Assembly (NCBI GenBank): GCA_963797175.1
Contig: CAWCOL010000005.1
Location: 653,100 to 717,099, forward strand
Source of the DNA: an uncultured Actinomycetes bacterium
Lineage (GTDB): Bacteria > Actinomycetota > Thermoleophilia > Gaiellales > JAICJC01
Direction of reading: 5' to 3'
Length of the DNA stretch: 64,000 nt
Position 1 is the stretch's first letter. The number at the start of each line of letters is the position of its first letter. The notes under the pieces are model-generated. The model did not search any database. It was given only the letters and a program-made list of their open reading frames with translations, and was not told the origin of the DNA. Below are positions 1-64,000 of this stretch, in pieces. A program made the position numbers and the translations under genes.

Positions 1-2411
1 TCCTTGCCGTCCACGTGCGCCGCGACGTTGGGAACCACGCGCGCCGCCGCCACGACCGCGTCCTCGGCGGCGCCGGCGGGCACCTCGACCTCGCCTCGCA
101 GCCGGCCGCCGACCTGCACGGCGTAGACGACCGAGTCGTGGGCGAGCATCGCCGGATCGGCCTCCGGCCACGGCTCGTCCCACAGCCGCTCGCCGCCCAG
201 CCGCTCCCACAGCTCGCACGCGATGTGCGGCGCATAGGGGTGGATCAGGCCGACGGCGCTGCCACAGGCGAAGCGCAGCTGCTCGCCGGTGGCGTCGGCG
301 GCGTGGTCCTGGATCGTGCCGACCAGCTCGTGCACGGCCGACTGCGCCGTGTTGAATGAGAAGCGGGCGCCCAGGTCGTCGGTCACCTTGTCGATCGCCC
401 AGTGCGTCTTTCGCACCAGCTCCGCGCCCGGTCCGTCGGCCGGCGCCGAGCGCTCGATCCCGGTCCCGTACCGCTCGACCGTCTCGTTCACCAGCCGCCA
501 CAGCCGGGCCAGGAACCGGAACTGGCCGGCGACGCCGCCGTCCTGCCACTCGGCGTCCTGGTCGGGCGGCCCCAGGAACAGTGTGTAGAGGCGCGTCGTG
601 TCGGCGCCGTAGCGCTCGATCATCGGGTTGGGGTCGATGATGTTGCCGCGCGACTTGGACATCTTCGCGCCCTGGTAGTGGATCATCCCCTGCGTGAACA
701 GGTTCGCGAACGGCTCGGTGAACCCCAGGTGGCCGAGGTCGTTCAGCGCCTTGGTGAAGAAGCGCGCGTACATCAGGTGCAGGATCGCGTGCTCGACGCC
801 GCCGATGTACTGATCGACCGGCAGCCAGGTGTCGACGATGCCGCGGTCGAACGGCGCGGCGTCGTTGCGGGGGTCGGCGTAGCGCATGAAGTACCAGGAC
901 GAGTCGACGAAGGTGTCCATCGTGTCGGTCTCCCGGCGGGCCGGGCCGCCGCAGCCCGGGCACTCGGTCTTGACCCAGTCCTCTGCCGTTGCCAGCGGGG
1001 AGCGGCCCCTGGGCGCGTAGTCCTCGATCTCGGGCAGCACGACCGGCAGCTGGTCGTCGGGCACGGCGACGATCCCGCAGGCGTCGCAGTGCACGACCGG
1101 GATCGGGCAGCCCCAGTAGCGCTGGCGGGACAGCAGCCAGTCGCGCAGCCGGAACGCGATCCGGCCGCGTCCGGCACCCTGCTCCTCCAGCCAGGCGATG
1201 ATCGCGGCCTTGCCCTCGACGGAGCTGCGGCCGCTGAAGTCGCCCGAGTTGACCAGCACCTCGTCCGCGGAGTGCGCCACATAGGCCTCGCCCTCGATGG
1301 CGCTGCCGTCGCCCGGGGCGACAACCTGGCGGATCGGCAGGTCGAAGCGCGTGGCAAACTCGAAGTCGCGCTCGTCATGCGCGGGGACGGCCATGATGGC
1401 GCCGGTGCCGTACTCCATCAGCACGTAGTCGGCCACCCAGACCGGGATCCGCTCGCCGTTGACCGGGTTGACAACGTGGCGGCCGGTGAAGACGCCGGTC
1501 TTCTCCTTCTCTCCGGCTCGCTCGACCTCGGACATCGCCGAGGTGCGGCGCACGTAGGCGGCGACCTCGTCGGCGTGCTCGCCGCCCGCGGTCAGCTCCA
1601 GCGCCAGCGGGTGCTCGGGGGCCAGCACGAAGAACGTCGCGCCGAACAGCGTGTCCGGCCTCGTGGTGAAGACGGGCAGCTCCTCACCGCTCCCCTCCAC
1701 GCGGAAGATCACCTCGGCGCCCTCACTGCGGCCGATCCAGTTGCGCTGCATTGTCACCACGCGCGCCGGCCAGTTGACCTGCTCCAGGTCGTCCAGCAGC
1801 CGCTGGGCGTAGTCGGTGATGCGGAAGAACCACTGCTCCAGGTTCTTGGCCTCGACCTCGGAGCCGCACCGCTCACAGTGGCCGTCGATCACCTGCTCGT
1901 TCGCCAGCACCGTCTGGTCGACTGGGCACCACTTGACCGGGGCGTTGCGCCGGTAGGCAAGGCCCGCCTCGAACAGCCGCAGGAAGATCCACTGCGTCCA
2001 GCGGTAGTAGGCAGGATCGGCGGTCGACAGCTCCCGTGCCCAGTCGATCGACCAGCCCATCCGCTTCATCTGCGAGCGGATCGCGACGATGTTCTCAGCC
2101 GTGGAGACAGCCGGGTGCGTGCCGCTCTTGATCGCCGCGTTCTCGGCCGGCAGGCCGAACGCGTCGTATCCCATCGGGTGCATCACGCGCCAGCCGCGGC
2201 GGCGCCGGTGGAGCGTGACGACGTCGCCCATCGTGTAGTTCTTGACGTGGCCCATGTGCAGCTCGCCCGACGGGTAGGGCAGCATCTCCAGCACGTACAT
2301 CAGCCGCGAGACGTCCTCCCCGGGCTCGGGGTTGGGTGTCTCGTGGATCCGCTCGGCCTCCCAGACGGCCTGCCAGCGGGCCTCCACGGCCGCGGGGTCG
2401 TACCGGTCCAT
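1..2411 (-). CDS. leuS: leucine--tRNA ligase (3' end of gene lies beyond window start)
   Basis: The minus-strand frame from ATG at 2411 reads [20 protein letters not shown]... It carries the class I HMGH signature ([12 protein letters not shown]) and KMSKS ([10 protein letters not shown], about 640-670). There is no stop before position 1. The 402..4784 plus ORF over this span is an antisense shadow. Confidence 0.95.
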
Positions 2412-2450
2412 GCCGGGGATTGTACGAGGTCGCTCGGCTTGGTCTCGGGG

Positions 2451-2924
2451 CTAGGCGCCCGGCTTGGCGGCCATCGCCACCACCACCAGCAGGAGCAGCA
2501 CCAGCTCGATGCGCGAGACCAGGAAGATGCGGTCGATCCGCCGCCGCGCCTCCGGGCTGGCCGGGCCGTCGGCGTCGATCACCTTCGCGATCCGTCCGGA
2601 CTCGGGTCCGAGGAACGCGGCGCCGGTGACGATCGAGATCGCGATCACGATCAGGCCGAACGTCAGCCAGCCCTCGGAGAGGCTCCAGTTGCCCTCGTGG
2701 ACGAGCCAGAAGCCGAACACGAGCAGCACCAGCGAGGACGGCAGGAACACGCGCATGCCGATCATCTCGACGTCCCGGGAGAAGCCGGCCAGCCGCGCCG
2801 GATCGGGGTCACGCGCGACCCGGATCGCCATCATCTGCACGGTGAACGCCCCGCCCACCCAGACGATCGCCGCCAGGATGTGGACGGTGAGCAGCCACTG
2901 GTAGGTGGTGGTGAGGAGCGCCAT
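2451..2924 (-). CDS. small integral membrane protein (DUF2269-like)
   Basis: This is the 157-aa tail of the 2451..4532 ORF, starting at ATG 2924 (MALLTTTYQWLLTVHILAAIVWVGG...). It has about four hydrophobic helices. The family name is recalled from the N-terminal W..HI..A..W.GG pattern only. Confidence 0.55.
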   Translation of the reverse strand: MALLTTTYQWLLTVHILAAIVWVGGAFTVQMMAIRVARDPDPARLAGFSRDVEMIGMRVFLPSSLVLLVFGFWLVHEGNWSLSEGWLTFGLIVIAISIVTGAAFLGPESGRIAKVIDADGPASPEARRRIDRIFLVSRIELVLLLLVVVAMAAKPGA

Positions 2925-3005
2925 CGGCGGCAGGTTGTACCGCACCGCCGGCGGCGGAGTCAAGCGTCCTCCACCGCCGGTTGCGGCCTTTGCGATACTC
3001 CGGCC

Positions 3006-4784
3006 ATGAGCACCTTGACGCAGGCAGAGGGAGTGCGGTGGGACCTGTCGCCGCTGTTCGGGTCGGCCGACGAGGCGCGCGCCGCTCTGGCGGACGGTCT
3101 GGAGCGGTCGCGGGCGTTCGAGCGCGATCACCGGGGCACGATGGCCGAGATCACCCCCGCCGTGCTGGCCGCCGCGCTGGAGGAGCTGGGCGCGATCGAC
3201 AACCTGCTCTCGCGCGTGCACTCCTACGCGTCGCTGCGCCGCGCGGTGGACGTGACCAGCGACGAGAACCGCGACCTGTCGGCCTCGGTCGAGCAGGGCG
3301 TGGTCGAGGCGATGAACCTGCTGCGCTTCTTCGAGCTGGAGTGGCTCGAGCTGGACGACGACCGCGCGGCCGAGCTGGCCGCCGCGCCCGAGGTCGAACG
3401 CGACCGCCACCACCTGGAGGCGCAGCGCCGCTTCAAGCCGCACACGCTGTCCGAGCCGGAGGAGCGCGTCCTGGCCGAGCGCGACCCGGCCGCCTCGGGC
3501 GCCTGGCAGACCCTGTTCGGCCAGACCACCTCCACCATCGAGGTGCCGTTCGACGCCGGCGACGGCCCCGAGCCGCACACCATCGACCGGCTGCTCTCCT
3601 ACGTGCACGATCCCCGCCGCGACGTCCGCCGGCGCGCGCTGGAGACGCTCTACGAGACGCTGGAGCCGCAGACCCCGGTGCTCGCACACTGCTACGACTC
3701 GCTGGTCGGCGACCGGCTGGTGCTCGACCGGCTGCGCGGCTACGACGGGCCGATGGTGCTGACCCACCTGCGCAACGAGCTGGAGCCGGACGTCGTCGAG
3801 GCGATGCTGGCCGCCGTCGAGCGCAACTACGGCATCGCCCAGCGCTGGTTCCGCGCGAAGGCCTCCCTGCTCGGCCTCCCCCAGCTCGAGCTGCACGACC
3901 AGTACGCCCCCGTCGGCGAGGCGCGGTCGGTGGATTACGACGAGGCGTGCGCGATCGTCGGCACCGCGTTCGCCGGGTTCTCCGGGCGGGCGGCGACGGT
4001 CGCCGAGGAGCTGTTCCGCGACCACCGGATCGACGCGGAGCCGCGCGCCGGCAAGCGCGGCGGCGCCTTCTGCTCCCCGGTCTCGGGTGACGCCGACCCG
4101 TACGTGATGATGAACTTCACGGACAACATGGGCGACGTTGTCACGCTGGCACACGAGCTCGGTCACGGCATGCACTTCGCCCTCGCCCACGCGGTGCAGA
4201 CGCCGCACTCGGCGCACACCGGGCTGGCGCTGGCCGAAGTGCCGTCCACGTTCGCCGAGTTCGTCACGTTCGACCACCTGCTGGCGGACGAGGCCGACGC
4301 CGAGACGCGCCGCGTGCTGGTCGCCGAGCGGGCCGAGGGTGCGTTCGCCTCGGTGTTCCGGCAGACGGTGATGGTGCGCTACGAGCAGCGGGCGTACGCA
4401 ATGCGGGCGCAGCCGACGGCGCTGACGCCGGACCGGCTGGCGACGATCTGGGTCGAGGAGAACGCGCGCTACTACGGCGACGCACTGGCGATGACCGAGG
4501 GCTACCGGTTCGGCTGGAGCTACATCCCCCACTTCATCGGGACGCGCTTCTACACCTACGCGTACGTGTTCGCGAAGTTGGTCGCGCTGGTGCTGTACGC
4601 CCGCTACCGCAGCGACGGCGACGCGTTCGTCGGCGACTACCTCGAGCTGCTGGCGGCTGGCGGATCGGCCGACCCGGCGACGCTGCTGCGCCGCTGCGGC
4701 GTCGACATCACCGATCCCGGCGTCTGGGATCGCGCCTTCTCGGAGCTCGACCGGATGGTCGAGGCCGCCGAGGCGGAAGCCTGA
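3006..4784 (+). CDS. M3-family oligoendopeptidase (PepF-like zinc metallopeptidase)
   Basis: In-frame ATG at 3006 inside the 402..4784 ORF (MSTLTQAEGVRWDLSPLF...). It has the HExxH zinc motif TLAHELGHGMHF. About 592 aa, typical of M3B peptidases. Confidence 0.9.
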   Translation: MSTLTQAEGVRWDLSPLFGSADEARAALADGLERSRAFERDHRGTMAEITPAVLAAALEELGAIDNLLSRVHSYASLRRAVDVTSDENRDLSASVEQGVVEAMNLLRFFELEWLELDDDRAAELAAAPEVERDRHHLEAQRRFKPHTLSEPEERVLAERDPAASGAWQTLFGQTTSTIEVPFDAGDGPEPHTIDRLLSYVHDPRRDVRRRALETLYETLEPQTPVLAHCYDSLVGDRLVLDRLRGYDGPMVLTHLRNELEPDVVEAMLAAVERNYGIAQRWFRAKASLLGLPQLELHDQYAPVGEARSVDYDEACAIVGTAFAGFSGRAATVAEELFRDHRIDAEPRAGKRGGAFCSPVSGDADPYVMMNFTDNMGDVVTLAHELGHGMHFALAHAVQTPHSAHTGLALAEVPSTFAEFVTFDHLLADEADAETRRVLVAERAEGAFASVFRQTVMVRYEQRAYAMRAQPTALTPDRLATIWVEENARYYGDALAMTEGYRFGWSYIPHFIGTRFYTYAYVFAKLVALVLYARYRSDGDAFVGDYLELLAAGGSADPATLLRRCGVDITDPGVWDRAFSELDRMVEAAEAEA

Positions 4785-4797
4785 GCCACCCGCTCAG

Positions 4798-5013
4798 GCG
4801 TTGCCACCGGGCGAAACGGGGTCAGAGCGGGGTCGCCCACATGCGACCCCTTCGGCACCCTTCCGGCACGAAGGTCACGGCGGGGCGATCGCAGGGGATG
4901 GCGCACGGGCAGCCGCGATTCGCATACCCGCGCGTTGCCACCAGACGATACGGGGTCAGAGCGGTGTCGTTCCTCCGTGACGAACATGGCGCACGTTCGG
5001 CACGAAGATCACG
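4798..5013. repeat. two 82-bp direct repeat copies (4798-4879 and 4932-5013) in a convergent intergenic region
   Basis: Both copies share gcgttgccacc...acggggtcagagcgg...ttcggcac...ggcacgaag(g/a)tcacg. Copy 1 contains the hairpin ggggtcgc/gcgacccc (4829-4850) followed by tt, which may also terminate the peptidase gene. Confidence 0.6.
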
Positions 5014-5096
5014 CCCCGGATCGTTGTCCCAGGACGAGACAACGTCTGACGCCGATCATCTCCCCGTTGCAGATCTGGCGCAGTTCCGGCACAGGG

Positions 5097-6017
5097 CTAC
5101 AGCGCGGCGTACTCGGCGTAGGCCGTCTCCACGGCCGGCAGCAGCCCGGTCACGTACGCGCCCCCCGCGCAGCCGCGGCACCAGTTCGACCGGTTGATCG
5201 CCGTCGCGGTCACGGCCGGGTCGGCGCAGGTCCACAGCCGGTAGAGGATCCACCCGTAGCCCTGCGTGTCGTAGCCCCAGCGCAGGGTCTGCTCGGTCGC
5301 CGCCATCCCGTCGTCCCGGGACGCGTAGCTCTTGACCCCGACGGCGTTGTAGTCGGCCGCGCCGGCCGCGGGCTGGGTCGTCGCCAGTGGGTTCCAGCGC
5401 GCCGTCGTGCTCTCGGCGGTCTGCCAGGCGACCAGCGAGACGAGGTTGTTGCTGCAGACGGGCGCCCCGATCTGTTGGAGGAAGCCGGCCGCCCAGTCGC
5501 CGCGGCTGATCCCGACGCCTCCGGCCGGCGGGGGCGCCTGCGCCAGCGCGTCCAGCACGGCCTGCGTCCGCCGCCGCTCCGCCCGCAGGCTGTCGCGACG
5601 CCGCTCCAGCCGGGCGACCGCGGGGAGCGATCCGCCCGCGCTGGCATCCCGCTGCGCCAGCCGCAGCGACCGGGCGGCGGCCTCGTAGGCGTCGCGCAGA
5701 TGGGCGATGTGGGCGCGCCGCAGCGTGTCGGCCGCCGGGCCCGGCGCCGCGGTGTGCGCCGATGCCCACCCCAGAGCCATGGCCGCCCTCGCCGTGCGCT
5801 CCTCGCGCCTGGTGAGGGTATCCGCCGTCGCCAGCAGTCGGGCGCGCGCGCCGCGCAGGTCTGCCGCCACAGACCCGAGGTCGGCCTCCACCGCACTCAG
5901 GTGCGCGCCCTCGTCCGCCGCCGTTGTCTGAGTGGACGCCGCAGCCGGCATGGCCGCGACGCCGATCGCTATCAGCACCAGCACGAGCGCGACCACCGGC
6001 CGCGCCGCTGCCGTCAC
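5097..6017 (-). CDS. secreted protein with coiled-coil N-terminal half and conserved C-terminal domain of unknown function
   Basis: The GTG at 6017 overlaps the upstream stop (GTGA). Signal-like VTAAARPVVALVLVLIAIGVAAMPAAAS, then an Ala/Arg-rich helical region, then WAAGFLQQIGAPVCSNNLVSLVAWQTAESTTARWNPLATT...YGWILYRLW. This is the last gene of the pst-linked operon. Confidence 0.7.
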   Translation of the reverse strand: MTAAARPVVALVLVLIAIGVAAMPAAASTQTTAADEGAHLSAVEADLGSVAADLRGARARLLATADTLTRREERTARAAMALGWASAHTAAPGPAADTLRRAHIAHLRDAYEAAARSLRLAQRDASAGGSLPAVARLERRRDSLRAERRRTQAVLDALAQAPPPAGGVGISRGDWAAGFLQQIGAPVCSNNLVSLVAWQTAESTTARWNPLATTQPAAGAADYNAVGVKSYASRDDGMAATEQTLRWGYDTQGYGWILYRLWTCADPAVTATAINRSNWCRGCAGGAYVTGLLPAVETAYAEYAAL

Positions 6018-6445
6018 TGCCCGGACGACGCCCCCGGCGTGGCCTGGAGCTTGCCGCGCAGCCCCGGATGCACGCCCGAGTGGTAGGTGATGCTCGCCAT
6101 CGACTGCGGGACGTAGACGTAGGTGCCGCCGGGCGGGATCACCTTCGACTGCACGGGCAGGTGGTCGAACACGACGGACTGGGCAGCGCCGCTGTCGTTC
6201 GTCCAGGTCACGGGCTGCCCGATCAGCGAGACCAGCCAGGCCGGCTGGAACCCGCTGCGCGTGATCGTCACCGTCTGGCCGAAGTCGAAGTTCGCGTCGA
6301 GCCTGCCCGACGACGCGGCGGGCGCGGCGGGCGACGAGGGCCGCGGCGCGGCGGAGGACGCCGGCCCGGAGGAGCCACCGCCGCAGCCGCTCGCGGCCAG
6401 CGCGAGCGTCACGACGAGCGGTGCGAGGATCAGCGGCCGCCGCAT
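6014..6445 (-). CDS. lipoprotein with cupredoxin-like beta domain
   Basis: 143-aa ORF. Lipobox LALAASGC after MRRPLILAPLVVT. The C-terminus ...TYVYVPQSMASITYHSGVHPGLRGKLQ resembles the plastocyanin-like Y-H-C-x-x-H-x-x-M end, but with Ser and Leu in place of Cys and Met. Confidence 0.7.
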   Translation of the reverse strand: MRRPLILAPLVVTLALAASGCGGGSSGPASSAAPRPSSPAAPAASSGRLDANFDFGQTVTITRSGFQPAWLVSLIGQPVTWTNDSGAAQSVVFDHLPVQSKVIPPGGTYVYVPQSMASITYHSGVHPGLRGKLQATPGASSGQ

Positions 6446-7657
6446 CTACAGCGTCCCCGGCAGCAGCAGGTCGAGGCTGCGGAACAGTAGCCACAGGGCC
6501 ATCAGGATGACCGGCGTCGTGATCACGTAGGCGGCCGTCCGCGGCCACCGCCGGTAGAGACGCGTCGCGGCGAACAGCGTGCCCGCAAGGACGGCGCCCC
6601 AGATCACGGCCAGCGGCAGGCCGAGGATGTCGCCGGTCGTGCCCAGCTCGTCGCGGCCGGCGGTCGCCTGCGGCCGCTTCGGGATGGCGACCGGGTCTCC
6701 GTCCAGCTGCGCCGTCACGGCCAGCCGCGCCGACGACCCCACCGATGAGGACGTGACGAGGGTCAGCCGGCTGTCGGCGGAAGCGCCGACCACGTCGCGC
6801 TGGCCGCCCGACACGGTCTGCACGTCGGTGACCAGGTAGAGGAAGCGCCCCTGGCCGGTGACGGCGATGATCTGATCGCCCGGCACCAGCGAGTGGAGGC
6901 CGCCGAACGGGCCGCCGTAGAGGTGGTTGTGGCCGAGCACGACGGCGTTGCCGAACTCGCCCGGCAGCGGCGTCCCCGGAAGATGCCCCGGGCCGTGGCG
7001 CAGGTCGGACGGCGAGCTGCCCTCGCTGACGATCTGGCGCGTCCCCAGCGCCGGAATCTCGAGCAGCGCAACCGGGCCGGACGGCACGGCGGCGGAGGGG
7101 TCGTCGAACGTGCCGGTGCGCAGCCGCTGGTCGAACTGCGCCAGCTGGGCGCGCTGGCTGCGGCTCTCGGAGAGGCCGGTGAAGAGGAATTCGTAGGCGA
7201 TGAACAGGGCCAGGACGATGCCAATGGCGAGCATGGTCGCGCCCAGCCACCGGGCGACGCGGGCCGCGTCCCACCGAGTCGAGGGCGCGGCGACGGCCAC
7301 CGGAGGCTCGGCGGCGGCCGGCTCGGCCACGGGAGCGGCGACGGTATCGGGCTCCGGGACCCGGACGCGCTCGCGCTGGGACAGCTCGGCGATGATTGCG
7401 CGGATCCGGGCGGCGGCCTCGGCCAGCTGTTCGCGCTGCGCCGGGTCGGCCACCGAACGCGACGTCTCCCGCGCCAGCCGCTCCAGCGAGAACGCCAGGC
7501 TGGTCATCAGCAGATCGTCCTCGGTCGGGGTGGACGCGGTCTCGGCCAGCCGGCCTTCGAGGACGTCCACGCCGGCGACGATCTGGCGGAACGCCTCGTC
7601 GGGATCGGACAGGTCGAACTGCTCGGGGATCAGGGGACCGATGCTCATGGGCGCCAC
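6446..7657 (-). CDS. sortase-like transpeptidase homolog (class E-like fold) lacking any cysteine
   Basis: 403-aa ORF. The core LLEIPALGTRQIVSEGSSPSDLRHGPGHLPGTPLPGEFGNAVVLGHNHLYGGPF...GDQIIAVT...RLTLVTSSSVGSSARLAVTAQL matches the sortase His/TLxTC/Arg layout, with Ser at the Cys position. It has one TM helix before the domain and two after it. Confidence 0.7.
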   Translation of the reverse strand: MAPMSIGPLIPEQFDLSDPDEAFRQIVAGVDVLEGRLAETASTPTEDDLLMTSLAFSLERLARETSRSVADPAQREQLAEAAARIRAIIAELSQRERVRVPEPDTVAAPVAEPAAAEPPVAVAAPSTRWDAARVARWLGATMLAIGIVLALFIAYEFLFTGLSESRSQRAQLAQFDQRLRTGTFDDPSAAVPSGPVALLEIPALGTRQIVSEGSSPSDLRHGPGHLPGTPLPGEFGNAVVLGHNHLYGGPFGGLHSLVPGDQIIAVTGQGRFLYLVTDVQTVSGGQRDVVGASADSRLTLVTSSSVGSSARLAVTAQLDGDPVAIPKRPQATAGRDELGTTGDILGLPLAVIWGAVLAGTLFAATRLYRRWPRTAAYVITTPVILMALWLLFRSLDLLLPGTL

Positions 7658-9576
7658 CGGGGAAGGAGGGTCAGGGCTGCGGCGGCCTTGCCGGTGCCGC
7701 CCGCGAGCAGGGCGAGGCCGCCGAGGATGCCAAGGACGGCGAGCCCGGCGATACCGGGGAGCAGCAGGCGCGAGGAGGCGGATGCGAGCGTCGCGGCGGG
7801 CAGATCGACCGGCGCCGTCTCGCAGGGCTGGAGTGCGACGGTCGGCGCAGCGACGTGGGCGCCGCCCTTCCCGGTCGCCCTGGGCGCACCGTGGGGCGCC
7901 TGCTCCGTGCCGTCCTCACACGTCGGCGTCGGGCCGCTGACTCCGCCGGGTCCCCCACCGGGCGGCGGCGGCGTGCCGAGCCCGCTGGGCGTCGTGGTCG
8001 GCGTCGTCGGGGGCGACGTGATGCCCGGCGTCGTCCCCGGGTAGTTCCCGCCGCCCGGATAGGTGCCGCCGCCGCCCGGGGGCGGAGCCGTCGTCTGCGG
8101 GATCGTGGCAGCGGCGGCCGTCAGCGCCGTCTTCATCGCATCGGTCAGCGGCGCGTAGCCCGCGGGCAGCGCCGTCTGTCCGGCGCCGGCGACGTAGGTG
8201 AAGAAGGAGCGCATGGTGATGCCACGGCCGCTGTAGACCTTGTTGGTCGGCACCGTCGCGTAGTCCACGATCGGCATCGGGTAGTCGTTCGGGTCGGTGT
8301 CGGCGAAGTTCGGGCTGACCGTGACGCCGTCCGGGTTGGTGGTTGCGTGCGAGAGCGCGGCGTCGATCGTCGTCGGCGTGGCGTCGACGAACTGGCCCGC
8401 CGCGTTCTCGATCTTGGCGACGGGCAGGCCGAAGTAGGCGGCCTGGCTGGCGTCGATGAAGCCCATGTAGCCGACGCTGAAGTAGTCGGTGTTGAGGTTC
8501 TGGGTCTTGGGGTCGGCGATGGCGTCGGCCAGCTTGTCGCCGCCGACGATGCCCGAGTCCTGCACCAGGTACTTGAGCGGGTAGTCCGCCGAGGCCCCGG
8601 GCCAGTCGGACGGCAGCGCCGATCCGCCGTCAGCCGTCAGCCACGAGGTGAAGAGCAGGTTCGCCGCCGAGTGGTCGCCGCGAACCAGCGGGCGCACCGC
8701 GGGCGGGAAGACGTGGCCCGGGTTCAGCGCGTTGATCTCGGAATCGACGTGCCAGTTCGTCAGCTGGCCGGTGAAGATGCGCGTGACCAGCTCGGGCGTC
8801 AGCTTGAGGTCGGTGACCTGCGCCCCCGGCTCGGAGTGCGCGGCGTCCTGGTCGAACACCTTGTAGGCGAGCACCAGGCCGGACGTCGTCAGCGGCGCGT
8901 ACGTGAAGGTGCGGCCGGCGTGCTTGAGCTGGGCGACCTGGTCGGAGCTGAACGGCAGGCTGGTCACCGCGAAGTCGTTGAGGCCACTGACGAAGTTCGC
9001 CATGCCGTCCAGTGAGTTGGCAGGGATGTAGTTGACGCCGAGCAGGGACGGCGCCTTGCAGGTGTTCAGCTCCCACTGGTAGATGGCGAGGTTCGACTCG
9101 TCGGCGCCGCCGCCCGAGATGGCCGCACCCGAGGGCCTCGGGCAGCCGTCCGGGGTCGGCGCGAACGCCAGGCTCGTGAAGACGCCGCTGGCAAGCGAGG
9201 CGTCGGTGAACAGGCCGAACGAGCAGGGGTGGTTGATGTCGCAGCGGAAGGTGCCAGGGCCCGAGGCCTTGACGTCGCCGACGGTGACGTGCTCGTAAAG
9301 CAGCCCCGAGCCGGTGCCGTCGGTGAAGCCGACGTCGGTGTAGATCGAGGTACAGTCACGCAGCACGCTGGTCGGGTGCAGCGTGCACTGCCGGAAGAAC
9401 ACGACTTGGAGCGGCGTCACGCCCGACCAGGAGACCTTCACGAACTGGCCGTTGCCGAGGCCCGTCGCAGGGGCGACCGTGACCGTGGCGCCGGCGGCAC
9501 CTGCCGGCGCGGCCGGGGAGCCCACGGCCAGCAGGGCGGCGCCGAGGGCCGCGAGAACGAGGATCCGCAGCCTCAC
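7645..9576 (-). CDS. surface-anchored PstS-like binding-fold protein with neocarzinostatin-like N-terminal domain
   Basis: The GTG at 9576 overlaps the upstream stop (GTGA). Signal peptide VRLRILVLAALGAALLAVGSPAAPAGA. A Cys-containing beta domain (ATVTVAPATGLGNGQFVKVSWSG...CSFGLFTD) is followed by a PstS/PBP-like region, a Pro/Gly/Thr linker, a C-terminal hydrophobic helix and a basic tail (..LLPRWRP). Confidence 0.8.
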   Translation of the reverse strand: MRLRILVLAALGAALLAVGSPAAPAGAAGATVTVAPATGLGNGQFVKVSWSGVTPLQVVFFRQCTLHPTSVLRDCTSIYTDVGFTDGTGSGLLYEHVTVGDVKASGPGTFRCDINHPCSFGLFTDASLASGVFTSLAFAPTPDGCPRPSGAAISGGGADESNLAIYQWELNTCKAPSLLGVNYIPANSLDGMANFVSGLNDFAVTSLPFSSDQVAQLKHAGRTFTYAPLTTSGLVLAYKVFDQDAAHSEPGAQVTDLKLTPELVTRIFTGQLTNWHVDSEINALNPGHVFPPAVRPLVRGDHSAANLLFTSWLTADGGSALPSDWPGASADYPLKYLVQDSGIVGGDKLADAIADPKTQNLNTDYFSVGYMGFIDASQAAYFGLPVAKIENAAGQFVDATPTTIDAALSHATTNPDGVTVSPNFADTDPNDYPMPIVDYATVPTNKVYSGRGITMRSFFTYVAGAGQTALPAGYAPLTDAMKTALTAAAATIPQTTAPPPGGGGTYPGGGNYPGTTPGITSPPTTPTTTPSGLGTPPPPGGGPGGVSGPTPTCEDGTEQAPHGAPRATGKGGAHVAAPTVALQPCETAPVDLPAATLASASSRLLLPGIAGLAVLGILGGLALLAGGTGKAAAALTLLPRWRP

Positions 9577-11108
9577 CGGCCGGTCCTCCGCGGCACGCGG
9601 ATGCGGGCCGGGCGGCGGACGCGGCCGACGACCAGCGGCGCCGCCACCAGCGCCACCAGCAGCAGCGCCGCAAGCAGTTGCGGGCTCGCCGACGTCGGGC
9701 TGAGGGATGCCATCTCGTGCAGCGCGGCGTCGAACGAGGCCTGGCGCGCGGTGGCGGACATCGGCGTCACGGTCACGCCGAGCGCGGCCGGGTCGGTCAG
9801 CGAGCCCGGGTTCGCCGCCGCCACGTGCTTGCCGCCCTGCGTCTTCGTGTGCGTCGTCCCCGTCGTGTTCGTTGTTCCGGTCGCCGTCGTGCCGCCCCCG
9901 CCCTGCGGGTTGGTGGTCGGGCCCTGCTGCGGCGAGCCGCCGGTGCCCTGGCCGGTGATGGTCGGGTTCGGGCAGGCCTGCGGCGTCAGCGGTGGCGGGT
10001 TGGGCGCGCCCGGGATCCGGCGCACGGCGTCGAACACGTCGCGCACCAGGTTGGGCGAGAGCGGCGAGTAGCCGAGCGGCGCCGCCTCCTGCTGGCCTGC
10101 GCAGGCGATGTAGATGATCCACTTGCCCAGCACCGCGCCCTTGGCCGGGTCGAGGCCGCTGGTGGGCGTGATCAGGTAGCTGTAGCTGGCCAGCGGATAG
10201 GCGTTCGCCTCGGGCGCGGCGTAGACGCCGCCCAGGTTCTGCGTCAGGTCGGGGTTCAGCGTGGCGTGGGTGAGCGCGACCGCGACGTTGGTGGACGTCG
10301 GCGCCGCATAGTGGCCGCTGGCGTTGCGGATGAACGCCGGCGTCAGCGAGTGCTCGTACACGTAGCCCGCCTCGACGTAGCCGATGCTGCCCAGCCCGAC
10401 GGACGGGTTGGAGATGTAGTTGGCCATGCCGTCGGAGCCGCGCACGGCGACCGAGTGCGGGATGTTGGGCCAGAACTGCACCGGCAGGGTGACGTGGTAC
10501 TGGCGGGCGAACGGGCCCCACGTGGAGGGCGCCAGATGGGCCAGGTAGTCGGCCAGCTTGGCCGAGGTGCCCGAGCCGTCGGAGCGGATGACGGGCGTGA
10601 ACCGCGTCCCGGCGGGGATCACCAGGTGCGGGTTGTCCGCCTTGATCGCGGGATCGTTCCAGCTCGTGACCTTGCCGGTGAAGATCTTCGCGAGCGTCGC
10701 GGCCGACAGCTGGAGGTTCGTCACCTGGTGGCCGCTGGCGTCCTTGAGGTTGTACATGATTGCCGTGCCGCCGGCGACGTCCGGCAGGTACTGGTAGGAG
10801 CGGTGCACCGAGTGCAGCTGCCGCACCTCGTCGGGCAGGAACGGGATCTCGGACGCGGCGAAGTCCACCTGGCCGATCACGTAGAACTGCCGGCCGGCGG
10901 TCGAACCGACGCCCTGGTAGTTGATGTTCAGCCCCTGCCGGGCGGCGTCGGCACGCCACTGGTCGAGCGCGATCTGCACCCACGTCGAGCCCGCGCCGGT
11001 GACGGTCGGCCCGGAAGCCTTCGCGGCCGCCGCCGGCAGCATCACCAGCACGACGGCGGTCGCGGCCGCGAACAGCACGCGGCACATGCGGCCCTTCCGT
11101 CGCGCCAT
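9573..11108 (-). CDS. PstS-family phosphate-binding protein paralog with Thr/Gly-rich linker and C-terminal membrane anchor
   Basis: ATG at 11108 shares one base with the pstB stop. Starts MARRKGRMCRVLFAAATAVVLVMLPAAAAKASG, then GAGSTWVQIALDQW...GVGSTAGR...SDGSGTS, which is typical of PstS. The C-terminus ends ...SASPQLLAALLLVALVAAPLVVGRVRRPARIRVPRRTGR. Confidence 0.85.
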   Translation of the reverse strand: MARRKGRMCRVLFAAATAVVLVMLPAAAAKASGPTVTGAGSTWVQIALDQWRADAARQGLNINYQGVGSTAGRQFYVIGQVDFAASEIPFLPDEVRQLHSVHRSYQYLPDVAGGTAIMYNLKDASGHQVTNLQLSAATLAKIFTGKVTSWNDPAIKADNPHLVIPAGTRFTPVIRSDGSGTSAKLADYLAHLAPSTWGPFARQYHVTLPVQFWPNIPHSVAVRGSDGMANYISNPSVGLGSIGYVEAGYVYEHSLTPAFIRNASGHYAAPTSTNVAVALTHATLNPDLTQNLGGVYAAPEANAYPLASYSYLITPTSGLDPAKGAVLGKWIIYIACAGQQEAAPLGYSPLSPNLVRDVFDAVRRIPGAPNPPPLTPQACPNPTITGQGTGGSPQQGPTTNPQGGGGTTATGTTNTTGTTHTKTQGGKHVAAANPGSLTDPAALGVTVTPMSATARQASFDAALHEMASLSPTSASPQLLAALLLVALVAAPLVVGRVRRPARIRVPRRTGR

Positions 11109-11932
11109 CAGCCGAACCGTCCGTGGACGTAGTCGGCGGTGCGCGGATCGTTGGGCCGCTCGAAGATCTGGGTGGTCTCGCCCGCCTCGACGATCCTGCC
11201 CGGCTCGTTCTCGGCTGCCAGGAAGAAGGCGCAGGACGACGAGACGCGCTGGGCCTGCTGCATGTTGTGCGTGACGATCACGATCGTCACCTCCGAGGCG
11301 AGGTCGAGCACGGTCTCCTCGATCCGCCGCGTCGAGGTCGGGTCGAGCGCGGAGCAGGGCTCGTCCATCAGCAGCACCTCGGGTCTCACGGCCAGCGCGC
11401 GGGCGATGCAGAGCCGCTGCTGCTGGCCACCGGAGAGCGCGCCGCCGGCGTTGCCCAGGCGGTTCTTGACTTCGTCCCAGAGACCGGCCTTGACCAGGCA
11501 CTCCTCGACCAGGTCGTCGGCCCGGCGCACGCGCTTGCCGGACAGGTTGAGTCCGGAGACGACGTTCTGGTAGATGCTCATCGCCGGGAACGGGTTCGGC
11601 TTCTGGAACACCATGCCGATCCGCTTGCGCACCTCGATCGGACGGCGCATGGGGTCGTAGATGTCGTCGCCGTCGAGGTAGACGGCGCCGGACAGCGCCG
11701 ACCCCGGCACCAGCTCGTGCATGCGGTTCAGGATCCGCAGGAAGGTGGACTTGCCGCAGCCGGAGGGGCCGATCAGCGCCGTCACCCGGTTGGCACGCAT
11801 CGGCACCGACACCCGCTCGAGCACCTTGTGCGACCCGAACCAGGCGCTGACGTCGCGGGCCATCAGGCCGCCGGCCACGGCGCCGTTCGGCGACACATGC
11901 GGCATCTCGAGGGTCTGTGCGGATGTGCTCAT
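11108..11932 (-). CDS. pstB: phosphate ABC transporter ATP-binding protein
   Basis: ATG at 11932 overlaps the pstA stop (ATGA). Walker A GPSGCGKST, signature LSGGQQQRLCIARAL, Walker B LLMDEPCSALD, and the C-terminal ...TADYVHGRFG typical of PstB. Confidence 0.95.
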   Translation of the reverse strand: MSTSAQTLEMPHVSPNGAVAGGLMARDVSAWFGSHKVLERVSVPMRANRVTALIGPSGCGKSTFLRILNRMHELVPGSALSGAVYLDGDDIYDPMRRPIEVRKRIGMVFQKPNPFPAMSIYQNVVSGLNLSGKRVRRADDLVEECLVKAGLWDEVKNRLGNAGGALSGGQQQRLCIARALAVRPEVLLMDEPCSALDPTSTRRIEETVLDLASEVTIVIVTHNMQQAQRVSSSCAFFLAAENEPGRIVEAGETTQIFERPNDPRTADYVHGRFG

Positions 11933-13011
11933 CGGGCTCTCCTCGCGAAGTGCCCGATCAGGCGGGCCATGGTGAACAGGGTCAGCACCATCACCATCAG
12001 CACCAGGCAGCCCGTCCAGGCGCGCGCCTGGACGTTGGCCGAGGAGCTCTCGGTGATCTGCTTGTAGATGAAGAGCGGCATCGCCGACTGGGCGCCGCTG
12101 AACGGGTTGGCGTTCATCAGCGACGAGCCGAACGCGGTGGCGATCAGGGGCGCGGTCTCGCCGATGGCCCGGGCGATGCCGAGGATGACGGAGGTGATCA
12201 GGCCGCTGCGGGCGGTCGGGAGCACCACGCTCCAGGTCGTCTTCCACTCGGTCGCGCCCAGCGCCAGCGATGCCTCGCGCAGCCCGTCGGGCACCAGCCG
12301 CAGCACCTCCTCGGAGGTGCGGGTGATGATCGGCAGCATCGAGATCGAGATCGCCAGCGACGCCGCGAAGCCCGACCAGCCGAACTCGCTGACCCAGACC
12401 GCGTAGACGAACAGGCCGGCGAGGATGGTGGGAACGCCGCTCATCGCGTCGACGAAGATCCGCACGGGGCGGCGCAGCGGCCCGCCGATCTCGTTCAGGA
12501 AGATGGCGCAGGCGAAGCCCAGCGGCAGCGACATGGCCACGGCCAGGGCCACCTGCTCAAGCGTCCCCACGATCGCCTGGGCGGCCCCGCCCGACGTGGC
12601 CGCCGAGAGCGGTCCGGTGAACTGCTGCGTCTCGGTGAAGAAGTGGAACGTGAGGGCGTGCACGCCCTTGCTGAAGACGTAGCCCAGGATCAGCACCAGC
12701 GGCACGACCATGGCCAGCGCCGCCGACGCGACGATCACGGTCATCGTCCGGTCGCCGGCCAGCACCGGGCCGTCCAACTCGCGGACGACGATCCAGTAGC
12801 AGCCGATGAAGGCGAGGTACCAGCAGACGGCGAACTCGGCGGGCGCCGAGAACGGCGCGACCTGGAAGATCAGCCAGATCAGCGCGAACGAGGACGCGGC
12901 GGCCCCGGCCAGCACGCCCGCGTCGCGCGTGTTGAAAGCGGCCGGGCGGACCGGCCGGTCATCCACCTGCGCGGGCGTGGCGATGGGCGCGTGCCCGGCG
13001 AGCGTGGCCAT
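11929..13011 (-). CDS. pstA: phosphate ABC transporter permease
   Basis: 360-aa ORF, polytopic. It has the EAS/ALGAT permease loop (LREASLALGATEWKTTWSVVLP) and sits between pstC and pstB. Confidence 0.9.
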   Translation of the reverse strand: MATLAGHAPIATPAQVDDRPVRPAAFNTRDAGVLAGAAASSFALIWLIFQVAPFSAPAEFAVCWYLAFIGCYWIVVRELDGPVLAGDRTMTVIVASAALAMVVPLVLILGYVFSKGVHALTFHFFTETQQFTGPLSAATSGGAAQAIVGTLEQVALAVAMSLPLGFACAIFLNEIGGPLRRPVRIFVDAMSGVPTILAGLFVYAVWVSEFGWSGFAASLAISISMLPIITRTSEEVLRLVPDGLREASLALGATEWKTTWSVVLPTARSGLITSVILGIARAIGETAPLIATAFGSSLMNANPFSGAQSAMPLFIYKQITESSSANVQARAWTGCLVLMVMVLTLFTMARLIGHFARRAR

Positions 13012-13994
13012 CAGATCTCGACTCCGGCGCCGGAGCGCGACCGGCGGACGATCAGGGACGCCGCCACGTTGACCAGCAGGGTGACGACGTAGAGCACGAG
13101 GCCGGCGCCCATCAGGGCGGGCAGGCCGTGCGCGTGGTCGGCGTCGCCGAAGCGGTTTGCGATGTGCGCTCCGATCGTGTTGCCGCCGGTCTCGAGGACG
13201 TGGACGGAGATGTTGAAGGACGCGCTGAGCACGATCGCGATCGAGATCGACTCGCCCATCGCCCGGCCCAGCGCGAGCATCGAGCCGCCGATGATGCCGC
13301 CGCGGCCGAACGGAATGACGACCGTGCGGATCATCCGCCAGCGGCTGCCGCCCAGCGCCAGCGCGGCCTCCTTCTCCCCCGGCGGCGTCTGGGAGAACAC
13401 CTCGCGCATGACGGCAGTGGCGGTGGGGGTCAGCATCAGCGCCACGAGCACGCCCACGATGAACGGCGACGCCGCCAGGTTCCCGCCCTTGGAGGTCGAG
13501 AACAGCGGCACCATGCCCAGGTTGGCGGACAGCCAGCCGGCCACGCCGAGCAGGTGCGGCTGGAGGAAGAAGAAGCCCCAGATGCCGTAGATCAGGCTGG
13601 GCACGGCGGCCAGCAGGTCGAGCACTGTCACCAGCGGGCCGCGCATGCGGGGCGAGACGTACTCGGTCAGACAGAGGGCGGTGAGCAGCGAGACGGGCAC
13701 CGCCAGGACGAGCGCGATCGTGGCGATCACCAGCGTGCCGTAGAGCAGGGCGGCGACGCCGGTCTGGCCGGGGACGGCCGGGTTCCAGCCCGTGCTCGTG
13801 AAGAAGGAGAGGCCGTTCTCACGGAAGGTGGGAAGGGCGCGCAGGAAGAGGAAGAGCCCGATGAGGAACAGCACCACCAGCGTCACCAGCCCCGCGCCGC
13901 TCGCCGTCAGGCGGTACACGCGATCGGTGCGTGTCCGCTGCGAGCGGATCTGGCGCGGCACGTCGGCCGTGACGATGTCTGTTGCTGCACTCAT
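13011..13994 (-). CDS. pstC: phosphate ABC transporter permease
   Basis: 327-aa ORF, polytopic. Motif EKEAALALGGSRWRMIRTVVIP. It lies immediately downstream of pstS. Confidence 0.9.
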   Translation of the reverse strand: MSAATDIVTADVPRQIRSQRTRTDRVYRLTASGAGLVTLVVLFLIGLFLFLRALPTFRENGLSFFTSTGWNPAVPGQTGVAALLYGTLVIATIALVLAVPVSLLTALCLTEYVSPRMRGPLVTVLDLLAAVPSLIYGIWGFFFLQPHLLGVAGWLSANLGMVPLFSTSKGGNLAASPFIVGVLVALMLTPTATAVMREVFSQTPPGEKEAALALGGSRWRMIRTVVIPFGRGGIIGGSMLALGRAMGESISIAIVLSASFNISVHVLETGGNTIGAHIANRFGDADHAHGLPALMGAGLVLYVVTLLVNVAASLIVRRSRSGAGVEI

Positions 13995-14023
13995 CGGGCT
14001 CTTGGCTCTCGATCAGCTACCGG

Positions 14024-15166
14024 TCAGGACTTTGCGAACCGGCAGTAGTTGGTGAAGGTCGAGCCGCCGCCCTGCGGTCCGCTCGGCAGCGGGGCGAACC
14101 CGTACTGGCGGATCGTGTTGGCGATCTCGGTGTGGTAGTCGACGCCCGTGGTCGGGTCGTCGGCGTGGGCCACCTTGCAGATCCAGCCGTTCGCGCCGAT
14201 GTACTGCGTGACCGGCTTGGCCGCCTTCTTGGCGGTGCCGCAGGTGGCGGCGCCGCAGAAGACGTTGTAGAGGAACCGCGAGAACGTGAACGAGCCGTCG
14301 GCGATGTGGGCCTCGGTGGGCGTCACGCCGTCGATCGAGTTGATCACGCTGCCGTCGGGGTTGCCGCCGGCGCCGTACCGCTCCGTCCAGGAGCCGACGG
14401 AGACGGGGACGATCGCGTTCTTGAGATCCGCCGCGGCGATCTCGTTGTTGGCGGTCTGGTCGATCAGCTTGACGCCGGGGCAGCTGGAGCTGCTTCCGCC
14501 GAGGAAGCCGTCGAAGGCCTTGCGGGTGCCGTAGATGCCCAGGATCGTGTAGATCTGGATCGGGCTGTTGGCGCCGCCGACCTGGTTCCAGTTGGTGATC
14601 GTGCAGTTGACGAAGATGCCCTGGAGCTGCGCCGTCGTCAGGTTGTGCACCGCGCTGGTGGCGGAGCCGGCCACGTTCGGGAAGGTCTCCCACGTGATGC
14701 CGTCACGCGCGTAGGCGAGGTAGTTGAGGCCGGTGCAGACGGTCGCATCCGGAGCCGAGGTCTGGCGGACGTAGTTGATCTTCGCCACGCCCGCGGTGTT
14801 CTGCGCGCAGAGCTGCTTGACGCCGGCACCGCCACCGATCGGGAACGCCTCGCTGACGCGATCGTGCGTGTAGTTCTCGGTGGTGATGTCGCCGGTCGCC
14901 GGGATGCAGTGGAAGTCGAGCGGCTGCGTGCCGGTCGAGACCGTGACGTTGCATCCCGGGCTCTCGTTGTACAGCTGGTCGAGCGCACTCGTGACGTGGA
15001 ACGAAACGTCCGAGCCGCTGCCCAGGATCGCCGTCGGCACGACCTTGGTCGCCGCATGCGCGGTCGACACGGCACCGGTCGCCGCGACGGCGAGTGCGAC
15101 CACGGCGAGGCCGGCGACCGCGAGGCGGCGGACGGCCTTGGACCGTGATCTGTTGGTGGTTTCCAT
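14024..15166 (-). CDS. pstS: phosphate ABC transporter substrate-binding protein
   Basis: In-frame ATG at 15166 within the 14024..15301 ORF (METTNRSRSKAVRRLAVAGLAVVALAVAATGAVSTAHA signal, then GSGSDVSFHV...). PBP fold, first gene of the pst operon. Confidence 0.9.
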   Translation of the reverse strand: METTNRSRSKAVRRLAVAGLAVVALAVAATGAVSTAHAATKVVPTAILGSGSDVSFHVTSALDQLYNESPGCNVTVSTGTQPLDFHCIPATGDITTENYTHDRVSEAFPIGGGAGVKQLCAQNTAGVAKINYVRQTSAPDATVCTGLNYLAYARDGITWETFPNVAGSATSAVHNLTTAQLQGIFVNCTITNWNQVGGANSPIQIYTILGIYGTRKAFDGFLGGSSSSCPGVKLIDQTANNEIAAADLKNAIVPVSVGSWTERYGAGGNPDGSVINSIDGVTPTEAHIADGSFTFSRFLYNVFCGAATCGTAKKAAKPVTQYIGANGWICKVAHADDPTTGVDYHTEIANTIRQYGFAPLPSGPQGGGSTFTNYCRFAKS

Positions 15167-15481
15167 GTGGTACGAGCCCCTTTCGGTGTTCTCGGTGATC
15201 TCACGGGGGGCACGCCGTGATGCTGCCTTGTGCCTCAGCATTCCCCCCTTTTCCCATTGAAGCAATGGAGATTGTGTACGAGCACCCCTCCCCCGCGTCA
15301 ACCGACAACCGACGCACCGGCCCCCGAGAGTGTTGCCGCAGCCGAAACCGCACCCTCTGCTCTCACCAAGCGGGGGCGTCGCGGGTGCCAGCGGAGGTCA
15401 TGTGGAGGGACGTATCCGTTAAGCCGCGTTCACGAAGTCCCTGGAAACACCCGACTTTGGGTCTTTACACCAGTTGTTCGG

Positions 15482-15509
15482 TTGACAAACTGGACATTGT
15501 CGATAGGCT
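15482..15509 (+). promoter_or_regulatory. candidate sigma-70-type promoter for the XRE regulator (near-leaderless transcript)
   Basis: TTGACA (15482-15487), a 16-nt spacer, then TAGGCT (15504-15509), with the ATG at 15521. This is a pattern match only. Confidence 0.3.
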
Positions 15510-15520
15510 GGGCTCCGGAC

Positions 15521-15832
15521 ATGGAGCAGCGCAACGGCCGCGAGGGCCATAACCACCGGAGCCCCGCGGGTGCGAATCTGCGCCACCTGATCGGCATGCA
15601 CGACCTGCGCCGCACCGAGCTCGCCGAGCAGATGGGGATCTCCCCCACCGGGCTGACCAACATCCTGAACGGCCGCTCCGAGCCGACGCTGCGCACCGCC
15701 GGCCGCGCCGCCGCCGCGTTCGGCATCTCGATCGACGACCTCTACGGCGAGCTGCCCCGCTGCCTGCGGGCCGCGTCCGTCGCCTTCGAGACGGCCCCGG
15801 TACGGGACATCCGCGCGCGCCGCACCGCGTAG
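15521..15832 (+). CDS. XRE-family helix-turn-helix transcriptional regulator
   Basis: ATG at 15521 in the frame of the 15230..15832 ORF. LRHLIGMHDLRRTELAEQMGISPTGLTNILNGRSEPTLRTAGRAAAAFGISIDDLY is a classic HTH_3/XRE domain. It is divergent from pstS. Confidence 0.8.
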   Translation: MEQRNGREGHNHRSPAGANLRHLIGMHDLRRTELAEQMGISPTGLTNILNGRSEPTLRTAGRAAAAFGISIDDLYGELPRCLRAASVAFETAPVRDIRARRTA

Positions 15833-15838
15833 GACGGC

Positions 15839-16060
15839 TCAGGTGAGCGAGGCGGCGCCGAGCAGCTCGGCGGCGTCGAGCCGGCGTGCGGCGTCCTCGC
15901 GGGACATGCCGGCCTCGCGCAGCCGCTCGTACAGCTCGACCAGATGCTCGACGTACTGGCCCGCCGTCATGCCGTTCAGCTCCGACCAGTAGCGGATCCG
16001 CGTCACGGCGTCGTCGCTCAGCCCGGTGAGGAGGATGGACGTCGGCATGCCGGTACTCAT
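15839..16060 (-). CDS. small hypothetical protein (73 aa)
   Basis: Tail of the 15839..17131 ORF from ATG 16060 (MSTGMPTSILLTGLSDDAVTRIRYWSELNGMTAGQYVEHLVELYERLREAG...). Codon usage looks coding. No family recognised. Confidence 0.45.
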   Translation of the reverse strand: MSTGMPTSILLTGLSDDAVTRIRYWSELNGMTAGQYVEHLVELYERLREAGMSREDAARRLDAAELLGAASLT

Positions 16061-16122
16061 ACCCAGACGGTGACGAAAGTACGTGTGGGTTGTCTTGAAG
16101 TCTCCTGTGAGGATGCTGTGGA

Positions 16123-16899
16123 TCAGCCGGGAAGCTCGCGGCGCTCGGCGCCGGCGTGCTCGCGGTTGGCCAGCGTGATCAGCACGTAGCCGATCGCGAT
16201 CAGGAAGATCACCGACTGCTCCGAGTTCATCGCGATCCCGCCCAGGTTCTGATCCTCGGCCGGCGACATGCCCGCCAGCCGCGGGGTGTGCGCGTAGTAG
16301 CTGTAGAACGGATGGGGGACGAACGTGAACGCGAGTCCGAGGAAGGACGCACCCACGAACGCGACCAGCAGGTAGGGCACCAGCACGGCCGGCGAGCGCG
16401 ACCACCACCGCGAGCGCACCACCGGCGCCCAGAACCAGAGGCCGGCGGCGAGCAGCACCAGGTGCTCGACGTTGAGCGCGATCGGGTGCTGGACGGCGTA
16501 CTCGTACACCGGCGCGAAGTGCACGCCGTACCAGGCGGCCAGCCAGAAGGCGAGCGCGGGCACGAGGTTCGTGCAGGCGCGCGGCACCAGCGGGACGGCA
16601 CGGTCGAGCGCCTCCCACATCGCCCCGTTCAGGCCGAGCATGAGCAGCGGCGGCGCGACGTCCGCCAGCAGCGCGTTCTGCACCAGGTGGGCGAGCAGCA
16701 GGTAGTGCACCGCCAGCGTCTCCAGCGGCGAGTTGACCGAGCCCGCGATCAGCACGATGCCGGCCGTGAACGAGGCGATCCGCAGCGGCCCGGGATGGTG
16801 GACGCGCGCCGCCCGGACGTAGGCGACCGCCGCCCCGGCGGCCAGCACCACGAACAGCGGCTCGAAGGTGAAGGACGCCGGATCCGGGGCGGAGCTCAC
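16123..16899 (-). CDS. cytochrome c oxidase assembly factor CtaG-like membrane protein
   Basis: GTG at 16899 in the frame of the 16123..19209 ORF. Polytopic. Motif HYLLLAHLVQNALLADVAPPLLMLGL, as in the Caa3_CtaG family. Confidence 0.75.
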   Translation of the reverse strand: MSSAPDPASFTFEPLFVVLAAGAAVAYVRAARVHHPGPLRIASFTAGIVLIAGSVNSPLETLAVHYLLLAHLVQNALLADVAPPLLMLGLNGAMWEALDRAVPLVPRACTNLVPALAFWLAAWYGVHFAPVYEYAVQHPIALNVEHLVLLAAGLWFWAPVVRSRWWSRSPAVLVPYLLVAFVGASFLGLAFTFVPHPFYSYYAHTPRLAGMSPAEDQNLGGIAMNSEQSVIFLIAIGYVLITLANREHAGAERRELPG

Positions 16900-16968
16900 G
16901 AGGCAGACCGGCCGGCGGCGGTACGCTCGGTCTGTGCACCTCCCGAACGCAACGGCGGCTCCCGGCTG

Positions 16969-17748
16969 ATGGTCGATCCCTGGCGCCTGTCGCCGGACTG
17001 GGAGTGGGCGCTCGCGATCGCCGTGTTCGCGCTCGACTACGTCCTGGTCGTCCGCCACCTCGACCGCACCGGCCGGACGGTGCCTGCGATCCGCCGCTGG
17101 GCGTTCGCCGCGGGGCTGGCGCTGCTCGCACTGGCGCTGCTCTCGCCGATCGAGCATCTCGCCCTCACCTCGATGCTCAGCTTCCACCTGCTCCAGAACG
17201 TGATCATCGCAGACTGGGCGCCGCCCCTGCTCCTGCTCGGGCTGAGCGCGCCGATGGTCGCCACCCTGCGCGGCCGGCGGCTCGTGCGCCGCTTGACGCG
17301 GCCCGAGGTCGCGCTGCCGCTGTGGCTGGTCACGTGGTATGCCGTCCACCTGCCGGTCGTGTACGACTACGCCCTGCGCCACCGGGCCGCACTGGGCGTC
17401 GAGCACCTGCTCTTCATCGTCACCGGGCTGCTGTTCTGGTGGCCGGACATCGTGCCCGGCGCGCTGTCCGCCCGGGGACGGGTGCTGTACCTGTTCATCG
17501 CGATGGTGGCGATGATGCCGCTCGACTTCGGCATCGCCCTGGTCGGGCACCCGCTGTACGACTTCTACCGCGAGACCCCCAAGCTCTGGGGTTGGAGCAC
17601 GATGACCGACCAGCGTGCGGCCGGCGCGATCGCGCTGATCGCCGAGACGACGGTGCTGACCGCGGCGATGCTGATCGCGGCGGCGGCGCTGGTGCGCGAG
17701 GACCGGCGGGCGGCGGCTGCCGCGGCCGGTCAGTCGTCGAGCGGCTGA
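16969..17748 (+). CDS. cytochrome c oxidase assembly factor CtaG-like membrane protein (paralog, divergent)
   Basis: ATG at 16969 in the frame of the 16156..17748 ORF. Motif LSFHLLQNVIIADWAPPLLLLGLSAP. Polytopic and about the same length (259 aa) as its divergent neighbour. Confidence 0.75.
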   Translation: MVDPWRLSPDWEWALAIAVFALDYVLVVRHLDRTGRTVPAIRRWAFAAGLALLALALLSPIEHLALTSMLSFHLLQNVIIADWAPPLLLLGLSAPMVATLRGRRLVRRLTRPEVALPLWLVTWYAVHLPVVYDYALRHRAALGVEHLLFIVTGLLFWWPDIVPGALSARGRVLYLFIAMVAMMPLDFGIALVGHPLYDFYRETPKLWGWSTMTDQRAAGAIALIAETTVLTAAMLIAAAALVREDRRAAAAAAGQSSSG

Positions 17749-19268
17749 GTCCGCCGGTCGACCCAGGGGGTCTGGGCGCGGCGGTCTGCCATCGGGCGGC
17801 GCGGCGGCTGCGGCTTCCGCACCGAGTGCGCGACGCGGGGCGCTGCGACCCGGCCCGAGTCCGCCGCGACGGCCGGGCGGCCGGCGGCGACGAAGGGACC
17901 CGGCGCGATCGCCGACCCGCCGTGGTCGGCCCGGAGGGCCGCGCGCCGGTCGGCCTCGCGCTCGCGCGCCAGCGCGGAGCCGGCCATCCGCGACGCCAGC
18001 TCGTACGCGCGGCGGGCGCCGGCGGCGCTGTACACGAGCCGGCTGCCCGAGCGGCTGTCCTGCCACAGCGTCCCGTAGCCGTCCCAGGGAGCGTCGGCGA
18101 GCCGCTGGAACGCGACCGGGGCCCCGTGATGGGAGGCGACGACGACCACCCCGGCGCCGACGTACATGCCGACGTGGTACGGCTCCGGCGTGTGGGTGCC
18201 CATGAAGACGAGGTCGCCGGGCTGGAGGTTCTTGCGGGCGATCGGACGGGCCAGCTCCCACAGCACCGCGGCCGTGGGGCGTCCGGGCAGCGGGAACCCG
18301 GCCGCGCCGTAGGCGTAGTCGACGAGCCCGGAGCAGTCGAACCCGCCCTCGCTGCGGCTCTCGCCGCCCCAGATGTACGGCCATCCCACCTGCGCGGCGG
18401 CCGCCAGGATGACGGCGGCGCGGGCGCGGGTGGTGTTGGAGGCCGCGGCCAGGACGGGCGAGTGGACGACGCCGCCGAGCGGGTGCTGCCGCTGGTGCTG
18501 CGTCCGATGGTGCCGGTGCTGTCCGTGGTTGAACTTCCAGCCCGTGGTGGTGCCGCCCTGATGGTGGTGGGTCGTGTGCCCTGAGCCGGTGTGCACCGGG
18601 GTGGTCGGCGGCGGCTTCGTGCCGCCCGAGGGCGGGCCGGACGGCGCGCCGACGGCCGCACCCGCGTACCCCGCGTAGACGTCGGTGCCGGCGGGGATGC
18701 CGTCGTGATCCTGGGTGAGGTGCAGGTGCAGGGCGAAGCGGCCGTGCAGGTCGGGGGCGTCGCCGGTCCCCGGGCGCGTGAAGGATTCGCCCGCCGTGAG
18801 CACGCCCCAGTCGGCGACCGCGACCGGGCCCGCGCCCGGATCGGCCGGCGCGCCGAGGACGGTCACGCCCTGCACGTCCGAGGATCCGGTGACGCTCTGG
18901 GCCGACGTGACCGCCGTCTGGGCGGTGGCCGACGTCAGCGTGAGCTCGCCGCCGAACACGGACAGCGGGCCGACCTCGACCTGCGCCTGAGCTCCACCCG
19001 AGTCCGCCGCCACCGAGTCCTGCGAGGGGCCGACGGTGAGCGCCAGGCCCGAGATCCCGTCGGAGGTGATCGACGTCCCCGAGGACCCCGGTGCGCTCGC
19101 GGCGCCCAGCGTGGTGGTCGACCCGTCGGGCGCGACCACCTGGACGACGAACGCCGAGGAGGATGCGGTCGAGGTCGCGGCCGGTGCGGTGCCGGCGATG
19201 CAGGCGCACGCCGCGACAACGGCCACGAGGGCCGTGCCGGCACGCAGTTGTCGCGAGAATCCCCCCAT
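17730..19268 (-). CDS. secreted NlpC/P60 (C40) cell-wall peptidase with long N-terminal domain and His-rich linker
   Basis: The internal ATG at 19268 gives a signal-like MGGFSRQLRAGTALVAVVAACACIAGTAPA. The C-terminal WPYIWGGESRSEGGFDCSGLVDYAY...GDLVFMG...HVGMYVG is the NlpC/P60 catalytic core. Confidence 0.85.
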   Translation of the reverse strand: MGGFSRQLRAGTALVAVVAACACIAGTAPAATSTASSSAFVVQVVAPDGSTTTLGAASAPGSSGTSITSDGISGLALTVGPSQDSVAADSGGAQAQVEVGPLSVFGGELTLTSATAQTAVTSAQSVTGSSDVQGVTVLGAPADPGAGPVAVADWGVLTAGESFTRPGTGDAPDLHGRFALHLHLTQDHDGIPAGTDVYAGYAGAAVGAPSGPPSGGTKPPPTTPVHTGSGHTTHHHQGGTTTGWKFNHGQHRHHRTQHQRQHPLGGVVHSPVLAAASNTTRARAAVILAAAAQVGWPYIWGGESRSEGGFDCSGLVDYAYGAAGFPLPGRPTAAVLWELARPIARKNLQPGDLVFMGTHTPEPYHVGMYVGAGVVVVASHHGAPVAFQRLADAPWDGYGTLWQDSRSGSRLVYSAAGARRAYELASRMAGSALAREREADRRAALRADHGGSAIAPGPFVAAGRPAVAADSGRVAAPRVAHSVRKPQPPRRPMADRRAQTPWVDRRTQPLDD

Positions 19269-19421
19269 AAAGGCTCGGAGCGTGCGAAGACTACACAGAC
19301 GGCCCGCGGACGTCACCCCCTGGTGTCGCGCTTCACAACTCTTTCACAGGGGCGAAACCGACGCGCCACCCGGGCGAGTGGTACGGTCTACAGTCGACTA
19401 TCAACAACACGGGGGTGGATC

Positions 19422-20441
19422 GTGCGCGTGCGAGTCTTTGCGGCCGTGCTCCTGGCCGCGTTGGTGATGGTGGGAGCGACGGCCCAGGCGGCTCCGTCCC
19501 ACCGGGCGACCGGGGGGCCGGCCGCGGCCGAGGGCGTGCCGTCCTTCGGCCATGTGTTCCTGATTATCGGCGAGAACACGACCTACGGCGAGCTGACGCC
19601 CAAGCTGGCGCCCTACCAGCTCGGAACGCTCCGGCCCGAGTCGGCCTGGCTGACGACGTACTTCGGTGTCAACCACGACTCGCTGTCGAACTACGTGGCG
19701 CTGACCTCCGGCCAGTACACGCCGTGCGAGCAGAACGACAATCCGCCGGCGAAGTGCCACCAGAAGACCGACAACCTGTTCAGCCAGCTCGGCCGCGCCG
19801 GGCTGACGTGGCAGAGCTGGATGGAGTCCGCCAAGGGTCCCTGCGACCTGAAGGACTCCGGCTCCGACGCCGCGCTGAACAAGTACCGGGTCAAGCACAA
19901 CCCGGCGATCTACTACGACAAGGTCGAGGGCAAGAACAAGGTCTTCTCGGAGACCGACAAGTCGGCCCAGTGCCTCAACAACGACCTGCCGATGGGCAGC
20001 ACCGCGCCCAACGACACGTCCGCGTTCGACAACGCCCTCGCGAACGGTGACGTCGCGAACTTCAACCTGGTCGTCCCCAACGAGTGCGAGGACGCCCACG
20101 ACGGCTGCCCGCCGCGCGGCGAGGGTGGCAACCGGCTGAAGCAGTTCGACGCGTTCCTGGCGCGGGAGATCCCGCTGATCCAGTCCTCGCCGGCGTACGG
20201 CGATGACGGCGTCATCATCGTTACGTACGACGAGGCCGACGCCGAGGGTCACGACGGCGATCCCAACTACGGCGGCGGCAACGTCCCGTACGCGGTGATC
20301 AGCCCGCTGGTGCAGCCGGGCCAGTACGCCGGCCTGACCAACCATTACAGCACGCTGCGGATGCTCGAGGACGCCTTCGGCCTCGACAAGTACCTGCACG
20401 GCGCTGCCACGGCGAACCAGATCCCCGCGATCTGGCGCTGA
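19422..20441 (+). CDS. secreted phosphoesterase-family protein (acid phosphatase / phospholipase C-like)
   Basis: GTG at 19422 after GGGGGTGG. Signal VRVRVFAAVLLAALVMVGATAQA. Motifs FGHVFLIIGENTTY, NYVALTSGQ, and VIIVTYDEAD...HY near the end. Confidence 0.8.
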   Translation: MRVRVFAAVLLAALVMVGATAQAAPSHRATGGPAAAEGVPSFGHVFLIIGENTTYGELTPKLAPYQLGTLRPESAWLTTYFGVNHDSLSNYVALTSGQYTPCEQNDNPPAKCHQKTDNLFSQLGRAGLTWQSWMESAKGPCDLKDSGSDAALNKYRVKHNPAIYYDKVEGKNKVFSETDKSAQCLNNDLPMGSTAPNDTSAFDNALANGDVANFNLVVPNECEDAHDGCPPRGEGGNRLKQFDAFLAREIPLIQSSPAYGDDGVIIVTYDEADAEGHDGDPNYGGGNVPYAVISPLVQPGQYAGLTNHYSTLRMLEDAFGLDKYLHGAATANQIPAIWR

Positions 20442-20451
20442 ACCGATGAGT

Positions 20452-20482
20452 GCGCCCCGCCGGCCACCGGCCGGCGGGGCGC
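20452..20482 (+). terminator. GC-rich stem-loop downstream of the phosphoesterase gene
   Basis: Perfect 12-bp stem gcgccccgccgg / ccggcggggcgc, 11 nt after the stop at 20441. There is no clear U-tract. Confidence 0.45.
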
Positions 20483-20501
20483 TCGACCGTGGCGGCCATG
20501 T

Positions 20502-20721
20502 GGGGTCTGGCGCGGGGTCTGGCACCGTGCCAGACCCCGATCACAGCCGATCCGGCGCTCCGTGACGTTCCAGGGTGGAAGACGTGACGGAGTCGGGGCA
20601 GGCAGTTTCCCGTCAACCAGGCCGAAACCAGAGGGTGCCCGGTACGGTGTCCGGCACGGTACCGGACACCAAACACAACCGATCCGCAGTTCCGTCACGG
20701 TCAGTTGACGAAGCCGTGACG
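20502..20721. other. hairpin-rich block in convergent intergenic region
   Basis: Hairpins at 20514-20538 (11-bp stem), 20646-20670 (9-bp stem) and 20692-20721 (cgtcacgg/ccgtgacg). The 20646-20670 hairpin competes with an alternative ccggtac/gtaccgg helix. The direct repeat ggggtctgg occurs twice, and there are repeated CGTGACG motifs. Confidence 0.4.
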
Positions 20722-20757
20722 CAACCGTCAGGAGCCAACCACGGCCCCGAACGCAGG

Positions 20758-20795
20758 CCGAGGCGGCCCGGCGCGCAGGCGCCGGGCCGCCTCGG
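20758..20795 (-). terminator. stem-loop terminator candidate for the peroxiredoxin gene
   Basis: Perfect 17-bp stem ccgaggcggcccggcgc / gcgccgggccgcctcgg with a 4-nt loop, 8 nt downstream of the minus-strand stop at 20803. Confidence 0.6.
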
Positions 20796-20802
20796 TGCTC
20801 GA

Positions 20803-21462
20803 TCAGCGCGGCGACGGGACGATGCGGATGTACGGCCGCGGCGACTCCCACCCGTCCGGGTAGGTCTCGCGCGCTGCCTCGTCCGACACCGAGCCGGCGA
20901 TGATCACGTCCTCGCCCTGCTTCCAGTTGACCGGGGTGGCAACCTTGTGCTCCGCGGTCAGCTGGAGCGAGTCGATCACCCGCAGCACCTCGTCGAAGTT
21001 GCGCCCGGTGGTCATCGGGTAGACGAGGATCAGCTTGATCTTCTTGTCAGGGCCGACGACGAACACGTTGCGCACCGTCTGGTTGTCGGCGGGCGTGCGC
21101 GACGTCGGGTCGCCCTCGACGTCAGACGCGAGCATCCCGTACGCCTTGGCGACGGCGAAGTCGCTGTCGGCGATGATCGGGTAGTTGGGCGCCGTGCCCT
21201 GCGTCTCGGCGATGTCCTCGGCCCACTTGGCGTGGTTCTCGATGGGATCCACCGACAGGCCGATCACCTTCACGTTGCGCCGGTCGAAGTCCGGCTTGAT
21301 CTTCGCCATGTAGCCGAGCTCCGTCGTGCATACGGGCGTGAAGTTCCGGGGGTGCGAGAACAGCACCGCCCACGAGTCGCCGATCCAGTCGTGAAAGTGG
21401 ATCGTTCCCTCGGTGGTCTCCGCCTCGAAGTCGGGCGCGGTGTCACCGATCTGCAGCGTCAT
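20803..21462 (-). CDS. 1-Cys peroxiredoxin (Prx6-type)
   Basis: 219-aa ORF MTLQIGDTAPDFEAETTEG...FSHPRNFTPVCTTELG. It has a single peroxidatic Cys motif PVCTTE and is of typical length. Confidence 0.9.
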   Translation of the reverse strand: MTLQIGDTAPDFEAETTEGTIHFHDWIGDSWAVLFSHPRNFTPVCTTELGYMAKIKPDFDRRNVKVIGLSVDPIENHAKWAEDIAETQGTAPNYPIIADSDFAVAKAYGMLASDVEGDPTSRTPADNQTVRNVFVVGPDKKIKLILVYPMTTGRNFDEVLRVIDSLQLTAEHKVATPVNWKQGEDVIIAGSVSDEAARETYPDGWESPRPYIRIVPSPR

Positions 21463-21522
21463 GTCTTCCTCCTTGGGCCGGCGGAGCGCCGCCGGCGACG
21501 ATCATCAGATACGTGTCGGGAA

Positions 21523-21595
21523 TGGAGCTAACCGGGCTCGAACCGGTGACCTTCGCGCTGCCAGCGCGACGCTCTCCCAACTGAGCTATAGCCCC
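21523..21595 (-). tRNA. tRNA-Ala (anticodon GGC)
   Basis: The reverse complement GGGGCTATAGCTCAGTTGGGAGAGCGTCGCGCTGGCAGCGCGAAGGTCACCGGTTCGAGCCCGGTTAGCTCCA folds as a cloverleaf. It has the G3:U70 Ala identity pair and the anticodon loop CTGGCAG. CCA is not encoded. Confidence 0.9.
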
Positions 21596-21633
21596 ATACG
21601 GGGCTGAGTATAGCCTCGCCGGTTCTGCGCCGA

Positions 21634-22185
21634 TCACGCCCGGGGGACGACGCTGCTGACCGGATGGACGGCCATCCCCCGCGGCTCGGCGAGCCGCTCC
21701 AGGACGAGCGCGGTGTCCGCCACGGCGACGCCCGAAAGGTGCTGGTCGCGGCCCTCGAAGTCCGCGACGATCGCGCCCAGGGCGGTCGCGTACGCCATGC
21801 CGTCGCCGTCGGCCAACGCGGCGAGCGCGCGGCCGGTGCGCTCGAACGCGCCGCCCGCCGCCACCATCGCCTCCACATTGGGCCGTCCGCCCAGCACGAC
21901 CTGCGCCAGGGCGGCCGCGTACGCGGCCGCGGCGCTCCCGTCCGCGCCGCCGGTCTCCTCCACCGCCTGCCGCGCGATCGCGGGCGCCCCGTCCCCGGCC
22001 AGGATCGCCATCTTGAGGGCGCCGATCAACCTGCCCCAGCTCTGCGGGCCGGTCTCCGCGTGAGAGGCGAGGTACGCGTCGCGGGCCGCGGCGAACGCAG
22101 CGTCGTCCGCTTCGCCCGCCAGCGCTCCGCGCAGCGCCTCGTGCTCGGCGGCGAGCGCGGCAGCGAGGTGCGCGCCCGCGCTCAC
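21634..22185 (-). CDS. hypothetical Ala-rich protein
   Basis: 183-aa ORF whose start overlaps the upstream gene's stop at 22182-22185. No family recognised. Confidence 0.55.
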   Translation of the reverse strand: MSAGAHLAAALAAEHEALRGALAGEADDAAFAAARDAYLASHAETGPQSWGRLIGALKMAILAGDGAPAIARQAVEETGGADGSAAAAYAAALAQVVLGGRPNVEAMVAAGGAFERTGRALAALADGDGMAYATALGAIVADFEGRDQHLSGVAVADTALVLERLAEPRGMAVHPVSSVVPRA

Positions 22186-22532
22186 GGCAGCGGCCTCCGC
22201 CCCGCGAACCCGTCCTCGGGCCCGTGCCAGAACCCGATCCGCTCCTCGCCCACGTGCCAGCAGAGCAGCGCGTCCTGCCCCTCCACCTGGGACGGGAAGT
22301 CGAGCAGCCCCCGCTCGGGATCCTTCACCTGGACGCCGTGCGACGTGATCTCCTCGACAATCGACCCCACCTCCGCCGACAGGGCCTCCAGCCGCTCGCG
22401 CAGCCCCTCCGCGTCGCGCTTCTCCAGGCCGCCGCCGTTCGAGCCGATCGCGATCACGATCCGCTGCCAGCGCGTCCGTAGCGGCCGCATCCGCGTTGCC
22501 AGCTCGACCATCTGCTCGGCCAGCTCCCGCAA
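22182..22532 (-). CDS. DUF2203-family protein (N-terminus probably extends upstream)
   Basis: 116-aa ORF ending ...ALLCWHVGEERIGFWHGPEDGFAGRRPLP, typical of DUF2203. The in-frame upstream codons read RRFTLDEAEALLDAE with no ATG/GTG/TTG. A CTG at 22583 is a possible start. Confidence 0.7.
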   Translation of the reverse strand: MRELAEQMVELATRMRPLRTRWQRIVIAIGSNGGGLEKRDAEGLRERLEALSAEVGSIVEEITSHGVQVKDPERGLLDFPSQVEGQDALLCWHVGEERIGFWHGPEDGFAGRRPLP

Positions 22533-22575
22533 CTCGGCGTCGAGCAGCGCCTCGGCCTCGTCGAGCGTGAACCGC

Positions 22576-22845
22576 CTATCCAGCGTAGGCCTCGCTGGGG
22601 ACCTCGCCCCACAGCGATTCGAGCCGGTAGAAGTTGCGCGCCTCGGGGGTGAAGACGTGGACGACGACGTCGAGAAAGTCGAGCAGGATCCAGTCCCCCG
22701 TGGCCTGGCCGTCGATGCCCGCGGGCAGCACGCGGTCGTCCTTCTTCAGCCGCTCGCGGATGTCCTCCGCGATCGTCTGGGTCTGCCGCGGGTTCCGCCC
22801 CGAGCAGATCACGAAGTAATCGGTGTAGCTCACCACGTCTCGCAT
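22576..22845 (-). CDS. rsfS: ribosomal silencing factor RsfS (iojap); conserved N-terminus lies upstream of the first canonical start
   Basis: The ORF reads MRDVVSYTDYFVICSGRNPRQTQTIAEDI...FYRLESLWG. In-frame upstream codons encode LAHRIAAIASDKLAGDIVILD, the conserved RsfS N-terminus, with only a CTG (22956) available as a start. Confidence 0.85.
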   Translation of the reverse strand: MRDVVSYTDYFVICSGRNPRQTQTIAEDIRERLKKDDRVLPAGIDGQATGDWILLDFLDVVVHVFTPEARNFYRLESLWGEVPSEAYAG

Positions 22846-22960
22846 GTCGAGGATGACGATGTCGCCCGCCAGCTTGTCGCTGGCGATGGCCGCGATCCGG
22901 TGTGCGAGCTGGGTTGTGTCGTTCAGACGATCGGCTCCCGTCGGTTTCGCGCTCAGGGTA

Positions 22961-23521
22961 TCACGGCTCCTGCGCGTAGAGCCGCTCGCGCTCGATCACG
23001 TCGAGCACGGGATCGGGGATGAGGTGGCGCACCGGATGGCGCTTCGCGATCCGCCGCCGGATCTCGGTGGACGAGACGTCGAGCAGCGGGCTGGTCAGCA
23101 CCACGTCGGCACCCGCCGGCGGGATCGCGCGCGGCCTGCCGGCCACCGCCAGCGTCGCCAGCACGCGGATCCGCTGCGGGCGGTGCCAGCGGTCGAAGGT
23201 GGCCAGCTGGTCGGCGCCGATCACCAGGAACAGCTCGGTGCCGGGCTCCGACAGCGCCTCCAGCGTGTCCACCGTGTAGCTCGGCCCCTCTCGCTCCAGC
23301 TCGATCCGGCTGACCTCCGTCGCGGGCTCGCCCGCGAACGCGGCCGCGGTCATCGCCCACCGCGTCTCCGGCGGCACGGCCGAGGGGTCGCGGTGCGGCG
23401 GGATCGCCGCGGGCACGACCAGCAGGCGGTCGAGCCCGAGCCGGAACCGCGCCTCCTGCGCGATCACCAGGTGGCCGACGTGGGGCGGGTCGAACTCGCC
23501 GCCGAACACTCCGAGCTTCAC
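22961..23521 (-). CDS. nadD: nicotinate-nucleotide adenylyltransferase
   Basis: The GTG at 23521 overlaps the obg stop (GTGA). VKLGVFGGEFDPPHVGHLVIAQEA... carries the (H/T)xGH nucleotidyltransferase motif. 186 aa. Confidence 0.9.
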   Translation of the reverse strand: MKLGVFGGEFDPPHVGHLVIAQEARFRLGLDRLLVVPAAIPPHRDPSAVPPETRWAMTAAAFAGEPATEVSRIELEREGPSYTVDTLEALSEPGTELFLVIGADQLATFDRWHRPQRIRVLATLAVAGRPRAIPPAGADVVLTSPLLDVSSTEIRRRIAKRHPVRHLIPDPVLDVIERERLYAQEP

Positions 23522-24811
23522 GAGGCCTCCCGTTCGCGCGGGCCGAACGTGAGCCGGTGCATCCCGACCAGGATGTCGTCGCCGGGGCGGGCGCCGGCCT
23601 GGCGCAGCGCGTCCTCGGCGCCCAGCCGCTCGAGCTCGGCCGCGAGCCGCGCCACCGAGCCCGGATCCTCCGGATCGAGGCCCGCCGCCAGCGCCTCGAC
23701 CGTCCGGCCGCCGATCCGCAGCGTCCCGTCGTCGCGGAGCAGCCGGAAGCGGCGGCGGTCGGGCGGCTGCGGCCGGTAGACCATGAAGTCGGCCAGCTCG
23801 TCGGTCTCGGTCAGCGCGTGCGACACCTCGGGCGCTGCCGGCACGCGGGTGAACAGCTCGGCGACGAGCTCCTCGATGCCCTCGCCGGTCGCGCTCGAGC
23901 AGACCAGGTCGGCGCCGATCGCCTCGCACATCGCGGCGCGTTCGGACGCCGGCACCAGATCGGCCTTGGAGAGGACGATCAGCTGGGGCCGCTCGGCCAG
24001 CCCGCCGCCGTGCAGCGCCAGCTCGCGGTCGATCGTGTCCCGGCCGCTTCGGGTCTGCTCGGGGCCGGCGTCCGCCTCGACCAGGTGGATCAGCAGCCGC
24101 GCGCGCTCCAGGTGCGCCAGGAACGCGTCGCCCAGGCCGACACCGCTGCTGGCGCCCTCGAGCAGCCCGGGCACGTCGGCGACCGTCAGCTGGGCGCCGT
24201 CCGGGCCCTCGACCGTCCCCAGCACCGGCTCGATCGTGGTGAACGGGTAGTCCGCCACCTTGGGCCGCGCGTTCGAGATCCGCCGCAGCAGGGACGACTT
24301 GCCGGCGTTGGGGAAGCCGAGCAGCGCCGCATCGGCGACCAGCTTCAGCCGCAGCTCCAGCCAGCAGGTCCTCCCCGGTCTCGCCCACCTCGGCGATGGT
24401 CGGGGCGCGGTGCGCCGCGGTCGCGTAGCGCCGGTTGCCGCCGCCGCCCTCGCCGCCGCGGGCCACGTCCATCGCCGCGCCGGCGTGCGCCAGGTCGGCC
24501 AGCAGCCGCTGCTCGTCCCGCAGCCAGACCTGCGTCCCGATCGGCACCGCGATCGTGAGGTCCTCGCCGCGGCGGCCGTCCTTGCCTGACCCCTGGCCGT
24601 GCCGGCCCCGCTGGGCGTGGAAGTGCGAGGCGTGGCGGAACTTCGAGAGGTCGCGCAGCTGCGCGGTCGCGACGATGCTCACGGTGCCGCCGTCGCCGCC
24701 GTCGCCGCCGTTCGGCCCGCCCCGCGGGACATACTTCTCGCGCCGGAAGCTGACGCAGCCGTCACCGCCGCGACCGCCCTGGACGTTGATCGTTGCGCGG
24801 TCGGAGAACAC
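23518..24811 (-). CDS. obgE: GTPase Obg/CgtA, reading frame broken once near 24361
   Basis: The N-terminal Obg fold (MFSDRATINVQGGRGGDGCVSFRREKYVPRGGPNGGDGG...) is in the 24811 frame. LELRLKLVADAALLGFPNAGKSSLLRRISNARPKVADYPFTT and the rest of the G domain are in the 24258 frame. The junction reads ctgctgGctggag. Confidence 0.85.
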
Positions 24812-24829
24812 CGCGGGAGACGCGTCCGC

Positions 24830-25087
24830 TCAGACGGCGACGGTACGCACGTTGACGTACCGGCGGCCGTTGCGCCGCGTGAACTCGACCGTCCCGGCCG
24901 TGGTCGCGAACAGGGTGTCGTCGCTGCCCAGGCTGGCGCCGACGCCCGGGTAGAACCGGGTGCCGCGCTGGCGGACGATGATCGAGCCGGCGGTCACGTC
25001 CTGCCCGGCGAACACCTTCACGCCGAGCCGCTGCGCGTGGGAGTCGCGGCCGTTCTTCGACGAGCCGAGGCCCTTCTTATGCGCCAT
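24830..25087 (-). CDS. rpmA: 50S ribosomal protein L27
   Basis: [29 protein letters not shown]... is canonical L27. Confidence 0.95.
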
Positions 25088-25448
25088 CCGTCGTCGCCTC
25101 CTCCGTCTCCGCGGCGGCCTTCTTGCGAGGAGCCCGGGGCTTCTTGGCCGCGCCGATGCTCGCCACCTTGATGCGTGACAGCTCGGAGCGGTGGCCGCGG
25201 GTGCGCTTGTAGCCGCTCTTGGGCTTGAACTTGAATACCTTCAGCTTGGTGCCGCGCAGGTGCTCGACCACCTCGACCGAGACCGTCCCGGCCAGCTTGT
25301 CGCGATCGGTGACGACGGCGTCGCCGCCGGTCAGCAGCACCTCGGGCTGGAAGCTCTTGCCCGGCTCCACGGCTTGGCGATCGACCAGGAGCGTCTGCCC
25401 CTGCTCGACCTTGTACTGCTTCCCACCGACCTTGATCACGGCATACAT
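25077..25448 (-). CDS. rplU: 50S ribosomal protein L21
   Basis: [23 protein letters not shown]... is canonical L21, with a Lys/Ala-rich tail. It overlaps the rpmA start by 11 nt. Confidence 0.95.
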
Positions 25449-25478
25449 CTGTGAGCGAACCTTTCCACGGCAAACGAG

Positions 25479-25496
25479 CGCCCGCTTGCGCGGGCG
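25479..25496 (-). terminator. short stem-loop between rne and rplU
   Basis: Stem cgcccgc/gcgggcg with a 4-nt loop, followed on the minus strand by ctcgtttg. It lies 29 nt downstream of the rne stop. Confidence 0.4.
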
Positions 25497-25524
25497 ACCG
25501 CAAGAATAGCAGAGGGCGACGGGA

Positions 25525-27930
25525 CTACTCGCCCAGCAGCCTCCCCAGCAGACCCGCCTTGCGCGGCGGGCTCGGAGCCACCCCGGCCCCGTCGGCGGCG
25601 GCAGGCGCAGCGGGCTCGGGCGCGGGCGGCGCGGGCTCGGACGGCGCCGCGGCGCCCTCCCCGTCGGGCGCGGCCGCGGCGGCCGCCTTGGTCGTGCGCG
25701 TCCGGGTCGTCGTCGTGGTGCGGCGGCGCGGCTTGGGCTTCGGCTTGGGCGTCGCCTCAGCGTCCGGGGCGGCGTCGGCCGCCGCCGGCTCGGCGGCCGC
25801 CTCTGCGTCGGCCGGCTTCTTGGCCCGCGAGCGCCTGCGCGGCTTGGGCTTGGCCGGCTCGGCCTCGCCGTCGGCCGTCGCGGCGGTCTCGATCGGCGCC
25901 TCGGCCGGCGCCTCGTCGGTCGCCTCGGTCACGGTCGCGGCCGCATCGGTCGTCCGCCTGCGCCCGCGCCCGCCGCGTGTGCCTCGGCGGCGGCGCGGCT
26001 TGGCCCCGTCCTCGCCCTCCGCGACGGCGTCGTCCGCCGCCGCCTCCACGGGCGCCTCGACCACGTCGGGCGTGTCGCCTTCGGCCGGTGCGGCCTCGGC
26101 CGGCTTCTTCGCCCGGCTGGTGCGGCCGCGGCGGTTGCGGCTGCGGTCCTCCAGCTCGAGCCGCTCGCCGACCTCGCGGTCGAACTCCGGGATCTCGAAC
26201 TCGGCCGGATCCTGCGGCATCTCGAGCGCCTTCGGCGTCGCGTCCAGCAGCGTGGCGTAGGCGGTCGTCCGCGATGCCCGCTCGATCCGCACGCGGTGCT
26301 CCTGCCCGATGTAGTTGATCGAGCCGGCGATCACCACCGGGTAGCCGTCCACCCTGGCAACGCCGTCCGAGAGGTTGAACTTGTGCGGCTCGCCGATCCG
26401 CAGGCGCACCTCGGCGCCCTCCTTGACCGGCGGCGTGCCGTCGATCTCCGCGCGCGTGCCCTCGCGGACGACCTCGACCTCCTCCAGCGGCAGGCGGCTG
26501 TCCACGTCGAGCTCGAACCGCCGGCCGACCTCGCGCTCCAGCTCGATCAGCCGCTCCCCGCCGGGGCCGACCAGGCGGTCGGCGACCTTGGAGTTCATCT
26601 TCACGACCATCGCCTCGGCCGCCGACGAGCGAGCCAGCCGGCGCAGTTTGCGCTCCGCCTCGACCGCCATCGTGTCCAGCGAGAGCACCCGGCCCTCACC
26701 GCCGCACGTGGGGCAGATCGACGTGAGCACCTCGCGCACGCCCTCGGTGACGTTCTGGCGCGTCATCTCCACCAGGCCCAGCGGCGAGATCTCGACCAGG
26801 TACGTCTTGGTCCGGTCCTTGGCCAGCTCGGCCTGGAGCACACCCAGCACCTCGGCCCGGTTCTTGGCCTTCTCCATGTCGATGAAGTCGATGACGATGA
26901 TGCCGCCGATGTCGCGCAGCCGCAGCTGGCGCATCACCTCGCGCGCGGCCTCGATGTTGTTCTTGGTGATCGTGTCCTCGAGCCGGCCCGTCTTGCCGAC
27001 GTAGCGGCCGGTGTTGACGTCGATCACGGTGAACGCCTCGGCGTAGTCGAAGATCAGGTAGCCGCCCGACGGCAGGTCGACGCGGCGGTTGAGCGTGCTG
27101 CGGATCGCGGCTTCGACGCCGTGCTTCTCGAACAGCGGCTTGGCGCCTGAGTGGAGCTTGATGCGGTCGGCGAACTCCGGCTGCGTGGTGCGTACGAACC
27201 CGAGGATGCGCCGGTACTGGCGCTCGGAGTCGACGATCACGTCCTCGACGTTGCGCGCCAGGATGTCGCGGATCACGCGGAGCGAGAGGTCGGCCTCGCG
27301 GAACACCATGGTCGGCCCCTTGGCGGACTTGGCGCGGGTGTCGATCTGCGCCCAGATCCGGCGCAGGAACCGCAGGTCGCGCTCCAGATCCTCCTTGGTC
27401 GCGCCCTCGGCGGCGGTGCGGGCGATGACGCCCTCGCCGTCCAGCTCGAGCGTCTTGACCAGTTTGCGAAGCCGCTCGCGCTCGCTGTCGGGCAGCCGCT
27501 TGGAGACGCCGGCGCCGTCGCCGTCGGGCGTCAGCACCAGGAACCGCCCGGCGACCGACAGCTCCATCGTCACCCGGGCGCCCTTGGTGCCCATCGGGTT
27601 CTTGACGACCTGGACGAGCACCTCCTGCCCGGGCCGCAGCAGCTCGTCGATCTTCTTCTTGCGCCGGGTGCTGGTATCCATGCCGGGCAGCACGACGTCG
27701 TTGACGTGGAGGAAGCCGTTCTTGGGCAGGCCCAGGTCGATGAACGCGGCCTCCATGCCGCGGAGGACGTTGTCCACCTTGGCCTTGTAGATGTTGCCTG
27801 CTATGGAACCACTGCCGCGGCGCTCGACGTAGGCCTCGGTCGCGCGGCCCTCCTCGAGCACGGCGACCCGCAGCTCCGAGAGATCGGATGAGATCAGGAT
27901 CTGTTTGGGGACATGGGAGATCGTTGTCAT
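25525..27930 (-). CDS. rne: ribonuclease E/G family endoribonuclease with C-terminal extension and disordered Ala/Pro/Lys/Arg tail
   Basis: ATG at 27930 (MTTISHVPKQILISSDLSELRVAVLEEGRATEAY...). S1 domain, then ...VIDVNTGRYVG...GGIIVIDFIDM...CPTCGGEGRV. 801 aa. Confidence 0.9.
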   Translation of the reverse strand: MTTISHVPKQILISSDLSELRVAVLEEGRATEAYVERRGSGSIAGNIYKAKVDNVLRGMEAAFIDLGLPKNGFLHVNDVVLPGMDTSTRRKKKIDELLRPGQEVLVQVVKNPMGTKGARVTMELSVAGRFLVLTPDGDGAGVSKRLPDSERERLRKLVKTLELDGEGVIARTAAEGATKEDLERDLRFLRRIWAQIDTRAKSAKGPTMVFREADLSLRVIRDILARNVEDVIVDSERQYRRILGFVRTTQPEFADRIKLHSGAKPLFEKHGVEAAIRSTLNRRVDLPSGGYLIFDYAEAFTVIDVNTGRYVGKTGRLEDTITKNNIEAAREVMRQLRLRDIGGIIVIDFIDMEKAKNRAEVLGVLQAELAKDRTKTYLVEISPLGLVEMTRQNVTEGVREVLTSICPTCGGEGRVLSLDTMAVEAERKLRRLARSSAAEAMVVKMNSKVADRLVGPGGERLIELEREVGRRFELDVDSRLPLEEVEVVREGTRAEIDGTPPVKEGAEVRLRIGEPHKFNLSDGVARVDGYPVVIAGSINYIGQEHRVRIERASRTTAYATLLDATPKALEMPQDPAEFEIPEFDREVGERLELEDRSRNRRGRTSRAKKPAEAAPAEGDTPDVVEAPVEAAADDAVAEGEDGAKPRRRRGTRGGRGRRRTTDAAATVTEATDEAPAEAPIETAATADGEAEPAKPKPRRRSRAKKPADAEAAAEPAAADAAPDAEATPKPKPKPRRRTTTTTRTRTTKAAAAAAPDGEGAAAPSEPAPPAPEPAAPAAADGAGVAPSPPRKAGLLGRLLGE

Positions 27931-28574
27931 GTTGGGACTCCTGCCGGCGTGTCGCGCAACTCGATGGCCGTGCGCACGATCCGGTTGATGGTTGGGGTCG
28001 CGCCCACCTGGGCAGCGACCGATTGGGCGACTTCCTCGGGGCGGGCGGTGCCGCCGTCCGAGAGCTCGAGCTCGGCCTCCAGCACCTCGTGCCGGTGGTC
28101 GAGCGACGAGCAGAACCTGCGCACGTCGACGCGCTTGTCCGGCTTGCCGAGCAGCCTGCGCGTGACGATGGCCTCGTCGGAGGCCAGGAACCGGCGCACG
28201 GCCCCGTCCCAGTCGAGGTCCTCTGCGACCTCGATCCGGTACCGGGTGGCGCGCAGCCGGCTGGACGCCGGGCGACCCTCGACCCGCTCGGCCGCCAGCA
28301 CGGCGAAGCCGCGCGGGAGCTGCGCGCCCAGAGCCTCGACGAGCTCCTCGGGCGGCGGGTCGGCGAGCAGGTCGACGTCGGCCAGCTCGCACTCGCTCTC
28401 CACCCCCACCGCACGCGGCAGCGCGAGGGAGATCACGGGTTTCGGCTTCATGCCCTTGGACAGGGCGATGTCGTATCCGGCCCGCCGCAGCGCGGCGAGC
28501 AGGGTGTCAACGGTCTCGAGGTGCGCCAGGAAGCGCGCGCGTCCCGAGACCGCGAAGGTGATGCGGTATGTCAA
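27927..28574 (-). CDS. DUF2344-family protein (radical-SAM-linked)
   Basis: 215-aa ORF MTYRITFAVSGRARFLAHLETVDTLLAALRRAGYDIALSKGMKPKP... Its stop overlaps the rne start (ATGA). Confidence 0.8.
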   Translation of the reverse strand: MTYRITFAVSGRARFLAHLETVDTLLAALRRAGYDIALSKGMKPKPVISLALPRAVGVESECELADVDLLADPPPEELVEALGAQLPRGFAVLAAERVEGRPASSRLRATRYRIEVAEDLDWDGAVRRFLASDEAIVTRRLLGKPDKRVDVRRFCSSLDHRHEVLEAELELSDGGTARPEEVAQSVAAQVGATPTINRIVRTAIELRDTPAGVPT

Positions 28575-28583
28575 GGATGAGTC

Positions 28584-30351
28584 TCATCTCACGAGCTTGT
28601 TGCGGACGGGGCCGAAGCAGGCGCCACAATCGGCGCAGCCATCCCACCGGCAATCGCCGGTGGTTCGCTGGGCTCTGCTCTGGTGCCACTCGTCCAGCAG
28701 GAATTCGGAACTCACGCCCGATTGGACGTGATCCCACGGCAGCTCGTCCCACTCGCCGAGCTGCCTGGTCGCCTCGGCATCCACGGTGGTGCCGGAGGCC
28801 GCGAACGCCTCGTGCCAGGCCTGTTCCTGGAACATCTCGGTCCAGGCGTCGAAGCGCGCGCCGTTGCGCCACGCGGCCTCGACCACGCCGGCCGTCCGGT
28901 CGTCGCCGCGCGACAGCGCGCCCTCGAGCATCGAGGTGCGCACGTCGTGCAGGCTGAGGCGGATCTGCCGGGTCGGCATCGCCCGTCGCATGTAGTCCTG
29001 CTTGGCGACGAACTGATCCCGGGCCGCCATGCCCTCCCACTGGAACGGCGTGTGCGGCTTGGGGACGAAGTTGGAGACGCTGACGTGCACGTTGAAGCGC
29101 CCGCCGCGCCCGACCACCCTGCGGCCGATCTCCCGCGCGGTGATCCCGAAGTCCACGATCCCCTGCACCTCTGCGTGGGTCTCCTGCGGCAGGCCGATCA
29201 TGAAGTACGTCTTGAGGCTGGTGTAGCCGGCCGAGAACGCCGACTCGACGGCGTTCTCGATCATCTCCTGCGTGATCGTCTTGCAGATGATGTCGCGCAT
29301 CCGCTGGGTCGCCGCCTCGGGGGCGAGGGTGATCGACGACTGGCGGGCGTTGGCTGCGGCGGTCAGTGCCACCGGGCCGGTATCGACACGATTGGACGGG
29401 AGCGAGAGGTGCAGGCCCGGCCGCCGCTCCTTGATGCCCTCGATCGCGGCGACCACATCGGTGTAGTCGCTGGTGGCAAGGGAGGTCAGCGAGAGCTCGT
29501 CGTAGCCGGTGCAGCCGAGCTGGGCGAGCCCTGCCTCGATCACCTGGTCTGCCGGGCGCTCACGCACCGGGCGGTACCACGTGCCGGCGTGGCAGAAGCG
29601 GCAGCCGCGGGTGCAGCCGCGCATCACCTCGACGGAGGCGCGGGAGAAGATCGCCGACGAGTAGGGCACGACCACGCGGGTGGGCTGCGTCTCGATCCCG
29701 AAGTCGGCGTAGATCGCACGCTCCACGGAGCGAGGGCCGCGCTCGGGCACCCACACGCAGGGCAGCTCCGCCAGCCGGTCGAGCCGCTCCGACCGCGAGC
29801 CGGACGCGTCGATCGCGTCCAGGACGAGCTCGAACGCCTCCTCGGACTCGCCCATGAAGACGGCGTCGAAGAAAGGCGCCATCGGCGCAGGGTTCGAGGC
29901 GCTGGGGCCGCCGGCCATCACGATCGGGTCGGCGTCGCCGCGCTCGGCGGCGCGGATCGGGATGCCCGGCCAGGTCGAGCACCTCGAGCACGTTCGAGTA
30001 CGTCAGCTCGGCCTGGAGGGTGATCCCCAGCAGGTCGGCCTCGCGCACCGGGCGCCAGGACTCGAGCGTGAACAGCGGGAGGCCCTCGCGGCGCATCGCG
30101 TCGGCCATGTCCGGCCACGGGCAGTAGACCCGTTCGGCCGCGAACTGCTCGCGCCGGCCGACCTGGGCGTAGAGGATCTGGAGCGCCTGGTTGGAGATGC
30201 CGATCTCGTACGCATCCGGGTAGCAGAGCGCCACAAGCCGGGTCGCCGTGGGCTTCAGCACCTGGTTCGCCTCACCACCGATATAGCGCGACGGCTTCTG
30301 CACCGTTTCCAGGACGGATTCGATACGGCGGTCGAGCAGGCTCTCTGTCAC
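28584..30351 (-). CDS. B12-binding-domain radical SAM protein (partner of DUF2344), reading frame broken once near 29966
   Basis: GTG at 30351 (VTESLLDRRIESVLETVQKPSRYIGGE...LEVLDLAG) is in one frame. ...IVMAGGPSASNPAPMAPFFD...MRGCTRGCRFCHAG (CxxxCxxC) is in the 28584..29921 frame. The junction reads ctggccGggcatc. Confidence 0.8.
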
Positions 30352-30401
30352 TTGGGGGATGGTACCGCAGAGGCCCTCGGGCGCTCGCTGGGCGGGCCCC
30401 G

Positions 30402-30545
30402 TCAGAGCAGCAGGGCGGCCGCGGCCACCAGTGCGCCGCCCAGCACGAGCACGGGTAGCACCAGCAGCGCGCGCTGCGCCATCAGCCGGAGGCGGTGCCC
30501 GGCGGGCCGTGCGGCCGGGACGAGGATGGTGTTGGTGGTATGCAT
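30402..30545 (-). CDS. possible 47-aa membrane peptide
   Basis: ATG at 30545 (MHTTNTILVPAARPAGHRLRLMAQRALLVLPVLVLGGALVAAAALLL). High GC3. No family and no clear RBS. Confidence 0.25.
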   Translation of the reverse strand: MHTTNTILVPAARPAGHRLRLMAQRALLVLPVLVLGGALVAAAALLL

Positions 30546-30629
30546 GGACAGGACGAGTTCGACGCGGCGGCGCCGTGCCCTGCCGCCCGGCACACATCGC
30601 CGGCTGGGCGGTTCGGGTATGGTCGGCTC

Positions 30630-30929
30630 ATGGACGACGTGTTCCTGTTCATCGTCGATCTCGTCATGGCGTTCTCCATCGCCGTGATGATCTCGCGGCT
30701 CGCCGAGGTTGCCGCCCGCACGGCTCGCGGTGGCGGCGGGGGCGGTGGCGGCAGGCCGCCGGAGGATCCGCCGCTCAGTCCCAAGCCCCATCCCCCGGCC
30801 GGTGCGACAGCGAACGGGCCGCGCCCCGGGCCCGATCGGCGACCGCCCCGCGGATCGGGACGGCGGCGCGAGCCGGGCCGGGCGGAGCGCCGCTCGACGC
30901 GACGGTCGCGCCGGCCCTCACGCCGCTGA
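30630..30929 (+). CDS. possible small membrane protein with Gly/Pro/Arg-rich tail
   Basis: ATG at 30630 (MDDVFLFIVDLVMAFSIAVMISRLAEVAARTARGGGGGGGG...). Only the first 35 codons or so look convincingly coding. Confidence 0.25.
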   Translation: MDDVFLFIVDLVMAFSIAVMISRLAEVAARTARGGGGGGGGRPPEDPPLSPKPHPPAGATANGPRPGPDRRPPRGSGRRREPGRAERRSTRRSRRPSRR

Positions 30930-30937
30930 CGTTCCGG

Positions 30938-31090
30938 TCAGCGCCTCGCCTCGCGGCGGATCCACCAGACGACGAGGCCGGTGACGATCGCGAGCCCCGC
31001 GGCGCCGACGGCGATGCCGGCGCCTCCCAGCTGCGCCGCCGTCAGCACGGCCAGCAGGCCGGCTGCGACGGTCAGCCTCCCGGTCGTCAT
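30938..31090 (-). CDS. 50-aa hydrophobic peptide translationally coupled to the FUSC-like gene
   Basis: The ATG at 31090 overlaps the upstream stop (ATGA). MTTGRLTVAAGLLAVLTAAQLGGAGIAVGAAGLAIVTGLVVWWIRREARR has two predicted helices. Confidence 0.5.
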   Translation of the reverse strand: MTTGRLTVAAGLLAVLTAAQLGGAGIAVGAAGLAIVTGLVVWWIRREARR

Positions 31091-32133
31091 GCGCCCAGCA
31101 CGGCGGCGTCGCGCACGCGGGCCGACGCCTCCTGCCGCTCGACGCCGAGGGCGCGGAGGATGTCGACGGCGCACGAGCGCACCTGCCCGATCAGCACCGT
31201 GATGGGCAGGCCGGGGTGCTCCTCGAGGAGCCGGGTGGCTCGTCCGGCGGCCCGCAGCGCGTGGTTCACGGTCTCGGCGTCGCTGCGGTCGGCGATCTCG
31301 CCGTCGAGCGTGCGCAGCGCCGCGGCGAGGTCGCGGATGCAGTCAGACAGCCCGTCGGGCACCTCCTCGCCCTGCTCGAGCGCCGTCCGGGCGGAGCGGA
31401 CGAGCACGCGGACGCTGCGGGCGGCGTCGTTGATCCGCCCCGCCGCCTGGGCGTAGCGCCCCACGGCGGCGCCGGAGGCCCAGTGCGCCGGGCTGACGCG
31501 GGCGGTCTCGCGGGCCTGGGAGAGCAGCTGAGTGAAGCCCGCGTCGAGTGCTCCGGCCGAGTGGGCGTGGGCGAGCGCGCGCCCCGCCGCCGCCGGATCG
31601 CCGGCGTCGAGCGCCGCCGCCGTCTCGTCCAGCACCGCGGCGAGGTCGTCGAGCACTGGCTCGACCGCCTTCTGCAACTGGGCGAGCGGGTTCCGGGGGA
31701 GCACGGTCATCACGGCGAGGCCGATCATCCCGCCCACCAGCGCGTCCACGAACCGCGTCGGCGCGGTGTGCGTCTGCGGCAGCGCCGCGATCAGGATCGC
31801 CGCGCTCGCGGCCTGCGAGGCGATCACCCGCCCGCCGCCGAGCAGGATCGCGGCGGTGACGGTCACCAGCACGATCAGCGCGATCTGCGCCGCGCCGTTG
31901 CCGAGCACCCCAATCAGCGCATCCGCCACCGCGATCCCCAGCGCGATGCCGATCACCATCTCCACCGCGCGGCGGCTGCGCTCGCCGGGGACGACCGAGA
32001 GCACGATGGTCGCTGCCACCGGGGCGAAGTAGGTGCTCGTGTGCCCGAGCAGATCGTGGGCGACGAAGTACGCCAGCCCCGCCGCGATCGCCATCTGAAG
32101 CACCATCACGCGCGCCAGCCGCAGCGCCCGCAT
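31087..32133 (-). CDS. FUSC / aromatic-acid-exporter-like membrane protein
   Basis: ATG at 32133 (alternative GTG at 32163). MRALRLARVMVLQMAIAAGLAYFVAHDLLGHTSTYFAPVAATIVL... An N-terminal polytopic half is followed by a soluble helical half. Confidence 0.7.
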   Translation of the reverse strand: MRALRLARVMVLQMAIAAGLAYFVAHDLLGHTSTYFAPVAATIVLSVVPGERSRRAVEMVIGIALGIAVADALIGVLGNGAAQIALIVLVTVTAAILLGGGRVIASQAASAAILIAALPQTHTAPTRFVDALVGGMIGLAVMTVLPRNPLAQLQKAVEPVLDDLAAVLDETAAALDAGDPAAAGRALAHAHSAGALDAGFTQLLSQARETARVSPAHWASGAAVGRYAQAAGRINDAARSVRVLVRSARTALEQGEEVPDGLSDCIRDLAAALRTLDGEIADRSDAETVNHALRAAGRATRLLEEHPGLPITVLIGQVRSCAVDILRALGVERQEASARVRDAAVLGA

Positions 32134-32260
32134 CCGTTCGTGCAGATGCGCCCGCAGCCTCACCCGATACGACGCCGGTATCGCCACCAGGGCCAACCTG
32201 CCGCCCAGGGTACCCCAGAGCCCACCACAAGCGCCGCCTTGGCCGCTCGCCCGGCGAGCC

Positions 32261-32672
32261 CGCCACTTGTCGCTCCGGTGAATGACACTTGGCTTCCGTG
32301 ACAGCCACGCGACACCCTCGCCGACCCGCCGGAGCCAGGACTGGCCACGACCGATCCTGCTCGTCCTCCCAGGAGAAGGACGGGCAGGATCTCCCATGGT
32401 CGATCCCCGAGGAAGCAGCTACGGCGGGGCCCACCCTCCGCCGCCACCCTGCGCGCCACGTGTCGTTCCGGTCAATGACACTTGGATTTCGTGGCACCCG
32501 CGTGACACCACCGCCGACCCGCCACAGCCGGGACTGGCCGCGACCGATCCTGCTCGTCCTTCCAGGAGAGGACGGGCAGGATCTCTCATGGTCGACACCC
32601 GGGCAGCAACTACCGTCTGAATCCCTCACGCCGCCACTTGTCGTTCCGGTGAATGACATTTGGGATTCGTGA
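32261..32672. repeat. 2.3-copy tandem repeat (periods 193 and 178 bp) with conserved internal hairpin
   Basis: Units start at 32261, 32454 and 32632, each with cgccac(t/g)tgtcg(c/t)tccggt(g/c)aatgaca(c/t)ttgg. Each full unit carries gatcctgctcgtcct...aggacgggcaggatc (32353-32391 and 32546-32583). Confidence 0.75.
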
Positions 32673-32824
32673 CGGAGAGGAGAGGAAGGGCGCGGATCCC
32701 GTGAAGAAGCGCCCCATGGCGACTGCACTGCGGCCAAGGGCAGCGGGGACGGCGGCGGAAGGCGGATCACAGCCCTGACGGGTGGGGTGTTGAGCCGTGT
32801 GGGAGCCGATGGCAGGCTGTCGGT

Positions 32825-33316
32825 ATGTACCTGGCGACGCTGTACAAAGCGCGGAACGTGCCGGTGAAATCTCCGGTGTGCGCGATCTGCGTGGAGCGGA
32901 CGCGCGGCAAGACCGTCCGTCTCGATCTCGGCTATGGCGTGTCCGTCAACCTCTGCGCCGGCCACGCGGATCCCGAGTTCCAGGAACGACGGAACGGGCG
33001 CGACTTCGTCCTCACGCTGATGCGGCTGTGGCAGGCCCACGGCTGCATGACCGCCAACCGCCACAAAGCCCTCACCGCCCACGAAGCACGGCTACGGACA
33101 ACGAAGCCGAGCCGGCCGCTGCCTGGCTCCTACGCCTGGCCCGAGCTGCGACAGCGCGCGGAGCGCGCCTACGCCGCCGGGCACCACCCGACCGTTGTGG
33201 CAACGCGGTTACGCGAACAGCTGAGCGCCTGCCCGGCGCACCCACCCAGCCCGAGGACGTTCCAGCGGTGGCACGCGCAGCGGCGCTGGTCGCGGCCACC
33301 GCCCGTCGCCGCCTGA
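32825..33316 (+). CDS. hypothetical protein with CxxC...CxxH zinc-ribbon-like N-terminus
   Basis: 163-aa ORF MYLATLYKARNVPVKSPVCAICVERTRGKTVRLDLGYGVSVNLCAGHADPEF... It lies downstream of the tandem repeats. No family recognised. Confidence 0.5.
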   Translation: MYLATLYKARNVPVKSPVCAICVERTRGKTVRLDLGYGVSVNLCAGHADPEFQERRNGRDFVLTLMRLWQAHGCMTANRHKALTAHEARLRTTKPSRPLPGSYAWPELRQRAERAYAAGHHPTVVATRLREQLSACPAHPPSPRTFQRWHAQRRWSRPPPVAA

Positions 33317-33471
33317 GATCGGGCCGAGCAGTTCGAAGAGCGGCAGCTAGGGAACCGGACGCCGGATCGCCGCAGTACATCGAACGAACAGCAGCTACGG
33401 CAGAGGCACCGAACGACGGCGCTCCAGGGGACGCCGCGGTGGCGCGCTCTTGGCTGCTGCTCTTACGGCGC

Positions 33472-34434
33472 CTACCGCCACTCGCGGAATCGCTCCTTGA
33501 CGGAGTCGATGCCGTCGGTGCGGAAGCGCTCGACGAGATCCATGATCTCGATCCGCAAGCCCTCGGCGAGCGCGCGGACACGGGAGACGTCGGCGACCGC
33601 GCCGTGCTCGAAGTACTCGACGGCGGCCTGGCCGACGGCGCGGGTGCCGGCGTACGCGATCGCCGACTGCAGCGCCCACCCGGCGAACGGGACGAAGTCG
33701 AGCATCGAGCGGGCGACGGCGCGGAAACCGAACCCTGCGCCCAGCACGCCGAGCAGCTCGATCGCGCGCTGCTGGCCGATCTCCTCGCCGTAGCACGCGG
33801 CCAGCCGCAGCACGAGCCGCATCTGGGTCGCCGTCAGCACCGGCATGTCGGCGCCGGGGATGAAGATCAGCAGCGAAAGGCGGGCGTTGCGCCGCGCGGC
33901 GCGCTCGATCAGGAGCTCCGTCACCTGCGGGCGGAACGCGGGTAGCCCCGACGCCAGGTACGGCCCGGAGTCCCCCGCCCGGATGGCCAGCTCCTTCATC
34001 GCCCGGTCGAGCGGATAGCCGCTGCGCCGGTACGCCAGGATGTCGTCCGGGCTGACACCGCGGACGCGCGACGCCTCGGTGATCGCGTGGCTGGGCAGGT
34101 CGAGCGCCTCCAGCAGCGCCAGCACCGGGCGCTTCGCCGACCCCACCACCTCCAGATCCTTGCGCGTCAGGTCGTCGAGCCCGTTGAGGACGGTGCCTCC
34201 GTAGACCACAACAGCTGCCTTGGACAGCGCCTTGCGGTCGTCCTTCTCCAGGCGGCGGAGCGCGAACGCCTGGGCGAACGGGGCCGGGTCCGGCGCACCC
34301 GCGGCCAGCGCGACCCGCAGCGGATCGACGACGTCGCCGTTGCCGCAGATGACCAGCGGGCGATGCTCCATCGCCTTCTGGTTGTCGCGAACCACGGTGA
34401 ACGCGCTCTTGGCGGTGCTGAACGGGCTAGCCAT
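33472..34434 (-). CDS. DUF697-like domain protein
   Basis: 320-aa ORF. The C-terminal half, LLIFIPGADMPVLTATQMRLVLRLAACYGEE...GFGFRAVARSMLDFVPFAGWALQSAIAYAGTRAVG, resembles DUF697. Its start overlaps the rodA stop by 8 nt. Confidence 0.55.
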   Translation of the reverse strand: MASPFSTAKSAFTVVRDNQKAMEHRPLVICGNGDVVDPLRVALAAGAPDPAPFAQAFALRRLEKDDRKALSKAAVVVYGGTVLNGLDDLTRKDLEVVGSAKRPVLALLEALDLPSHAITEASRVRGVSPDDILAYRRSGYPLDRAMKELAIRAGDSGPYLASGLPAFRPQVTELLIERAARRNARLSLLIFIPGADMPVLTATQMRLVLRLAACYGEEIGQQRAIELLGVLGAGFGFRAVARSMLDFVPFAGWALQSAIAYAGTRAVGQAAVEYFEHGAVADVSRVRALAEGLRIEIMDLVERFRTDGIDSVKERFREWR

Positions 34435-35584
34435 AGCCGTATCCGTAGCCGAACTGCGTCGCCTCGTCGGGCTCGTCCGCGTGGACGTGGATCGACTGGA
34501 GGATCCCGATCGCGAGCAGGTTGGTGAGGGTGTGCGAACCGCCGTAGCTCATGAATGGCAGAGGAATGCCCGTGATCGGGGCGATCCCAATCGTCATTCC
34601 GATGTTGATGAAGACCTGGAACATCAGCATGCTCACCACGCCGGCCGCGACCAGGCTCCCGTAGGTCGATCGCGAGAAGGTGATCAGCTTGAGGCCGCGC
34701 CAGATCAGCAGCATGTAGAGCGCGATCAGCCAGGCGGCCCCGACGAACCCGCGCTCCTCCCCCACCACCGAGAACACGAAGTCCGTCGCGTGCTCGGGCA
34801 GGTAGTCGAGCCGCGTCTGCGTCGCGCCGTGCACGCCCTTGCCGGACACGCCGCCGGAGCCGATCGCGATCACGGACTGGTTGAGGTGGAAGCCGTTGCC
34901 CTGCAGGTCGGTGCGGTCGGGGTGCAGGAAGGCCGTCAGGCGGTCCTGCTGGTAGGGCTGGAGCACCTGCACACCCGCGCCGGGCAGGATCGAGAAGACC
35001 ATCGCGATGCCCACCGCGCCCGCCAGCCCCAGCCAGGCGAAGTGCCGCCACGGCGCGCCGAGCACGAACAGCACGCCCATCGTGATCGCGCCGTAGACCA
35101 GCGCCGTGCCGAAGTCGGGCTCGAGGAAGACGAGCAGCGCCGGCACCGCCATGTAGCCCAGCGCCATCAGCGTCAGCCGGTTGTCGCTGACCGAGCCGCG
35201 GTAGCGCACCAGCATCCCGGCCAGGCCGAGGATCAGCAGCAGCTTGCCGAACTCGGACGGCTGGAACTGGAAGAACCCGAGGTTGATCCAGCGCTGGCCG
35301 CCCTGCACCGACGAGCCGATCGCGAGCACGGCCACGTTGGCCAGCAGCACGAAGCCGTAGACCCACCAGCCCACCCGCCGGAAGACCCGCGGCGGGACCG
35401 CCGCCAGCACCAGCATGCCGATCGTCCCGACGACGACGTAGCCCAGCTCGCGGTCGAAGTAGTACGTCGGCCGGCCGGGGACGTCGTTGCGCGTCGCGTT
35501 CTCGATGATCCACAGGCCGAACGACGAGATGGCCAGCGTCGTCGCCAGCATCAGGTGGTCGAGGTGTCGGAGGTAATGGCGCAT
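34427..35584 (-). CDS. rodA: SEDS-family peptidoglycan polymerase RodA
   Basis: ATG at 35584 (MRHYLRHLDHLMLATTLAISSFGLWII...). Motifs FQPSEFGKLLLIL, TDFVFSVVGEERGF and GIPLPFMSYGGS. It follows mrdA. Confidence 0.9.
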   Translation of the reverse strand: MRHYLRHLDHLMLATTLAISSFGLWIIENATRNDVPGRPTYYFDRELGYVVVGTIGMLVLAAVPPRVFRRVGWWVYGFVLLANVAVLAIGSSVQGGQRWINLGFFQFQPSEFGKLLLILGLAGMLVRYRGSVSDNRLTLMALGYMAVPALLVFLEPDFGTALVYGAITMGVLFVLGAPWRHFAWLGLAGAVGIAMVFSILPGAGVQVLQPYQQDRLTAFLHPDRTDLQGNGFHLNQSVIAIGSGGVSGKGVHGATQTRLDYLPEHATDFVFSVVGEERGFVGAAWLIALYMLLIWRGLKLITFSRSTYGSLVAAGVVSMLMFQVFINIGMTIGIAPITGIPLPFMSYGGSHTLTNLLAIGILQSIHVHADEPDEATQFGYGYGYG

Positions 35585-37626
35585 CAGTGGGACTGGTCGG
35601 TGCCCTTCACCGTGGTCACCCGCTCGTTGGGATGGAAGTACGCCTGGAGCACCTCGCGCGCCGCCGGCGCCGCCGAGACGCCGCCGTGGCCGCCGTTCTC
35701 GATCAGGGCAACGACGACGATCTTGGGATCGTTGTACGGCGCCCAGCCCGCCCACCAGGCGTACGGGTCCTGGTTGATCTTGTCCGCCGTGCCGGTCTTG
35801 CCGGCGACCGCCGGCTGGAACGTGCCGAACACCGAGGTGGACGTGCCGTCCGAGGCGTGGGTGGCCTGGTAGAGGCCCTGGCGGATCTCGTCCACGAACG
35901 TCGGCGAGAGGTGCAGGTTGCGCTGCGGCCGCGGCTGGATCCGCTCCAGCACCCGATGGGTGACCGGGTCGGTGATGTCGCTGCCGACGTGCGGCGTGAC
36001 CAGCGAGCCGCCGTTGGCGAGCGAGCTGTACGCCGTCGCCAGCTGGAGCGGCGTGATCTGCAGGTCGCTCTGGCCGATCGCCATCGTGATGTCGTAGCCC
36101 GGCTGCCAGTCCTGGTCGATCGGGTTCGAGTACGTCTCCAGCCGCCACTGCTTGTCCGGCACGAGGCCGCTGGGCATGTACGTCCGGCCCAGGTCGATCG
36201 GCGACGGCGTGCCGAAGCCGAACCGGCGCAGCAGGATCGGGAAGTGGTCGCTGGTCGAGTTGCCGTAGCGGCGGTAGAACTCGTCGCCGAGCCGGTAGAA
36301 GAACGTGTCGCACGAGATCTCGAGCGCGCGCGGCAGGTCGACGTCGGCGCTGTAGGCCGGGTCCCAGTTGTGGAACACGGTCAGCGGGTCGCCCGGGTCG
36401 GAGAAGGTGGGCGAGCAGAGCCGGTTCGAGCCGGGGCCGATCAGCCCCTCCCACCAGGCGGCCGCGGCGGTGAACGGCTTGAACGTCGAGCCGGGCGCGA
36501 ACAGCCCCTGGAACGACTGGTCGACGAAGGCGCCGGAGCGGAGCGCCTGCTTCACCTGAGCCTGCGAGTTGTAGACGCGCGGGCTGTACGTGGGCACGGA
36601 GGCCATGGCGAGGATCGCGCCGGTCTTGGGGTTCATCGCCACCAGGGCGCCCTTGGCCGCGCTCGTCTCACCGTCGTGGTGGGCGACGTTGATGCCGTCG
36701 TAGATCGCCTTCTCGGCGGCCTGCTGGAGGCGGGCGTCGATCGTCAGCTGCAGCGTGCCGCCCATCTGCGGCTGGGCGACGAACACGGGCTGGCCGACGG
36801 CGTGGCCGCCGGCGTCGAAGCTCTGGTCGAGCTGCCCGGGCTGGCCGCGCAGCAGCCGGTCGTACGTGTACTCGACGCCGCCGTGGCCGACGGACGAGTC
36901 GTACGGCAGGCCCTTGAAGTTCGGGTCCTTGAGATCCTCGGCCTGGATCGTGCTGACGCGCCCCAGGATCGCGCCCATGCCGGGGAAGCTCGAGTACGAG
37001 CGCTTGTAGGTGCGCAGGAAGCGGACGCCCGGGAAGTGGTCGCGGCGCTCGAGCACGTACGCCAGCTGGGCATTCGTCACCGAGCCCAGGGTGACCGGCG
37101 GCCCCGCGTTGATCACGTACCGGGCGTGCCCGGGCCCGTTCAGAAGCGGCTGTTCGTAGGCCTTCCACAGCGCGTGCGGCGTCCGCTTCAGGATCGGTGC
37201 GAGGTCGGCCAGCTCCTGGCAGCGCGACTGGCGCGCCAGCTGGGAGCAGCGGGGCACGGCGCCGACCGGCATCGAGGACAGCAGCGACTCGCAGTGCGCC
37301 GCGGAGGCGCCCAGCGTCGAGCAGTCGAGCGTGCTGGAGATGGTCGAGGGGTCGACCTGGATCAGCGTCGTGGAGACGTTGTCCACCAGGACACGACCGC
37401 TGGAGTCGACGATCTGGCCGCGCTGCGGCGGGATGTCGATGGTGCGCACCTCGTTCTGGGTCGCCTGCGCGACGTAGTGGTCGGAGCGCAGCACCTGGAG
37501 CGCCCACAGGCGGAACAGCAGAACGCCGAACAGCACCGCCGCGACGACGGCGAACGTCGCCGCGCGGACGGCGAGCCGCGTGCCGTCATGCTCGGGCTCG
37601 CGCTTAGGCTGTGGCGGCTGCAGCAC
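35584..37626 (-). CDS. mrdA: penicillin-binding protein 2 (elongation transpeptidase)
   Basis: 680-aa ORF with an N-terminal TM helix and PPQRGQIVDSSGRVLV. The transpeptidase motifs are STFKPF, (S)xN and KTGTA. Confidence 0.9.
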   Translation of the reverse strand: MLQPPQPKREPEHDGTRLAVRAATFAVVAAVLFGVLLFRLWALQVLRSDHYVAQATQNEVRTIDIPPQRGQIVDSSGRVLVDNVSTTLIQVDPSTISSTLDCSTLGASAAHCESLLSSMPVGAVPRCSQLARQSRCQELADLAPILKRTPHALWKAYEQPLLNGPGHARYVINAGPPVTLGSVTNAQLAYVLERRDHFPGVRFLRTYKRSYSSFPGMGAILGRVSTIQAEDLKDPNFKGLPYDSSVGHGGVEYTYDRLLRGQPGQLDQSFDAGGHAVGQPVFVAQPQMGGTLQLTIDARLQQAAEKAIYDGINVAHHDGETSAAKGALVAMNPKTGAILAMASVPTYSPRVYNSQAQVKQALRSGAFVDQSFQGLFAPGSTFKPFTAAAAWWEGLIGPGSNRLCSPTFSDPGDPLTVFHNWDPAYSADVDLPRALEISCDTFFYRLGDEFYRRYGNSTSDHFPILLRRFGFGTPSPIDLGRTYMPSGLVPDKQWRLETYSNPIDQDWQPGYDITMAIGQSDLQITPLQLATAYSSLANGGSLVTPHVGSDITDPVTHRVLERIQPRPQRNLHLSPTFVDEIRQGLYQATHASDGTSTSVFGTFQPAVAGKTGTADKINQDPYAWWAGWAPYNDPKIVVVALIENGGHGGVSAAPAAREVLQAYFHPNERVTTVKGTDQSH

Positions 37627-38152
37627 GATCGATCCGGATCTTGACGGGGAACAGGCGCCGCAGCAGCGGCAGCAGGATGAGCGCGACCAGCGCGGTCTCG
37701 AGGATGGTGGGGATGACCACCTGCGTCAGCGCGAACGCCACCGGCGTGCCCTCGCCCAGCATCACCTGGAGGACGACCATGCCGATCTGCACCAGCGTCG
37801 CGCCGGCGATGACGTAGGCGAACTGGAGCAGCGGCGGCACGGCCGGGGGCGGCGCCGGCACCGGCCCGACCGCCTCGGCGGGCTCGACCCGCATCGCCAC
37901 CCACACGCCGACGCAGACGTAGAGCAGCGAGGAGAGCCCGATGTGCTGGGTGGACTGGGCGTCCAGCAGCACGCCGCCCAGGAACCCGGCCAGCGCGGCC
38001 GCGATCATCCCGCGGCGGATGGCCAGCACCACGACCAGCACCACCATCAGGTCGGGCGCAGCGCCGGTCGGCATCAGCTGCGGCATCATCGAGACCTGGA
38101 GGACGACCAGGAGCAGCGTCGCGACGACGATCTTGAACGGGTCGAGGATCAC
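37604..38152 (-). CDS. mreD: rod shape-determining protein MreD
   Basis: 182-aa polytopic ORF between mreC and mrdA. ...PDLMVVLVVVLAIRRG...GFLGGVLLD... Confidence 0.8.
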   Translation of the reverse strand: MILDPFKIVVATLLLVVLQVSMMPQLMPTGAAPDLMVVLVVVLAIRRGMIAAALAGFLGGVLLDAQSTQHIGLSSLLYVCVGVWVAMRVEPAEAVGPVPAPPPAVPPLLQFAYVIAGATLVQIGMVVLQVMLGEGTPVAFALTQVVIPTILETALVALILLPLLRRLFPVKIRIDRAAAATA

Positions 38153-39023
38153 TTCGTCCCCGGCTTCGCCTCGAGCACGAGCACGTCCGTCAGGTCGCTG
38201 AAGTCCACGAACGGCTTCACCTGGATCGTCTGGAACGTCTGGCCGTCGTCGATCGAGACGCTCGAGACGGTGCCGATCAGGATCCCGCGCGGGAACAGCG
38301 AGGTGAGGTTGGTGTTGCCGGCGTAGCCCGTGGTGACGATGACGTCGCCGTTTCTGACCGCCTCGCCCGGCGCGACGTTCTCGAGCGACAGCAGCCCGGC
38401 GTCGGACGGCAGCAGGATGCCCTTGGCGCTGCCGTCGTTGAGGCCGGCGGAGACGGCGCTCTCGCTGTCGGTGATGAGGCGGACGATGGCCGCCGAGCCC
38501 GTCACCGAGACGACACGGCCGACCAGCGCCCCGCCGTCGTTGTAGGGGCCGATCACCGGGTCGTTGATGTGGACGCCGTCCGCGCTGCCGCTGTTGATCG
38601 TGATCGTGCGGTGGTAGAGATTGGGCGACTGCGCGACCACGGCGGCGCCGATCGGCGTGTAGTCCGACGTCGTGTTGCTGTGCTTGTAGTCGAGCAGCTC
38701 TTGCAGCGTGGCAATCCTCTTCTGATCCTGTTCGGCCTTGAGCGCGTTGGCGCTGGCCCGACGCAGCTCGGCCTCGAGCTTGGTGTTTTCCTGACGGGCA
38801 TCAACCAGCCCGTCGTCCAGTTCCAGCCGTCAACGAAGGGCTGCGTGACGCGGTGCACCACGCCGGAAACGGGTGCCGTGATCGACAGCGCTGAGCGCTG
38901 GATCGACCCGATGACACCACCAGAGCCCTCCCGGAACGAGAGGGTCAGGAGCGTGAGCGAGGCCGCGAGAAGCAGGCCGACGATGACCCGCCGCCGGATG
39001 AGACGGTTGTTGCCGATCAGCAT
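38149..39023 (-). CDS. mreC: rod shape-determining protein MreC, reading frame broken once near 38808
   Basis: The N-terminus (MLIGNNRLIRRRVIVGLLLAASLTLLTLSF...FVDGWNWTTG) is in the 39023 frame. LVDARQENTKLEAELRRA...AVVAQSPNLYHRTITINSGSADGV is in the 38149..38640 frame. The junction ggctggtt looks one base short. Confidence 0.85.
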
Positions 39024-39091
39024 TTGCAGGCGGTTTGCTGGGGCGCAAGTCTACCCCATGGGGTCTTCGGACTTGGTTGGTCCAGGAAACC

Positions 39092-39907
39092 TCAGGAGAT
39101 GGTGCCGTTGATCGCCAGCACCAGCACGACCGTGCCCAGCACGACCCGGTAGGCGACGAAGATGCCCAGTCCGTGGCGCGTCAGATACCGCAGCAGGAAG
39201 GCGATCGAGGCGTAGCCGACGACGAACGCGAGCACCGTGGCGATCGCCGTGGGCACGGCGCCGGCGCCCCCCGCCTCGCCCACCTTGCGCAGCTCGAACA
39301 GGCCGGAGAGCACCACCGCCGGGATCGAGAGCAGGAAGCTGTAGCGGGCCGCTGCTGTGCGGTCGAGCCCGCGCCAGAGTCCGGCGCTGATGGTCGCGCC
39401 CGACCGCGAGACGCCGGGCACCAGGGCGAGCGCCTGGGCGAAGCCGATGACGACGCCGTCGGTGCGGTTGAGGTCGGGCAGGTGGCGCCGCAGCGAGGCG
39501 GTGCGGTCGGCCGCGAGCATGACCAGGCCGAAGACGATCAGGCTGGCGCCGATCAGCTTGAGGTTTCGGGCGCCGGTCTCGATCGAGTCCTTGAAGACGA
39601 ATCCGAAGATCGCGATCGGGATCGTGCCGAGGATGATGTACCAGCCCATCCGCGAGTCGAGCTCGGAGCGGGCGGCCGGGTCACGAAGGCCGCGCAGCCA
39701 GGCCAGGAAGATGCGCAGGATGTCGGCGCGGAAGTAGAGCAGCACCGCCGCCATCGTGCCCAGCTGGACGACCGCGGTGAACGCGGCGCCAGGGTCCTCC
39801 CAGCCCAGGAACGCAGGGACGATGCGCAGGTGCGCCGTGCTGGACACGGGCAGGAACTCGGTGAGGCCCTGGACGACCCCGAGGACGATCGCCTGAAACG
39901 CGGTCAA
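39092..39907 (-). CDS. uppP: undecaprenyl-diphosphate phosphatase
   Basis: 271-aa ORF MTAFQAIVLGVVQGLTEFLPVSSTAHL...SRSGATI... This is the canonical BacA/UppP motif set. Confidence 0.9.
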   Translation of the reverse strand: MTAFQAIVLGVVQGLTEFLPVSSTAHLRIVPAFLGWEDPGAAFTAVVQLGTMAAVLLYFRADILRIFLAWLRGLRDPAARSELDSRMGWYIILGTIPIAIFGFVFKDSIETGARNLKLIGASLIVFGLVMLAADRTASLRRHLPDLNRTDGVVIGFAQALALVPGVSRSGATISAGLWRGLDRTAAARYSFLLSIPAVVLSGLFELRKVGEAGGAGAVPTAIATVLAFVVGYASIAFLLRYLTRHGLGIFVAYRVVLGTVVLVLAINGTIS

Positions 39908-39943
39908 CGGCGGCGGTCGTCGGCGGGAGCGGCACTCACGGAT

Positions 39944-40630
39944 TCAAGCGTACATGGCGGACCGGGACTGTCCAGCCGCACGGATGTCGGCGAAGATGTC
40001 GATCAGCCCGTCCACGGTGGCGAGTGCGCTGGTGCCGACCAGCCGCTCGTGCCACGGCTCAAGCGGCAGCCGGTCGAGCGCCTCCGCCAGGTCGGCCCGG
40101 TGAGGGCCGTCGATCTCGGCGTGGCGCAGCAGGCAGCCGAACGCCGAGCGCGGATGCCCGGTGCGCTCGATCAGCGCCTCCACGGCCGGCGCCGACGGCG
40201 GGATCTCCATCACCGCCATGTGGCCGAGCAGCGCGACCGGATGGCCGCGGCGGATCCACTGGCGCTGGGCGCCCTTGAGGGCCGCGACGGCCGGCGACGG
40301 CACCCGGGTGAGCACGGCGTCGGCCGGTAGCCCCAGCGCCTCCAGATCGGTCAGTGCCCAGGCGTCGTGGCCGCGCTCCTCCTCGATGTGGCCGTCCAGG
40401 TAGACGGCCAGCCCGGCGGCGACCTCGTCCCCGCCCTCCGCGAGCTCCGCCGCCCGGTCGCGTGCGGCCGTCAGCTCGGGCACGGTCTCGCGCATCAGGT
40501 CGTGCAGCGTGGCCAGGTACTCCGGGTAGAGGGCGGCGGCGTCCGGGGCCTCCCAGACGGCCGCGCCCGCGCGGTCGAGCAGCGGCAGCGCGACGTCCAG
40601 CGTTCCCGCCAGGCGGGCCGACGCGGTCAC
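39944..40630 (-). CDS. heme-oxygenase-like (PqqC/TenA-fold) iron-dependent redox enzyme family protein
   Basis: The GTG at 40630 overlaps the radical SAM stop (GTGA). 228 aa, all-helical, with YLDGHIEEERGHDAWALTDLEALG and ...LLGHMAVMEI... ExxH-type motifs. The family assignment comes from motif memory. Confidence 0.55.
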   Translation of the reverse strand: MTASARLAGTLDVALPLLDRAGAAVWEAPDAAALYPEYLATLHDLMRETVPELTAARDRAAELAEGGDEVAAGLAVYLDGHIEEERGHDAWALTDLEALGLPADAVLTRVPSPAVAALKGAQRQWIRRGHPVALLGHMAVMEIPPSAPAVEALIERTGHPRSAFGCLLRHAEIDGPHRADLAEALDRLPLEPWHERLVGTSALATVDGLIDIFADIRAAGQSRSAMYA

Positions 40631-41589
40631 CGGGCACCCGCCGCGAGCTGCTCGGCCAGCGCGGCGACCGGCCGGCGCATGATCGCGCCCATCGCCGCGC
40701 CGGCCGGCTCGAGCGCGTGGCACGTCTCGCAGACGCCGTCACAGACCGGCGTGCCCGCCTCCTCGGCCAGCCACACCGGCCCGAACGCGCGGATCGCCCG
40801 CAGCGCGTCGCGCCGCTCGACCCGGCGGCGCACGGCGGGCCAGCCGTCCCGGCCCGCCTGCCCCAGCCGCAGGTGGGCCGGCACGGGGCCGTCCACGGTG
40901 CGCTGGGAGCAACAGGCCACGATCGTGCCGTCGAAGGCGACGACCGGCCAGGTGGCGAGGTCGCAGCCGCCGCCGGCCGGCGGGCCGTCCGTGCCCTCGG
41001 CCCACGCCGCCGCCCGGCCGACCGGCGCGAGCAGCGAGCCGAGCACCGGCACGCGCCCGCCGAACCGCGCGGCCAGCAGCTGCTCCACCCCGGCCGCCCA
41101 CGGGTCGTCCGCGCGGCCGCGGGTCAGCTGCACGCTGACGTCCATGCCCCACCCGGCGAGCCGGTCGAGCAGCCACACCACGTCCTCTACGGGCACCTCG
41201 GCCTGGTGCCACTCGTCCATGCTCACCGCAACGCCGTCTACCGCGCGCAGCGCTGCCTCGACCGTCTGCGGGATCCGCCGGCGCGCGGCGAACCACGCGC
41301 CCGTCGTCACCTCGGTGGCAACGCCGACGGCGCGGCAGCGATCGGCGATCGCCGCCACCAGCCGCGGCCGCAGCAGCGCCTCGCCGCCCGTCATCAGCAC
41401 GGCCGCGGGCCGGTCCTCCGCGCTGAAGCTGTCCACCAGGGCGAGGAACCGTTCCCCGCCGTGCTGCTCGGAGCGCATCGTCGAGCGGGTCGAGCAGTGC
41501 GCGCAGTGCAGCGGGCAGCGCCTGGTCAGGCTCAGATAGACGCCGGCCGCGGGCACCGACCGCAATGCCAGGAGGTCGGAGAGCCGCAC
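40627..41589 (-). CDS. radical SAM enzyme with Cys-rich SPASM/twitch-like C-terminal region
   Basis: 320-aa ORF. LSLTRRCPLHCAHCS (CxxxCxxC) is near the N-terminus. The C-terminal cysteines are GGGCD...IVACCSQ...PVCDGVCETCH. It starts 9 nt after the small ORF's stop. Confidence 0.85.
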   Translation of the reverse strand: MRLSDLLALRSVPAAGVYLSLTRRCPLHCAHCSTRSTMRSEQHGGERFLALVDSFSAEDRPAAVLMTGGEALLRPRLVAAIADRCRAVGVATEVTTGAWFAARRRIPQTVEAALRAVDGVAVSMDEWHQAEVPVEDVVWLLDRLAGWGMDVSVQLTRGRADDPWAAGVEQLLAARFGGRVPVLGSLLAPVGRAAAWAEGTDGPPAGGGCDLATWPVVAFDGTIVACCSQRTVDGPVPAHLRLGQAGRDGWPAVRRRVERRDALRAIRAFGPVWLAEEAGTPVCDGVCETCHALEPAGAAMGAIMRRPVAALAEQLAAGAR

Positions 41590-41598
41590 GACGCGTCC

Positions 41599-41817
41599 CT
41601 AGTACGACATGCGGCCGACGGCGTCGGTGACCGGCCGGAACTCGGCACCGCCGAGCACCTTGACCTTGTTGTTCATCGAGACGAGGGCCGCCACCTCGTG
41701 CCGGGAGAGGTGCTGCAGCAGCTGGTTCTGCTCCTCGGACAGCTCGTTGACGGGGAAGCCCTGTGCCTCCAGGTCGGCGATCGGGTCATACGGCGGGCGG
41801 GGGCGATCATCGGACAC
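41599..41817 (-). CDS. 72-aa candidate precursor/partner peptide of the radical SAM enzyme
   Basis: GTG at 41817 is preceded by GGAGG with 6-nt spacing. MSDDRPRPPYDPIADLEAQGFPVNELSEEQNQLLQHLSRHEVAALVSMNNKVKVLGGAEFRPVTDAVGRMSY has an acidic helical N-terminal part and a C-terminal ...GRMSY. Confidence 0.65.
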   Translation of the reverse strand: MSDDRPRPPYDPIADLEAQGFPVNELSEEQNQLLQHLSRHEVAALVSMNNKVKVLGGAEFRPVTDAVGRMSY

Positions 41818-41897
41818 GGCCTACCTCCGGAGTCGATGCGAGGTTCGTGAACCTATCAGATGCCTGGAAGGTCGCCGCGGCTGGATACACTCGCGAC

Positions 41898-44888
41898 ATG
41901 GCGGGGGCCGCGGAGCGACGCGTGGTGACGGTGCTGTTCGCCGACCTGGTCGGATCGACCGGTCTGGCGGAGCGGCTCGACGCAGAGGCGGTGCGGGCGC
42001 TGCTGGAGCAGTACTTCGCGCTGGCCGCGCGGGCGATCGAGGCCCACGGCGGGACGCTCGAGCGCCTGATCGGCGATGGCCTGCTGGCGGTGTTCGGGCT
42101 CGACCCGACGCACGAGGACGACGCGCTCCGGGCCGTCCGCGCAGGCCTCGAGCTGCGGGCCGCGCTGGAGGAACTCGAGCCCGAGGCGGAGGGCCGCTGG
42201 GGCGGGCCGCTGGGCGTGCGCATCGGCATCAACACCGGCGAGGTCGTGGTCGGCGAGACCGGCGAGGGCGTCCGCACCGTGATCGGCGACGCGGTCAACG
42301 TCGCCGCCCGGCTCGAGCAGGACGCGTTGCCCGGGCAGATCCTGATCGGGGCGGTGACGCAGGGCATGGTCGCCGCGTGGGCCGAGCTGGAGCCGCTCGA
42401 GCCGCTCGAGCTGCGCGGCAAGCGGGAGCCGGTGCCGGCCTGGTCGGTGGTGGCCGTGGACGATCCCACCGCACCGGCCGACCGTCCCCACGACGTGCCC
42501 CTGGCGGGCCGCGAGCGGGAGCTGGCGCTGTTGCTGGACGTGGTCGAGCGATGCACGGACGACCGCGCCGCGCACCTGGTCACGCTGCTCGGCCCGACCG
42601 GCATCGGCAAGTCGCGGCTGGTGCGCGAGTGCGTGGACCGGCTGGGCGACCGGGTGACGCCGGTGGTCGGCCGCTGCCTGCCCTACGGTGACGGCATCAC
42701 CTTCTGGCCGCTGAACGAGGTGGTCGGCCAGCTGTGCGCGGGCGGCGATCCCGGCGAGCTGCTGGGCGACGGCGGCGAGGCGGCCGCCGCGGCCTCGCTG
42801 ATCCGCGCCGCGACCGGCCGCGGCACGGCCGTCGGCGGCCTCGACGAGACGTTCTGGGCCGTGCGGCGGCTGTTCGAGGCGGCGGCCCGGCCGCGGCCGC
42901 TGGTCTGCGTGTTCGACGACGTCCAGTGGGCCGAGCCGACCATGCTCGACCTGATCGAGCACCTGGCGGACTGGATCGCGGACGCCCCGGTCACGCTGAT
43001 CTGCATCGCCCGCCCCGAGCTGCTGGAGCGCCGCACCGGCTGGGCTGGGGGCAAGCTGCGCGCGACGTCCGCGATGCTGGGGCCGCTCGACCCGCGGCAC
43101 TGCGACGAACTGGTCGACCGCTTCCTCAGCCAGATGGGCGGTTCCGCCGGCTCGCTGCCCGCCGAGACCCGCCGCGAGGTGTTGGAGGCGACCGAGGGCA
43201 ACCCGCTCTTCATCGAACACCTGCTGCGCGCCGTCGGCCCCGACGGCGCCGCCCCGGCCGAGATGCCGCCCACCGTGCAGTCGGCGATCGCGGCCCGCCT
43301 CGACGCGCTCTCGCCGGCCGAGCGGCGCGCATGCGAGCTGGGCGCGGTGATGGGCAAGGTGTTCGCGGCGTCGGCCATGGAGGCGCTGGACGACGAGGAC
43401 GCCGCCGAATCGCTCGGTGCGCTGGCCCCGCTTGTCCGTAAGGGCATCCTCCGCTCCTCTCCGGTTCACCTGGGCGACCGCGACGCCTACCGCTTCACCC
43501 ACCTGCTGATCCGCGACGTCACGTCGGCGCGGATGTCCAAGCAGCGGCGCGCCGAGCTCCACGAGCGCTTCGCCGGCTGGCTGCGCGGCCGGTCCGACCC
43601 GGCGCCCGACGCGCTGGTCGGCTACCACCTGGAGCAGACCGTGGTGCTCCGCCGCGCGATCGGCCTGGCCGGGCCCGAGCTGGACACCGTCGCCGTGGAC
43701 GCGGCGACGCTGCTGACCTCCTCGGCACGGCGCTCGGAGGCGATGTTCGACCTCCCGGCAGCGGTGCGCCAGCTGGAACGGGCCGAGCTGCTGCTGCGCT
43801 GCGACGAGCCGCGGCGGCTGGAGCTGCTGCCCGCGCTGGCCCGCACCCGGCACCGGTCGGGCGACCTGGCCGGCGCCGGCGCGGTGCTGGACGAGGCGAT
43901 CGTGGGCGCGGCCGCCTCGGGTGACCGCCGCACGGAGGCGCTGGCCGCGCTGGGGCGGGCGGTGACCCGGATCGACGCGCCCGGCGGGCGCGGCGAGCTG
44001 GCGCGAGCGGCCCAGCGGGCGGCCGACGTGTGCGAGGCGGCGGGCGACGGCCGCGGGCTGGCCCAGGCGTGGGCGCGGCTGGCGCTGGTGCGCCAGATGG
44101 AGGGCCGCTACGGCTCGGCGGCCGAGGCCCACGAGCGGGCGCTGGGGCACCTGTCGCCGGGCGAGCCGGAGCAGCTGCTGCTGGTCGGGAACCTCGCCCT
44201 CTGCCATGCCCTCGGGCCGCTGCCGGCCGCTCAGGCCCTGGCCCGGTGCGAGCGGCTGGAGGCCTCCTGCGAGGGCTCCTCGCCGATGACGGCGGCCCTC
44301 GTCGCCGGCCCGGCGGCGGTGCTGCGCGCCCACACCGGCGCGATCGCGGCGGCCCGAGCCCAGATCGAGCATGCGCGGCACCTGGCCGAGGACATCGGCG
44401 AGGCCGAGGCGGCCGGTCACATGCGGATGTTCAGCGGGATGATCGAGGAGCTGGCCGGCGACCTCGACGCCGCGTTCGCCCACCACCAGGCGGCGGCCGA
44501 GTGGCTGGAGCGGGCCCAGGACGACCCGGCCGAGGCGCTGGTCGGCATGAGCCGCTGCCTCACCCGCCAGGGCGACGCCATCCGCGGACGGGAGCTGGCC
44601 GAACGGTGCAGCGGCGCCGTTCCCGACGACCTCAACGTGCAGGTGCTGTGGCGCGTGGCGCTGTCACGAGCCGACGCCGCGCTGGGCGAGCCCGCCCGGG
44701 CCCGCTGCGCCGCCGAGCAGGCGGTCGAGCTGACCCGGCGGATGGAGTGCCCGGAGCTGCTGGCCGACGCGCTGCGGGCGCTGGGATCTGCCCTCGCCGC
44801 GGCCGGCGGCGACGGGAGCGTCCAGATGGGCGAGGCGCTGGCGGTGGACGAGCGCAAGGGGCTCGCCGTCCGCGTCGGCCTGACGAAG

Positions 44889-44897
<9 letters not shown>
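41898..44897 (+). CDS. class III adenylate/guanylate cyclase domain - AAA/NTPase - TPR-like large regulator (STAND-type)
   Basis: ATG at 41898 (MAGAAERRVVTVLFADLVGSTGLAERL...IGDGLLAVFG...GINTGEVVVGE...IGDAVNVAARLE), then the P-loop LLGPTGIGKSRLV and a long Ala/Leu-rich helical repeat region. 999 aa. Confidence 0.85.
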
Positions 44898-46616
<1,719 letters not shown>

Positions 46617-46620
46617 CGGT

Positions 46621-47043
46621 CTAGACCAGCTCGTCGGCCGAGAAGTAGATCGCGATCTCGCGCTCGGCGGACGCGGTCGAGTCCGAGCCGTGGACGATGT
46701 TCTGGCCGATCTCCAGCGCGTAGTCCCCGCGGATCGTGCCCGGTGCGGAGTCGAGCGGGTTGGTGGCGCCCATCATCGTGCGCACGGTGGAGACCGCCGC
46801 CGGCCCCTCGAGCACCATCGCGATCACGGGGCCGGACGTGATGAACTCGACCAGCTCCGGGAAGAACGGCTTGTCCGAGTGCTCCTCGTAGTGCGCGCCG
46901 GCCAGCACCTCGGTCACCCGCAGCAGCTTGAGGCCGCGCAGGGTCAGGCCGCGCTGCTCGAACCGCTGCAGGATCGCGCCGGAGAGCCGCCGCTCGAACG
47001 CGTCGGGCTTGATCATCACGAACGTCCGCTCGACATCGGGCAC
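46621..47043 (-). CDS. ndk: nucleoside-diphosphate kinase
   Basis: 140-aa ORF ...[16 protein letters not shown]...NIVHGSDS... This is canonical NDK. Confidence 0.95.
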
Positions 47044-47061
47044 GGGGCGCTCCTGTCAGTC

Positions 47062-47628
47062 TTAGGCTTCGGTGGTGGTGCGCTGCGAGACCGGGTCGCG
47101 CATCGTCCGGCCGGTGCCCGGTGCGGGCGGCGCCGATACGGCCGTCTCACAGTAGGGGCACAGGCGCCAGTCGGGGTCGAGCGGCGCCTTGCACCGGCGG
47201 CACGCATTCTTCAGCTTGGTGCCGCAGTGCGGGCAGGAGAGGAACCCGGGATCGGCCGCGTTGCGGCAGTAGGGGCACACCTGGTCGGCACCGAGCCGGC
47301 GCCGCATCGCCTGGATCTCGAGCTCGCGCTCGTGCACGTCCTCGAGGTACTCCGGCGGGCGCAGCAGCAGATAGATGATCACGCCCAGCGGGCCGAACAG
47401 GACGGCCGCGGCCACGCACACGCCGACGATCACCGGGTCGTCGATGCGGCGCCGCGCATCCTTCGCCGTCCAGAACGCGAGGGCCAGCCACATGGCGATC
47501 GCGAACAGCGCCGTGACCCGGATCAGGGCGACGAACCACCCCGATGAGAAGAAGTCGCTGACGCCCGAGAACGGGCCCGAATCGGACGAGGCCGCGCTGG
47601 ATGTGTCGAGAAGGGGCACGATTGGCAT
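47062..47628 (-). CDS. membrane protein with C-terminal double zinc-ribbon
   Basis: 188-aa ORF with two TM helices, then CPYCRNAADPGFLSCPHCGTKLKNACRRCKAPLDPDWRLCPYCE. Confidence 0.65.
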   Translation of the reverse strand: MPIVPLLDTSSAASSDSGPFSGVSDFFSSGWFVALIRVTALFAIAMWLALAFWTAKDARRRIDDPVIVGVCVAAAVLFGPLGVIIYLLLRPPEYLEDVHERELEIQAMRRRLGADQVCPYCRNAADPGFLSCPHCGTKLKNACRRCKAPLDPDWRLCPYCETAVSAPPAPGTGRTMRDPVSQRTTTEA

Positions 47629-47702
47629 GCGGACCTTCCGCTCAGTCTAGGTGGCACACCGGTCGGCACGCAATGCACGCGCGCACTCGCAGGCCCCGGC
47701 GT

Positions 47703-48831
47703 TCAGTCATTCAGGTCCTGGAGAAGATACAGGGAGCCGCAGACGACAACGGCTCCACGCGGCCCGGCGAGGGTGCGGGCGGCGTCCAGCGCCTCGTGCG
47801 GATCGGCCGTGGAGGCGCCCCCGGTGATCCGCTCCAGCTCGGCAACGGGCATCGCCCGGTCGCTCGACGTCTGCGTCGCGATGATGGTCGGGCAGACCGT
47901 CCGCAGCAGGGACACCATGTCCGAGACGTCCTTGTCGGCGAGCGCGGCGAACACCGCCACCGCGGGCCGGTCGCCGAGCAGCGCCGGCAGCTCGGAGACG
48001 AGCCGCGCCATCCCCGCCGGGTTGTGGGCGCCGTCCCAGACCTCGAGCGGCGAGCCGCGGCGGACCTCGAGCCGGCCGGGGATGTGCATGCGCTCGATCG
48101 GGGCCGGGGAGACCGGCCGGCCCAGCGCCGCCTCGACCGCCGCCCGGGCGACCGCGCGGTTCTGCTCCTGGTAGCTGCCGCCGACCGCGACCACCAGCGT
48201 GCGCGACGCCTGCGGCACGCGATTCTCCCAGCCCGGCTCGCCGAAGACGACGATGCCGTCCGCCGGGACGACGGCGAGCTTCTCGGCGGCGATCGCCTCG
48301 CGGGTGTCGCCCAGCAGGTCGACGTGCTCGAGCGTGACGTTGGTCAGCACCTGGACGCGCGAGCGGGGCAGCACGTTGGTGGCGTCCAGCCTGCCCCCCA
48401 GCCCCGCCTCGACGACCGCCCACTCGACGCCGGCCCGGGCGAAGGCGAGCAGCGCCGCGCCGGTCAGCGCCTCGAACTGCGTGACGCTCGTCGCCGACGC
48501 GTCACGCACCGCCAGCACCGCCTCCTCGTACGCCGTGGCGTCGATCGTCTCGCCGCCGATCCGGATCCGCTCGCGGAAGGTGGTGATGTGCGGCGACACG
48601 TACGACGCCGGTGGCGACCCCCTCGGCCTGGAGCAGCGCCTCGCAGAACCGCACGGTGGAGGACTTGCCGTTCGACCCGACCACGTGGATCGCGTCGAAC
48701 TCGCGCTCCGGGTTGCCCAGCCGGTCGAGCAGCGTGCGCATGCGGTCGAGCCCGAACCGCATCCCGAACAGGCTGAGCGAGGCGATGTACTGCTCGGCCG
48801 GCGTCGTCGCGTCGCTCACCGAGGGGCTCAC
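47703..48831 (-). CDS. folC: bifunctional folylpolyglutamate synthase/dihydrofolate synthase, reading frame broken once near 48603
   Basis: The GTG at 48831 overlaps the valS stop (GTGA). The N-terminus ...FGMRFGLDRMRTLLDRLGNPEREFDAIHVVGSNGKSSTV...GVATGV is in one frame. YVSPHITTFRERIRIGGE... to the end is in the 47703..48599 frame. The junction reads ggcgtcGtacgtg. Confidence 0.85.
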
Positions 48832-51354
48832 CCGCCGTCGAGCCGCCGCTCGAGCTCCGCCACCTCGGCGGCCCAGCGCTCGGCCTTGGCGCGCTCGGCC
48901 TCGACCAGCTGCGCCGGGGCGCGGCCGGTGAATCCCTCGTTCGCCAGCTTGGCGGCCGCCCGGTCGTGCTCGGTGCGGGCCGCGGCCAGGCGCCGTTCGA
49001 TCTCGGGCCGGTCGTCCACCAGGATCCGCGGCACCTCGGCCTCGCCGGTCACCTGCGCGCGGCGGATGCGGGCGAGCAGGCGGCGCAGCGTCATGTCCTG
49101 CGGCACCGCCACCGGCACATCGCCGGCCGCGGCCAGCCGCCGCACCTCGGTGACGAACGCCATCTCCTGCTCGACCCGCGCCTCCAGCGCCTCGTCGCGA
49201 TGCTCCGCGGCCGGCTCCGGGAACGGCGAGCACATCAGCAGCTCGCGCTCGCCGGGCAGGAACCGCCAGATCTCCTCGGTCACGAACGGCATCACCGGGT
49301 GCGCCAGCGCCACCGTCCGCTCCAGCACCCAGAGCAGGTTGGCCGACGCTGCGGCGGCAGCCTCGCCCCCGTCCGCCAGGCGCAGCTTGACCTCCTCCAG
49401 GTACCAGTCGCAGAGGTCGTTCCAGATGAACGCGTAGAGCTCCTTGACCGCGCCGGCGAAGTCGTAGCCGTCGATCAGCCGCAGCACGTCGGCGCTCGCC
49501 CCGGCCAGCCGGGAGAGGATCCAGCGGTCGGCGGGCTCGGCCTGCGACGGCTCCGGCACCACGCCGCCGTCGATCCCGAGCAGCGCGAACCGGGAGGCGT
49601 TCCACAGCTTGTTGGCGAGCTTGGAGCCCTCCTCGATCATGCCCTCGGCGAAGCGCACGTCCTGCGTCGAGCTCATCTTGAGCAGGCCGTAGCGCGTCCC
49701 GTCGGCGCCGTAGCGGTCGACCAGGTCGAGCGGGTTGACGCCCGTGCCCAGCGACTTGGACATGCGGCGGCCGTCCGCGCGCCTGGATGACCGAGTTGAT
49801 GACCACGTCGGTGAACGGGATCTCGCCGCAGAACTCGATGCCGAGCATCACCATCCGCGACACCCACAGGTTGATGATCTCGCGGGCCGTGACCAGCGCG
49901 TTGCCCGGGTAGAAGGCGCGCAGCCGCTCCGTCTGCTCGGGCCAGCCCAGCGTCGCGAACGGCCACAGGCCGGACGAGAACCACGTGTCCAGCACGTCCT
50001 CGTCGCGCACCAGCTCGACGGAGCCGCACGTCCCGCACGCGTCCGGCGTCGAGGTGCGCACGGTGACGTGGCCGTCGGGGCAGTACCAGACCGGGATCTG
50101 GTGCCCCCACCAGAGCTGCCGGGAGATGCACCAGGGGCGGATCTGCTCCATCCAGTGGAAGAACGTGCCGGCCTGGGACTCCGGGTGGAAGCGCACACGG
50201 CCGCTGCGCACGGCGTCGATCGCCGGCGCCGCCAGCTCCTGCATCTCGCAGAACCACTGGAGCGAGATCAGCGGCTCGATGCGGTCGCCGCTGCGGTCGC
50301 AGTGGCCCACCTCGTGCTCGTAGGGGTGCTCCTCCTTGAGCAGCCCGAGCTGGAAGAGCCGGTCGACCACGCCCTGCCGCGCGCCGGCGGCCGTCAGCCC
50401 CGCGAACTCGCCGGCGGCCTCGTTCATGCGGCCGTCGAAGCCGATCACGGACAGCTCCTCGAGCCCGTGCCGGCGGCCGATCTCGAAGTCGTTGGGGTCG
50501 TGGCCGGGCGTCACCTTGAGCGCGCCGGTGCCGAAGTCCATCTTCACGTACTCGTCGGCGATGATCGGCACCTCGCGATCGACGATCGGCACGATGGCGG
50601 TGCCGCCCACCAGGTGGCGGTAGCGCTCGTCGTCGGGGTGCACGGCCACGGCGGTGTCGGCCAGGATCGTCTCGGGCCGCACCGTCGCCACCACCAGGAA
50701 CTCGGTCGTGCCCGTGATCGGGTAGCGCACCTCGTAGAGCGTGTCGGCGGCGTGCTCGTAGCGCACCTCGAGGTCGGAGATCGCCGACGCACAGCTCGGG
50801 CACCAGTTGACGATCCGGTTGCCGCGGTAGATCCAGCCCTTCTCGTAGAGGCCGACGAACACCTCGGTCACGGCCCGCGCGTAGGCGTCGTCCATCGTGA
50901 ACCGCTCGTGGTCGTAGTCCATCGCGCAGCCGAGCCGCTTGAACTGCTGGATGATGGCCGCCCCGTACTGGCTCCGCCACTCCCACACCCGCTCGACGAA
51001 CGCCTCGCGGCCGAGGTCGTAGCGCGTGCTGCCGGCGGCGCGCAGCTGCTTCTCGACCACGTTCTGGGTGGCGATGCCGGCGTGGTCGGTGCCGCAGATC
51101 CAGAGCGTCTCGAAGCCCTGCATGCCGCGCAGCCGGATCAGCGCATCCTGGATCGTCCCGTTCAGCGCGTGGCCCATGTGCAGCTCACCCGTCACGTTGG
51201 GCGGCGGCACGGCGATCACGTACGGCGGCCGGTCCGACGCCGGGTCGGCCGAGAAGGCGTCGGCGGCCTCCCACGCGGCGAACACGCGCGCCTCCACGTC
51301 GCCCGGCTCGTAGCGGCTGCGGTCGTGCAGCTCCTGGGTGTCGGTGGAGGCCAT
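48828..51354 (-). CDS. valS: valine--tRNA ligase, reading frame broken once near 49776
   Basis: ATG at 51354 (MASTDTQELHDRSRYEPGDVEARV...PPPNVTGELHMGHAL...) runs to ...FTDVVINSVIQAR. DGRRMSKSLGTGVNP... through the C-terminal coiled coil continues in the 48828..49763 frame. The junction reads gcgcgcGgacggc. Confidence 0.9.
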
Positions 51355-51381
51355 GAACGCTGATTGTAGTGTTGGGGGTCG

Positions 51382-52242
51382 ATGCGCCGACCGTCCCCCG
51401 TCGCCGTTGTCTGGGCGCTGCACGCTGCCACGGCGGCCGCGATCGGCGCCACCCACTCCCGGGTTCCCGCGGAGCGCCTGTACAACAGCCGCCGCGGCGG
51501 CCTCTCCCGCGTGCTGGTGTTCGCGTGCTACCCGACCGCCGTCGCGGCGGTCGCCGCGCTGCCCTCCGGCCGCGGCCGGCTGCGCTGGGCGGCGCTGCCG
51601 CTGTGCGCGACCGCGGCGCTGCCCGGCGTCGTGGACGAGCACCACCTGGACGGCCGCCCCCGCAACCTGCCGGCGGCGGCGGGCGTGCTGCTGGCCGCCG
51701 CGGCGACGCTGCCGGGGCCGCCCGCGGATCCGGGCGTGGCGCCCCACCGCGCCGCCGGCATGGTGCTCGCGACCGGCCTGGCCGCGGTCTCGGCGCCATG
51801 GGTGCTGGCCGACCTCGGCATCCAGACGACGGGCATGCGCCGGCCCTCGCCCGGCGAGCCCGGCATCGACCGCGTGCACCTCGGCCACCACGAGGGGCTG
51901 GACGGCGCGCTGCTGGCGTGGGACGCGCTGATCCTGTCGCGGCGCCCGACCGGCCGGCTGCACGGCTGGTTCCTGGCGCTGATGCTGACCTACGGCGTCG
52001 CGGTGGCCGCGCAGGACGCATGGCTCGAGCAGGTGGTCAAGCCCGGCTGGACCGACCGGCGGCTGCCGGACGTCGCGCGCCCGGCTCCCACCCGCGCCTG
52101 GGCGGCCCTGCTGGCGGCGACGCCGCTCGCGCGGCTGCTGCTCAGCGGCGGCCGGCGGCGGCCGCGGCCAGCACGGCGCGGGTTGCGTCGGCGCCGAAGC
52201 GCTGCGCCGTGCCGTCCTGGTCGCCCTCGGTGTAGATCGTGA
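51382..52242 (+). CDS. hypothetical polytopic membrane protein
   Basis: 286-aa ORF with high GC3 and several hydrophobic segments. The last 100 nt or so overlap the convergent beta-lactamase-like locus, so the true 3' end is uncertain. Confidence 0.5.
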   Translation: MRRPSPVAVVWALHAATAAAIGATHSRVPAERLYNSRRGGLSRVLVFACYPTAVAAVAALPSGRGRLRWAALPLCATAALPGVVDEHHLDGRPRNLPAAAGVLLAAAATLPGPPADPGVAPHRAAGMVLATGLAAVSAPWVLADLGIQTTGMRRPSPGEPGIDRVHLGHHEGLDGALLAWDALILSRRPTGRLHGWFLALMLTYGVAVAAQDAWLEQVVKPGWTDRRLPDVARPAPTRAWAALLAATPLARLLLSGGRRRPRPARRGLRRRRSAAPCRPGRPRCRS

Positions 52243-53245
52243 TCACCGCCGGGCCGTTGCGGGTGAAGACGATCGGCGACGTCGTTGTCGGTGTCGGTCC
52301 AGCCAGCCGATCTTGTGGGCGACCGGCAGCCCGCCGGCGCCGGCCGGGACGAGGCCCGGGTCCTGCGCGTGCACCATCAGGTACAGCAGCTCGCGCGCCT
52401 CGTGCGGGCTGACGCCGCTGGCGGGGCAGCGGCCCGCGGCCCGCGGCCGCGTCGGCCAGGTCGGCCGCCAGCTCGGCCATGTCGGCCGGCGTCGTGTGCT
52501 TGTACGGCGTCCGGCGGCGGATCGACGACCGTGATCGCCGGCGGGCCGCCGCCCGCGCCGACCAGGTAGCCGCCCTCCATGTACGTGTGCGTCAGCCCCA
52601 GCGACGCGGCAGAACGCGACCATCCGCGCCGCGCCGCCCGGCTCGCTGCCGCCGATCATCTCCAGCACCTCGTTCGCCGAGGCGTTGTCCGAGTAGCGCG
52701 TGATCGCGCAGGAACGGGTTCCAGTACGGCGTCGCCGACGGCTCGGTGTCGATCGTCGAGAGCGCGGTGAGCATCGCCGGCAGCTTCAGCGTGCTGGCCG
52801 CCTCGAACTGGCGCGCCCGCGTTGTACGCCGCCGCCGTCGCCGTCCGCGGTGCGCGCGTAGATGCCGACGTGCGGCGTCGCCTCGTCCGCCAGCGACCGC
52901 AGCCGCACGTCCAGCGGGCGGTCGTCGTCCGGCGCCGCCAGCGTCCGGATCGAGCCGCGCGGCACGCCGTAGACGGGCACCGCCTCCCGGCCGGCGACCG
53001 ACACGCGGAGGTCGCCCCGCGGCACCGGCGCCACGCAGCGCACGGAACGCGCCGTTCGCGCGCACCGGCACCGCCCAGCGGCGCCGCCCGGACGAGACGA
53101 CGACGGCCGATGTCCCGGCCGGCGCATGGCCGGCCACCGTGCCGTCCCAGATCTCGTAGGACGCCGGCTGCGCGACGACCACCGGCCCTGCGTGCGGCGG
53201 CGGCGGGCCGGCCACCGCGGCCAGCAGCAGGAGCAGGCGGATCAT
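52142..53245 (-). pseudogene. class A beta-lactamase-like serine hydrolase, at least 7 frame changes
   Basis: The pieces, in order: signal MIRLLLLLAAVAG, RARQFEAASTLKLPAMLTAL (SxxK), ITRYSDNASANEVLEMIGG (SDN), ...LPVAHKIGWL (K-x-G region), and ...IVFTRNGPAVITIYTEGDQ. They alternate among all three minus frames (ORFs 52592..53245, 52786..53127, 52243..52668, 52377..52580 and 52142..52480). Confidence 0.7.
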
Positions 53246-53280
53246 GGCCGTTCAGCCCGCGCGGGGGCGGCGCGAGCCGC

Positions 53281-54561
<1,281 letters not shown>

Positions 54562-54573
54562 CTGAGCGTCCCC

Positions 54574-55158
54574 CTAGTGATGCGCGATGACGCGGTCGAC
54601 GATGCCGTACTCGTTCGCCTCTTCGGCCGTCATGAAGTAGTCGCGCTCCGTGTCGCGCGTGACCTTCTCGATCGGCTGGCCGGTGTGGTCGGCGATGATC
54701 TGGTCGAGCCGCTTGCGGATGTCGATGATCTCGCGCGCGTGGATCTCGATGTCGGTCGCCTGGCCCTGGAATCCGGACGACACCTGGTGGATCAGGATCT
54801 TCGAGTTGGGCAGCGCCATCCGCTTGCCCTTCGCGCCGCCGGCCAGCAGCAGCGCGCCCATGCTCATCGCGATGCCGACGCAGATCGTCTGCACGTCCGG
54901 CTTCACGAACTGCATCGTGTCGTAGATCGCCAGGCCGGCGTAGACGCTGCCGCCCGGCGAGTTGACGTAGATCGAGATGTCCTTGTCCGGATCCTCGGAC
55001 TCGAGGTGCAGCAGCTGCGCCACGATCAGGTTCGCCACCTGGTCGTCGACCGGCGTGCCCAGGAAGATGATCCGCTCGTTCAGCAGCCGGGAGTAGATGT
55101 CGAACGCCCGCTCCCCGCGGGATGTCTGCTCGATGACCATTGGCACAAGTGGGCTCAC
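54574..55158 (-). CDS. clpP: ATP-dependent Clp protease proteolytic subunit
   Basis: 194-aa ORF ...[21 protein letters not shown]...[14 protein letters not shown]... with catalytic Ser/His context. Confidence 0.95.
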
Positions 55159-55169
55159 GCGCGCGTCTC

Positions 55170-56582
55170 CTAACTCGTTGCCGGCTCACCGGAGCCGGGC
55201 GTCCAGATTGCAGAGGGTGGTTTACCGCCTCCGGCCTCAGACTCCTGCTCCGGCGTCCACAGCTTCGCCCTCGCCTCTGCCTGCTCCGGCGAGATCTCTT
55301 TCGCGTTATCGACCGCAACGTCCAGAGCCTTTTGCATCCGCAGGTCAATCCGCAGCGCGGTCAGCGTTGCGGCGTCGCCCATCAGCCGGGAAACGGCGCT
55401 GTCGGCGTCCTCCTCGGCGGTCGCGGCCTGCTCGCGGATCCACTCCTCGATCCGCTCGTCGGTGATCTCGATGCCCTCGGCGTCGGCCACCGCCTCCAGC
55501 ACCAGATCCTTGGCCACGGCGTCCTCCGCCTCGGCCCGCAGCCGGGCGGCGAGGTCGTCGGAGGTCTGGCCCGTCATCGCCATGTACTGCTCGGTGGTGA
55601 GCCCGCGCTGGGCCAGCCCGTCCACCAGGCTGCGCAGCATCTCGGCCATCCGGCTGCGCACCAGCGCGTCGGGCAGCGGCGTGGCCAGCTCGCGGGCCAG
55701 CGAATCCAGCACCGACGAGCGGAAGATCTGGTCGGACTCGCCCTTCATCGCGCCGGCGATGCGCTCGGTGATGTCGGCCTCGAGCTCGGCGAGGGTGTCG
55801 AACTCGCTGACGCTCTTGGCGAACTCGTCGTCCAGCTCGGGCAGCTTCCGCTCCTTGACGTCCTTCATCGTGACGTGGAAGACGGCGGCCTTGCCGGCCA
55901 GGTCGTCCGACGGGTAGTCGGCGGGGAACATGACCGAGACGTCGCGCTCGTCGCCCGGCGACATGCCGGCCATGCCGCGCTCGAGGTCGGGCAGCAGCCT
56001 GCCGCCGCCCAGCTCGATGCCGTAGTCGGTGCCGCGGCCGCCCTCGAAGGCGGTGCCGTCCATCGAGCCGGCGAAGTCGATGACCAAGAAGTCGCCCTCC
56101 TGCGCGCCGCGCTCGACCGGCACCAGCTCGGCCACCGAGCCGCGCAGCCGCTCCAGCTCGGCGTCGATCGCCTCGCGGGGCGCGTCGGCCGGCATCCGCA
56201 CGCCGTCCACGCCCTTGTAGCTCTTCACCTCGGGCTTGGGCTTGACGTCGACCTCGGCCGAGAACGCGAACGGCGCGCCCTCCTCGGGGCCGTCGTCGAA
56301 GTCGATGGTGGGCCGCTCGACCGGGTCGATGCCCGCCACGGCGACGGCGCGCCGGTACCAGCCGTCGATGTGCGAGTCGAGCGCCTCCTCGCGCAGGGTG
56401 TCGGAGCCGATCCGCTGCTTGATCAGCGCGGCGGGCGCCTTGCCCTTGCGGAAGCCGGGCATCCGCACCGACTGCGACAGGTCGTGGAGCGCGTGCTCGA
56501 ACGCGTGATCGACGTCCGAAACCGGCACCTCGACGCTCAGGCGGACGCGGTTCTCGGGGAGTTCTTGTAGCGTGGTCTTCAT
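55170..56582 (-). CDS. tig: trigger factor
   Basis: 470-aa [23 protein letters not shown]...FRKGKAP... It is upstream of clpP-clpX. Confidence 0.95.
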
Positions 56583-56670
56583 CGGGACACGACGGGGACC
56601 TCCCCCGAATCCCTCTAACCTTAGACGTGAGCCGCCGGGTGCGCCACCAGCGGCACACCCGGCGGATCTC

Positions 56671-56835
56671 GATGGTTGACTCCATGGGATTCGTGGTTCT
56701 GGGAGCGGATCCAGCGTCGTCCAGACGGTGGGAGCGTCCGCCGGGCAGGCTGGATAAGCCTGTTCCAGGACGCTCGTGGCGTCTGGGCCTCGCCGGGCCC
56801 CTCACAGAAACGTGAGGCCCATGGAGTCAACCATC
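56671..56835. repeat. 165-bp element bounded by perfect 18-bp inverted repeats (MITE-like or structured RNA)
   Basis: gatggttgactccatggg (56671-56688) pairs with cccatggagtcaaccatc (56818-56835). There are nested internal helices: gagcgtcc/ggacgctc, caggct/agcctg and cctcac/gtgagg. A further hairpin, ccgccgggtg/cacccggcgg, lies at 56632-56665. Confidence 0.65.
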
Positions 56836-56849
56836 TTGGCCCCTGGGCG

Positions 56850-57252
56850 CTACGAGAAGGCGCCCGAGACGACCAGCGTGCCACCCGCCGTGCGGACGCG
56901 CACCTTCGAGCCGACGTGCACGGCCGGGACGCTCTGGCCGTTCTCCGTGTTGCGGTTGAGGTTGCCGTTGCCCAGCCGGTTGATGCGCATCATGCCGGCC
57001 AGCCGGCCGTCGATGAACACCTTCAGGCTGGTGCCCGCGAGCGGCTTCGCGTCCTCGACCTCGACCTGCAGCTCGCGCTCGTCGCCGCGCTGGCGGAAGT
57101 CGGCCTTGCCGTTCGGCGTTCGGGAACGCCGAGCTGCCGTGCAGGGCCGCCTGGAGCCGCGTGCCGGGGGCCGCGGCGGATGCCGGGCCGGCCACGGCGG
57201 CCATCGCGGCCAGGGCCAGGGCGAGCAGGACGACGGTTCGCAGAGTCTTCAT
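56850..57252 (-). CDS. small secreted beta-rich protein, frame broken by a 7-bp tandem duplication
   Basis: ATG at 57252 after GGAGGAG. Signal MKTLRTVVLLALALAAMAAVAGPASA. After ..SSAFPN the frame shifts. Removing one copy of ccgaacg restores ..FPNGKADFRQRGDERELQVEVEDAKPLAGTSLKVFIDGRLAG...TLVVSGAFS, ending at TAG 56850. Confidence 0.65.
57110..57123. repeat. 7-bp tandem duplication cgttcgg x2
   Basis: Read directly: cgttcgg occupies 57110-57116 and again 57117-57123, inside the small secreted protein gene. Confidence 0.85.
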
Positions 57253-57321
57253 GACTCCTCCTTCTGGGGATTGGATACACCCGCAACCACGAACGGGGGC
57301 GCCGACGGTTACAGTCCGCAC

Positions 57322-57711
57322 GTGGAGGAGGAGCGGCGGACCGGCATCGGCAGGCGCGCGCTGGACGATCCGATCGACGCCACGCGGCGCACCCGGCTCG
57401 CCAACGAGCGCACCTATCTGGCCTGGTGGCGTACCGGGCTGACGTCGCTCGCGGTCGGCCTGGGCGCGGGCAAGCTGGTGCCGGGGCTCTCGGACAGCGA
57501 CCACACCTGGGGCTACCAGGTCGTCGGCGCCGGATTCGCGCTGCTCGGGCTGGTCTGCATCGGCTACGCGATGCGCCGCCAGGACGAGGTCGAGCGGGCG
57601 CTCTCCAGCGGGCGGTTCGCGCCTCCCGACCGGCGGGTGACGCTGGCGCTGACGGCGATCGGGGTGCTGCTGGCGCTGGGCACGATGATCCTGATCATCA
57701 GCGGCATCTAG
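57322..57711 (+). CDS. DUF202 (YidH-like) membrane protein
   Basis: GTG at 57322 in the frame of the 56776..57711 ORF. ...RTRLANERTYLAWWRTGLTSLAVGLG... is the DUF202 signature. Three TM helices. Confidence 0.7.
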   Translation: MEEERRTGIGRRALDDPIDATRRTRLANERTYLAWWRTGLTSLAVGLGAGKLVPGLSDSDHTWGYQVVGAGFALLGLVCIGYAMRRQDEVERALSSGRFAPPDRRVTLALTAIGVLLALGTMILIISGI

Positions 57712-57791
57712 GCAACGATGGGGAAACCCGGCATACGAGGTACGGCTAGCCGTATTCCCTGCGAGCGCGCCCTATGGCACGATTGTCGGGA

Positions 57792-58156
57792 ATGACCGAC
57801 ACCGTCCTGATCGTCGACGATCATCCCAGCTTCCGCGCATCGGCCCGGACGCTGCTCGAGTCGGAGGGGTTTCAAGGTGGTCGGCGAAGCGAATGACGGA
57901 GCCTCGGCGGTATCCGAGGTGCGCCGGCTGCTGCCCCTCGTTCGTGCTGCTCGACGTCCAGCTGCCGGACATGAACGGCTTCGATGTCACCCGCCTGCTG
58001 TGCAACTGCAACGGCGCCGCCCCGGTGGTCGTGCTGACCTCCAGCCGGGACGCCCGCGACTTCGGCCCGCTGGTCGAGCAGTGCGGCGCCCGCGGGTTCA
58101 TCCCCAAGGCCGACCTCTCGGGGGAGACGCTGCGAGCGCTGCTGCCGGAGGCATGA
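57792..58156 (+). pseudogene. single-domain (CheY-like) response regulator with two +1 frame breaks
   Basis: MTDTVLIVDDHPSFRASARTLLESEGFQ is in frame 0. VVGEANDGASAVSEVRRLLP is in frame +1. SFVLLDVQLPDMNGFDVTRLL...VVVLTSS...GARGFIPKADL is in frame +2. The breaks are at about 57876 (caaGgtg) and about 57934-57937 (cccc). Confidence 0.7.
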
Positions 58157-60404
58157 GCGACCGCCTGCAGCGGTACGCGGTGCTCGTCACCGCGCTGGCG
58201 CTGACCGTGCTCGTCGGCTGGGGCGTCGCTGCACTCGCACGCGACGTCCAGCGGCACGTCCACGTTCATCGTCGGCGGCCATCGTCGCCTGGGCGTTCGT
58301 CCTGGGCGGCCTGCTGGCCTGGTCGCGCCGCCCCGACAACGCCACCGGCAAGCTGATGTGCCTGGTCGGCATGGGCTGGATCTTCAGCGGCACCGCCGAC
58401 TCGCCGTACGACATCGTCTTCACGCTGGGCCTCGCCGTCGGCAGCCTGTGGGCGGCCGCGGTCATCCACCTGCTGCTGGCCTACCCGACCGGCCGGCTCG
58501 ACCGGCAGACGCGGGTGATCGCCACCCTCGGCTATCTGGACACGGTCGGGATCAGCCTGCTGGTGCTCCCCTTCTCGGATCCGGTCCGGGCCGGCGACGC
58601 GGCCGCCGGGTCGGCCGAGAACGCCGCGCTGGTCCACTACAACCGCACGATCGAGCGCGGCGCCGACGTCGTCACGCTGGTGTTCGGCATCTTCCTGCTG
58701 GGCTGGACGGTGGCCGTGCTGCTGCGCCGCTGGCGGCGGGCGACGCCGGCGGCCCGCTACATCCTCACCCCGGTCTACGCCACCGGCGCGGCTGTGATCG
58801 TCGCGATCGGAGTGCTGGCCACGATCAGCGTCAACACCAGCACCACGACGTGGGTGTTCTACGTCTTCTCCGCCGTCTTCCTGACCGTGCCGTTGGGGTT
58901 CGTGGCAGGCATCCTGCGGATGCGGCTCTCCTCCGGGGGCACCGTCGCCTCGCTGGTCGCCGAGCTGGAGCGAAGCCCCGACCCGGACAGCACCCGGGCG
59001 GCGCTCCGCACCGCGCTCAACGACCCGTCGCTGGGCATCGCGTTCCGGCTGTCCGACGGCGGCTGGGTGGACGTTGACGGCGACCCGATCCTGCGGCCTG
59101 CCGAGACGCCGGAGCACGCCGTCACCGAGGTCGTCCGCGGCGGCCGCTCGGTGGCCGCGCTGATCCACGACCCGGCGGTGCGCGAGAACGGGGCGCTGCT
59201 GCGCTCGGTGTGCGCGACGGCCGGGCTCGCGCTCGAGAACCAGCGGCTCCAGGCCGAGCTGCGCGCGCAGCTTCGGGCCGTCCGCCGCCTGGCCGAGGAG
59301 CAGGCAGGACTGCGCCGGGTGGCGACGCTGGTCGCCTCCACCACCGATCCGCAGCCGGTGTTCGACGCCGTCACCGAGGAGGTGGCGCTGCTGCTGGAGG
59401 CCCCAACCGCGAATCTCGTGCACTACGTGGACGAAAACACGCTGGAGGTCGTCGCCGGCTGGAGCGAGCCCGACGTCGGCGCCGTCCCCGCCGGCATCAC
59501 CCTCGAGCTCGACGGCAGCACCGTCGCCGCGATCGTCCGCAACACCGGCCGCCCGGCCCGCCTGGACAGCTACGAGGGGATGTCCGGCGAGCTGGCCCGG
59601 CGCCTGCGCGAGCTGGGGCTGAAGGCGGCCGTGGCCGCCCCCGTCTACGTGGCCGGCGGACTGTGGGGCGCGATCACCGTGTCCAGCACGTCGGGCCCGT
59701 TCCCGCCGGGCGCCGAGACGCGGATCGCCGAGTTCAACGAGCTGGTCGGCCTGGCGCTCTCCAGCGCCGAGGCGCGCCGGGCGCTGGCCGGGTCGCGGGC
59801 GCGCATCGTCGAGGCCGGCGACGCCGAGCGGCGGCGGCTCGAGCGCAACCTGCACGACGGCGCCCAGCAGCGGCTGGTCTCGCTGCGGCTGGGCCTGCGC
59901 GTCGCGCGGTCGAAGCTCGAGAGCGACCCCGAGGCCGCAGCGGCGCTGCTGGATGCCTCCGGCGAGGAGCTGGACGGCGCGCTGGCCGAGCTGCGCGACC
60001 TGGCCCGCGGCATCCACCCGGCCATCCTGACCGAGCGCGGCCTCGACCCCGCCCTGCGCGGGATCGCCGACCGGCTCGGCTCCGCGCTGCCGGTGACGCT
60101 GCACGGCGTGCCCGAGGAGCGGCTGCCGCCGCCGGTCGAGGCCGCCCTCTACTACGTCGCGTCCGAGTCGCTGGCCAACGCCCTGCGCCACGCGGACGCC
60201 TGCTCCGCCGAGGTGCGCGTTGGCCACACCAACGGCATCGTCACGCTGGAGGTGTCCGACGACGGCGTCGGCGGCGCCTCGCTGGCGGACGGCCGCGGCC
60301 TGCGCGGCCTGGCCGACCGGGTCGAGGCGCTCAGCGGCCGGCTCGCGGTGGACAGCCCGCCCGGCGCCGGCACGCGCGTGCGGGTGGAGATCCCGTGCGG
60401 CTGA
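58153..60404 (+). CDS. HisKA_3-type sensor histidine kinase with polytopic N-terminus and GAF domain; N-terminal frame breaks near 58260-58280
   Basis: The ATG at 58153 overlaps the RR stop (ATGA) and gives MSDRLQRYAVLVTALALTVLVGWGVAALA. The main ORF 58356..60404 continues in another frame. H-box ERRRLERNLHDGAQQRLVSL. ATPase motifs ESLANALRHA...DDGVGGA...GLRGLADRV. Confidence 0.8.
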
Positions 60405-60513
60405 CGTACGGGTAACCGCACCCGACACACCGGGCACCCGCATTCCTTCCCCGGCCCGCATTGGCGAGGCTTGGCGCATGGATTCGACGACCAACAGCGC
60501 AACGGGAGGAACA

Positions 60514-62851
60514 ATGCAGTCCAAGCGAAACCTCGCCGCCCGGATGGGCGGTTGGAGCGTTCGCCACAGGTGGACGGCTCTGGGTTTGTGGTTCGCGTTC
60601 GTCATCGCGGCCGTCGTCGGCGGCACGATCGCCGGCGAGGTCGACCTCACCAACGCCCAGCTGGGCGACGGCCAGTCCGGCCACGCCGCACGCGTGATCG
60701 ACTCGGCCGGCTATCAGAAGAGCGCCGGCGAGATGGTGCTCGTCAAGACGCCCTCCGGCACCGTGCGCGGCACCGCCGGTCGGGCGGCCATCGCCGACGT
60801 CGTCAAGACCCTCGACGGCTTCGCGACGGTGCGCCGCATCCGCAACCCGCTCGTCGCCGACAGCGGGCGCATCTCCAAGGACGGCCGGGCGGCCGTCATC
60901 ACGTTCGACGTGCTCGGCGACGAGACCGCCGCCGACAAGCGGATCGTCCCGATCATGGGCGCCGTGCAGCACGCCGCCGACCGGCACCCCGGCCTCGAGG
61001 TGCAGGAGTTCGGCGAGGCCAGCGCCGCCCACGTCCTCAACGACAAGATCAACCAGGACTTCGCGCGGGCACGCACCGTCTCGCTGCCCCTCACGCTGCT
61101 GATCCTGCTGTTCGCCTTCGGCGCGATGGTCGCCGCCGGCGTCCCCGTCCTGCTCGCCTTCTCGGCGGTGCTGGCGACGTTCGGGCTGAACTCGCTGTTC
61201 AGCCACCTCATCGGGCACGACGCAGACCAGCCAGGAAGTCATCCTGATGATCGGCATGGCGGTCGGCGTGGACTACTCGCTGTTCTACCTCCGCCGCGAG
61301 CGGGACGAGCGCAGGCGTCGACGAAGACGGCCGACCGGGCCCGCATCCGCGAGGCCAAGGCCGAGCGCAAGCTGGCCAAGCGGTCGGGCGACGCCGAGGC
61401 GGTCGCCGCGGCGCAGGTCTCGCTGAAGCAGGCCAAGGCGATCTCGCGGTCGAACCGCGAGCGGGCGCTGGACATCGCGGCGTCCACCTCGGGCCAGGCG
61501 GTGCTGATCTCCGGCATCACCGTGCTGATCGCGATGGCCGGCATGCTGCTGGCCGGCGACCCGTGTTCGTGTCGCTCGGCATCTCGGCCATGCTGGTCGT
61601 GGCCGTCGCCCTGGTCGGCTCGCTGACCGGCCTGCCGGCGGTGCTGTCCCTGCTCGGCGACCGCGTCGAGCGCGGCCGCATCCCCTTCACCGGGCGGATC
61701 ACCCGCTCGGCCGACGGCGAGCAGCCGCTTCTGGGGCGCGATCGTCGATCGCGTGCTGAAGCGGCCGGCGATCTCGGTCGCCGTCTCCGGCGCACTGCTG
61801 GTGGCGCTCGCCCTGCCCGCTCTGGCGCTGAAGACGGAGACCCCGAGCTTCCGCTTCCTGCCCCAGAACCTGACCATCGTCAAGACCTACAAGCAGATCC
61901 AGGCGGACTTCCCCGGCGGGCCCGACCCGGCCGTGGTCGCCGTCAAGGCGAAGGACGTGACCTCGCCCGACGTGCAGGCCGAGATCACCACGTTCAAGCG
62001 CGCCGCCCTGGCGACCGGCGAGATGAGCACGCCGATCGACGTCAAGATCAACCCCGACCACACGGTGGCCCAGATCTCGGTGCCCGCTGGCGGGTGACGG
62101 ACAGAACGCCGCGTCCCAGCACGCGCTGAAGACGCTGCGCGGCAACGTGATCCCGACCACGCTCGGGCCGGATCCAGGGAGCCGACGTCGGCGGTCACCG
62201 GCGGGACGGCCGCGGCCGTGGACTTCAACGACCTGATGGGCGTTCGCACGCCGATCGTGTTCGCCTTCGTCCTCGGGCTGGCGTTCCTGCTGATGCTGGT
62301 CACGTTCCACTCGATCGTGATCCCGATCAAGGCGATCCTGCTCAACCTGCTCTCGGTGGCGGCCGCCTACGGCATCCTGGTCGCGATCTTCCAGCACGGG
62401 ATCGGCCAGAACCTGATCGGGTTCAACTCGACCGGGACGATCGCGAACTGGCTGCCGCTGTTCCTGTTCGTGGTGCTGTTCGGCCTCTCGATGGACTACC
62501 ACGTCTTCATCCTGAGCAGGGTGAAGGAGCTGGTGGACGGCGGGATGCCGACGGACGAGGCCGTGTCGGTGGGCATCCGCTCGACGGCCGGCGTCGTCAC
62601 CAGCGCCGCGGTCGTGATGGTCGGCGTGTTCGCACTGTTCGGCACGCTGTCGGTGCTGGACGTGAAGCAGTTCGGGGTGGGCGCGGCGATCGCCGTGCTT
62701 CCTCGACGCGACCATCGTGCGGGCGGTGCTGCTGCCGGCCACGATGAAGCTGCTGGGCGAGTGGAACTGGTACATGCCCCGCAGCCTGGCCTGGCTGCCC
62801 CGGCTGCAGCACGCGGCCCCGGCCCCCGCTCCCGACCCGAACGGAGCGTAG
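60514..62851 (+). pseudogene. MMPL/RND-superfamily transporter, at least 8 frame changes
   Basis: ATG at 60514 after GGGAGGA. The recognisable pieces MQSKRNLAARMGGWSVRHRW..., VILMIGMAVGVDYSLFYLRRERDER, VFVSLGISAMLVVAVALVGSLTGLPAVLSLLGDRV, FWGAIVDRVLKRPAISV..., DFNDLMGVRTPIVFAFVLGLAFLLML...FGLSMDYHVFILSRV and [27 protein letters not shown] are spread over three frames. Confidence 0.8.
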
Positions 62852-62865
62852 GACCGACCGGACAT

Positions 62866-62908
62866 CAGGGACTGTCCCCGCAGGAGCTTCCTGTGGGGAC
62901 AGTCCCTG
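62866..62908 (+). terminator. long stem-loop after the MMPL locus
   Basis: cagggactgtccccgcagg / cctgtggggacagtccctg forms a 19-bp stem (one G-U) with the loop agctt. It lies 15 nt after the stop at 62851 and 20 nt before the next ATG. Confidence 0.5.
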
Positions 62909-62927
62909 TATCGTGGACCGCTCCGCC

Positions 62928-64000
62928 ATGTCCCAGCTCCCAACCGGAACCGTGACGATGCTCTTCACCGACGTGGAGGGCTCGACGCGTCTCCTGGCCC
63001 GGTCGCGGGACGGCTACGCCGAGGTGATCGCCGCCCACCGCGGGATCCTGGACTCGGCCCGCGAGCGGCACCGCGGCGAGCTGGTGGACACGCAGGGCGA
63101 CTCCTCCTTTCTCGCCTTCCGCGGCGCGCTGGAGGCGATCTCGGCCGCCGCCGAGATCCAGCGCGCGCACACCGCCTACGAGTGGCCACCGGACGCGGTC
63201 GTGCGGGTGCGGATCGGGGTGCACAGCGGCGAGCCGGTGGTGGCGGAGGGCCGCTACATCGGCCTCGACGTGCACCGCGCCTCGCGGATCTGCGACGCCG
63301 GCCACGGCGGCCAGGTGCTGGTCTCGCGCACGACCCAGGCGCTGGTCGAGGGCGAGCTGGGCGCCGGCCTCTCGCTGCGCGACCTGGGCGAGCACCATCT
63401 GAAGGACCTCGACCGGCCCGAGCGCCTCTTCCAGCTCGAGATGGACGGCCTGGGCGCGCAGTTCCCCGAGCTGAACACGACCGGCCGCCACGCCGGCGCC
63501 GCCCTCAAGGTGGTGCTGGCGGACGACTCGGTGCTGCTCCGCGCCGGCATCGCCAGCCTGCTCGAGCAGGCCGACTTCGAGGTGGTCGGGCAGGTGGACA
63601 ACGCCGACGACCTGCTGCGGCGGATCGGGTTCTCCAAGCCGGACGTGGCGATCGTGGACATCCGCATGCCCCCCACCCAGACCGACGAGGGGCTGCGCGC
63701 CGCGCGCGGAGATCCGCGAGCGCTTCCCGGGCGTGGGCGTGCTGGTGCTCTCGTCCTACGTCGAGCCGTCGTACGCGGTCGAGCTCCTGTCCGACAGCGC
63801 CGAGGGCGTCGGCTACCTGCTCAAGGACCGGGTGGCGGACGTGGACGAGTTCGTCTCCGCCGTGCGCCGCGTCGCCCAGGGCGGCTCCGCGCTCGACCCC
63901 GCCGTCGTCCGCCAGCTGGTCGGCCGGCCCCGCGGCGACGACCCGCTGGATGAGCTGACGCCGCGCGAGGGCGAGGTGCTGGCGCTGATGGCCGAGGGCC
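62928..64000 (+). CDS. cyclase-homology domain fused in frame to a NarL/LuxR-type response regulator (partial; frame break near 63708; runs off window end)
   Basis: ATG at 62928: MSQLPTGTVTMLFTDVEGSTRLL...TQGDSSFLAF...GVHSGEPVVAEGRYIGLDVHRASRICD... (class III cyclase fold). It continues without a stop into KVVLADDSVLLRAGIASLLE...VAIVDIRMPPTQTDEGLRAAR. After gcgcgcGgagatc the REC domain continues in the next frame (EIRERFPGVGVLVLSSY...LTPREGEVLALMAEG). Confidence 0.7.

Follow-up and report, generated by a model that had tools for sequence, protein, structure and literature searches.

A putative phosphate-import operon with predicted membrane-tethered PstS paralogs and a cysteine-less sortase homologue

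The closest described systems to the locus analysed here are the PstSCAB phosphate importers of E. coli and M. tuberculosis. M. tuberculosis has three PstS paralogs (PstS1–3), and mycobacteria place several PstS paralogs in one locus, as here. The Isd haem-uptake locus of Staphylococcus aureus has an ABC importer, receptors anchored to the wall and its own sortase B. Peptidoglycan hydrolases of the RipA, PcsB, CwlO and EnvC type are controlled by the ABC-type complex FtsEX. Corynebacterium diphtheriae has a znu cluster in which ZnuE, ZnuF and ZnuG accompany ZnuABC; these extra proteins are reported to modulate import, and one of them to reach the wall although no sortase for it is known (PMC12445094). 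The present locus resembles both Isd and znu in that an importer operon is extended by surface ligand-binding proteins and a sorting component, but its extra proteins are paralogs of the transporter’s own binding protein, its predicted anchors are transmembrane (TM) helices without LPXTG, and its sortase homologue lacks the nucleophile. When compared to PstSCAB, PstC, PstA and PstB are orthologous and gene 5 has a near-canonical ligand set; however, the first gene departs from canonical PstS, the gene 5 and gene 6 products (P5 and P6) appear to be type-I membrane proteins with linkers of ~100 aa rather than lipoproteins or free periplasmic proteins, and pstB is followed by five envelope genes instead of phoU. 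The literature searched contained no description of this combination of importer, tethered PstS, Cys-less sortase and probable wall-cutting enzyme, which is found repeatedly in two phyla of uncultured soil bacteria (Actinomycetota and Dormiibacterota). We read the locus, with a probability of roughly 55%, as encoding a Pst importer whose tethered binding proteins are organised by a pseudo-sortase without catalytic activity.

Nine in-frame genes, checked against the sequence, are tightly packed on the minus strand between 5097 and 15166 of the window (the whole 64-kb stretch of DNA analysed), and all ORF ends are as given in an earlier sequence-only reading. Apart from a 29-nt gap between pstS1 and pstC, every junction read from the sequence is an overlap or a zero gap (7/8): pstC/pstA (1-nt overlap, 13011), pstA/pstB (ATGA, 11929–11932), pstB/P5 (1-nt overlap, 11108), P5/P6 (GTGA, 9573–9576), P6/P7, P7/P8 (abutting, 6446/6445) and P8/P9 (GTGA, 6014–6017). 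All of these were listed in that reading and stand, except the 13-nt P6/P7 overlap (7645–7657), which depends on a GTG start at 7657. An in-frame ATG at 7648 would give a 4-nt ATGA overlap; since the 400-aa product from this ATG matches a public protein sequence and orthologous P6/P7 junctions have the start codon at −4, gene 7 probably starts here and the overlap is probably 4 nt. At almost all junctions of the less error-prone assemblies compared (L003, L006, L007 and L009), a gene begins at −4 or −1 relative to the stop of the gene before it, and conservation of gene order and of these overlaps in related loci indicates that the packing exceeds chance. Simple consensus scans, which are weak for a genome of 70–75% GC, identified no sigma-70-like promoter within the cluster and terminator-like sites at chance level only (two found, 2.3 expected). 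The proposal that the nine genes resemble one co-transcribed unit is consistent with the overlapping or gapless junctions and with the gene order in relatives, and it is very probable that they constitute a single operon encoding a genuine Pst importer, with gene 5 providing PstS.

The order pstS1-pstC-pstA-pstB-P5-P6-P7-P8(-P9) recurs in eight related actinobacterial MAG loci (L001–L008), of which only L001–L005 and L008 reach back to pstS1, and no P9 was detected in L001. A modified form of the same order is found in two MAGs of Dormiibacterota (L009 and L010), so that the five-gene extension 3′ of pstB is conserved in L001–L008 and largely in L009 and L010. Cys-less relatives of P7 were also identified in ten non-orthologous contexts (L027, L029–L036), all of which (10/10) adjoin PstS-like or pst genes. 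In most of these the product of the gene directly 5′ of the sortase-like gene has a C-terminal TM helix and basic tail, and the P6-type and sortase-like genes lie very close together, often overlapping by 4 nt. Nine loci with canonical His-Cys-Arg sortases (L011–L017, L019 and L021) had no PstS match within 10 kb. Joint action of the five downstream genes with the Pst importer appears probable.

Upstream of pstS1, a promoter-like element and leader (15167–15301, minus strand) have the same layout in L001–L005. The promoter-like element consists of TTGACG (15301–15296) and TACACA (15278–15273) separated by 17 nt, and the leader (~105 nt) includes a purine tract (GAAAAGGGGGG, 15253–15243), a C tract (15211–15204) and a ribosome binding site (GAAAGGGG, 15184–15177); RNAalifold support for a leader structure was weak. 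A divergent gene (15521–15832, plus strand) encodes an XRE-family HTH regulator (PF01381, 42.8 bits), 57–77% identical to its counterparts in L001–L005 and L008; it is divergent and upstream in five of six loci and downstream of P9 in L002. The conserved flanking regulator is of XRE type, not a PhoPR pair, and is a candidate local regulator of the operon.

The first gene, pstS1 (14024–15166, minus strand), encodes a divergent, Cys-rich PstS-family binding protein with a signal peptide, no C-terminal anchor and a non-canonical pocket, and is retained as the first gene in all six loci that extend this far. It scores 47.8 bits with PF12849 and 64 bits with TIGR02136 (cut-off 207), its best PDB match is 1TWY (29 bits), and ‘ILGIYGT’ replaces the binding loop ‘REDGSGT’, with loss of the Arg and Ser of the loop. 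pstC (13011–13994; TIGR02138, 255 bits, cut-off 196) and pstA (11929–13011; TIGR00974, 252 bits, cut-off 193), both on the minus strand, encode the permeases, and pstB (11108–11932, minus strand) encodes the ATPase, for which TIGR00972 is by far the best family, although the score (337 bits) is slightly below the cut-off (343). By these family scores all three are genuine phosphate ABC components. The locus had been described as standard pstSCAB plus two anchored PstS paralogs; pstCAB and the anchors on both paralogs are borne out, while canonical PstS is encoded by gene 5 rather than by the first gene.

Gene 5 (9573–11108, minus strand; TIGR00975, 186 bits; 8ODS, 127 bits) encodes a signal peptide followed by the binding domain (aa 35–363; 10020–11006), a low-complexity Gly/Thr/Pro-rich linker of ~100 aa (9744–10019), a conserved juxtamembrane helix (ARQASFDAALHEMA, 9708–9749) and, by topology prediction, a C-terminal TM helix (aa 471–499; 9612–9698) with a basic tail. 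At the eight ligand positions of E. coli PstS (T10/F11/S38/D56/R135/S139/G140/T141) P5 reads T/W/S/E/R/S/G/T, so that seven of eight phosphate ligands are kept and Asp56 is replaced by Glu; four of five orthologues are alike, the L003 orthologue having Ala at position 139. P5 is, judged by these residues and the predicted topology, an orthodox phosphate-binding protein that is TM-tethered via a long disordered linker.

P6 (7645–9576, minus strand; PF00960, 25 bits; PF12849, 46.7 bits; 2MCM, E 9e-6) has a signal peptide followed by an Ig domain of neocarzinostatin/macromomycin type (9193–9483), a PstS-fold domain with an altered acidic pocket (8098–9135) and a Pro/Gly/Thr linker (7792–8097). 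A predicted TM helix (aa 600–629; 7690–7779), with the motif RLLLPGIAG (7744–7770) at its start, precedes a basic tail, and 12 of 13 P6-type tails have [LV]LPx in this place. The same eight positions read D/E/S/S/R/S/A/A: an Asp-Glu pair replaces Thr-Phe of PstS and recurs in 3/5 orthologues, Ser38, Arg135 and Ser139 are kept in 5/5, and Asp56, Gly140 and Thr141 are missing. Gene 1 and gene 6 thus encode PstS-fold paralogs whose conserved pockets, on alignment, no longer match the phosphate pocket. Neither P5 nor P6 contains an LPXTG or LAXTG motif.

Gene 7 (6446–7648, minus strand) encodes P7, a Cys-less, sortase-fold membrane protein (residue numbers counted from the GTG at 7657), and the sortase domain noted in the sequence-only reading is present (PF04203, 71.8 bits). 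Class E is the best-scoring sortase class (89 bits), although below its cut-off (160). A cytoplasmic helical N-domain is followed by TM1, the extracellular sortase domain (6698–7084), TM2 and TM3, and the protein ends in an extracellular LPGTL (6449–6463), predicted to lie on the face of the membrane that also bears the sortase domain. P7 has the fold of the housekeeping, LAXTG-specific class E sortases [e.g. Streptomyces SrtE1 (5CUW); 5GO5/5GO6] and shares with them two motifs (GPGH and GN) as well as the positions of the catalytic His and Arg (His243, 6929–6931; Arg311, 6725–6727). However, the Cys of the TLxTC motif is replaced by Ser303 (codon TCC, 6749–6751), which sits on the catalytic Cys in alignments to 4D70 and 5GO5/5GO6, and by Ala, Thr or Gly in relatives; P7 also differs from class E in its family tail, LPxT[LM], in the absence of LAXTG substrates and in its constant PstS-like linkage. 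About 180 sampled relatives likewise lack the Cys, and the triad positions in ~195 family members include RSR (75), HSR (48), RAR (16), HCR (13) and HAR (10). With Ser303 in place of this Cys, P7 cannot be a canonical cysteine transpeptidase, and together with the lack of sorting motifs in P5 and P6 this makes their covalent wall anchoring by the usual sortase mechanism unlikely.

The extreme C-terminus of the P7 family is LP[GAS]T[LM], with Pro in 190/191 aligned rows covering this position. The P1 residue of the tail is Thr in 144/176 Cys-less members and 0/13 Cys-containing members, which have Asn or Ser (Fisher p = 2e-9, uncorrected for phylogeny, so that one event may have been counted many times). 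Canonical Cys-sortases of Acidimicrobiia share with P7 the C-terminal double-TM segment and an LLPxx tail, in the similar form RLLPA[AN]L, and the P7 tail may be merely an inherited feature of the membrane domain.

In the reading that we favour, high-affinity phosphate import would be carried out by PstCAB with binding proteins on long tethers rather than lipid anchors. P7 would be a pseudo-sortase without transpeptidase activity that retains the peptide-binding groove, occupied either by its own LPxT[LM] tail, acting as pseudo-substrate, or by the juxtamembrane [LV]LPx of P6-type proteins, and would thereby position or gate the tethered binding proteins near the transporter. The long linkers might allow the binding domains to move into or through the wall and back to PstCA. 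Such a non-catalytic scaffold role for gene 7 is tentative, with odds a little short of even.

Alternatively, though improbably, P7 could be an active sortase with Ser303 as nucleophile alongside His243 and Arg311, cutting the anchor of P6, and perhaps P5, near [LV]LPx, with release or covalent wall attachment as the outcome. These three residues are invariant in the 12 closest homologues (the clade of the window itself), as would also be expected of a functional Ser-His-Arg site; Ser occupies the nucleophile position most often (141/199 aligned positions), Arg311 is nearly universal, the LP motif, TM helix and basic tail of P6-type proteins match the general architecture of sorting signals, and the P6-type and sortase-like genes are closely paired. 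However, over half of the family has Arg instead of the catalytic His, and ~36 members with Ala or Gly as nucleophile keep both the Pst linkage and the tail; the frequent Ala and predominant Arg argue against conserved catalysis. Furthermore, the LP motif of P6 is embedded in the first part of the TM helix with no Thr-Gly scissile pair, and an LP motif is altogether absent from P5-type anchors. Replacement of the Cys in sortase A abolishes activity, which also counts against a serine enzyme. We know of no reported sortase with a Ser nucleophile, and a literature search found none.

Somewhat less likely again, genes 6–9 could form an envelope module of their own that travels with ABC importers but serves, outside phosphate uptake, to remodel the wall or to capture another ligand; P6 and the gene 1 product would bind something other than phosphate, served by the pseudo-sortase and hydrolase. 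The altered P6 pocket, the missing binding-loop Arg of gene 1 and the XRE rather than PhoPR regulator would all fit, and in L033 genes for a P6-like protein and a sortase-like protein are found with pstCAB not nearby. Against this, a PstS-like or pst gene is present in every one of the independent contexts, overlapping codons that fuse the module to pstB and gene 5 are kept across two phyla, and the unusual C-terminal anchor is found on the canonical PstS as well, linking the tethering to phosphate binding. The sequence-only proposal taken literally, in which a canonical sortase would fix the two PstS paralogs covalently to the wall and so form a surface layer that scavenges phosphate, for which the sortase domain, the TM helices with basic tails and the likeness to Isd speak, is very improbable, being contradicted by the missing Cys in gene 7 and all its Pst-linked relatives, with neither an LPXTG-type protein nor a second sortase in the 64-kb window.

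Neither gene 8 nor gene 9 is recognised by any family model, and the same is true of the anchors of P5 and P6. P8 (6014–6445, minus strand) follows P7 in L001–L010 and L030 and had been described as a cupredoxin-like lipoprotein. The lipobox (LAASGC) and relationship to cupredoxins of plastocyanin/amicyanin type hold (same strand pattern; homologues with PF00127 and PF13473, E 2.8e-9), but the type-1 copper site does not: three of four ligands are replaced (His by Gln, Cys by Ser and Met by Leu) and one His is kept, and P8, unlike cupredoxins, is a lipoprotein. P9 (5097–6017, minus strand), previously noted as a secreted coiled-coil protein, has a signal peptide and long coiled coil (5541–5921) but also, in AF2 models (pLDDT 84 for the full length, 91 for the domain), an all-alpha lysozyme-like domain (5100–5522) with an invariant Glu202 (5412–5414). 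The first matches of this domain are to multi-domain proteins of phages (E 2e-7 to 1e-4), followed by entries for FlgJ, GH73 and lysozyme, with weak fold matches in the PDB (E 0.4; 5DN5, TM 0.54); the coiled coil gives weak best matches to RipA N-domain structures (9HMX and 6EWY). P9 thus resembles RipA, PcsB, CwlO and EnvC in combining an N-terminal long coiled coil with a C-terminal domain of wall-active type, but this domain is lysozyme/GH73-like rather than NlpC/P60, CHAP or M23, and the neighbouring ABC system is an importer, not FtsEX. In the favoured reading it is possible, if slightly less so than the scaffold role of P7, that P9 opens peptidoglycan locally for the tethered binding domains, perhaps with the coiled coil as its regulator, as for RipA, PcsB and CwlO. 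A P9 homologue (P0077), which its source names ‘CwlO-like’, matches PF24568, and in L027 and L035 the analogous place is taken by SLT_2 lytic transglycosylase genes.

A family of sortase homologues without the catalytic cysteine is constantly coupled in genomes to anchored PstS-like proteins, and gene 7 of the nine-gene operon belongs to it. The operon lies in a GC-rich part of the window (65-77% GC over the first 22 kb). Direct reading of the sequence agreed with the sequence-only reading in every coordinate given for its nine minus-strand ORFs at 5097-15166 (pstS1, pstC, pstA, pstB and genes 5 to 9; products of genes 5 to 9, P5 to P9). pstS1 (gene 1) and pstC are separated by a gap of 29 nt, after which the junctions are tight: TGATG with one base common to both genes at pstC/pstA (13011) and pstB/gene 5 (11108), ATGA at pstA/pstB (11929-11932), GTGA at genes 5/6 (9573-9576) and 8/9 (6014-6017), and TAG then ATG, abutting at 6446/6445, at genes 7/8. 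The 13-nt overlap described between genes 6 and 7 applies if GTG 7657 is the start of gene 7, but the in-frame ATG 7648 would give a 4-nt ATGA overlap; a 400-aa product from ATG 7648 is found in a public protein collection, and gene-7 orthologues start at -4 from the preceding stop at this junction. An in-frame ATG (15241) was ruled out as the gene-1 start, as orthologues align from ATG 15166. Internal promoters or terminators, named earlier as features that would split the cluster, did not stand out in scans that have little power in GC-rich DNA: no sigma-70-type promoter was found within the cluster by consensus scan, and terminator-like sites were at chance level.

A profile from 12 gene-7 homologues, scanned against one genome per GTDB species, identified 26 loci, in which gene order was compared by tblastn with the nine window proteins (frameshifts in several related MAGs break up the matches). 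The order pstS1-pstC-pstA-pstB-P5-P6-P7-P8(-P9) is maintained in L001-L008, all from uncultured Actinomycetes/Actinomycetota MAGs (one labelled Gaiellales); the contigs of L006 and L007 are short and begin at pstB and pstA, respectively, and P9 was not detected in L001 with the window protein. Two loci from Candidatus Dormiibacterota MAGs (L009, L010) retain pstC-pstA-pstB-P5-P6-P7-P8, with the gene-1 homologue moved downstream or to the opposite strand. The five-gene extension downstream of pstB, proposed from the window only, is thus conserved in orthologous loci. In the cleaner assemblies almost every junction has a start codon at -4 or -1 relative to the stop before it and, since both order and these starts are conserved, the nine genes appear to behave as a single unit even between distant lineages. 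A divergent XRE-family HTH regulator gene (15521-15832, plus strand) is the tenth conserved gene of the locus, and is also found divergent upstream in L001, L003, L004, L005 and L008; in L002 an XRE-family gene lies downstream of gene 9.

Judged by family scores, the importer encoded in the operon appears to be a genuine Pst. PstC (TIGR02138, 255.2 vs cut-off 196.45) and PstA (TIGR00974, 251.8 vs 193.45) reach equivalog thresholds, and PstB is 6 bits short (TIGR00972, 337.0 vs 343.2), this being much the highest score among 191 ABC families. Gene 1, previously taken as the standard PstS, is by family scores and ligand motifs the weakest PstS of the three (PF12849, 48 bits; TIGR02136, 64 bits vs cut-off 207; best solved relative 1TWY, 29 bits). 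Compared with 4Q8R and 1TWY, RQT replaces SRD and ILGIYGT replaces REDGSGT, a pattern common to the actinobacterial orthologues (L001-L004); the protein has a signal peptide and ten cysteines, without a membrane anchor. Gene 5 instead looks like the canonical PstS: it scores 185.7 bits with TIGR00975 (under the cut-off of 205) and aligns full-length with solved PstS structures (8ODS, 127 bits). An E. coli PstS reference, identical to 1IXH, was aligned with gene-5 and gene-6 orthologues to compare its phosphate-ligand positions (T10, F11, S38, D56, R135, S139, G140, T141). Gene 5 has T/W/S/E/R/S/G/T, differing by F11W, at a backbone contact, and D56E; the same set is found in four of five orthologues, L003 having Ala at 139. 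Gene 6 has D/E/S/S/R/S/A/A, and its orthologues keep Ser, Arg and Ser, with the Asp-Glu pair in 3/5, pointing to an acidic pocket different from that of PstS. Genes 1 and 6 are PstS-fold paralogs with other pockets, and at most putative phosphate binders. The N-terminus of gene 6 carries a neocarzinostatin/macromomycin-type Ig domain (PF00960, 25 bits; 2MCM, E 9e-6).

Genes 5 and 6 had been read as two anchored PstS paralogs; both are indeed C-terminally anchored, but gene 5 is better described as PstS itself. Each encodes a signal peptide and a binding domain, followed by a Gly/Thr/Pro-rich stretch of ~100 residues, a hydrophobic helix (471-499 in P5; 600-629 in P6) and a basic tail. Two kinds of tail recur across loci. 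In the P5-type a conserved helix, Q(R/K)xAxFxxAxxExA (ARQASFDAALHEMA in the window), precedes the TM segment, and in the P6-type the TM segment starts with [LV]LP[GAST] plus a hydrophobic residue in 12/13 contexts (SSRLLLPGIAGL in the window). Despite the hydrophobic segment and basic tail, LPXTG and LAXTG are absent from both, and no LPXTG-type protein was found in the 64-kb window. Neither the two tails nor the gene-7 N-domain matched Pfam or NCBIfam at E up to 10, so no known sorting-signal model (PEP-CTERM, PGF-CTERM, LPXTG etc.) fits the tails.

Sortases are defined as cysteine transpeptidases. The sortase domain of gene 7 is clear (PF04203, 71.8 bits vs cut-off 26.6; 26 PDB sortase matches), with 89.4 bits on the class E model NF033747, under its cut-off of 160. 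In pairwise alignments with 4D70, 5GO5 and 5GO6, LGHN aligns with the catalytic-His motif, LTLVTSSS with (M/L)T(I/L)(V/T)TC and SSARL with the catalytic Arg, giving a triad of His243-Ser303-Arg311 (numbered from GTG 7657) in which Ser303 takes the place of the catalytic Cys of TLxTC. Of the sortase-like protein proposed from the sequence, the domain, His and Arg therefore stand, while the catalytic Cys and LPXTG/LAXTG substrates are missing. Cys is absent from 21/21 and 12/12 homologues in two alignments, and at least ~180 representatives (50% identity level) among the 200 best matches are Cys-less.

An exhaustive profile search covering 1.84 billion representatives returned 1036 proteins with E under 1e-30. 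The 150 top-ranking ones cover the profile as far as its C-terminus and, with the first matches, made up a triad census of ~195 members. The combinations counted were RSR (75), HSR (48), RAR (16), HCR (13) and HAR (10): Arg is near-universal, the His position is more often Arg, and the nucleophile position holds Ser, Ala, Thr or Gly except in 13 Cys members. Among close homologues of gene 7, His243 and Arg311 are invariant. The main rival explanation, that gene 7 is a real serine-nucleophile sortase, is favoured by the clade to which the window belongs, where His243, Ser303 and Arg311 are all strictly conserved; the free replacement of both nucleophile and His in the family argues that gene 7 is non-catalytic. 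A sequencing error (TCC for TGC) at Ser303 is ruled out by Ser in all orthologues and at 141/199 positions of a family sample.

In all family members the sortase domain is followed by another two TM helices, and the extreme C-terminus reads LP[GAS]T[LM], with Pro in 190/191 aligned rows that cover its position. The positive-inside rule predicts that the tail is extracellular and thus shares a side of the membrane with the sortase domain. In the 13 Cys-containing members the tails end in LPAN[LIVY] or LPAS. Thr occupies the would-be P1 position in 144/176 Cys-less vs 0/13 Cys-containing members (Fisher p = 2e-9, uncorrected for shared ancestry), and average-linkage clustering of the family did not separate the Cys-containing members as ancestral vs nested. 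The same scan also yielded canonical His-Cys-Arg sortases from Acidimicrobiia, whose tails read RLLPA[AN]L or LLPASY. Most of the sortases in L011-L014, L016, L018 and L019 (Acidimicrobiia MAGs), L011 being an exception, have C-terminal TM helices and RLLPA[AN]L, LLPASY or ALPSY, so a C-terminal LPxx tail would be an unremarked feature of a wider actinobacterial sortase group. The L018 sortase has Ser at the aligned Cys position and Cys one residue further (TLTSC). In one metagenomic ORF (P0020) a sortase-like protein is joined to the C-terminal portion of a P6 homologue, probably through a frameshift or assembly artefact that still confirms the adjacency of the two genes.

Besides the ten orthologous loci, ten unrelated contexts of Cys-less members were inspected (L027/L028, L029-L036), and a PstS-like or pst gene lies nearby in 10/10. 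L027/L028 (Nocardioides sp. AN3) has permeases, a 561-aa PBP_like_2 protein, large anchored proteins, the sortase-like gene, a PstB-like ATPase and SLT_2. In L031 and L035, pstC-like and pstA-like genes and a gene for a 524-aa PBP precede the sortase-like gene, which has a 4-nt overlap; in L035 an 843-aa LLPT-anchored protein and SLT_2 come next. In L033 pstCAB is missing nearby, and the sortase-like gene comes after one for a neocarzinostatin-domain protein. L030 encodes a neocarzinostatin-PBP protein, a sortase-like protein, gene-8-like and gene-1-like proteins and a two-component system. The neighbour of the sortase-like gene ends almost always in a low-complexity linker, TM helix and basic tail. 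No PstS match was found within 10 kb at nine canonical Cys-sortase loci (L011-L017, L019, L021), or on a part-contig of a Cys-containing family member; set against the 10/10 Cys-less contexts, this suggests that the PstS association is specific to the Cys-less clade.

The reduced L030 cluster consists of a P5-tail fragment, a P6-like gene, the sortase-like and gene-8-like genes and an inverted gene-1-like gene, directly adjoined at 5985-7759 by genes for a response regulator (Trans_reg_C) and a histidine kinase, a pair that may provide a phosphate-sensing link absent from the window. SLT_2 lytic transglycosylase genes close the pst/sortase-like clusters of L027 (9898-10662) and L035 (11572-12252), at the point where the window has its lysozyme-like gene 9.

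Gene 8 encodes a lipoprotein (lipobox LAASGC) with no Pfam/NCBIfam match at E up to 10, but homologous to proteins with PF00127 and PF13473 (E 2.8e-9); one close homologue is called “plastocyanin” by its source. The earlier description as cupredoxin-like holds for the fold, but a type-1 copper site is excluded, with Gln/Ser/His/Leu aligned at the ligand positions His/Cys/His/Met.

Gene 9 likewise lacks a Pfam/NCBIfam match at E up to 10, and a sequence search against the PDB gave noise only. Its homologues have an invariant C-terminal block in common (W..AE.T.A.WNPLATT ... WC.GC..G.YV); two have longer coiled coils, and one of these carries PF24568. The full-length AF2 model (pLDDT 84) has a signal peptide, three long helices (33-87, 94-128, 130-159; pLDDT 86-98 over 31-140, falling to 73-82 by residue 160) and an all-alpha domain. 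It matches coiled coils only, the top Foldseek matches being 9HMX and 6EWY (probability 0.96 and 0.90; poor E-values, 0.3-0.6), structures of the coiled-coil N-domain of the mycobacterial hydrolase RipA. The C-domain was also modelled separately (pLDDT 91, pTM 0.86). It resembles the FlgJ glycosidase domain 5DN5 weakly (TM 0.54, E 0.42), while in the BFVD viral library three large phage proteins are significant (E 2e-7, 3e-6, 1e-4), unannotated except for one annotated as M23 peptidase; next in rank are entries for FlgJ muramidase, GH73 glucosaminidase-like proteins, lysin and lysozyme. The invariant Glu202 lies at the end of helix 189-202 in the model, a position that would be typical of lysozyme-type catalytic acids. 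Gene 9 is best read as a putative wall glycosidase. Its N-terminal coiled coil is shared with the RipA/PcsB/CwlO type, but the predicted C-domain is all-alpha and lysozyme/GH73-like, without NlpC/P60, CHAP or M23, and no ftsEX was found in the gene cluster.

The component parts are all of known kinds (Pst, sortase fold, cupredoxin, coiled-coil wall hydrolases). We consider it possible, with a probability of roughly 0.3, that the Cys-less homologues with LPxT tails are an unrecognised sortase-derived class dedicated to PstS-type proteins, either pseudo-enzymes that dock or gate tethered proteins via groove and pseudo-substrate tail, or the first serine sortases, and that with a lysozyme-like partner they form a new tethering/sorting system for nutrient capture across the wall in monoderm soil bacteria (Actinomycetota, Dormiibacterota). 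Apart from this wider proposal, the operon most likely works with a gene 7 that would have lost catalysis, and with it transpeptidation, but would still bind peptide in its groove, either its own tail or the [LV]LPx edge of a P6-type anchor. By such binding it would hold or gate the tethered binding proteins beside PstCA, while the long linkers, with an estimated reach of roughly 30 nm when the ~100 residues are fully extended, would let the binding domains sample the wall zone, and gene 9 would open space in the peptidoglycan. The Thr-vs-Asn contrast between tails is no more than suggestive here; it would suit a pseudo-substrate that has to escape cleavage by active enzymes.

Their combination can be likened to Isd with SrtB, a nutrient-uptake locus with a dedicated sorting component. 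The C. diphtheriae znu cluster is a comparable nutrient-uptake locus (PMC12445094). A full-text literature search returned no report of cysteine-less sortases, a sortase-PstS linkage or C-terminally tethered PstS, and a 2026 survey of actinomycete sortases makes no mention of Cys-less, PstS-linked proteins (PMC13251363). If the proposal is true, a Cys-less family that keeps the fold, the Arg, an LPxT-like tail of its own and a strict genomic link to PstS would clearly exemplify an enzyme fold turned to binding or scaffolding, and long C-terminal tethers managed by a dedicated partner would be a third route by which monoderms retain ABC binding proteins, besides lipid anchors and permease fusion. 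The arrangement is conserved, widespread and experimentally approachable. Its carriers are abundant uncultured soil lineages (Gaiellales-like Actinomycetota, Dormiibacterota), in which phosphate acquisition is ecologically central, and one, Nocardioides sp. AN3, may be culturable, making the idea directly testable.

Upstream of pstS1, the window (15167-15301, minus strand) and L001-L005 have a conserved promoter-like TTGAC(G/A)-17/18-TAxAxx followed by a leader. Its elements are a small hairpin (CCATTGCTTCAATGG), the purine tract GAAAAGGGGGG and a C-rich tract, with the actual RBS, GAAAGGGG, coming last. This layout suggests a putative SD-sequestering switch; the leader had no Rfam match, and RNAalifold on five leaders gave an unconvincing -1.05 kcal/mol. 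Between the XRE gene and the operon, relatives have a palindrome (TTGTCAA-N9-TTGACAA) of which the right half-site is degenerate in the window (~15472-15494; TTGTCAACCGAACAACTGGTGTA), and a second conserved block, GTGAACGCGGCTTAAC, lies ~60 nt beyond it. At the other end, ~45 nt after the gene-9 stop, a long GC-rich hairpin without a U-tract (5005-5057, minus strand) separates gene 9 from a convergent M3 oligoendopeptidase F gene (2901-4784, plus strand); its folding energy is not distinguishable from that of shuffled sequence (z = -0.99).

Just upstream of the regulator gene are two Caa3_CtaG cytochrome-oxidase assembly paralogs, head to head (16123-17022, minus strand; 16990-17748, plus strand), and next to these a gene for a 528-aa NlpC/P60 protein (17730-19316, minus strand). 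A ‘tRNA-???’ with a two-base anticodon called by ARAGORN (44052-44134, plus strand) is probably a false positive, the Rfam tRNA model giving no match, and tRNA-Ala(GGC) (21522-21596, minus strand) is the only supported tRNA in the window.

Follow-up and report, generated by a model that had tools for sequence, protein, structure and literature searches.

In 67 of 79 Thermoleophilia loci mreB directly adjoins mreC, often with just 5-40 nt and a Shine-Dalgarno sequence between them; the question raised by this locus is why the two genes are separated here. In the 64-kb window, by which is meant the whole stretch of DNA that was analysed, mreB (44905-45930, minus strand; PF06723, E 3.7e-150; NF010539, 533 bits) and mreC (38149-39023, minus strand; PF04085, E 6.5e-38, matching its C-terminal part, the barrel) share a strand, and the gap between them, given as 5.9 kb in the initial annotation, is 5,881 nt (39024-44904). 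That annotation took the gap for an insertion into a conserved operon. Relative to the class-wide contiguous state the DNA is indeed inserted, but it is neither a single 5.9-kb block nor a recent arrival: the split is an old, tolerated insertion in an uncultured soil actinobacterial group and not a recent mobile-element event.

The genes on either side are those of an ordinary cell-shape locus. On one side mreB is the final gene of a valS-folC-Zn ribbon-ndk-maf-mreB run, the order of which is kept in nearly all of 80 related loci. On the other, mreC is directly adjoined by mreD (37604-38152), pbp2/mrdA (35584-37626) and rodA (34427 to about 35584), all on the minus strand; the RodA of the window is 100% identical to P0121. 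Between them, the presence of uppP, a cassette of oxygenase-like, radical SAM and peptide genes and an opposite-strand cyclase-NTPase gene had been proposed from the sequence, and all were found by profile matches (NF001392; PF14518, PF04055 and NF045560; PF00211 with PF13191).

The gene nearest to mreB, on the plus strand at about 41898-44897, encodes a class III nucleotidyl cyclase domain (PF00211, E 1.6e-20) followed by an AAA_16 (STAND-type) NTPase (PF13191, E 3.7e-21) and a helical, TPR-like C-terminal region. The cyclase motifs FADLVGST, IGDG and GDAVNVAARLE are visible in the translation, the match to TIGR03903 is partial (149 bits, cutoff 706) and domain searches detected no DNA-binding domain. 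This gene is convergent with mreB and divergent from a minus-strand gene (41599-41817) for a 72-aa 'aroma-sacti' precursor-type peptide (NF045560, 36.8 bits, cutoff 30). In the 80 nt between the two (41818-41897), where both promoters presumably lie, there is a -10-like hexamer, TAGGTT, and before the peptide start a Shine-Dalgarno sequence, GGAGG; a consensus promoter scan gave no match. The peptide has a conserved leader domain and ends in VGRMSY, with an aromatic last residue (Tyr), and in some 30 homologues encoded upstream of radical SAM homologues the last residue is F, Y or W.

The peptide gene is followed by a radical SAM gene (40627-41589, minus; PF04055) whose product has a CX3CX2C motif (C25/C29/C32) and, in an alignment of homologues, four more conserved cysteines (C209, C226, C287 and C290). 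Its nearest solved structure is the peptide epimerase YydG (8ai6, E 8e-15), with PqqE second, and it is an enzyme of the peptide-modifying type. Its stop overlaps by 4 nt the start of a gene (39944-40630, minus) for a 228-aa heme-oxygenase-like (HO-like) 'iron-containing redox enzyme' (PF14518, E 6.5e-10). Its His/carboxylate ligand set is conserved: across 39 homologues, H81, E84, E85, H88, E142, H170, D174 and H177 each reach at least 90% conservation. In the PDB its nearest matches are 3dde (E 1.2e-15) and AetD (E 0.006). The four genes co-occur elsewhere, in Streptomyces and in many metagenomes, often tightly coupled and alongside an S8 peptidase, a GAF protein or an MFS transporter, and in Streptomyces and metagenome loci a cyclase/AAA_16 protein of the same type is encoded beside the radical SAM and HO-like genes. 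A literature search on this module family found no experiment or paper. From family resemblance, the radical SAM enzyme, followed by the diiron oxidase, would probably modify the aromatic residue at the C-terminus of the peptide, with the cyclase/NTPase as an associated signalling component.

The gap was then compared with those of related genomes. Homology between the window and L170, the nearest relative reaching the junction, ends in blastn at 44905, exactly at the mreB stop codon, and returns at 39918, 11 nt upstream of uppP. L170 has 87 nt where the window has 4,986 nt, and the unit of presence and absence (39919-44904) is exactly the four module genes. Equivalent boundaries were found in a second pair, L082 and L173 (5,097 nt against 41 nt). 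The fifth gene of the interval, uppP (39092-39907, minus), encodes an undecaprenyl-diphosphate phosphatase of the BacA family, here called type A (NF001392, 357 bits, cutoff 308; PF02673, E 1e-83), and lies outside the module. It adjoins mreC in the module-less L170 (81% identical) and in L084 (79%), and in other relatives the slot is taken by one of the three uppP types, which are not orthologous to each other, or has no uppP at all. The history of uppP is separate from that of the rest of the interval, which had been regarded as one block.

Within the window's own clade, five other loci have the module at the identical site and with unchanged orientation: L082, L084, L098 and, as partial loci, L087 and L090. 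All come from independent assemblies, and the module proteins of these five relatives are only 41-56% identical to those of the window. Exactly the four module genes are missing from L170/L171 and L173 (RodA 76% and 74% identical, respectively), so the split is not common to all close relatives; the sister group L001-L003 also lacks the module. The search that found the five module-bearing relatives started from the module, an ascertainment bias, whereas L170/L171 and L173 were found by a RodA search, independently of it; the unbiased look-ups number three, and one of these, the closest relative L169, ends before the junction. In a neighbour-joining tree of nine flanking proteins, which are linked and could themselves recombine, both module-less loci are nested among module-bearing ones with 96-100% bootstrap support. 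Identity between module proteins puts L082, L084 and L090 in one group and L098 with L087 in another, leaving the window by itself, which broadly follows the host tree.

Had a 5.9-kb genomic island recently entered an intact mreBCD operon by horizontal transfer, this would account for the absence of the interval from all 80 species-representative Thermoleophilia loci, for the existence of relatives both with and without the module, and for the fact that the cyclase, radical SAM and oxidase genes have a total GC 5-8 points above that of the flanks. This excess, however, sits in codon positions 1 and 2 (as it does in L082 and L084), and at the third position, where the composition of the block was compared with its surroundings, the module genes (GC3 0.93-0.96) are like the flanks (0.95-0.98), giving no support for a recent arrival. 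The module is not recent, because five divergent relatives share its site, with this low identity, host-congruent grouping and flank-like GC3; uppP, moreover, is outside the variable unit. As had been noted from the sequence, there is no integrase, IS element or tRNA at the borders. The interval is filled by its five genes, so that neither an integrase nor an IS element would fit; flanking direct repeats and mobility genes were not found there either, and Rfam gave only one tRNA within the window (21523-21595). An ARAGORN 'tRNA-???' at 44052-44134 is a false positive with a 2-nt anticodon inside the cyclase gene. The sole plasmid match is on a non-mobilizable Streptomyces megaplasmid. A recent island is thus largely refuted and very unlikely. 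It is equally hard to read the block as an anti-phage defence island combining a Pycsar-like cyclase with a viperin-like radical SAM enzyme. The cyclase domain does match the PADLOC PycC models (73 bits) and the radical SAM enzyme, weakly, pVip (25 bits), and presence varies among close relatives, but these matches are generic domain homology and the cyclase has no Pycsar effector (a TM or TIR protein) next to it. The best relatives of the radical SAM enzyme are instead the peptide-modifying YydG and PqqE, a precursor-type peptide and an HO-like oxidase invariably accompany it, and its neighbours elsewhere (S8 peptidase, MFS, YcaO/TfuA, SARP) form a RiPP-type context, so that a defence role is highly improbable.

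More weight was given to the movement of the module between related genomes by homologous recombination via its conserved flanks (mreB at one end, uppP/mreC at the other), in which case its patchiness would be due to allele exchange and not to a single gain with independent losses. The indel boundaries are identical in two pairs, and the radical SAM enzyme of L082 is closer to that of L084 (64%) than to that of L090 (59%), yet RodA and PBP2 join L082 with L090. The uppP types also run against the host tree, L084 having type A within a type-B subclade; the region therefore does exchange DNA, which leaves some room for spread of the module between relatives in this way. Against this, divergence among the module proteins roughly matches that of the most rapidly changing flanking proteins (PBP2, MreC and MreD), and the grouping of the module proteins, broadly that of the host tree, does not require transfer. 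Such exchange is considered rather unlikely as the explanation. The split could also be an artefact, created when an error-prone long-read MAG was misassembled or chimerically joined. As given, mreC is 875 nt long, which is not a multiple of 3, with a frameshift near 38802-38811 (context ACGACGGGCTGG) and is otherwise intact; with the single frameshifts in maf, folC and valS this makes at least four 1-nt shifts across 13 kb, in genes that are essential or conserved, all probably sequencing errors, and an odd 14-bp duplication stands exactly at one junction. Nevertheless, an identical gene order is found in independent ENA, JGI and other assemblies (L082, L084, L098, L087 and L090) and a Logan contig reproduces the peptide, radical SAM and oxidase genes exactly, which makes an artefact scarcely credible.

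The duplication at the mreB end of the gap, already reported as perfect, was recovered by Tandem Repeats Finder at 44889-44917 (GCTCAGTAGGAGTA; 2.1 copies, 100% identity) and is the longest perfect tandem duplication in the window. Copy 1 holds the TAG stop of the cyclase gene and copy 2 the TGA stop of mreB, and the effect is to change a 7-nt convergent overlap into a 7-nt spacer with both proteins unaltered. In L084 there is a single copy and the two stops overlap by 7 nt; L082 has a 4-nt overlap, L098 a short unrelated spacer and L170 no second copy. As the duplicated segment is the overlap of convergent stops seen in L084, an insertion scar was ruled out. The duplication would be a later, slippage-type event, private to the window sequence, that parted the overlapping mreB and cyclase stops; given the 1-nt frameshifts in these 13 kb, it may instead stem from sequencing or assembly.

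At the other end of the gap a TAGACT -10-like hexamer (39048-39053, minus) lies 25-30 nt upstream of the mreC ATG. Across the window's clade and its sister group, the pattern TA[GC]A[ACT]T occurs at -28 to -33 in 11/11 distinct loci, irrespective of the upstream gene; it is missing from tightly coupled mreB-mreC loci and has only 6 matches in the whole window on both strands. This suggests that the box is a candidate promoter belonging to mreC-mreD-pbp2-rodA.

The most economical history has a single old gain and, after it, at least two losses, and it seems likely that the module was gained once at the base of the clade and inherited vertically, the mreB-mreC junction serving as a slot for accessory genes and mreC having its own promoter. 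The junction would have lost its intra-operon status in the ancestor of this uncultured Thermoleophilia clade, for which similar MAG proteins bear the label Gaiellales at NCBI, and, in the window, the slot would now hold uppP (cell-wall lipid-carrier recycling) and the four-gene 'aroma-sacti' module. The latter was most probably acquired directly after the mreB stop codon, became fully adapted to host codon usage and was cleanly deleted in at least two nested lineages. The mreB transcription unit would now end tail-to-tail with the cyclase gene, with the peptide, radical SAM, oxidase and uppP genes co-directional with mreC. Insertions may be tolerated here because mreC-mreD-pbp2-rodA is probably driven by the conserved promoter motif just upstream of mreC.

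An example of the canonical mreB-mreC-mreD-pbp2-rodA cluster is Streptomyces coelicolor SCO2611-2607, where the genes lie downstream of valS-folC-ndk. The window shares with the canonical form, as found in the 67 contiguous Thermoleophilia loci, its gene order, orientation and upstream valS-folC-ndk-(maf)-mreB run, but differs in the 5.9-kb separation, in the convergent gene abutting the mreB stop and in having its own conserved -10-like box before mreC rather than a short coupled spacer. The module resembles a Streptomyces cluster annotated by NCBI as 'aroma-sacti' (NZ_CP108138.1, OG778_RS33810-33785), which comprises a radical SAM enzyme, an iron-containing redox enzyme, an aroma-sacti domain protein, a cyclase, an S8 peptidase and a GAF protein. 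It has homologues of all four module genes (radical SAM 42%, oxidase 42%, cyclase 37%), and both peptides have the NF045560 leader and a C-terminal aromatic residue. In the window, however, the module has no gene for an S8 peptidase, a GAF protein or a transporter. Its cyclase gene is inverted, so that it diverges from that of the peptide, and the module sits inside a cell-shape locus and not in a secondary-metabolite neighbourhood.

In mycofactocin biosynthesis the radical SAM enzyme MftC processes MftA, which ends in Tyr, and the PQQ pathway uses the peptide PqqA, the radical SAM enzyme PqqE and the HO-fold PqqC. Both are like the module in combining a small precursor, with a critical aromatic residue at or near its C-terminus, with a radical SAM enzyme and an HO-fold oxidase, but the module has no RRE/PqqD-type chaperone, no SPASM match above cutoff and no match to an Mft or Pqq family HMM; the resemblance is one of mode of working and not of family membership. 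Among solved structures the YydG epimerase (PDB 8ai1-8ai6) comes closest to the radical SAM enzyme, over about 220 residues, and its family, TIGR04078, is the best NCBIfam match (41.9 bits, far under the cutoff of 300), while its substrate peptide is unrelated to that of the module. With the HO-like diiron oxidases (HDOs) 3dde and AetD the module oxidase shares the PF14518 fold family and the motif H-x2-EE-x2-H-x-W-L-x-DL-x-x-LG, and its conserved His, Glu and Asp positions form a complete set. AetD, to which the similarity is marginal (over 38 residues), is a nitrile synthase acting on a tryptophan derivative, whereas the substrate of the module oxidase is presumably a peptide-bound residue.

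The mre cell-shape cluster is usually regarded as a fixed operon. In the window mreB (44905-45930, minus strand; PF06723, E 3.7e-150) and mreC (38149-39023, minus strand; C-terminal barrel domain matching PF04085, E 6.5e-38) are 5,881 nt apart, as the initial annotation had it, and the gap (39024-44904) holds five genes. HMM matches confirmed the content that had been read in it: uppP (39092-39907; NF001392, 357.2 bits against a cutoff of 308, full length, residues 1-270), a heme-oxygenase-like 'iron-containing redox enzyme' (39944-40630; PF14518), a radical SAM enzyme (40627-41589), a 72-aa peptide (41599-41817) and a 1,000-aa Guanylate_cyc and AAA_16 protein (about 41898-44897), the last encoded on the strand opposite to the other interval genes. 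Beyond the gap, mreC-mreD-pbp2-rodA are co-oriented and run without breaks from 34427 to 39023, with overlaps or spacers of 14 nt or less. The oxidase, radical SAM, peptide and cyclase genes are referred to here as the module.

The C-terminal tail of MreB (44905-44940) is basic and Tyr-rich, extends beyond the actin fold and ends ...RRRNGRR-S-Y-x-Y before the stop; it is conserved at the mreB 3' ends of the clade relatives L082, L084, L098, L170 and L173 and of the sister-group loci L001-L003. The window RodA ends ...FGYGYGYG. Downstream of rodA in L082, L084, L170 and L173 is a conserved set of genes for a DUF697-like protein, a Radical_SAM_N2-type radical SAM protein, DUF2344, RNase E/G, L21, L27 and Obg, and a DUF697-like ORF is present in the window at 33472-34434 (region about 31300-34434).

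The coordinates of mreC hold, but the 875 nt that they span need a correction for a frameshift near 38802-38811. One frameshift each was also found in maf (46347-46390), folC (48607-48620) and valS (49778-49780), whereas all four genes are intact in the relatives, L082 and L084 among them. No frameshift occurs in the 5 kb taken up by the module. valS is essential, and the single frameshifts are therefore most probably 1-nt errors of sequencing or polishing in a long-read assembly and not marks of pseudogenes. These likely errors call for caution with all small-scale features of the window. In the long-read relative L082 (252-3899), valS and folC are called as a single 1,215-aa fusion protein, which is probably the same sort of indel error.

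A MreB-based scan, with one genome per species, gave 80 Thermoleophilia loci (MreB identity 82-94%), and the window proteins were mapped onto them to obtain the class-wide gene order. The run valS-folC-Zn ribbon-ndk-maf-mreB-mreC-mreD-pbp2-rodA was found almost everywhere, and 67 of 79 loci have mreC directly after mreB. In the loci that allowed both gene ends to be located, the mreB-mreC spacer is mostly 5-40 nt, up to about 130 nt, and contains a Shine-Dalgarno sequence; some of the genes overlap. At this junction none of the 80 loci carries any gene of the module. Contiguity of mreB and mreC is accordingly the ancestral state.

Twelve of the Thermoleophilia loci carry 0.3-3.4 kb of extra DNA of varying content at the junction, in some cases uppP, and the insert in the window is larger than any of those seen in the 80 loci. 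The cargo between mreB and mreC in other Thermoleophilia lineages (L004, L016, L027, L031, L044, L050, L063 and L080) was guessed from translations: a protein of about 320 aa starting MNIEEVDARSA..., which has no family assigned; an ArsR-type HTH protein with a further small protein after it; a putative membrane transporter accompanied by a putative regulator; and, at L050, several ORFs. In broad terms these lineages have GNAT-like, ArsR/SRPBCC or MFS/TetR genes in the slot. The mreB|mreC junction is thus a recurrent site of gene gain in Thermoleophilia.

Closer relatives carrying the module were reached through homologues of the radical SAM protein, in independent ENA and JGI assemblies. The arrangement of the window is matched exactly in L082, L084 and L098, and in the partial loci L087 and L090: mreB, the opposite-strand cyclase gene, peptide, radical SAM, oxidase, uppP or none, and then mreC-mreD-pbp2-rodA. 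The MreB proteins of these relatives are 97% identical to that of the window and their module proteins only 41-56%; among the flanking proteins PBP2 is 52-55% and MreD 46-53% identical, and MreC is comparable.

Because loci found through the module bias the sample, RodA was used as a module-independent query, giving a context sample of three relatives. L170/L171 (RodA 76%) has mreB-uppP-mreC and L173 (RodA 74%) has mreB, a uppP of another type, a small ORF and mreC; the module is absent from both. The sequence of the closest relative, L169 (RodA 84%), ends short of the mreB-mreC junction. Nine flanking proteins were concatenated for a neighbour-joining tree (100 bootstraps), which gave (L098+, ((L170-, (L169?, window+))96, (L084+, (L090+, (L173-, L082+)100)100)100)98)100, in which + and - denote presence and absence of the module and the numbers are bootstrap values. 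The sister group of this clade, (L001, (L002, L003)), is module-less. The module proteins fall into the groups {L082, L084, L090} and {L098, L087} with the window alone, broadly matching the host grouping. The fewest events are needed if the module was gained once, at the base of the clade, and lost twice. The split in its present form is therefore not common to all close relatives, exactly the four module genes being missing in L170/L171 and L173. The proposal of an insertion into a conserved operon stands in a deep evolutionary sense and fails in its details: the gain is old, and the block consists of two units.

One contig was set aside as evidence in this comparison. L081 (ENA ERZ23872293 NODE_34702, 2,082 nt, coverage 2.7x) is 99.8% identical to 40833-41658 of the window, spanning the 3' end of the peptide gene and residues 1-254 of the radical SAM enzyme, and then runs in frame into unrelated sequence matching MFS_1 to give a 484-aa 'fusion'. 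It is either a probable chimera of low coverage or a variant that arose by rearrangement in a nearly identical strain.

Comparison with L170 also defined the limits of what varies. DNA homology between the two ends exactly at the mreB stop codon (44905) and restarts at 39918, 11 nt upstream of uppP, so that the variable unit is 39919-44904 (4,986 nt), represented by 87 nt in L170. Equivalent boundaries were found with the L082/L173 pair. What had been described as one 5.9-kb block is thus two units, with uppP outside the variable one. No significant remnants of module genes were detected in the module-less intergenic regions; a stretch of about 19 nt after the L173 mreB stop aligns with the 3' end of the L082 cyclase gene and is too short to count.

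The composition of the block did not bear out a foreign origin. The genes for the oxidase, radical SAM enzyme and cyclase have a total GC of 0.76-0.78 and the flanks one of 0.67-0.71, and GC3 is alike, at 0.93-0.96 for the module and 0.95-0.98 for the flanks. The excess sits in codon positions 1 and 2, as it does in L082 and L084, and so reflects amino-acid composition; higher GC by itself is here no sign of recent transfer, which is worth bearing in mind in annotation. The initial annotation had seen no integrase, IS element or tRNA at the borders, and this was upheld: the interval is filled by its five genes, all of other families than integrase, transposase, recombinase or IS element, and Rfam and ARAGORN gave no real tRNA at the borders. 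An ARAGORN 'tRNA-???' at 44052-44134 was rejected as a false positive, having a 2-nt anticodon, a position inside the cyclase gene and no Rfam support. A search for direct or inverted repeats flanking the block returned only low-identity, GC-rich chance matches, and the single instance of plasmid carriage of the module was on a non-mobilizable Streptomyces megaplasmid. The one genomic-island feature found is presence/absence polymorphism among close relatives (L170/L171, L173). With GC3 like that of the flanks and neither repeats, tRNA, integrase nor IS element at the borders, the module is not a recent island; its gain is old and involved no mobile-element mechanism.

The perfect 14-bp tandem duplication noted at the right junction is real in this sequence: the unit GCTCAGTAGGAGTA is present in 2.1 copies at 44889-44917, the longest perfect tandem duplication within the 64-kb window. 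The mreB strand reads ...CGC TCC TAC TCC TAC TGA GC, then TACTCCTACTGAGC, then CTTCG. The first copy supplies the final mreB codons and the TGA stop, and the second, on the other strand, the end of the cyclase gene (GCT CAG TAG; ...KAQ and stop); neither protein is altered by the duplication. A single copy would leave the convergent mreB and cyclase genes overlapping by 7 nt, and exactly this overlap is found in L084 (...TAC TGA GCG / GCT CAG TAG; the cyclase ends ...SAQ and stop). L082 has a 4-nt overlap, L098 a short unrelated spacer, and the second copy is absent from L170. The single-copy state in L084 and the missing second copy in L170 mark the duplication as derived and private to this sequence. 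It is younger than the module, and is a slippage-type event or an assembly artefact unrelated to the insertion and not its scar; the 14-mer is a tandem at one end of the block and does not flank it. An exact look-up of the window's MreB found no matching record, which leaves this sequence as the one source for the duplication junction.

The uppP slot next to mreC has a history of its own. Type A uppP occurs in the window, L084 and L170 (79-81% identical). Type B occurs in L082 (11730-12970), L090 (2152-3075), L173 (5220-6110), L002 (11061-11945) and L003 (11055-11936); these are 65-85% identical among themselves and 30-37% to type A, and are accompanied by a small opposite-strand membrane-protein ORF. 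L001 (11094-12062) has a third type, 41% identical to type A, and L098 and L087 have no uppP. The three types are non-orthologous. As their distribution cuts across the host tree, it suggests that the slot repeatedly captured or exchanged uppP beside the elongasome genes, and it shows that the region recombines. Repeated capture fits the role of uppP in recycling the lipid carrier on which the elongasome depends. In this clade the mreB|mreC slot has housed uppP of three origins and a peptide-modification module.

Upstream of mreC, a -10-like hexamer TA[GC]A[ACT]T (TAGACT at 39048-39053 in the window) lies 28-33 nt before the ATG in 11 of 11 distinct loci from the clade and its sister group, and is absent from tightly coupled mreB-mreC loci. 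It is kept whatever is upstream, whether uppP type A, uppP type B with the small ORF, or the oxidase gene, and the sequence around it is not conserved in the 11 loci. With both strands counted, the 64-kb window has only six occurrences of the pattern. Scans for sigma-70 promoters and intrinsic terminators gave nothing above shuffle expectation, and the RNAs of the two strands at the mreB/cyclase junction folded with z-scores of -0.2 and -0.85, which gives no terminator hairpin. The hexamer suggests that in this lineage mreC-mreD-pbp2-rodA is transcribed from a separate promoter, which would make the junction an operon boundary. As it stands, mreB and the cyclase gene meet tail to tail. The mre cluster can thus be opened and stably host unrelated cargo, presumably once mreC has acquired this predicted promoter.

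As to the module itself, the peptide matches NF045560 ('aroma-sacti cluster domain'; 36.8 bits against a cutoff of 30, E 3.5e-9) and ends ...GRMSY. Homologous peptides from about 30 loci, with GC contents of 0.37-0.76, have the leader in common and an F, Y or W as the last residue, except for one that ends in L. From the family name and this alignment we infer that the terminal aromatic residue defines the family. The radical SAM gene begins 9 nt after the peptide stop, and the radical SAM and oxidase genes share 4 nt at their stop and start. The radical SAM enzyme has CX3CX2C and four further conserved cysteines; among solved structures the peptide epimerase YydG is its closest relative (E 8e-15) and PqqE the next. 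In the oxidase H81, E84, E85, H88, E142, H170, D174 and H177 are conserved, a putative diiron-type ligand set; its nearest structure is 3dde, with AetD marginal. Most likely, by analogy with mycofactocin and PQQ, the C-terminal aromatic residue would be modified by the radical SAM enzyme and then by the oxidase. Literature searches on 'aroma-sacti' and on radical SAM combined with PF14518, or with HO-like and RiPP, returned no relevant paper, and no published definition of 'aroma-sacti'.

The cyclase retains the class III catalytic motifs, and its domain matches PycC models at 73 bits, so the module might be read as a Pycsar-type defence system. This match is generic class III cyclase homology, giving that reading only generic domain support, and no cyclic-nucleotide-activated effector (TM or TIR) is adjacent: around the cyclase gene lie those for the peptide, radical SAM enzyme, oxidase and MreB, with no PADLOC effector match. 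A different role could lie behind the position of the module, long kept between mreB and mreC, always pointing to mreC-mreD-pbp2-rodA and beside uppP. A peptide modified by the radical SAM enzyme and the diiron oxidase, or a small aromatic molecule released from its C-terminus, might with the cyclase/NTPase as sensor tune elongasome expression or wall-precursor supply. We consider such a link improbable; were it true, a peptide-derived signal would be wired into cell-shape control and the module would not be a passenger natural-product cluster. The clade offers a clean natural presence/absence series for the module and hence a handle for learning its product.

The module is uncharacterised but widespread. 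The radical SAM and PF14518 oxidase genes are paired in most of 80 metagenome loci, and the Guanylate_cyc and AAA_16 protein is associated with them in Streptomyces and in the loci L130, L132, L137, L139, L159-L161, L164 and L168. The Streptomyces version differs in being one tightly coupled run of radical SAM, redox enzyme, aroma-sacti peptide, cyclase, S8 peptidase and GAF genes, sometimes with an MFS exporter and with a SARP regulator nearby; tblastn with the Streptomyces S8 and GAF proteins gave no match in the window, whose version of the module lacks the S8 peptidase, GAF and exporter genes. Another metagenome locus has extra YcaO/TfuA and ABC exporters. The split of mreB from mreC is a fresh instance of a known event, the arrival of lineage-specific cargo in a conserved gene cluster, and the embedded module is the more interesting object.

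Follow-up and report, generated by a model that had tools for sequence, protein, structure and literature searches.

Gene organisation and conservation of the cassette

Within the 64,000-nucleotide stretch of DNA analysed here (the window), a cassette of three genes lies on the reverse strand. The gene for a putative precursor peptide of 72 aa (41599..41817, −), taken from the list of open reading frames (ORFs), starts at GTG 41817, 6 nt after a Shine-Dalgarno GGAGG (41824..41828, −) that is read directly from the sequence. A 320-aa radical SAM enzyme (rSAM; 40627..41589, −) is encoded from GTG 41589, 9 nt past the TAG stop of the peptide ORF, and its own stop overlaps, within GTGA at 40627–40630, the start of a gene for a 228-aa haem-oxygenase-like (HO-like) dimetal oxidase (HDO; 39944..40630, −). 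An earlier note on this DNA had reported these coordinates and junctions, the GGAGG spacing, the rSAM cysteine motifs and the HIEEERGH motif of the HDO, and all were found in the sequence as it described them.

The three ORFs are genuine genes of a widely conserved cassette. In a genome of 72% GC, the GC content at third codon positions (GC3) is 0.93–0.96 across the cassette genes (0.93 for the peptide ORF) and that at second positions is 0.37 for the peptide, a pattern that is that of real genes. Compared with a 93%-identical relative (L082), the peptide ORF differs by 10 synonymous and 5 non-synonymous substitutions, taken as a sign of selection on the peptide; its last five residues, GRMSY, and the 48 nt upstream of its start codon are identical, and divergence sets in beyond those 48 nt. 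All three genes are kept in this close relative. A scan of 38900–42300 for promoters and terminators found none, a result that is uninformative for a high-GC actinobacterium.

To describe the conservation of the locus, a sample of 80 related loci from at least six phyla was anchored on the rSAM, spanning Actinomycetota, Chloroflexota, Pseudomonadota, Bacteroidota, Cyanobacteriota, Myxococcota and Planctomycetota. A homologous small ORF was observed in 76 of the 80 (74 by HMM and two more by motif), and the HDO likewise in 76, so that the co-occurrence of peptide, rSAM and oxidase on which the note's candidate RiPP-type system depended is borne out. In a collection holding one genome per species, 393 matching stretches were found, and the family is present in culturable Streptomyces and Kitasatospora strains.

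A regulator gene lies divergently upstream on the opposite strand (41763..44897, +), with its true start likely at ATG 41898. It encodes a class III nucleotidyl cyclase domain (Pfam Guanylate_cyc, 1.6e-20), an AAA_16 ATPase domain (3.7e-21) and a TPR-like C-terminus. Homologues with 28–42% identity, aligned over up to ~1000 aa in the closest, adjoin the cassette in 52 of the 80 loci, and in L001–L004 and L011 they occupy the same divergent position as in the window. This cyclase-AAA-TPR protein is a conserved fourth gene of the locus.

Relatives of the cassette carry further genes, with an S8 protease in 51 loci and an MFS gene in 42. In actinobacterial relatives the cassette is joined by genes for an S8 protease, a GAF protein and an MFS exporter; MFS and S8 genes also occur in the relatives from Streptomyces. 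The S8 protease, GAF and MFS exporter genes are absent from the window, and neither an exporter nor a protease was found in the window or in five syntenic Gaiellales-type loci; nor was there a Pfam match to RRE/PqqD in the rSAM or among the conserved neighbour genes. The description of the cassette as minimal, without RRE, peptidase or exporter, is therefore accurate for the window's lineage but not for the whole family, because relatives do carry S8, GAF and MFS genes, and it overlooked the conserved divergent regulator. The absence of a protease and an exporter also makes the window a poorer fit to a secreted natural product, which counts against the pathway proposed below.

The cassette is located between mreB and mreC both in the window and in the five syntenic loci. 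At ~50% identity it has diverged about as much as the neighbouring genes pbp2 and mreC, implying that it has long been inherited vertically. Two of the largest clusters of neighbour genes were discarded as antisense or low-complexity ORFs without a Pfam match. An apparent fusion, P0001, agrees with the rSAM at 99% identity across 79% of its length before turning into an MFS protein; this candidate was rejected, as it lies on a 2-kb metagenome contig that diverges mid-gene and was judged a chimera.

The peptide and its C-terminal motif

Residues 11–51 of the peptide (41665..41787, −) match the NCBIfam model NF045560, the ‘aroma-sacti cluster domain’, at 36.8 bits (curated cut-off 30), and the peptide of locus L020 scores 37.0 bits. 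A leader domain of ~44 aa could be aligned in 79 peptides from 74 loci. Since this leader is already catalogued as NF045560, the peptide family is not unrecorded, but the literature searched describes no product or chemistry for it. Single-sequence searches with the 72-aa peptide returned near-identical copies only, apart from one spurious match: P0243, a 3620-aa bactofilin/Kelch protein from a library of 1.84 billion proteins, was driven by repeats and rejected.

The leader is, as far as profile matches can tell, related to the StsA sactipeptide precursors, for which NF045559 gives E = 2e-6 with the L020 peptide and a weak E = 0.015 with that of the window. The window peptide contains no Cys, and no thioether is therefore possible in it. 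Membership of the sactipeptides was rejected: the shared leader domain notwithstanding, there is no core Cys for a Cys-S to Cα thioether, and model scores are low (22.7 bits for the window rSAM against the StsB model NF045574, cut-off 625).

Beyond the conserved leader, the tail is variable apart from two positions. All 78 related peptides have Gly at position −5, and their last residue is always aromatic (Phe in 41, Trp in 31, Tyr in 6). Position −2 is Leu, Val or Ile in 67, but Gly or Ser in the Gaiellales group, with Ser in the window. The observed motif is G-x-x-x-[F/W/Y]-COOH, to which the window conforms with G68-R-M-S-Y72 followed by the stop codon (41602..41616, −), the proposed core and site of modification. 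Of the C-terminal Ser-Tyr singled out by the earlier note as the modified site, the Tyr is thus supported by an aromatic terminus in 78 of 78 peptides, whereas the Ser is not conserved. Some loci (L017, L024, L061) contain two or three tandem peptide genes with differing tails, and tandem precursor genes of this kind are typical of RiPP precursors. With a short precursor, a conserved leader, a variable core and linkage to enzymes across genomes, the generic description of a RiPP cassette is met.

The radical SAM enzyme and the haem-oxygenase-like oxidase

The rSAM matches Pfam Radical_SAM at 31.8 bits (cut-off 29.5) and carries its CxxxCxxC motif at C25/C29/C32 (CPLHCAHC), along with GGGCD, ACCS and CDGVCETCH. 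The AF2 model (pLDDT 93), in which the rSAM core begins at residue 16, finds its best Foldseek matches in the peptide epimerase EpeE (8AI1-6; TM 0.66–0.68 over ~305 residues), and a family profile searched against the PDB retrieves YydG at E = 1e-12. On this predicted fold and on the profile evidence, EpeE/YydG is the nearest relative; no membership of a characterised non-peptide family was found, which again favours a peptide-directed system. The relationship is distant, with 17–18% identity, and the TIGR04078 (YydG/EpeE) score of 41.9 bits for the window rSAM and 25–51 bits for relatives stays far below the cut-off of 300.

The cysteine pattern defines the auxiliary domain. C209, C226, C287 and C290 occur without exception in all 81 sequences of clade A, the clade to which the window enzyme belongs, and are the only four invariant C-terminal Cys, so the seven-Cys, two-cluster SPASM motif is not met; no Pfam SPASM match appeared at E ≤ 1. 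C209, C226 and C287/C290 align with EpeE C206, C222 and the C-terminal CxxC. The mechanism of EpeE and its single-cluster ‘T-SPASM’ domain have been described (PMC13012085). The auxiliary domain of the window enzyme is a single-cluster extended twitch of this EpeE type, with one auxiliary [4Fe-4S] cluster, and not the MftC/PqqE-type SPASM to which it had been likened.

Further details bear on the reaction. Cys227, the equivalent of the EpeE H-donor C223, is present in the window rSAM, in 59 of 81 clade-A and in all 43 clade-B enzymes, and is replaced in 22 of the 81, mostly by Gly or Ala; for this reason, clade A probably does not consist of epimerases throughout. An rSAM with the CC pair is present at least once in every two-rSAM locus analysed and in all but 2 single-rSAM loci. 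EpeE D210 aligns with Pro215 of a conserved WPVV segment (no exceptions in alignment A1 of 18 sequences, ≥90% in A3).

The oxidase matches Pfam PF14518 (Haem_oxygenas_2) at 39.6 bits (cut-off 28.9), and its AF2 model (pLDDT 97) shows an HO-like fold, as had been surmised from its sequence. The closest solved structure, 3DDE (TM 0.78), is an uncharacterised DUF with 19% identity; UndA and CADD also match. E85, E142 and H170 are invariant in the alignment, and E84, H88, D174 and H177 are ≥90% conserved. Judged by these alignments, and without metal-content data, the HDO carries the full 3-His/3-carboxylate dimetal ligand set, which, with the seven-helix HO-like fold, it shares with UndA, CADD and VarO. 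CADD excises the side chain of a Tyr in a protein. For VarO, the proposed reaction is desaturation of the Arg side chain in thiovarsolin tripeptides (PMC6511847), and this enzyme is the one precedent for an HO-like enzyme tied genetically to a RiPP pathway. The literature searched describes no HDO that works with an rSAM on a peptide.

The parallels with mycofactocin and pyrroloquinoline quinone (PQQ) that the earlier note had drawn hold as analogies but not as homology. In mycofactocin biosynthesis, a short ribosomal peptide with a C-terminal motif (Gly-Val-Tyr in MftA) is likewise processed by an rSAM, and its C-terminal residues yield a small molecule. MftC, however, is a SPASM enzyme with two auxiliary clusters and depends on the RRE protein MftB, the cassette lacks MftD, MftE and MftF genes, and mycofactocin biosynthesis uses no HDO. 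With the MftC model TIGR03962 at 19.4 bits (cut-off 265) and these defining features missing, membership was rejected.

The PQQ pathway shares a peptide, an rSAM and an oxidase of the haem-oxygenase fold (PqqA, PqqE and PqqC), and the Glu-x-x-x-Tyr of PqqA has the same i to i+4 spacing as Gly-x-x-x-aromatic. PqqE, however, belongs to the SPASM enzymes and has PqqD as its RRE. The motif of the cassette peptide lies at the extreme C-terminus. PqqC is metal-free, unlike the cassette oxidase, which keeps its dimetal ligands. Membership was rejected here as well: the PqqE model TIGR02109 gives 27.5 bits (cut-off 381), Pfam and NCBIfam searches gave no match of the HDO to PqqC models, and defining features are missing. 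The closer likeness is to EpeX/EpeE (YydF/YydG) of Bacillus subtilis, where an rSAM likewise modifies a ribosomal peptide with no RRE involved. Even so, the precursors are unrelated, the target in the cassette is apparently the C-terminal motif, and the epe operon has no HDO but carries a protease and an ABC transporter.

Proposed pathway, its alternatives and its meaning

We consider it probable that the locus encodes a RiPP-type precursor together with maturases that act on its C-terminal motif. The 72-aa peptide would be the inferred substrate, with its first ~50 residues as leader and the last five, G-R-M-S-Y-COOH, as core. The rSAM would bind it directly, without an RRE domain, and abstract an H atom from one of the last five residues, by analogy with EpeE most likely from a Cα. 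Our preferred guess for the outcome is that the invariant Gly(−5) is joined to the ring of the C-terminal aromatic residue; this specific cross-link is suggested only by spacing and invariance and is in itself doubtful. Alternatively, Cys227 could quench the radical and leave a D-residue. In the inferred order of steps, the HDO would then use O2, probably anchored on the free C-terminal carboxylate, and desaturate, decarboxylate or hydroxylate the C-terminal aromatic residue. A protease encoded elsewhere would release a short modified C-terminal fragment, and the divergent cyclase-ATPase-TPR protein probably controls expression.

A further-reaching version of this proposal is tentative and may well not hold. 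It envisages that an EpeE-like rSAM followed by an O2-dependent diiron HDO would turn the G-x-x-x-aromatic C-terminus into a new cross-linked or oxidised aromatic small molecule, either a cofactor like PQQ or mycofactocin or a signal, and that the cassette would be the first RiPP class to combine rSAM and HDO, vertically inherited in a Gaiellales-type mreBCD locus. Against the RiPP-type pathway as such stands that no chemistry has been demonstrated anywhere for the cassette family. The loss of Cys227 in 22 of 81 enzymes, the conserved Pro in place of EpeE D210 and the Gly or Ser at −2 in Gaiellales were also counted against that pathway, as were deviations of the window enzymes at near-invariant positions (H119G in the rSAM; Y123R, Y124Q and H128R in the HDO).

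The product might instead resemble an epipeptide, which we regard as unlikely but not negligible. The rSAM would then be a true Cα epimerase using Cys227 as H-donor to place one or more D-residues in the tail, with the HDO adding only a hydroxyl or a double bond. EpeE being nearest in both sequence and structure fits this reading, as do the pair aligned to EpeE C222/C223 in the window and the retention of CC-pair enzymes across loci. EpeE epimerises two residues, Val4 and Ile12 (PMC13012085), which agrees with the Leu, Val or Ile at −2 of most peptides but not with the Ser of the window. The low identity and sub-threshold TIGR04078 score, the loss of Cys227 in clade A and the non-conservation of D210 weigh against epimerisation, which would also leave the invariance of Gly(−5) and the terminal aromatic unexplained. 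A peptide-derived redox cofactor or signal that, like PQQ or mycofactocin, stays within the cell and serves as a housekeeping trait of the window's lineage also seems improbable. The missing exporter and protease, the shared mreB–mreC position and the vertical inheritance implied by divergence like that of pbp2 and mreC all suit it, and peptide, rSAM and HO-fold oxidase are components of the PQQ pathway too. Yet no genes for cofactor-dependent oxidoreductases are linked, the PqqE, PqqC and MftC models do not match, the MFS and S8 genes of Streptomyces relatives are typical of secreted products, and tails vary among lineages more widely than is usual for a cofactor.

We give little credence to the idea that the small ORF is a structural or regulatory partner while the true target of rSAM and HDO is a small molecule or some other protein. 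The leader is long and domain-like, RRE and local protease are absent, and HDOs characterised so far act mostly on free amino acids or fatty acids; but an invariant C-terminal motif beside hypervariable tails, tandem peptide genes, a leader related to sactipeptide precursors and a peptide-modifying rSAM relative are hard to reconcile with it. Decay or inactivity of the cassette in the window's genome is very improbable. The substitutions listed above, a Gly missing from the LEGxPP segment and the lack of the ~30-aa C-terminal extension found in rSAM homologues could be read as decay, whereas no cluster or metal ligand has been lost, the ORFs are uninterrupted and translationally coupled, GC3 is high throughout, peptide changes are mostly synonymous and the close relative keeps all three genes.

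The evidence supports the cassette as an uncharacterised member of a widespread RiPP-type pathway, for which no experimental description was found and whose modification is undemonstrated; the literature searched holds no description of the cassette, its product or its chemistry. The position between mreB and mreC, together with the lack of an exporter, makes a physiological rather than an antibiotic role possible. If the inferred pathway is true, the cassette would represent a new RiPP class pairing an EpeE-type rSAM with a dimetal HDO, for which no precedent was found; it would bring peptide C-termini within the reach of HDO chemistry and take EpeE-type enzymes beyond the epipeptides of Firmicutes, with the invariant five-residue motif as a precise and testable target.

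A conserved four-gene unit

The cassette comprises three minus-strand ORFs, whose positions, Shine–Dalgarno sequence, spacings and motifs, as described in the earlier note, were all borne out when the sequence was re-read. The 72-aa precursor-like peptide is encoded at 41599–41817 from a GTG start, with GGAGG (41824–41828) placed at a 6-nt spacer. The 320-aa radical SAM enzyme (rSAM; 40627–41589) begins 9 nt past the peptide stop, carries the motifs CPLHCAHC, GGGCD, ACCS and CDGVCETCH, and overlaps at its end, through GTGA, the 228-aa haem-oxygenase-like dimetal oxidase (HDO; 39944–40630), which contains HIEEERGH. These are real genes, as is evident from their codon composition (GC3 of 0.93–0.96 at a window GC of 72%; GC2 of 0.37 for the peptide ORF), from Pfam matches above cut-off (Radical_SAM, 31.8 versus 29.5 bits; Haem_oxygenas_2, 39.6 versus 28.9 bits) and from the synonymous excess in the peptide ORF (10 synonymous, 5 non-synonymous changes) relative to L082, a 93%-identical metagenomic relative.

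To assess neighbourhoods, the rSAM family alignment A1 was scanned against a collection with a single genome for each species, in which 393 stretches code for a relative; the locus counts given here rest on the 80 loci fetched. Their sources are actinomycetotal (Gaiellales, Streptomyces, Kitasatospora, Streptosporangiales, Microthrixaceae) and other (Chloroflexota, Limnobacter and other Burkholderiales, Mesorhizobium, Nannocystis, Chitinophagaceae, Symploca, Planctomycetaceae). When the ORFs of all six frames were searched iteratively with HMMs, the peptide domain was detected in 74/80 loci and the HDO in 76/80. Two further peptides missed by the HMMs were recovered by motif (L004, ...VGAVSY; L051, ...NGYIYF), and the small ORF is thus kept near homologous rSAM genes. 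The commonest order is rSAM-HDO-pep (26 loci), followed by rSAM-rSAM-HDO-pep (19) and pep-rSAM-rSAM-HDO (12); the window order, pep-rSAM-HDO, occurs in three (L002, L003, L015), with variants in L001, L004 and L011. Exceptions to this otherwise tight linkage are the Planobispora (L005) and Planotetraspora (L012) loci, where a clade-A/clade-B rSAM pair has no HDO or peptide detectable within 6 kb.

The fourth member of the conserved unit is a large divergent plus-strand regulator (nucleotidyl cyclase, AAA_16 and TPR-like domains; 41763–44897), homologues of which adjoin the cassette in 52/80 loci. Read at its longest, this ORF runs antisense into the peptide gene. Since the cyclase domain opens just past Met46, the true start is likely ATG 41898, beyond the stretch 41763–41897, leaving an 80-nt divergent intergenic region. 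Within it, the 48 nt just ahead of the peptide's start codon (41818–41865), Shine–Dalgarno sequence included, are identical to L082, as is the GRMSY terminus, while the coding region has 15 substitutions and divergence is seen farther upstream. At sequence level, the pattern points to conservation of a 5′ UTR or operator.

Genomic setting and accessory genes

Cassette and regulator lie between mreB and mreC-mreD-pbp2-rodA (34427–46254), and five Gaiellales-type loci (L001–L004, L011) share the arrangement mreB / regulator / pep-rSAM-HDO / (uppP) / mreC-mreD-pbp2-rodA, the regulator homologue in the same divergent position (40–42% identity over ~980 aa). Given this synteny and the identities across these loci (MreB 90–96%, PBP2 ~52%, MreC ~45%, cassette proteins including the rSAM ~50%), the cassette seems to have entered the cell-shape locus long ago and to have been passed on vertically since. 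A putative UppP/BacA-like undecaprenyl-diphosphatase ORF (39092–39907, minus strand), recognised by reading the sequence without an HMM, begins 36 nt past the stop codon of the HDO gene, shares its strand and may be co-transcribed with the cassette, perhaps with some bearing on immunity or the envelope. L002 and L004 have a distant homologue (31% identity) in the same position.

Additions in actinobacterial relatives are an S8 protease (51 loci), a GAF-domain protein (45) and an MFS transporter (42), the GAF gene adjoining the S8 gene in 44 of its 45 loci. In about 45–51 actinobacterial loci, including L031 (4484–5993) and L045 (11366–12812), the S8 subtilase gene lies directly 5′ of the GAF gene, together with the cyclase-domain regulator. 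Cyclase and GAF domains suggest that cyclic-nucleotide signalling is coupled to the pathway. No S8, GAF or MFS homologue was found anywhere in the 64-kb window, and minimal cassettes also occur in proteobacterial and Bacteroidota loci. In one Chitinophagaceae locus (L020), a TonB-dependent receptor gene (9547–12066) follows pep-rSAM-rSAM-HDO, which may hint at product uptake.

Leader, tail and the C-terminal motif

Every peptide has a conserved leader of ~44 aa followed by a 12–35-aa tail, and in several loci (L017, L024, L061) two or three peptide genes stand in tandem, their tails differing. Residues 11–51 of the window peptide match NCBIfam NF045560 (‘aroma-sacti cluster domain-containing protein’; 36.8 bits, cut-off 30) and, weakly, NF045559 (StsA-related sactipeptide precursor); since NCBIfam lists this leader domain, the family had already been picked up by bioinformatics.

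The precursor-like peptides end in an invariant G-x-x-x-aromatic motif. Across 78 tails the last residue is Phe (41), Trp (31) or Tyr (6), Gly is found at −5 in 78/78 and at −4 in 59/78, and Leu, Val or Ile at −2 in 67/78. Tails of the Gaiellales group conform to [V/F]-G-x-x-[G/S]-[Y/F], and the window tail, G-R-M-S-Y, agrees at both invariant positions. The C-terminal Ser-Tyr had been put forward as the modified site: the aromatic last residue and Gly(−5), invariant in all 78 tails, support Tyr as the target, Ser is not conserved, and no modification has been demonstrated.

The candidate maturation enzymes and a proposed pathway

The rSAM has an EpeE fold with a single auxiliary cluster. The SAM-cluster cysteines (C25, C29, C32) and C209, C226, C287 and C290 are invariant in 81 sequences of clade A, the group of the window enzyme. 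Among PDB entries, the family profile matched the Bacillus subtilis epipeptide epimerase YydG/EpeE (E = 1e-12) before PqqE (4e-8), and the nine best Foldseek matches to the AF2 model (pLDDT 93) were EpeE structures 8AI1–8AI6 (TM 0.66–0.68 over ~305 residues), later matches reaching TM ≤ 0.55. EpeE is described as binding its one auxiliary cluster through an extended twitch (‘T-SPASM’) domain and as using C223 to donate an H atom to a Cα radical (PMC13012085). EpeE C206, C222 and C223 align with window C209, C226 and C227, as do the C-terminal CxxC motifs. However, identity is only 17–18%, the score of 41.9 bits with the YydG/EpeE model TIGR04078 falls short of its cut-off (300), and EpeE D210 aligns with a Pro that is invariant in alignment A1. 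No RRE was found for the rSAM, and no NCBIfam model reached cut-off for rSAM or oxidase, in the window or in relatives. The window enzyme has Gly for His119 (His in 80/81 others), with all cluster ligands kept. P0001, a protein from a 2082-bp metagenome contig, matches the window rSAM at 99% identity for ~250 residues, after which its sequence is that of an MFS transporter; an assembly chimera is the most likely origin, and it was not accepted as a genuine fusion.

Many loci encode a second, paralogous clade-B rSAM (43 sequences), placed in 43 loci between the clade-A gene and HDO (e.g., L031 7076–8107). The C223-equivalent Cys is present in 43/43 clade-B and 59/81 clade-A enzymes; in the remaining 22, nearly all from two-rSAM loci, it is replaced, mostly by Gly or Ala. 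This patchy distribution of the EpeE donor Cys argues, on alignment evidence, against clade A being a uniform epimerase family, without identifying the reaction. The window has a single clade-A rSAM with the CC pair present. Trp-ended peptides occur only in two-rSAM loci, L039 included, where the second rSAM is spread over more than one frame.

The oxidase is a dimetal HDO. E85, E142 and H170 are invariant and E84, H88, D174 and H177 at least 90% conserved, a predicted 3-His/3-carboxylate ligand set. The window protein keeps all metal ligands and departs at three near-invariant positions (Y123R, Y124Q, H128R). Its AF2 model (pLDDT 97) has an HO-like fold, closest to uncharacterised 3DDE (TM 0.78), then TenA homologues, UndA and CADD.

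We infer that the rSAM would abstract a hydrogen, probably Cα-H, within the terminal pentapeptide; the peptide radical would then either be quenched, giving epimerisation, or be trapped by the aromatic ring, and the HDO would afterwards oxidise the C-terminal residue. In PqqA, the Glu-x-x-x-Tyr motif has i to i+4 spacing, and the G-x-x-x-aromatic motif has the same spacing. Full-text literature searches returned no paper on the peptide/rSAM/HDO cassette, and the only HO-like enzyme tied to a RiPP in the searched literature was VarO of the thiovarsolins, for which desaturation at the Arg side chain in a tripeptide product has been proposed (PMC6511847), cited as the sole RiPP-linked example in a 2026 HDO review (PMC13108848). 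While the leader domain was already known in NCBIfam, what is new here is a probable rSAM-matured RiPP with an HDO partner, a pairing for which no precedent was found, together with the C-terminal motif.
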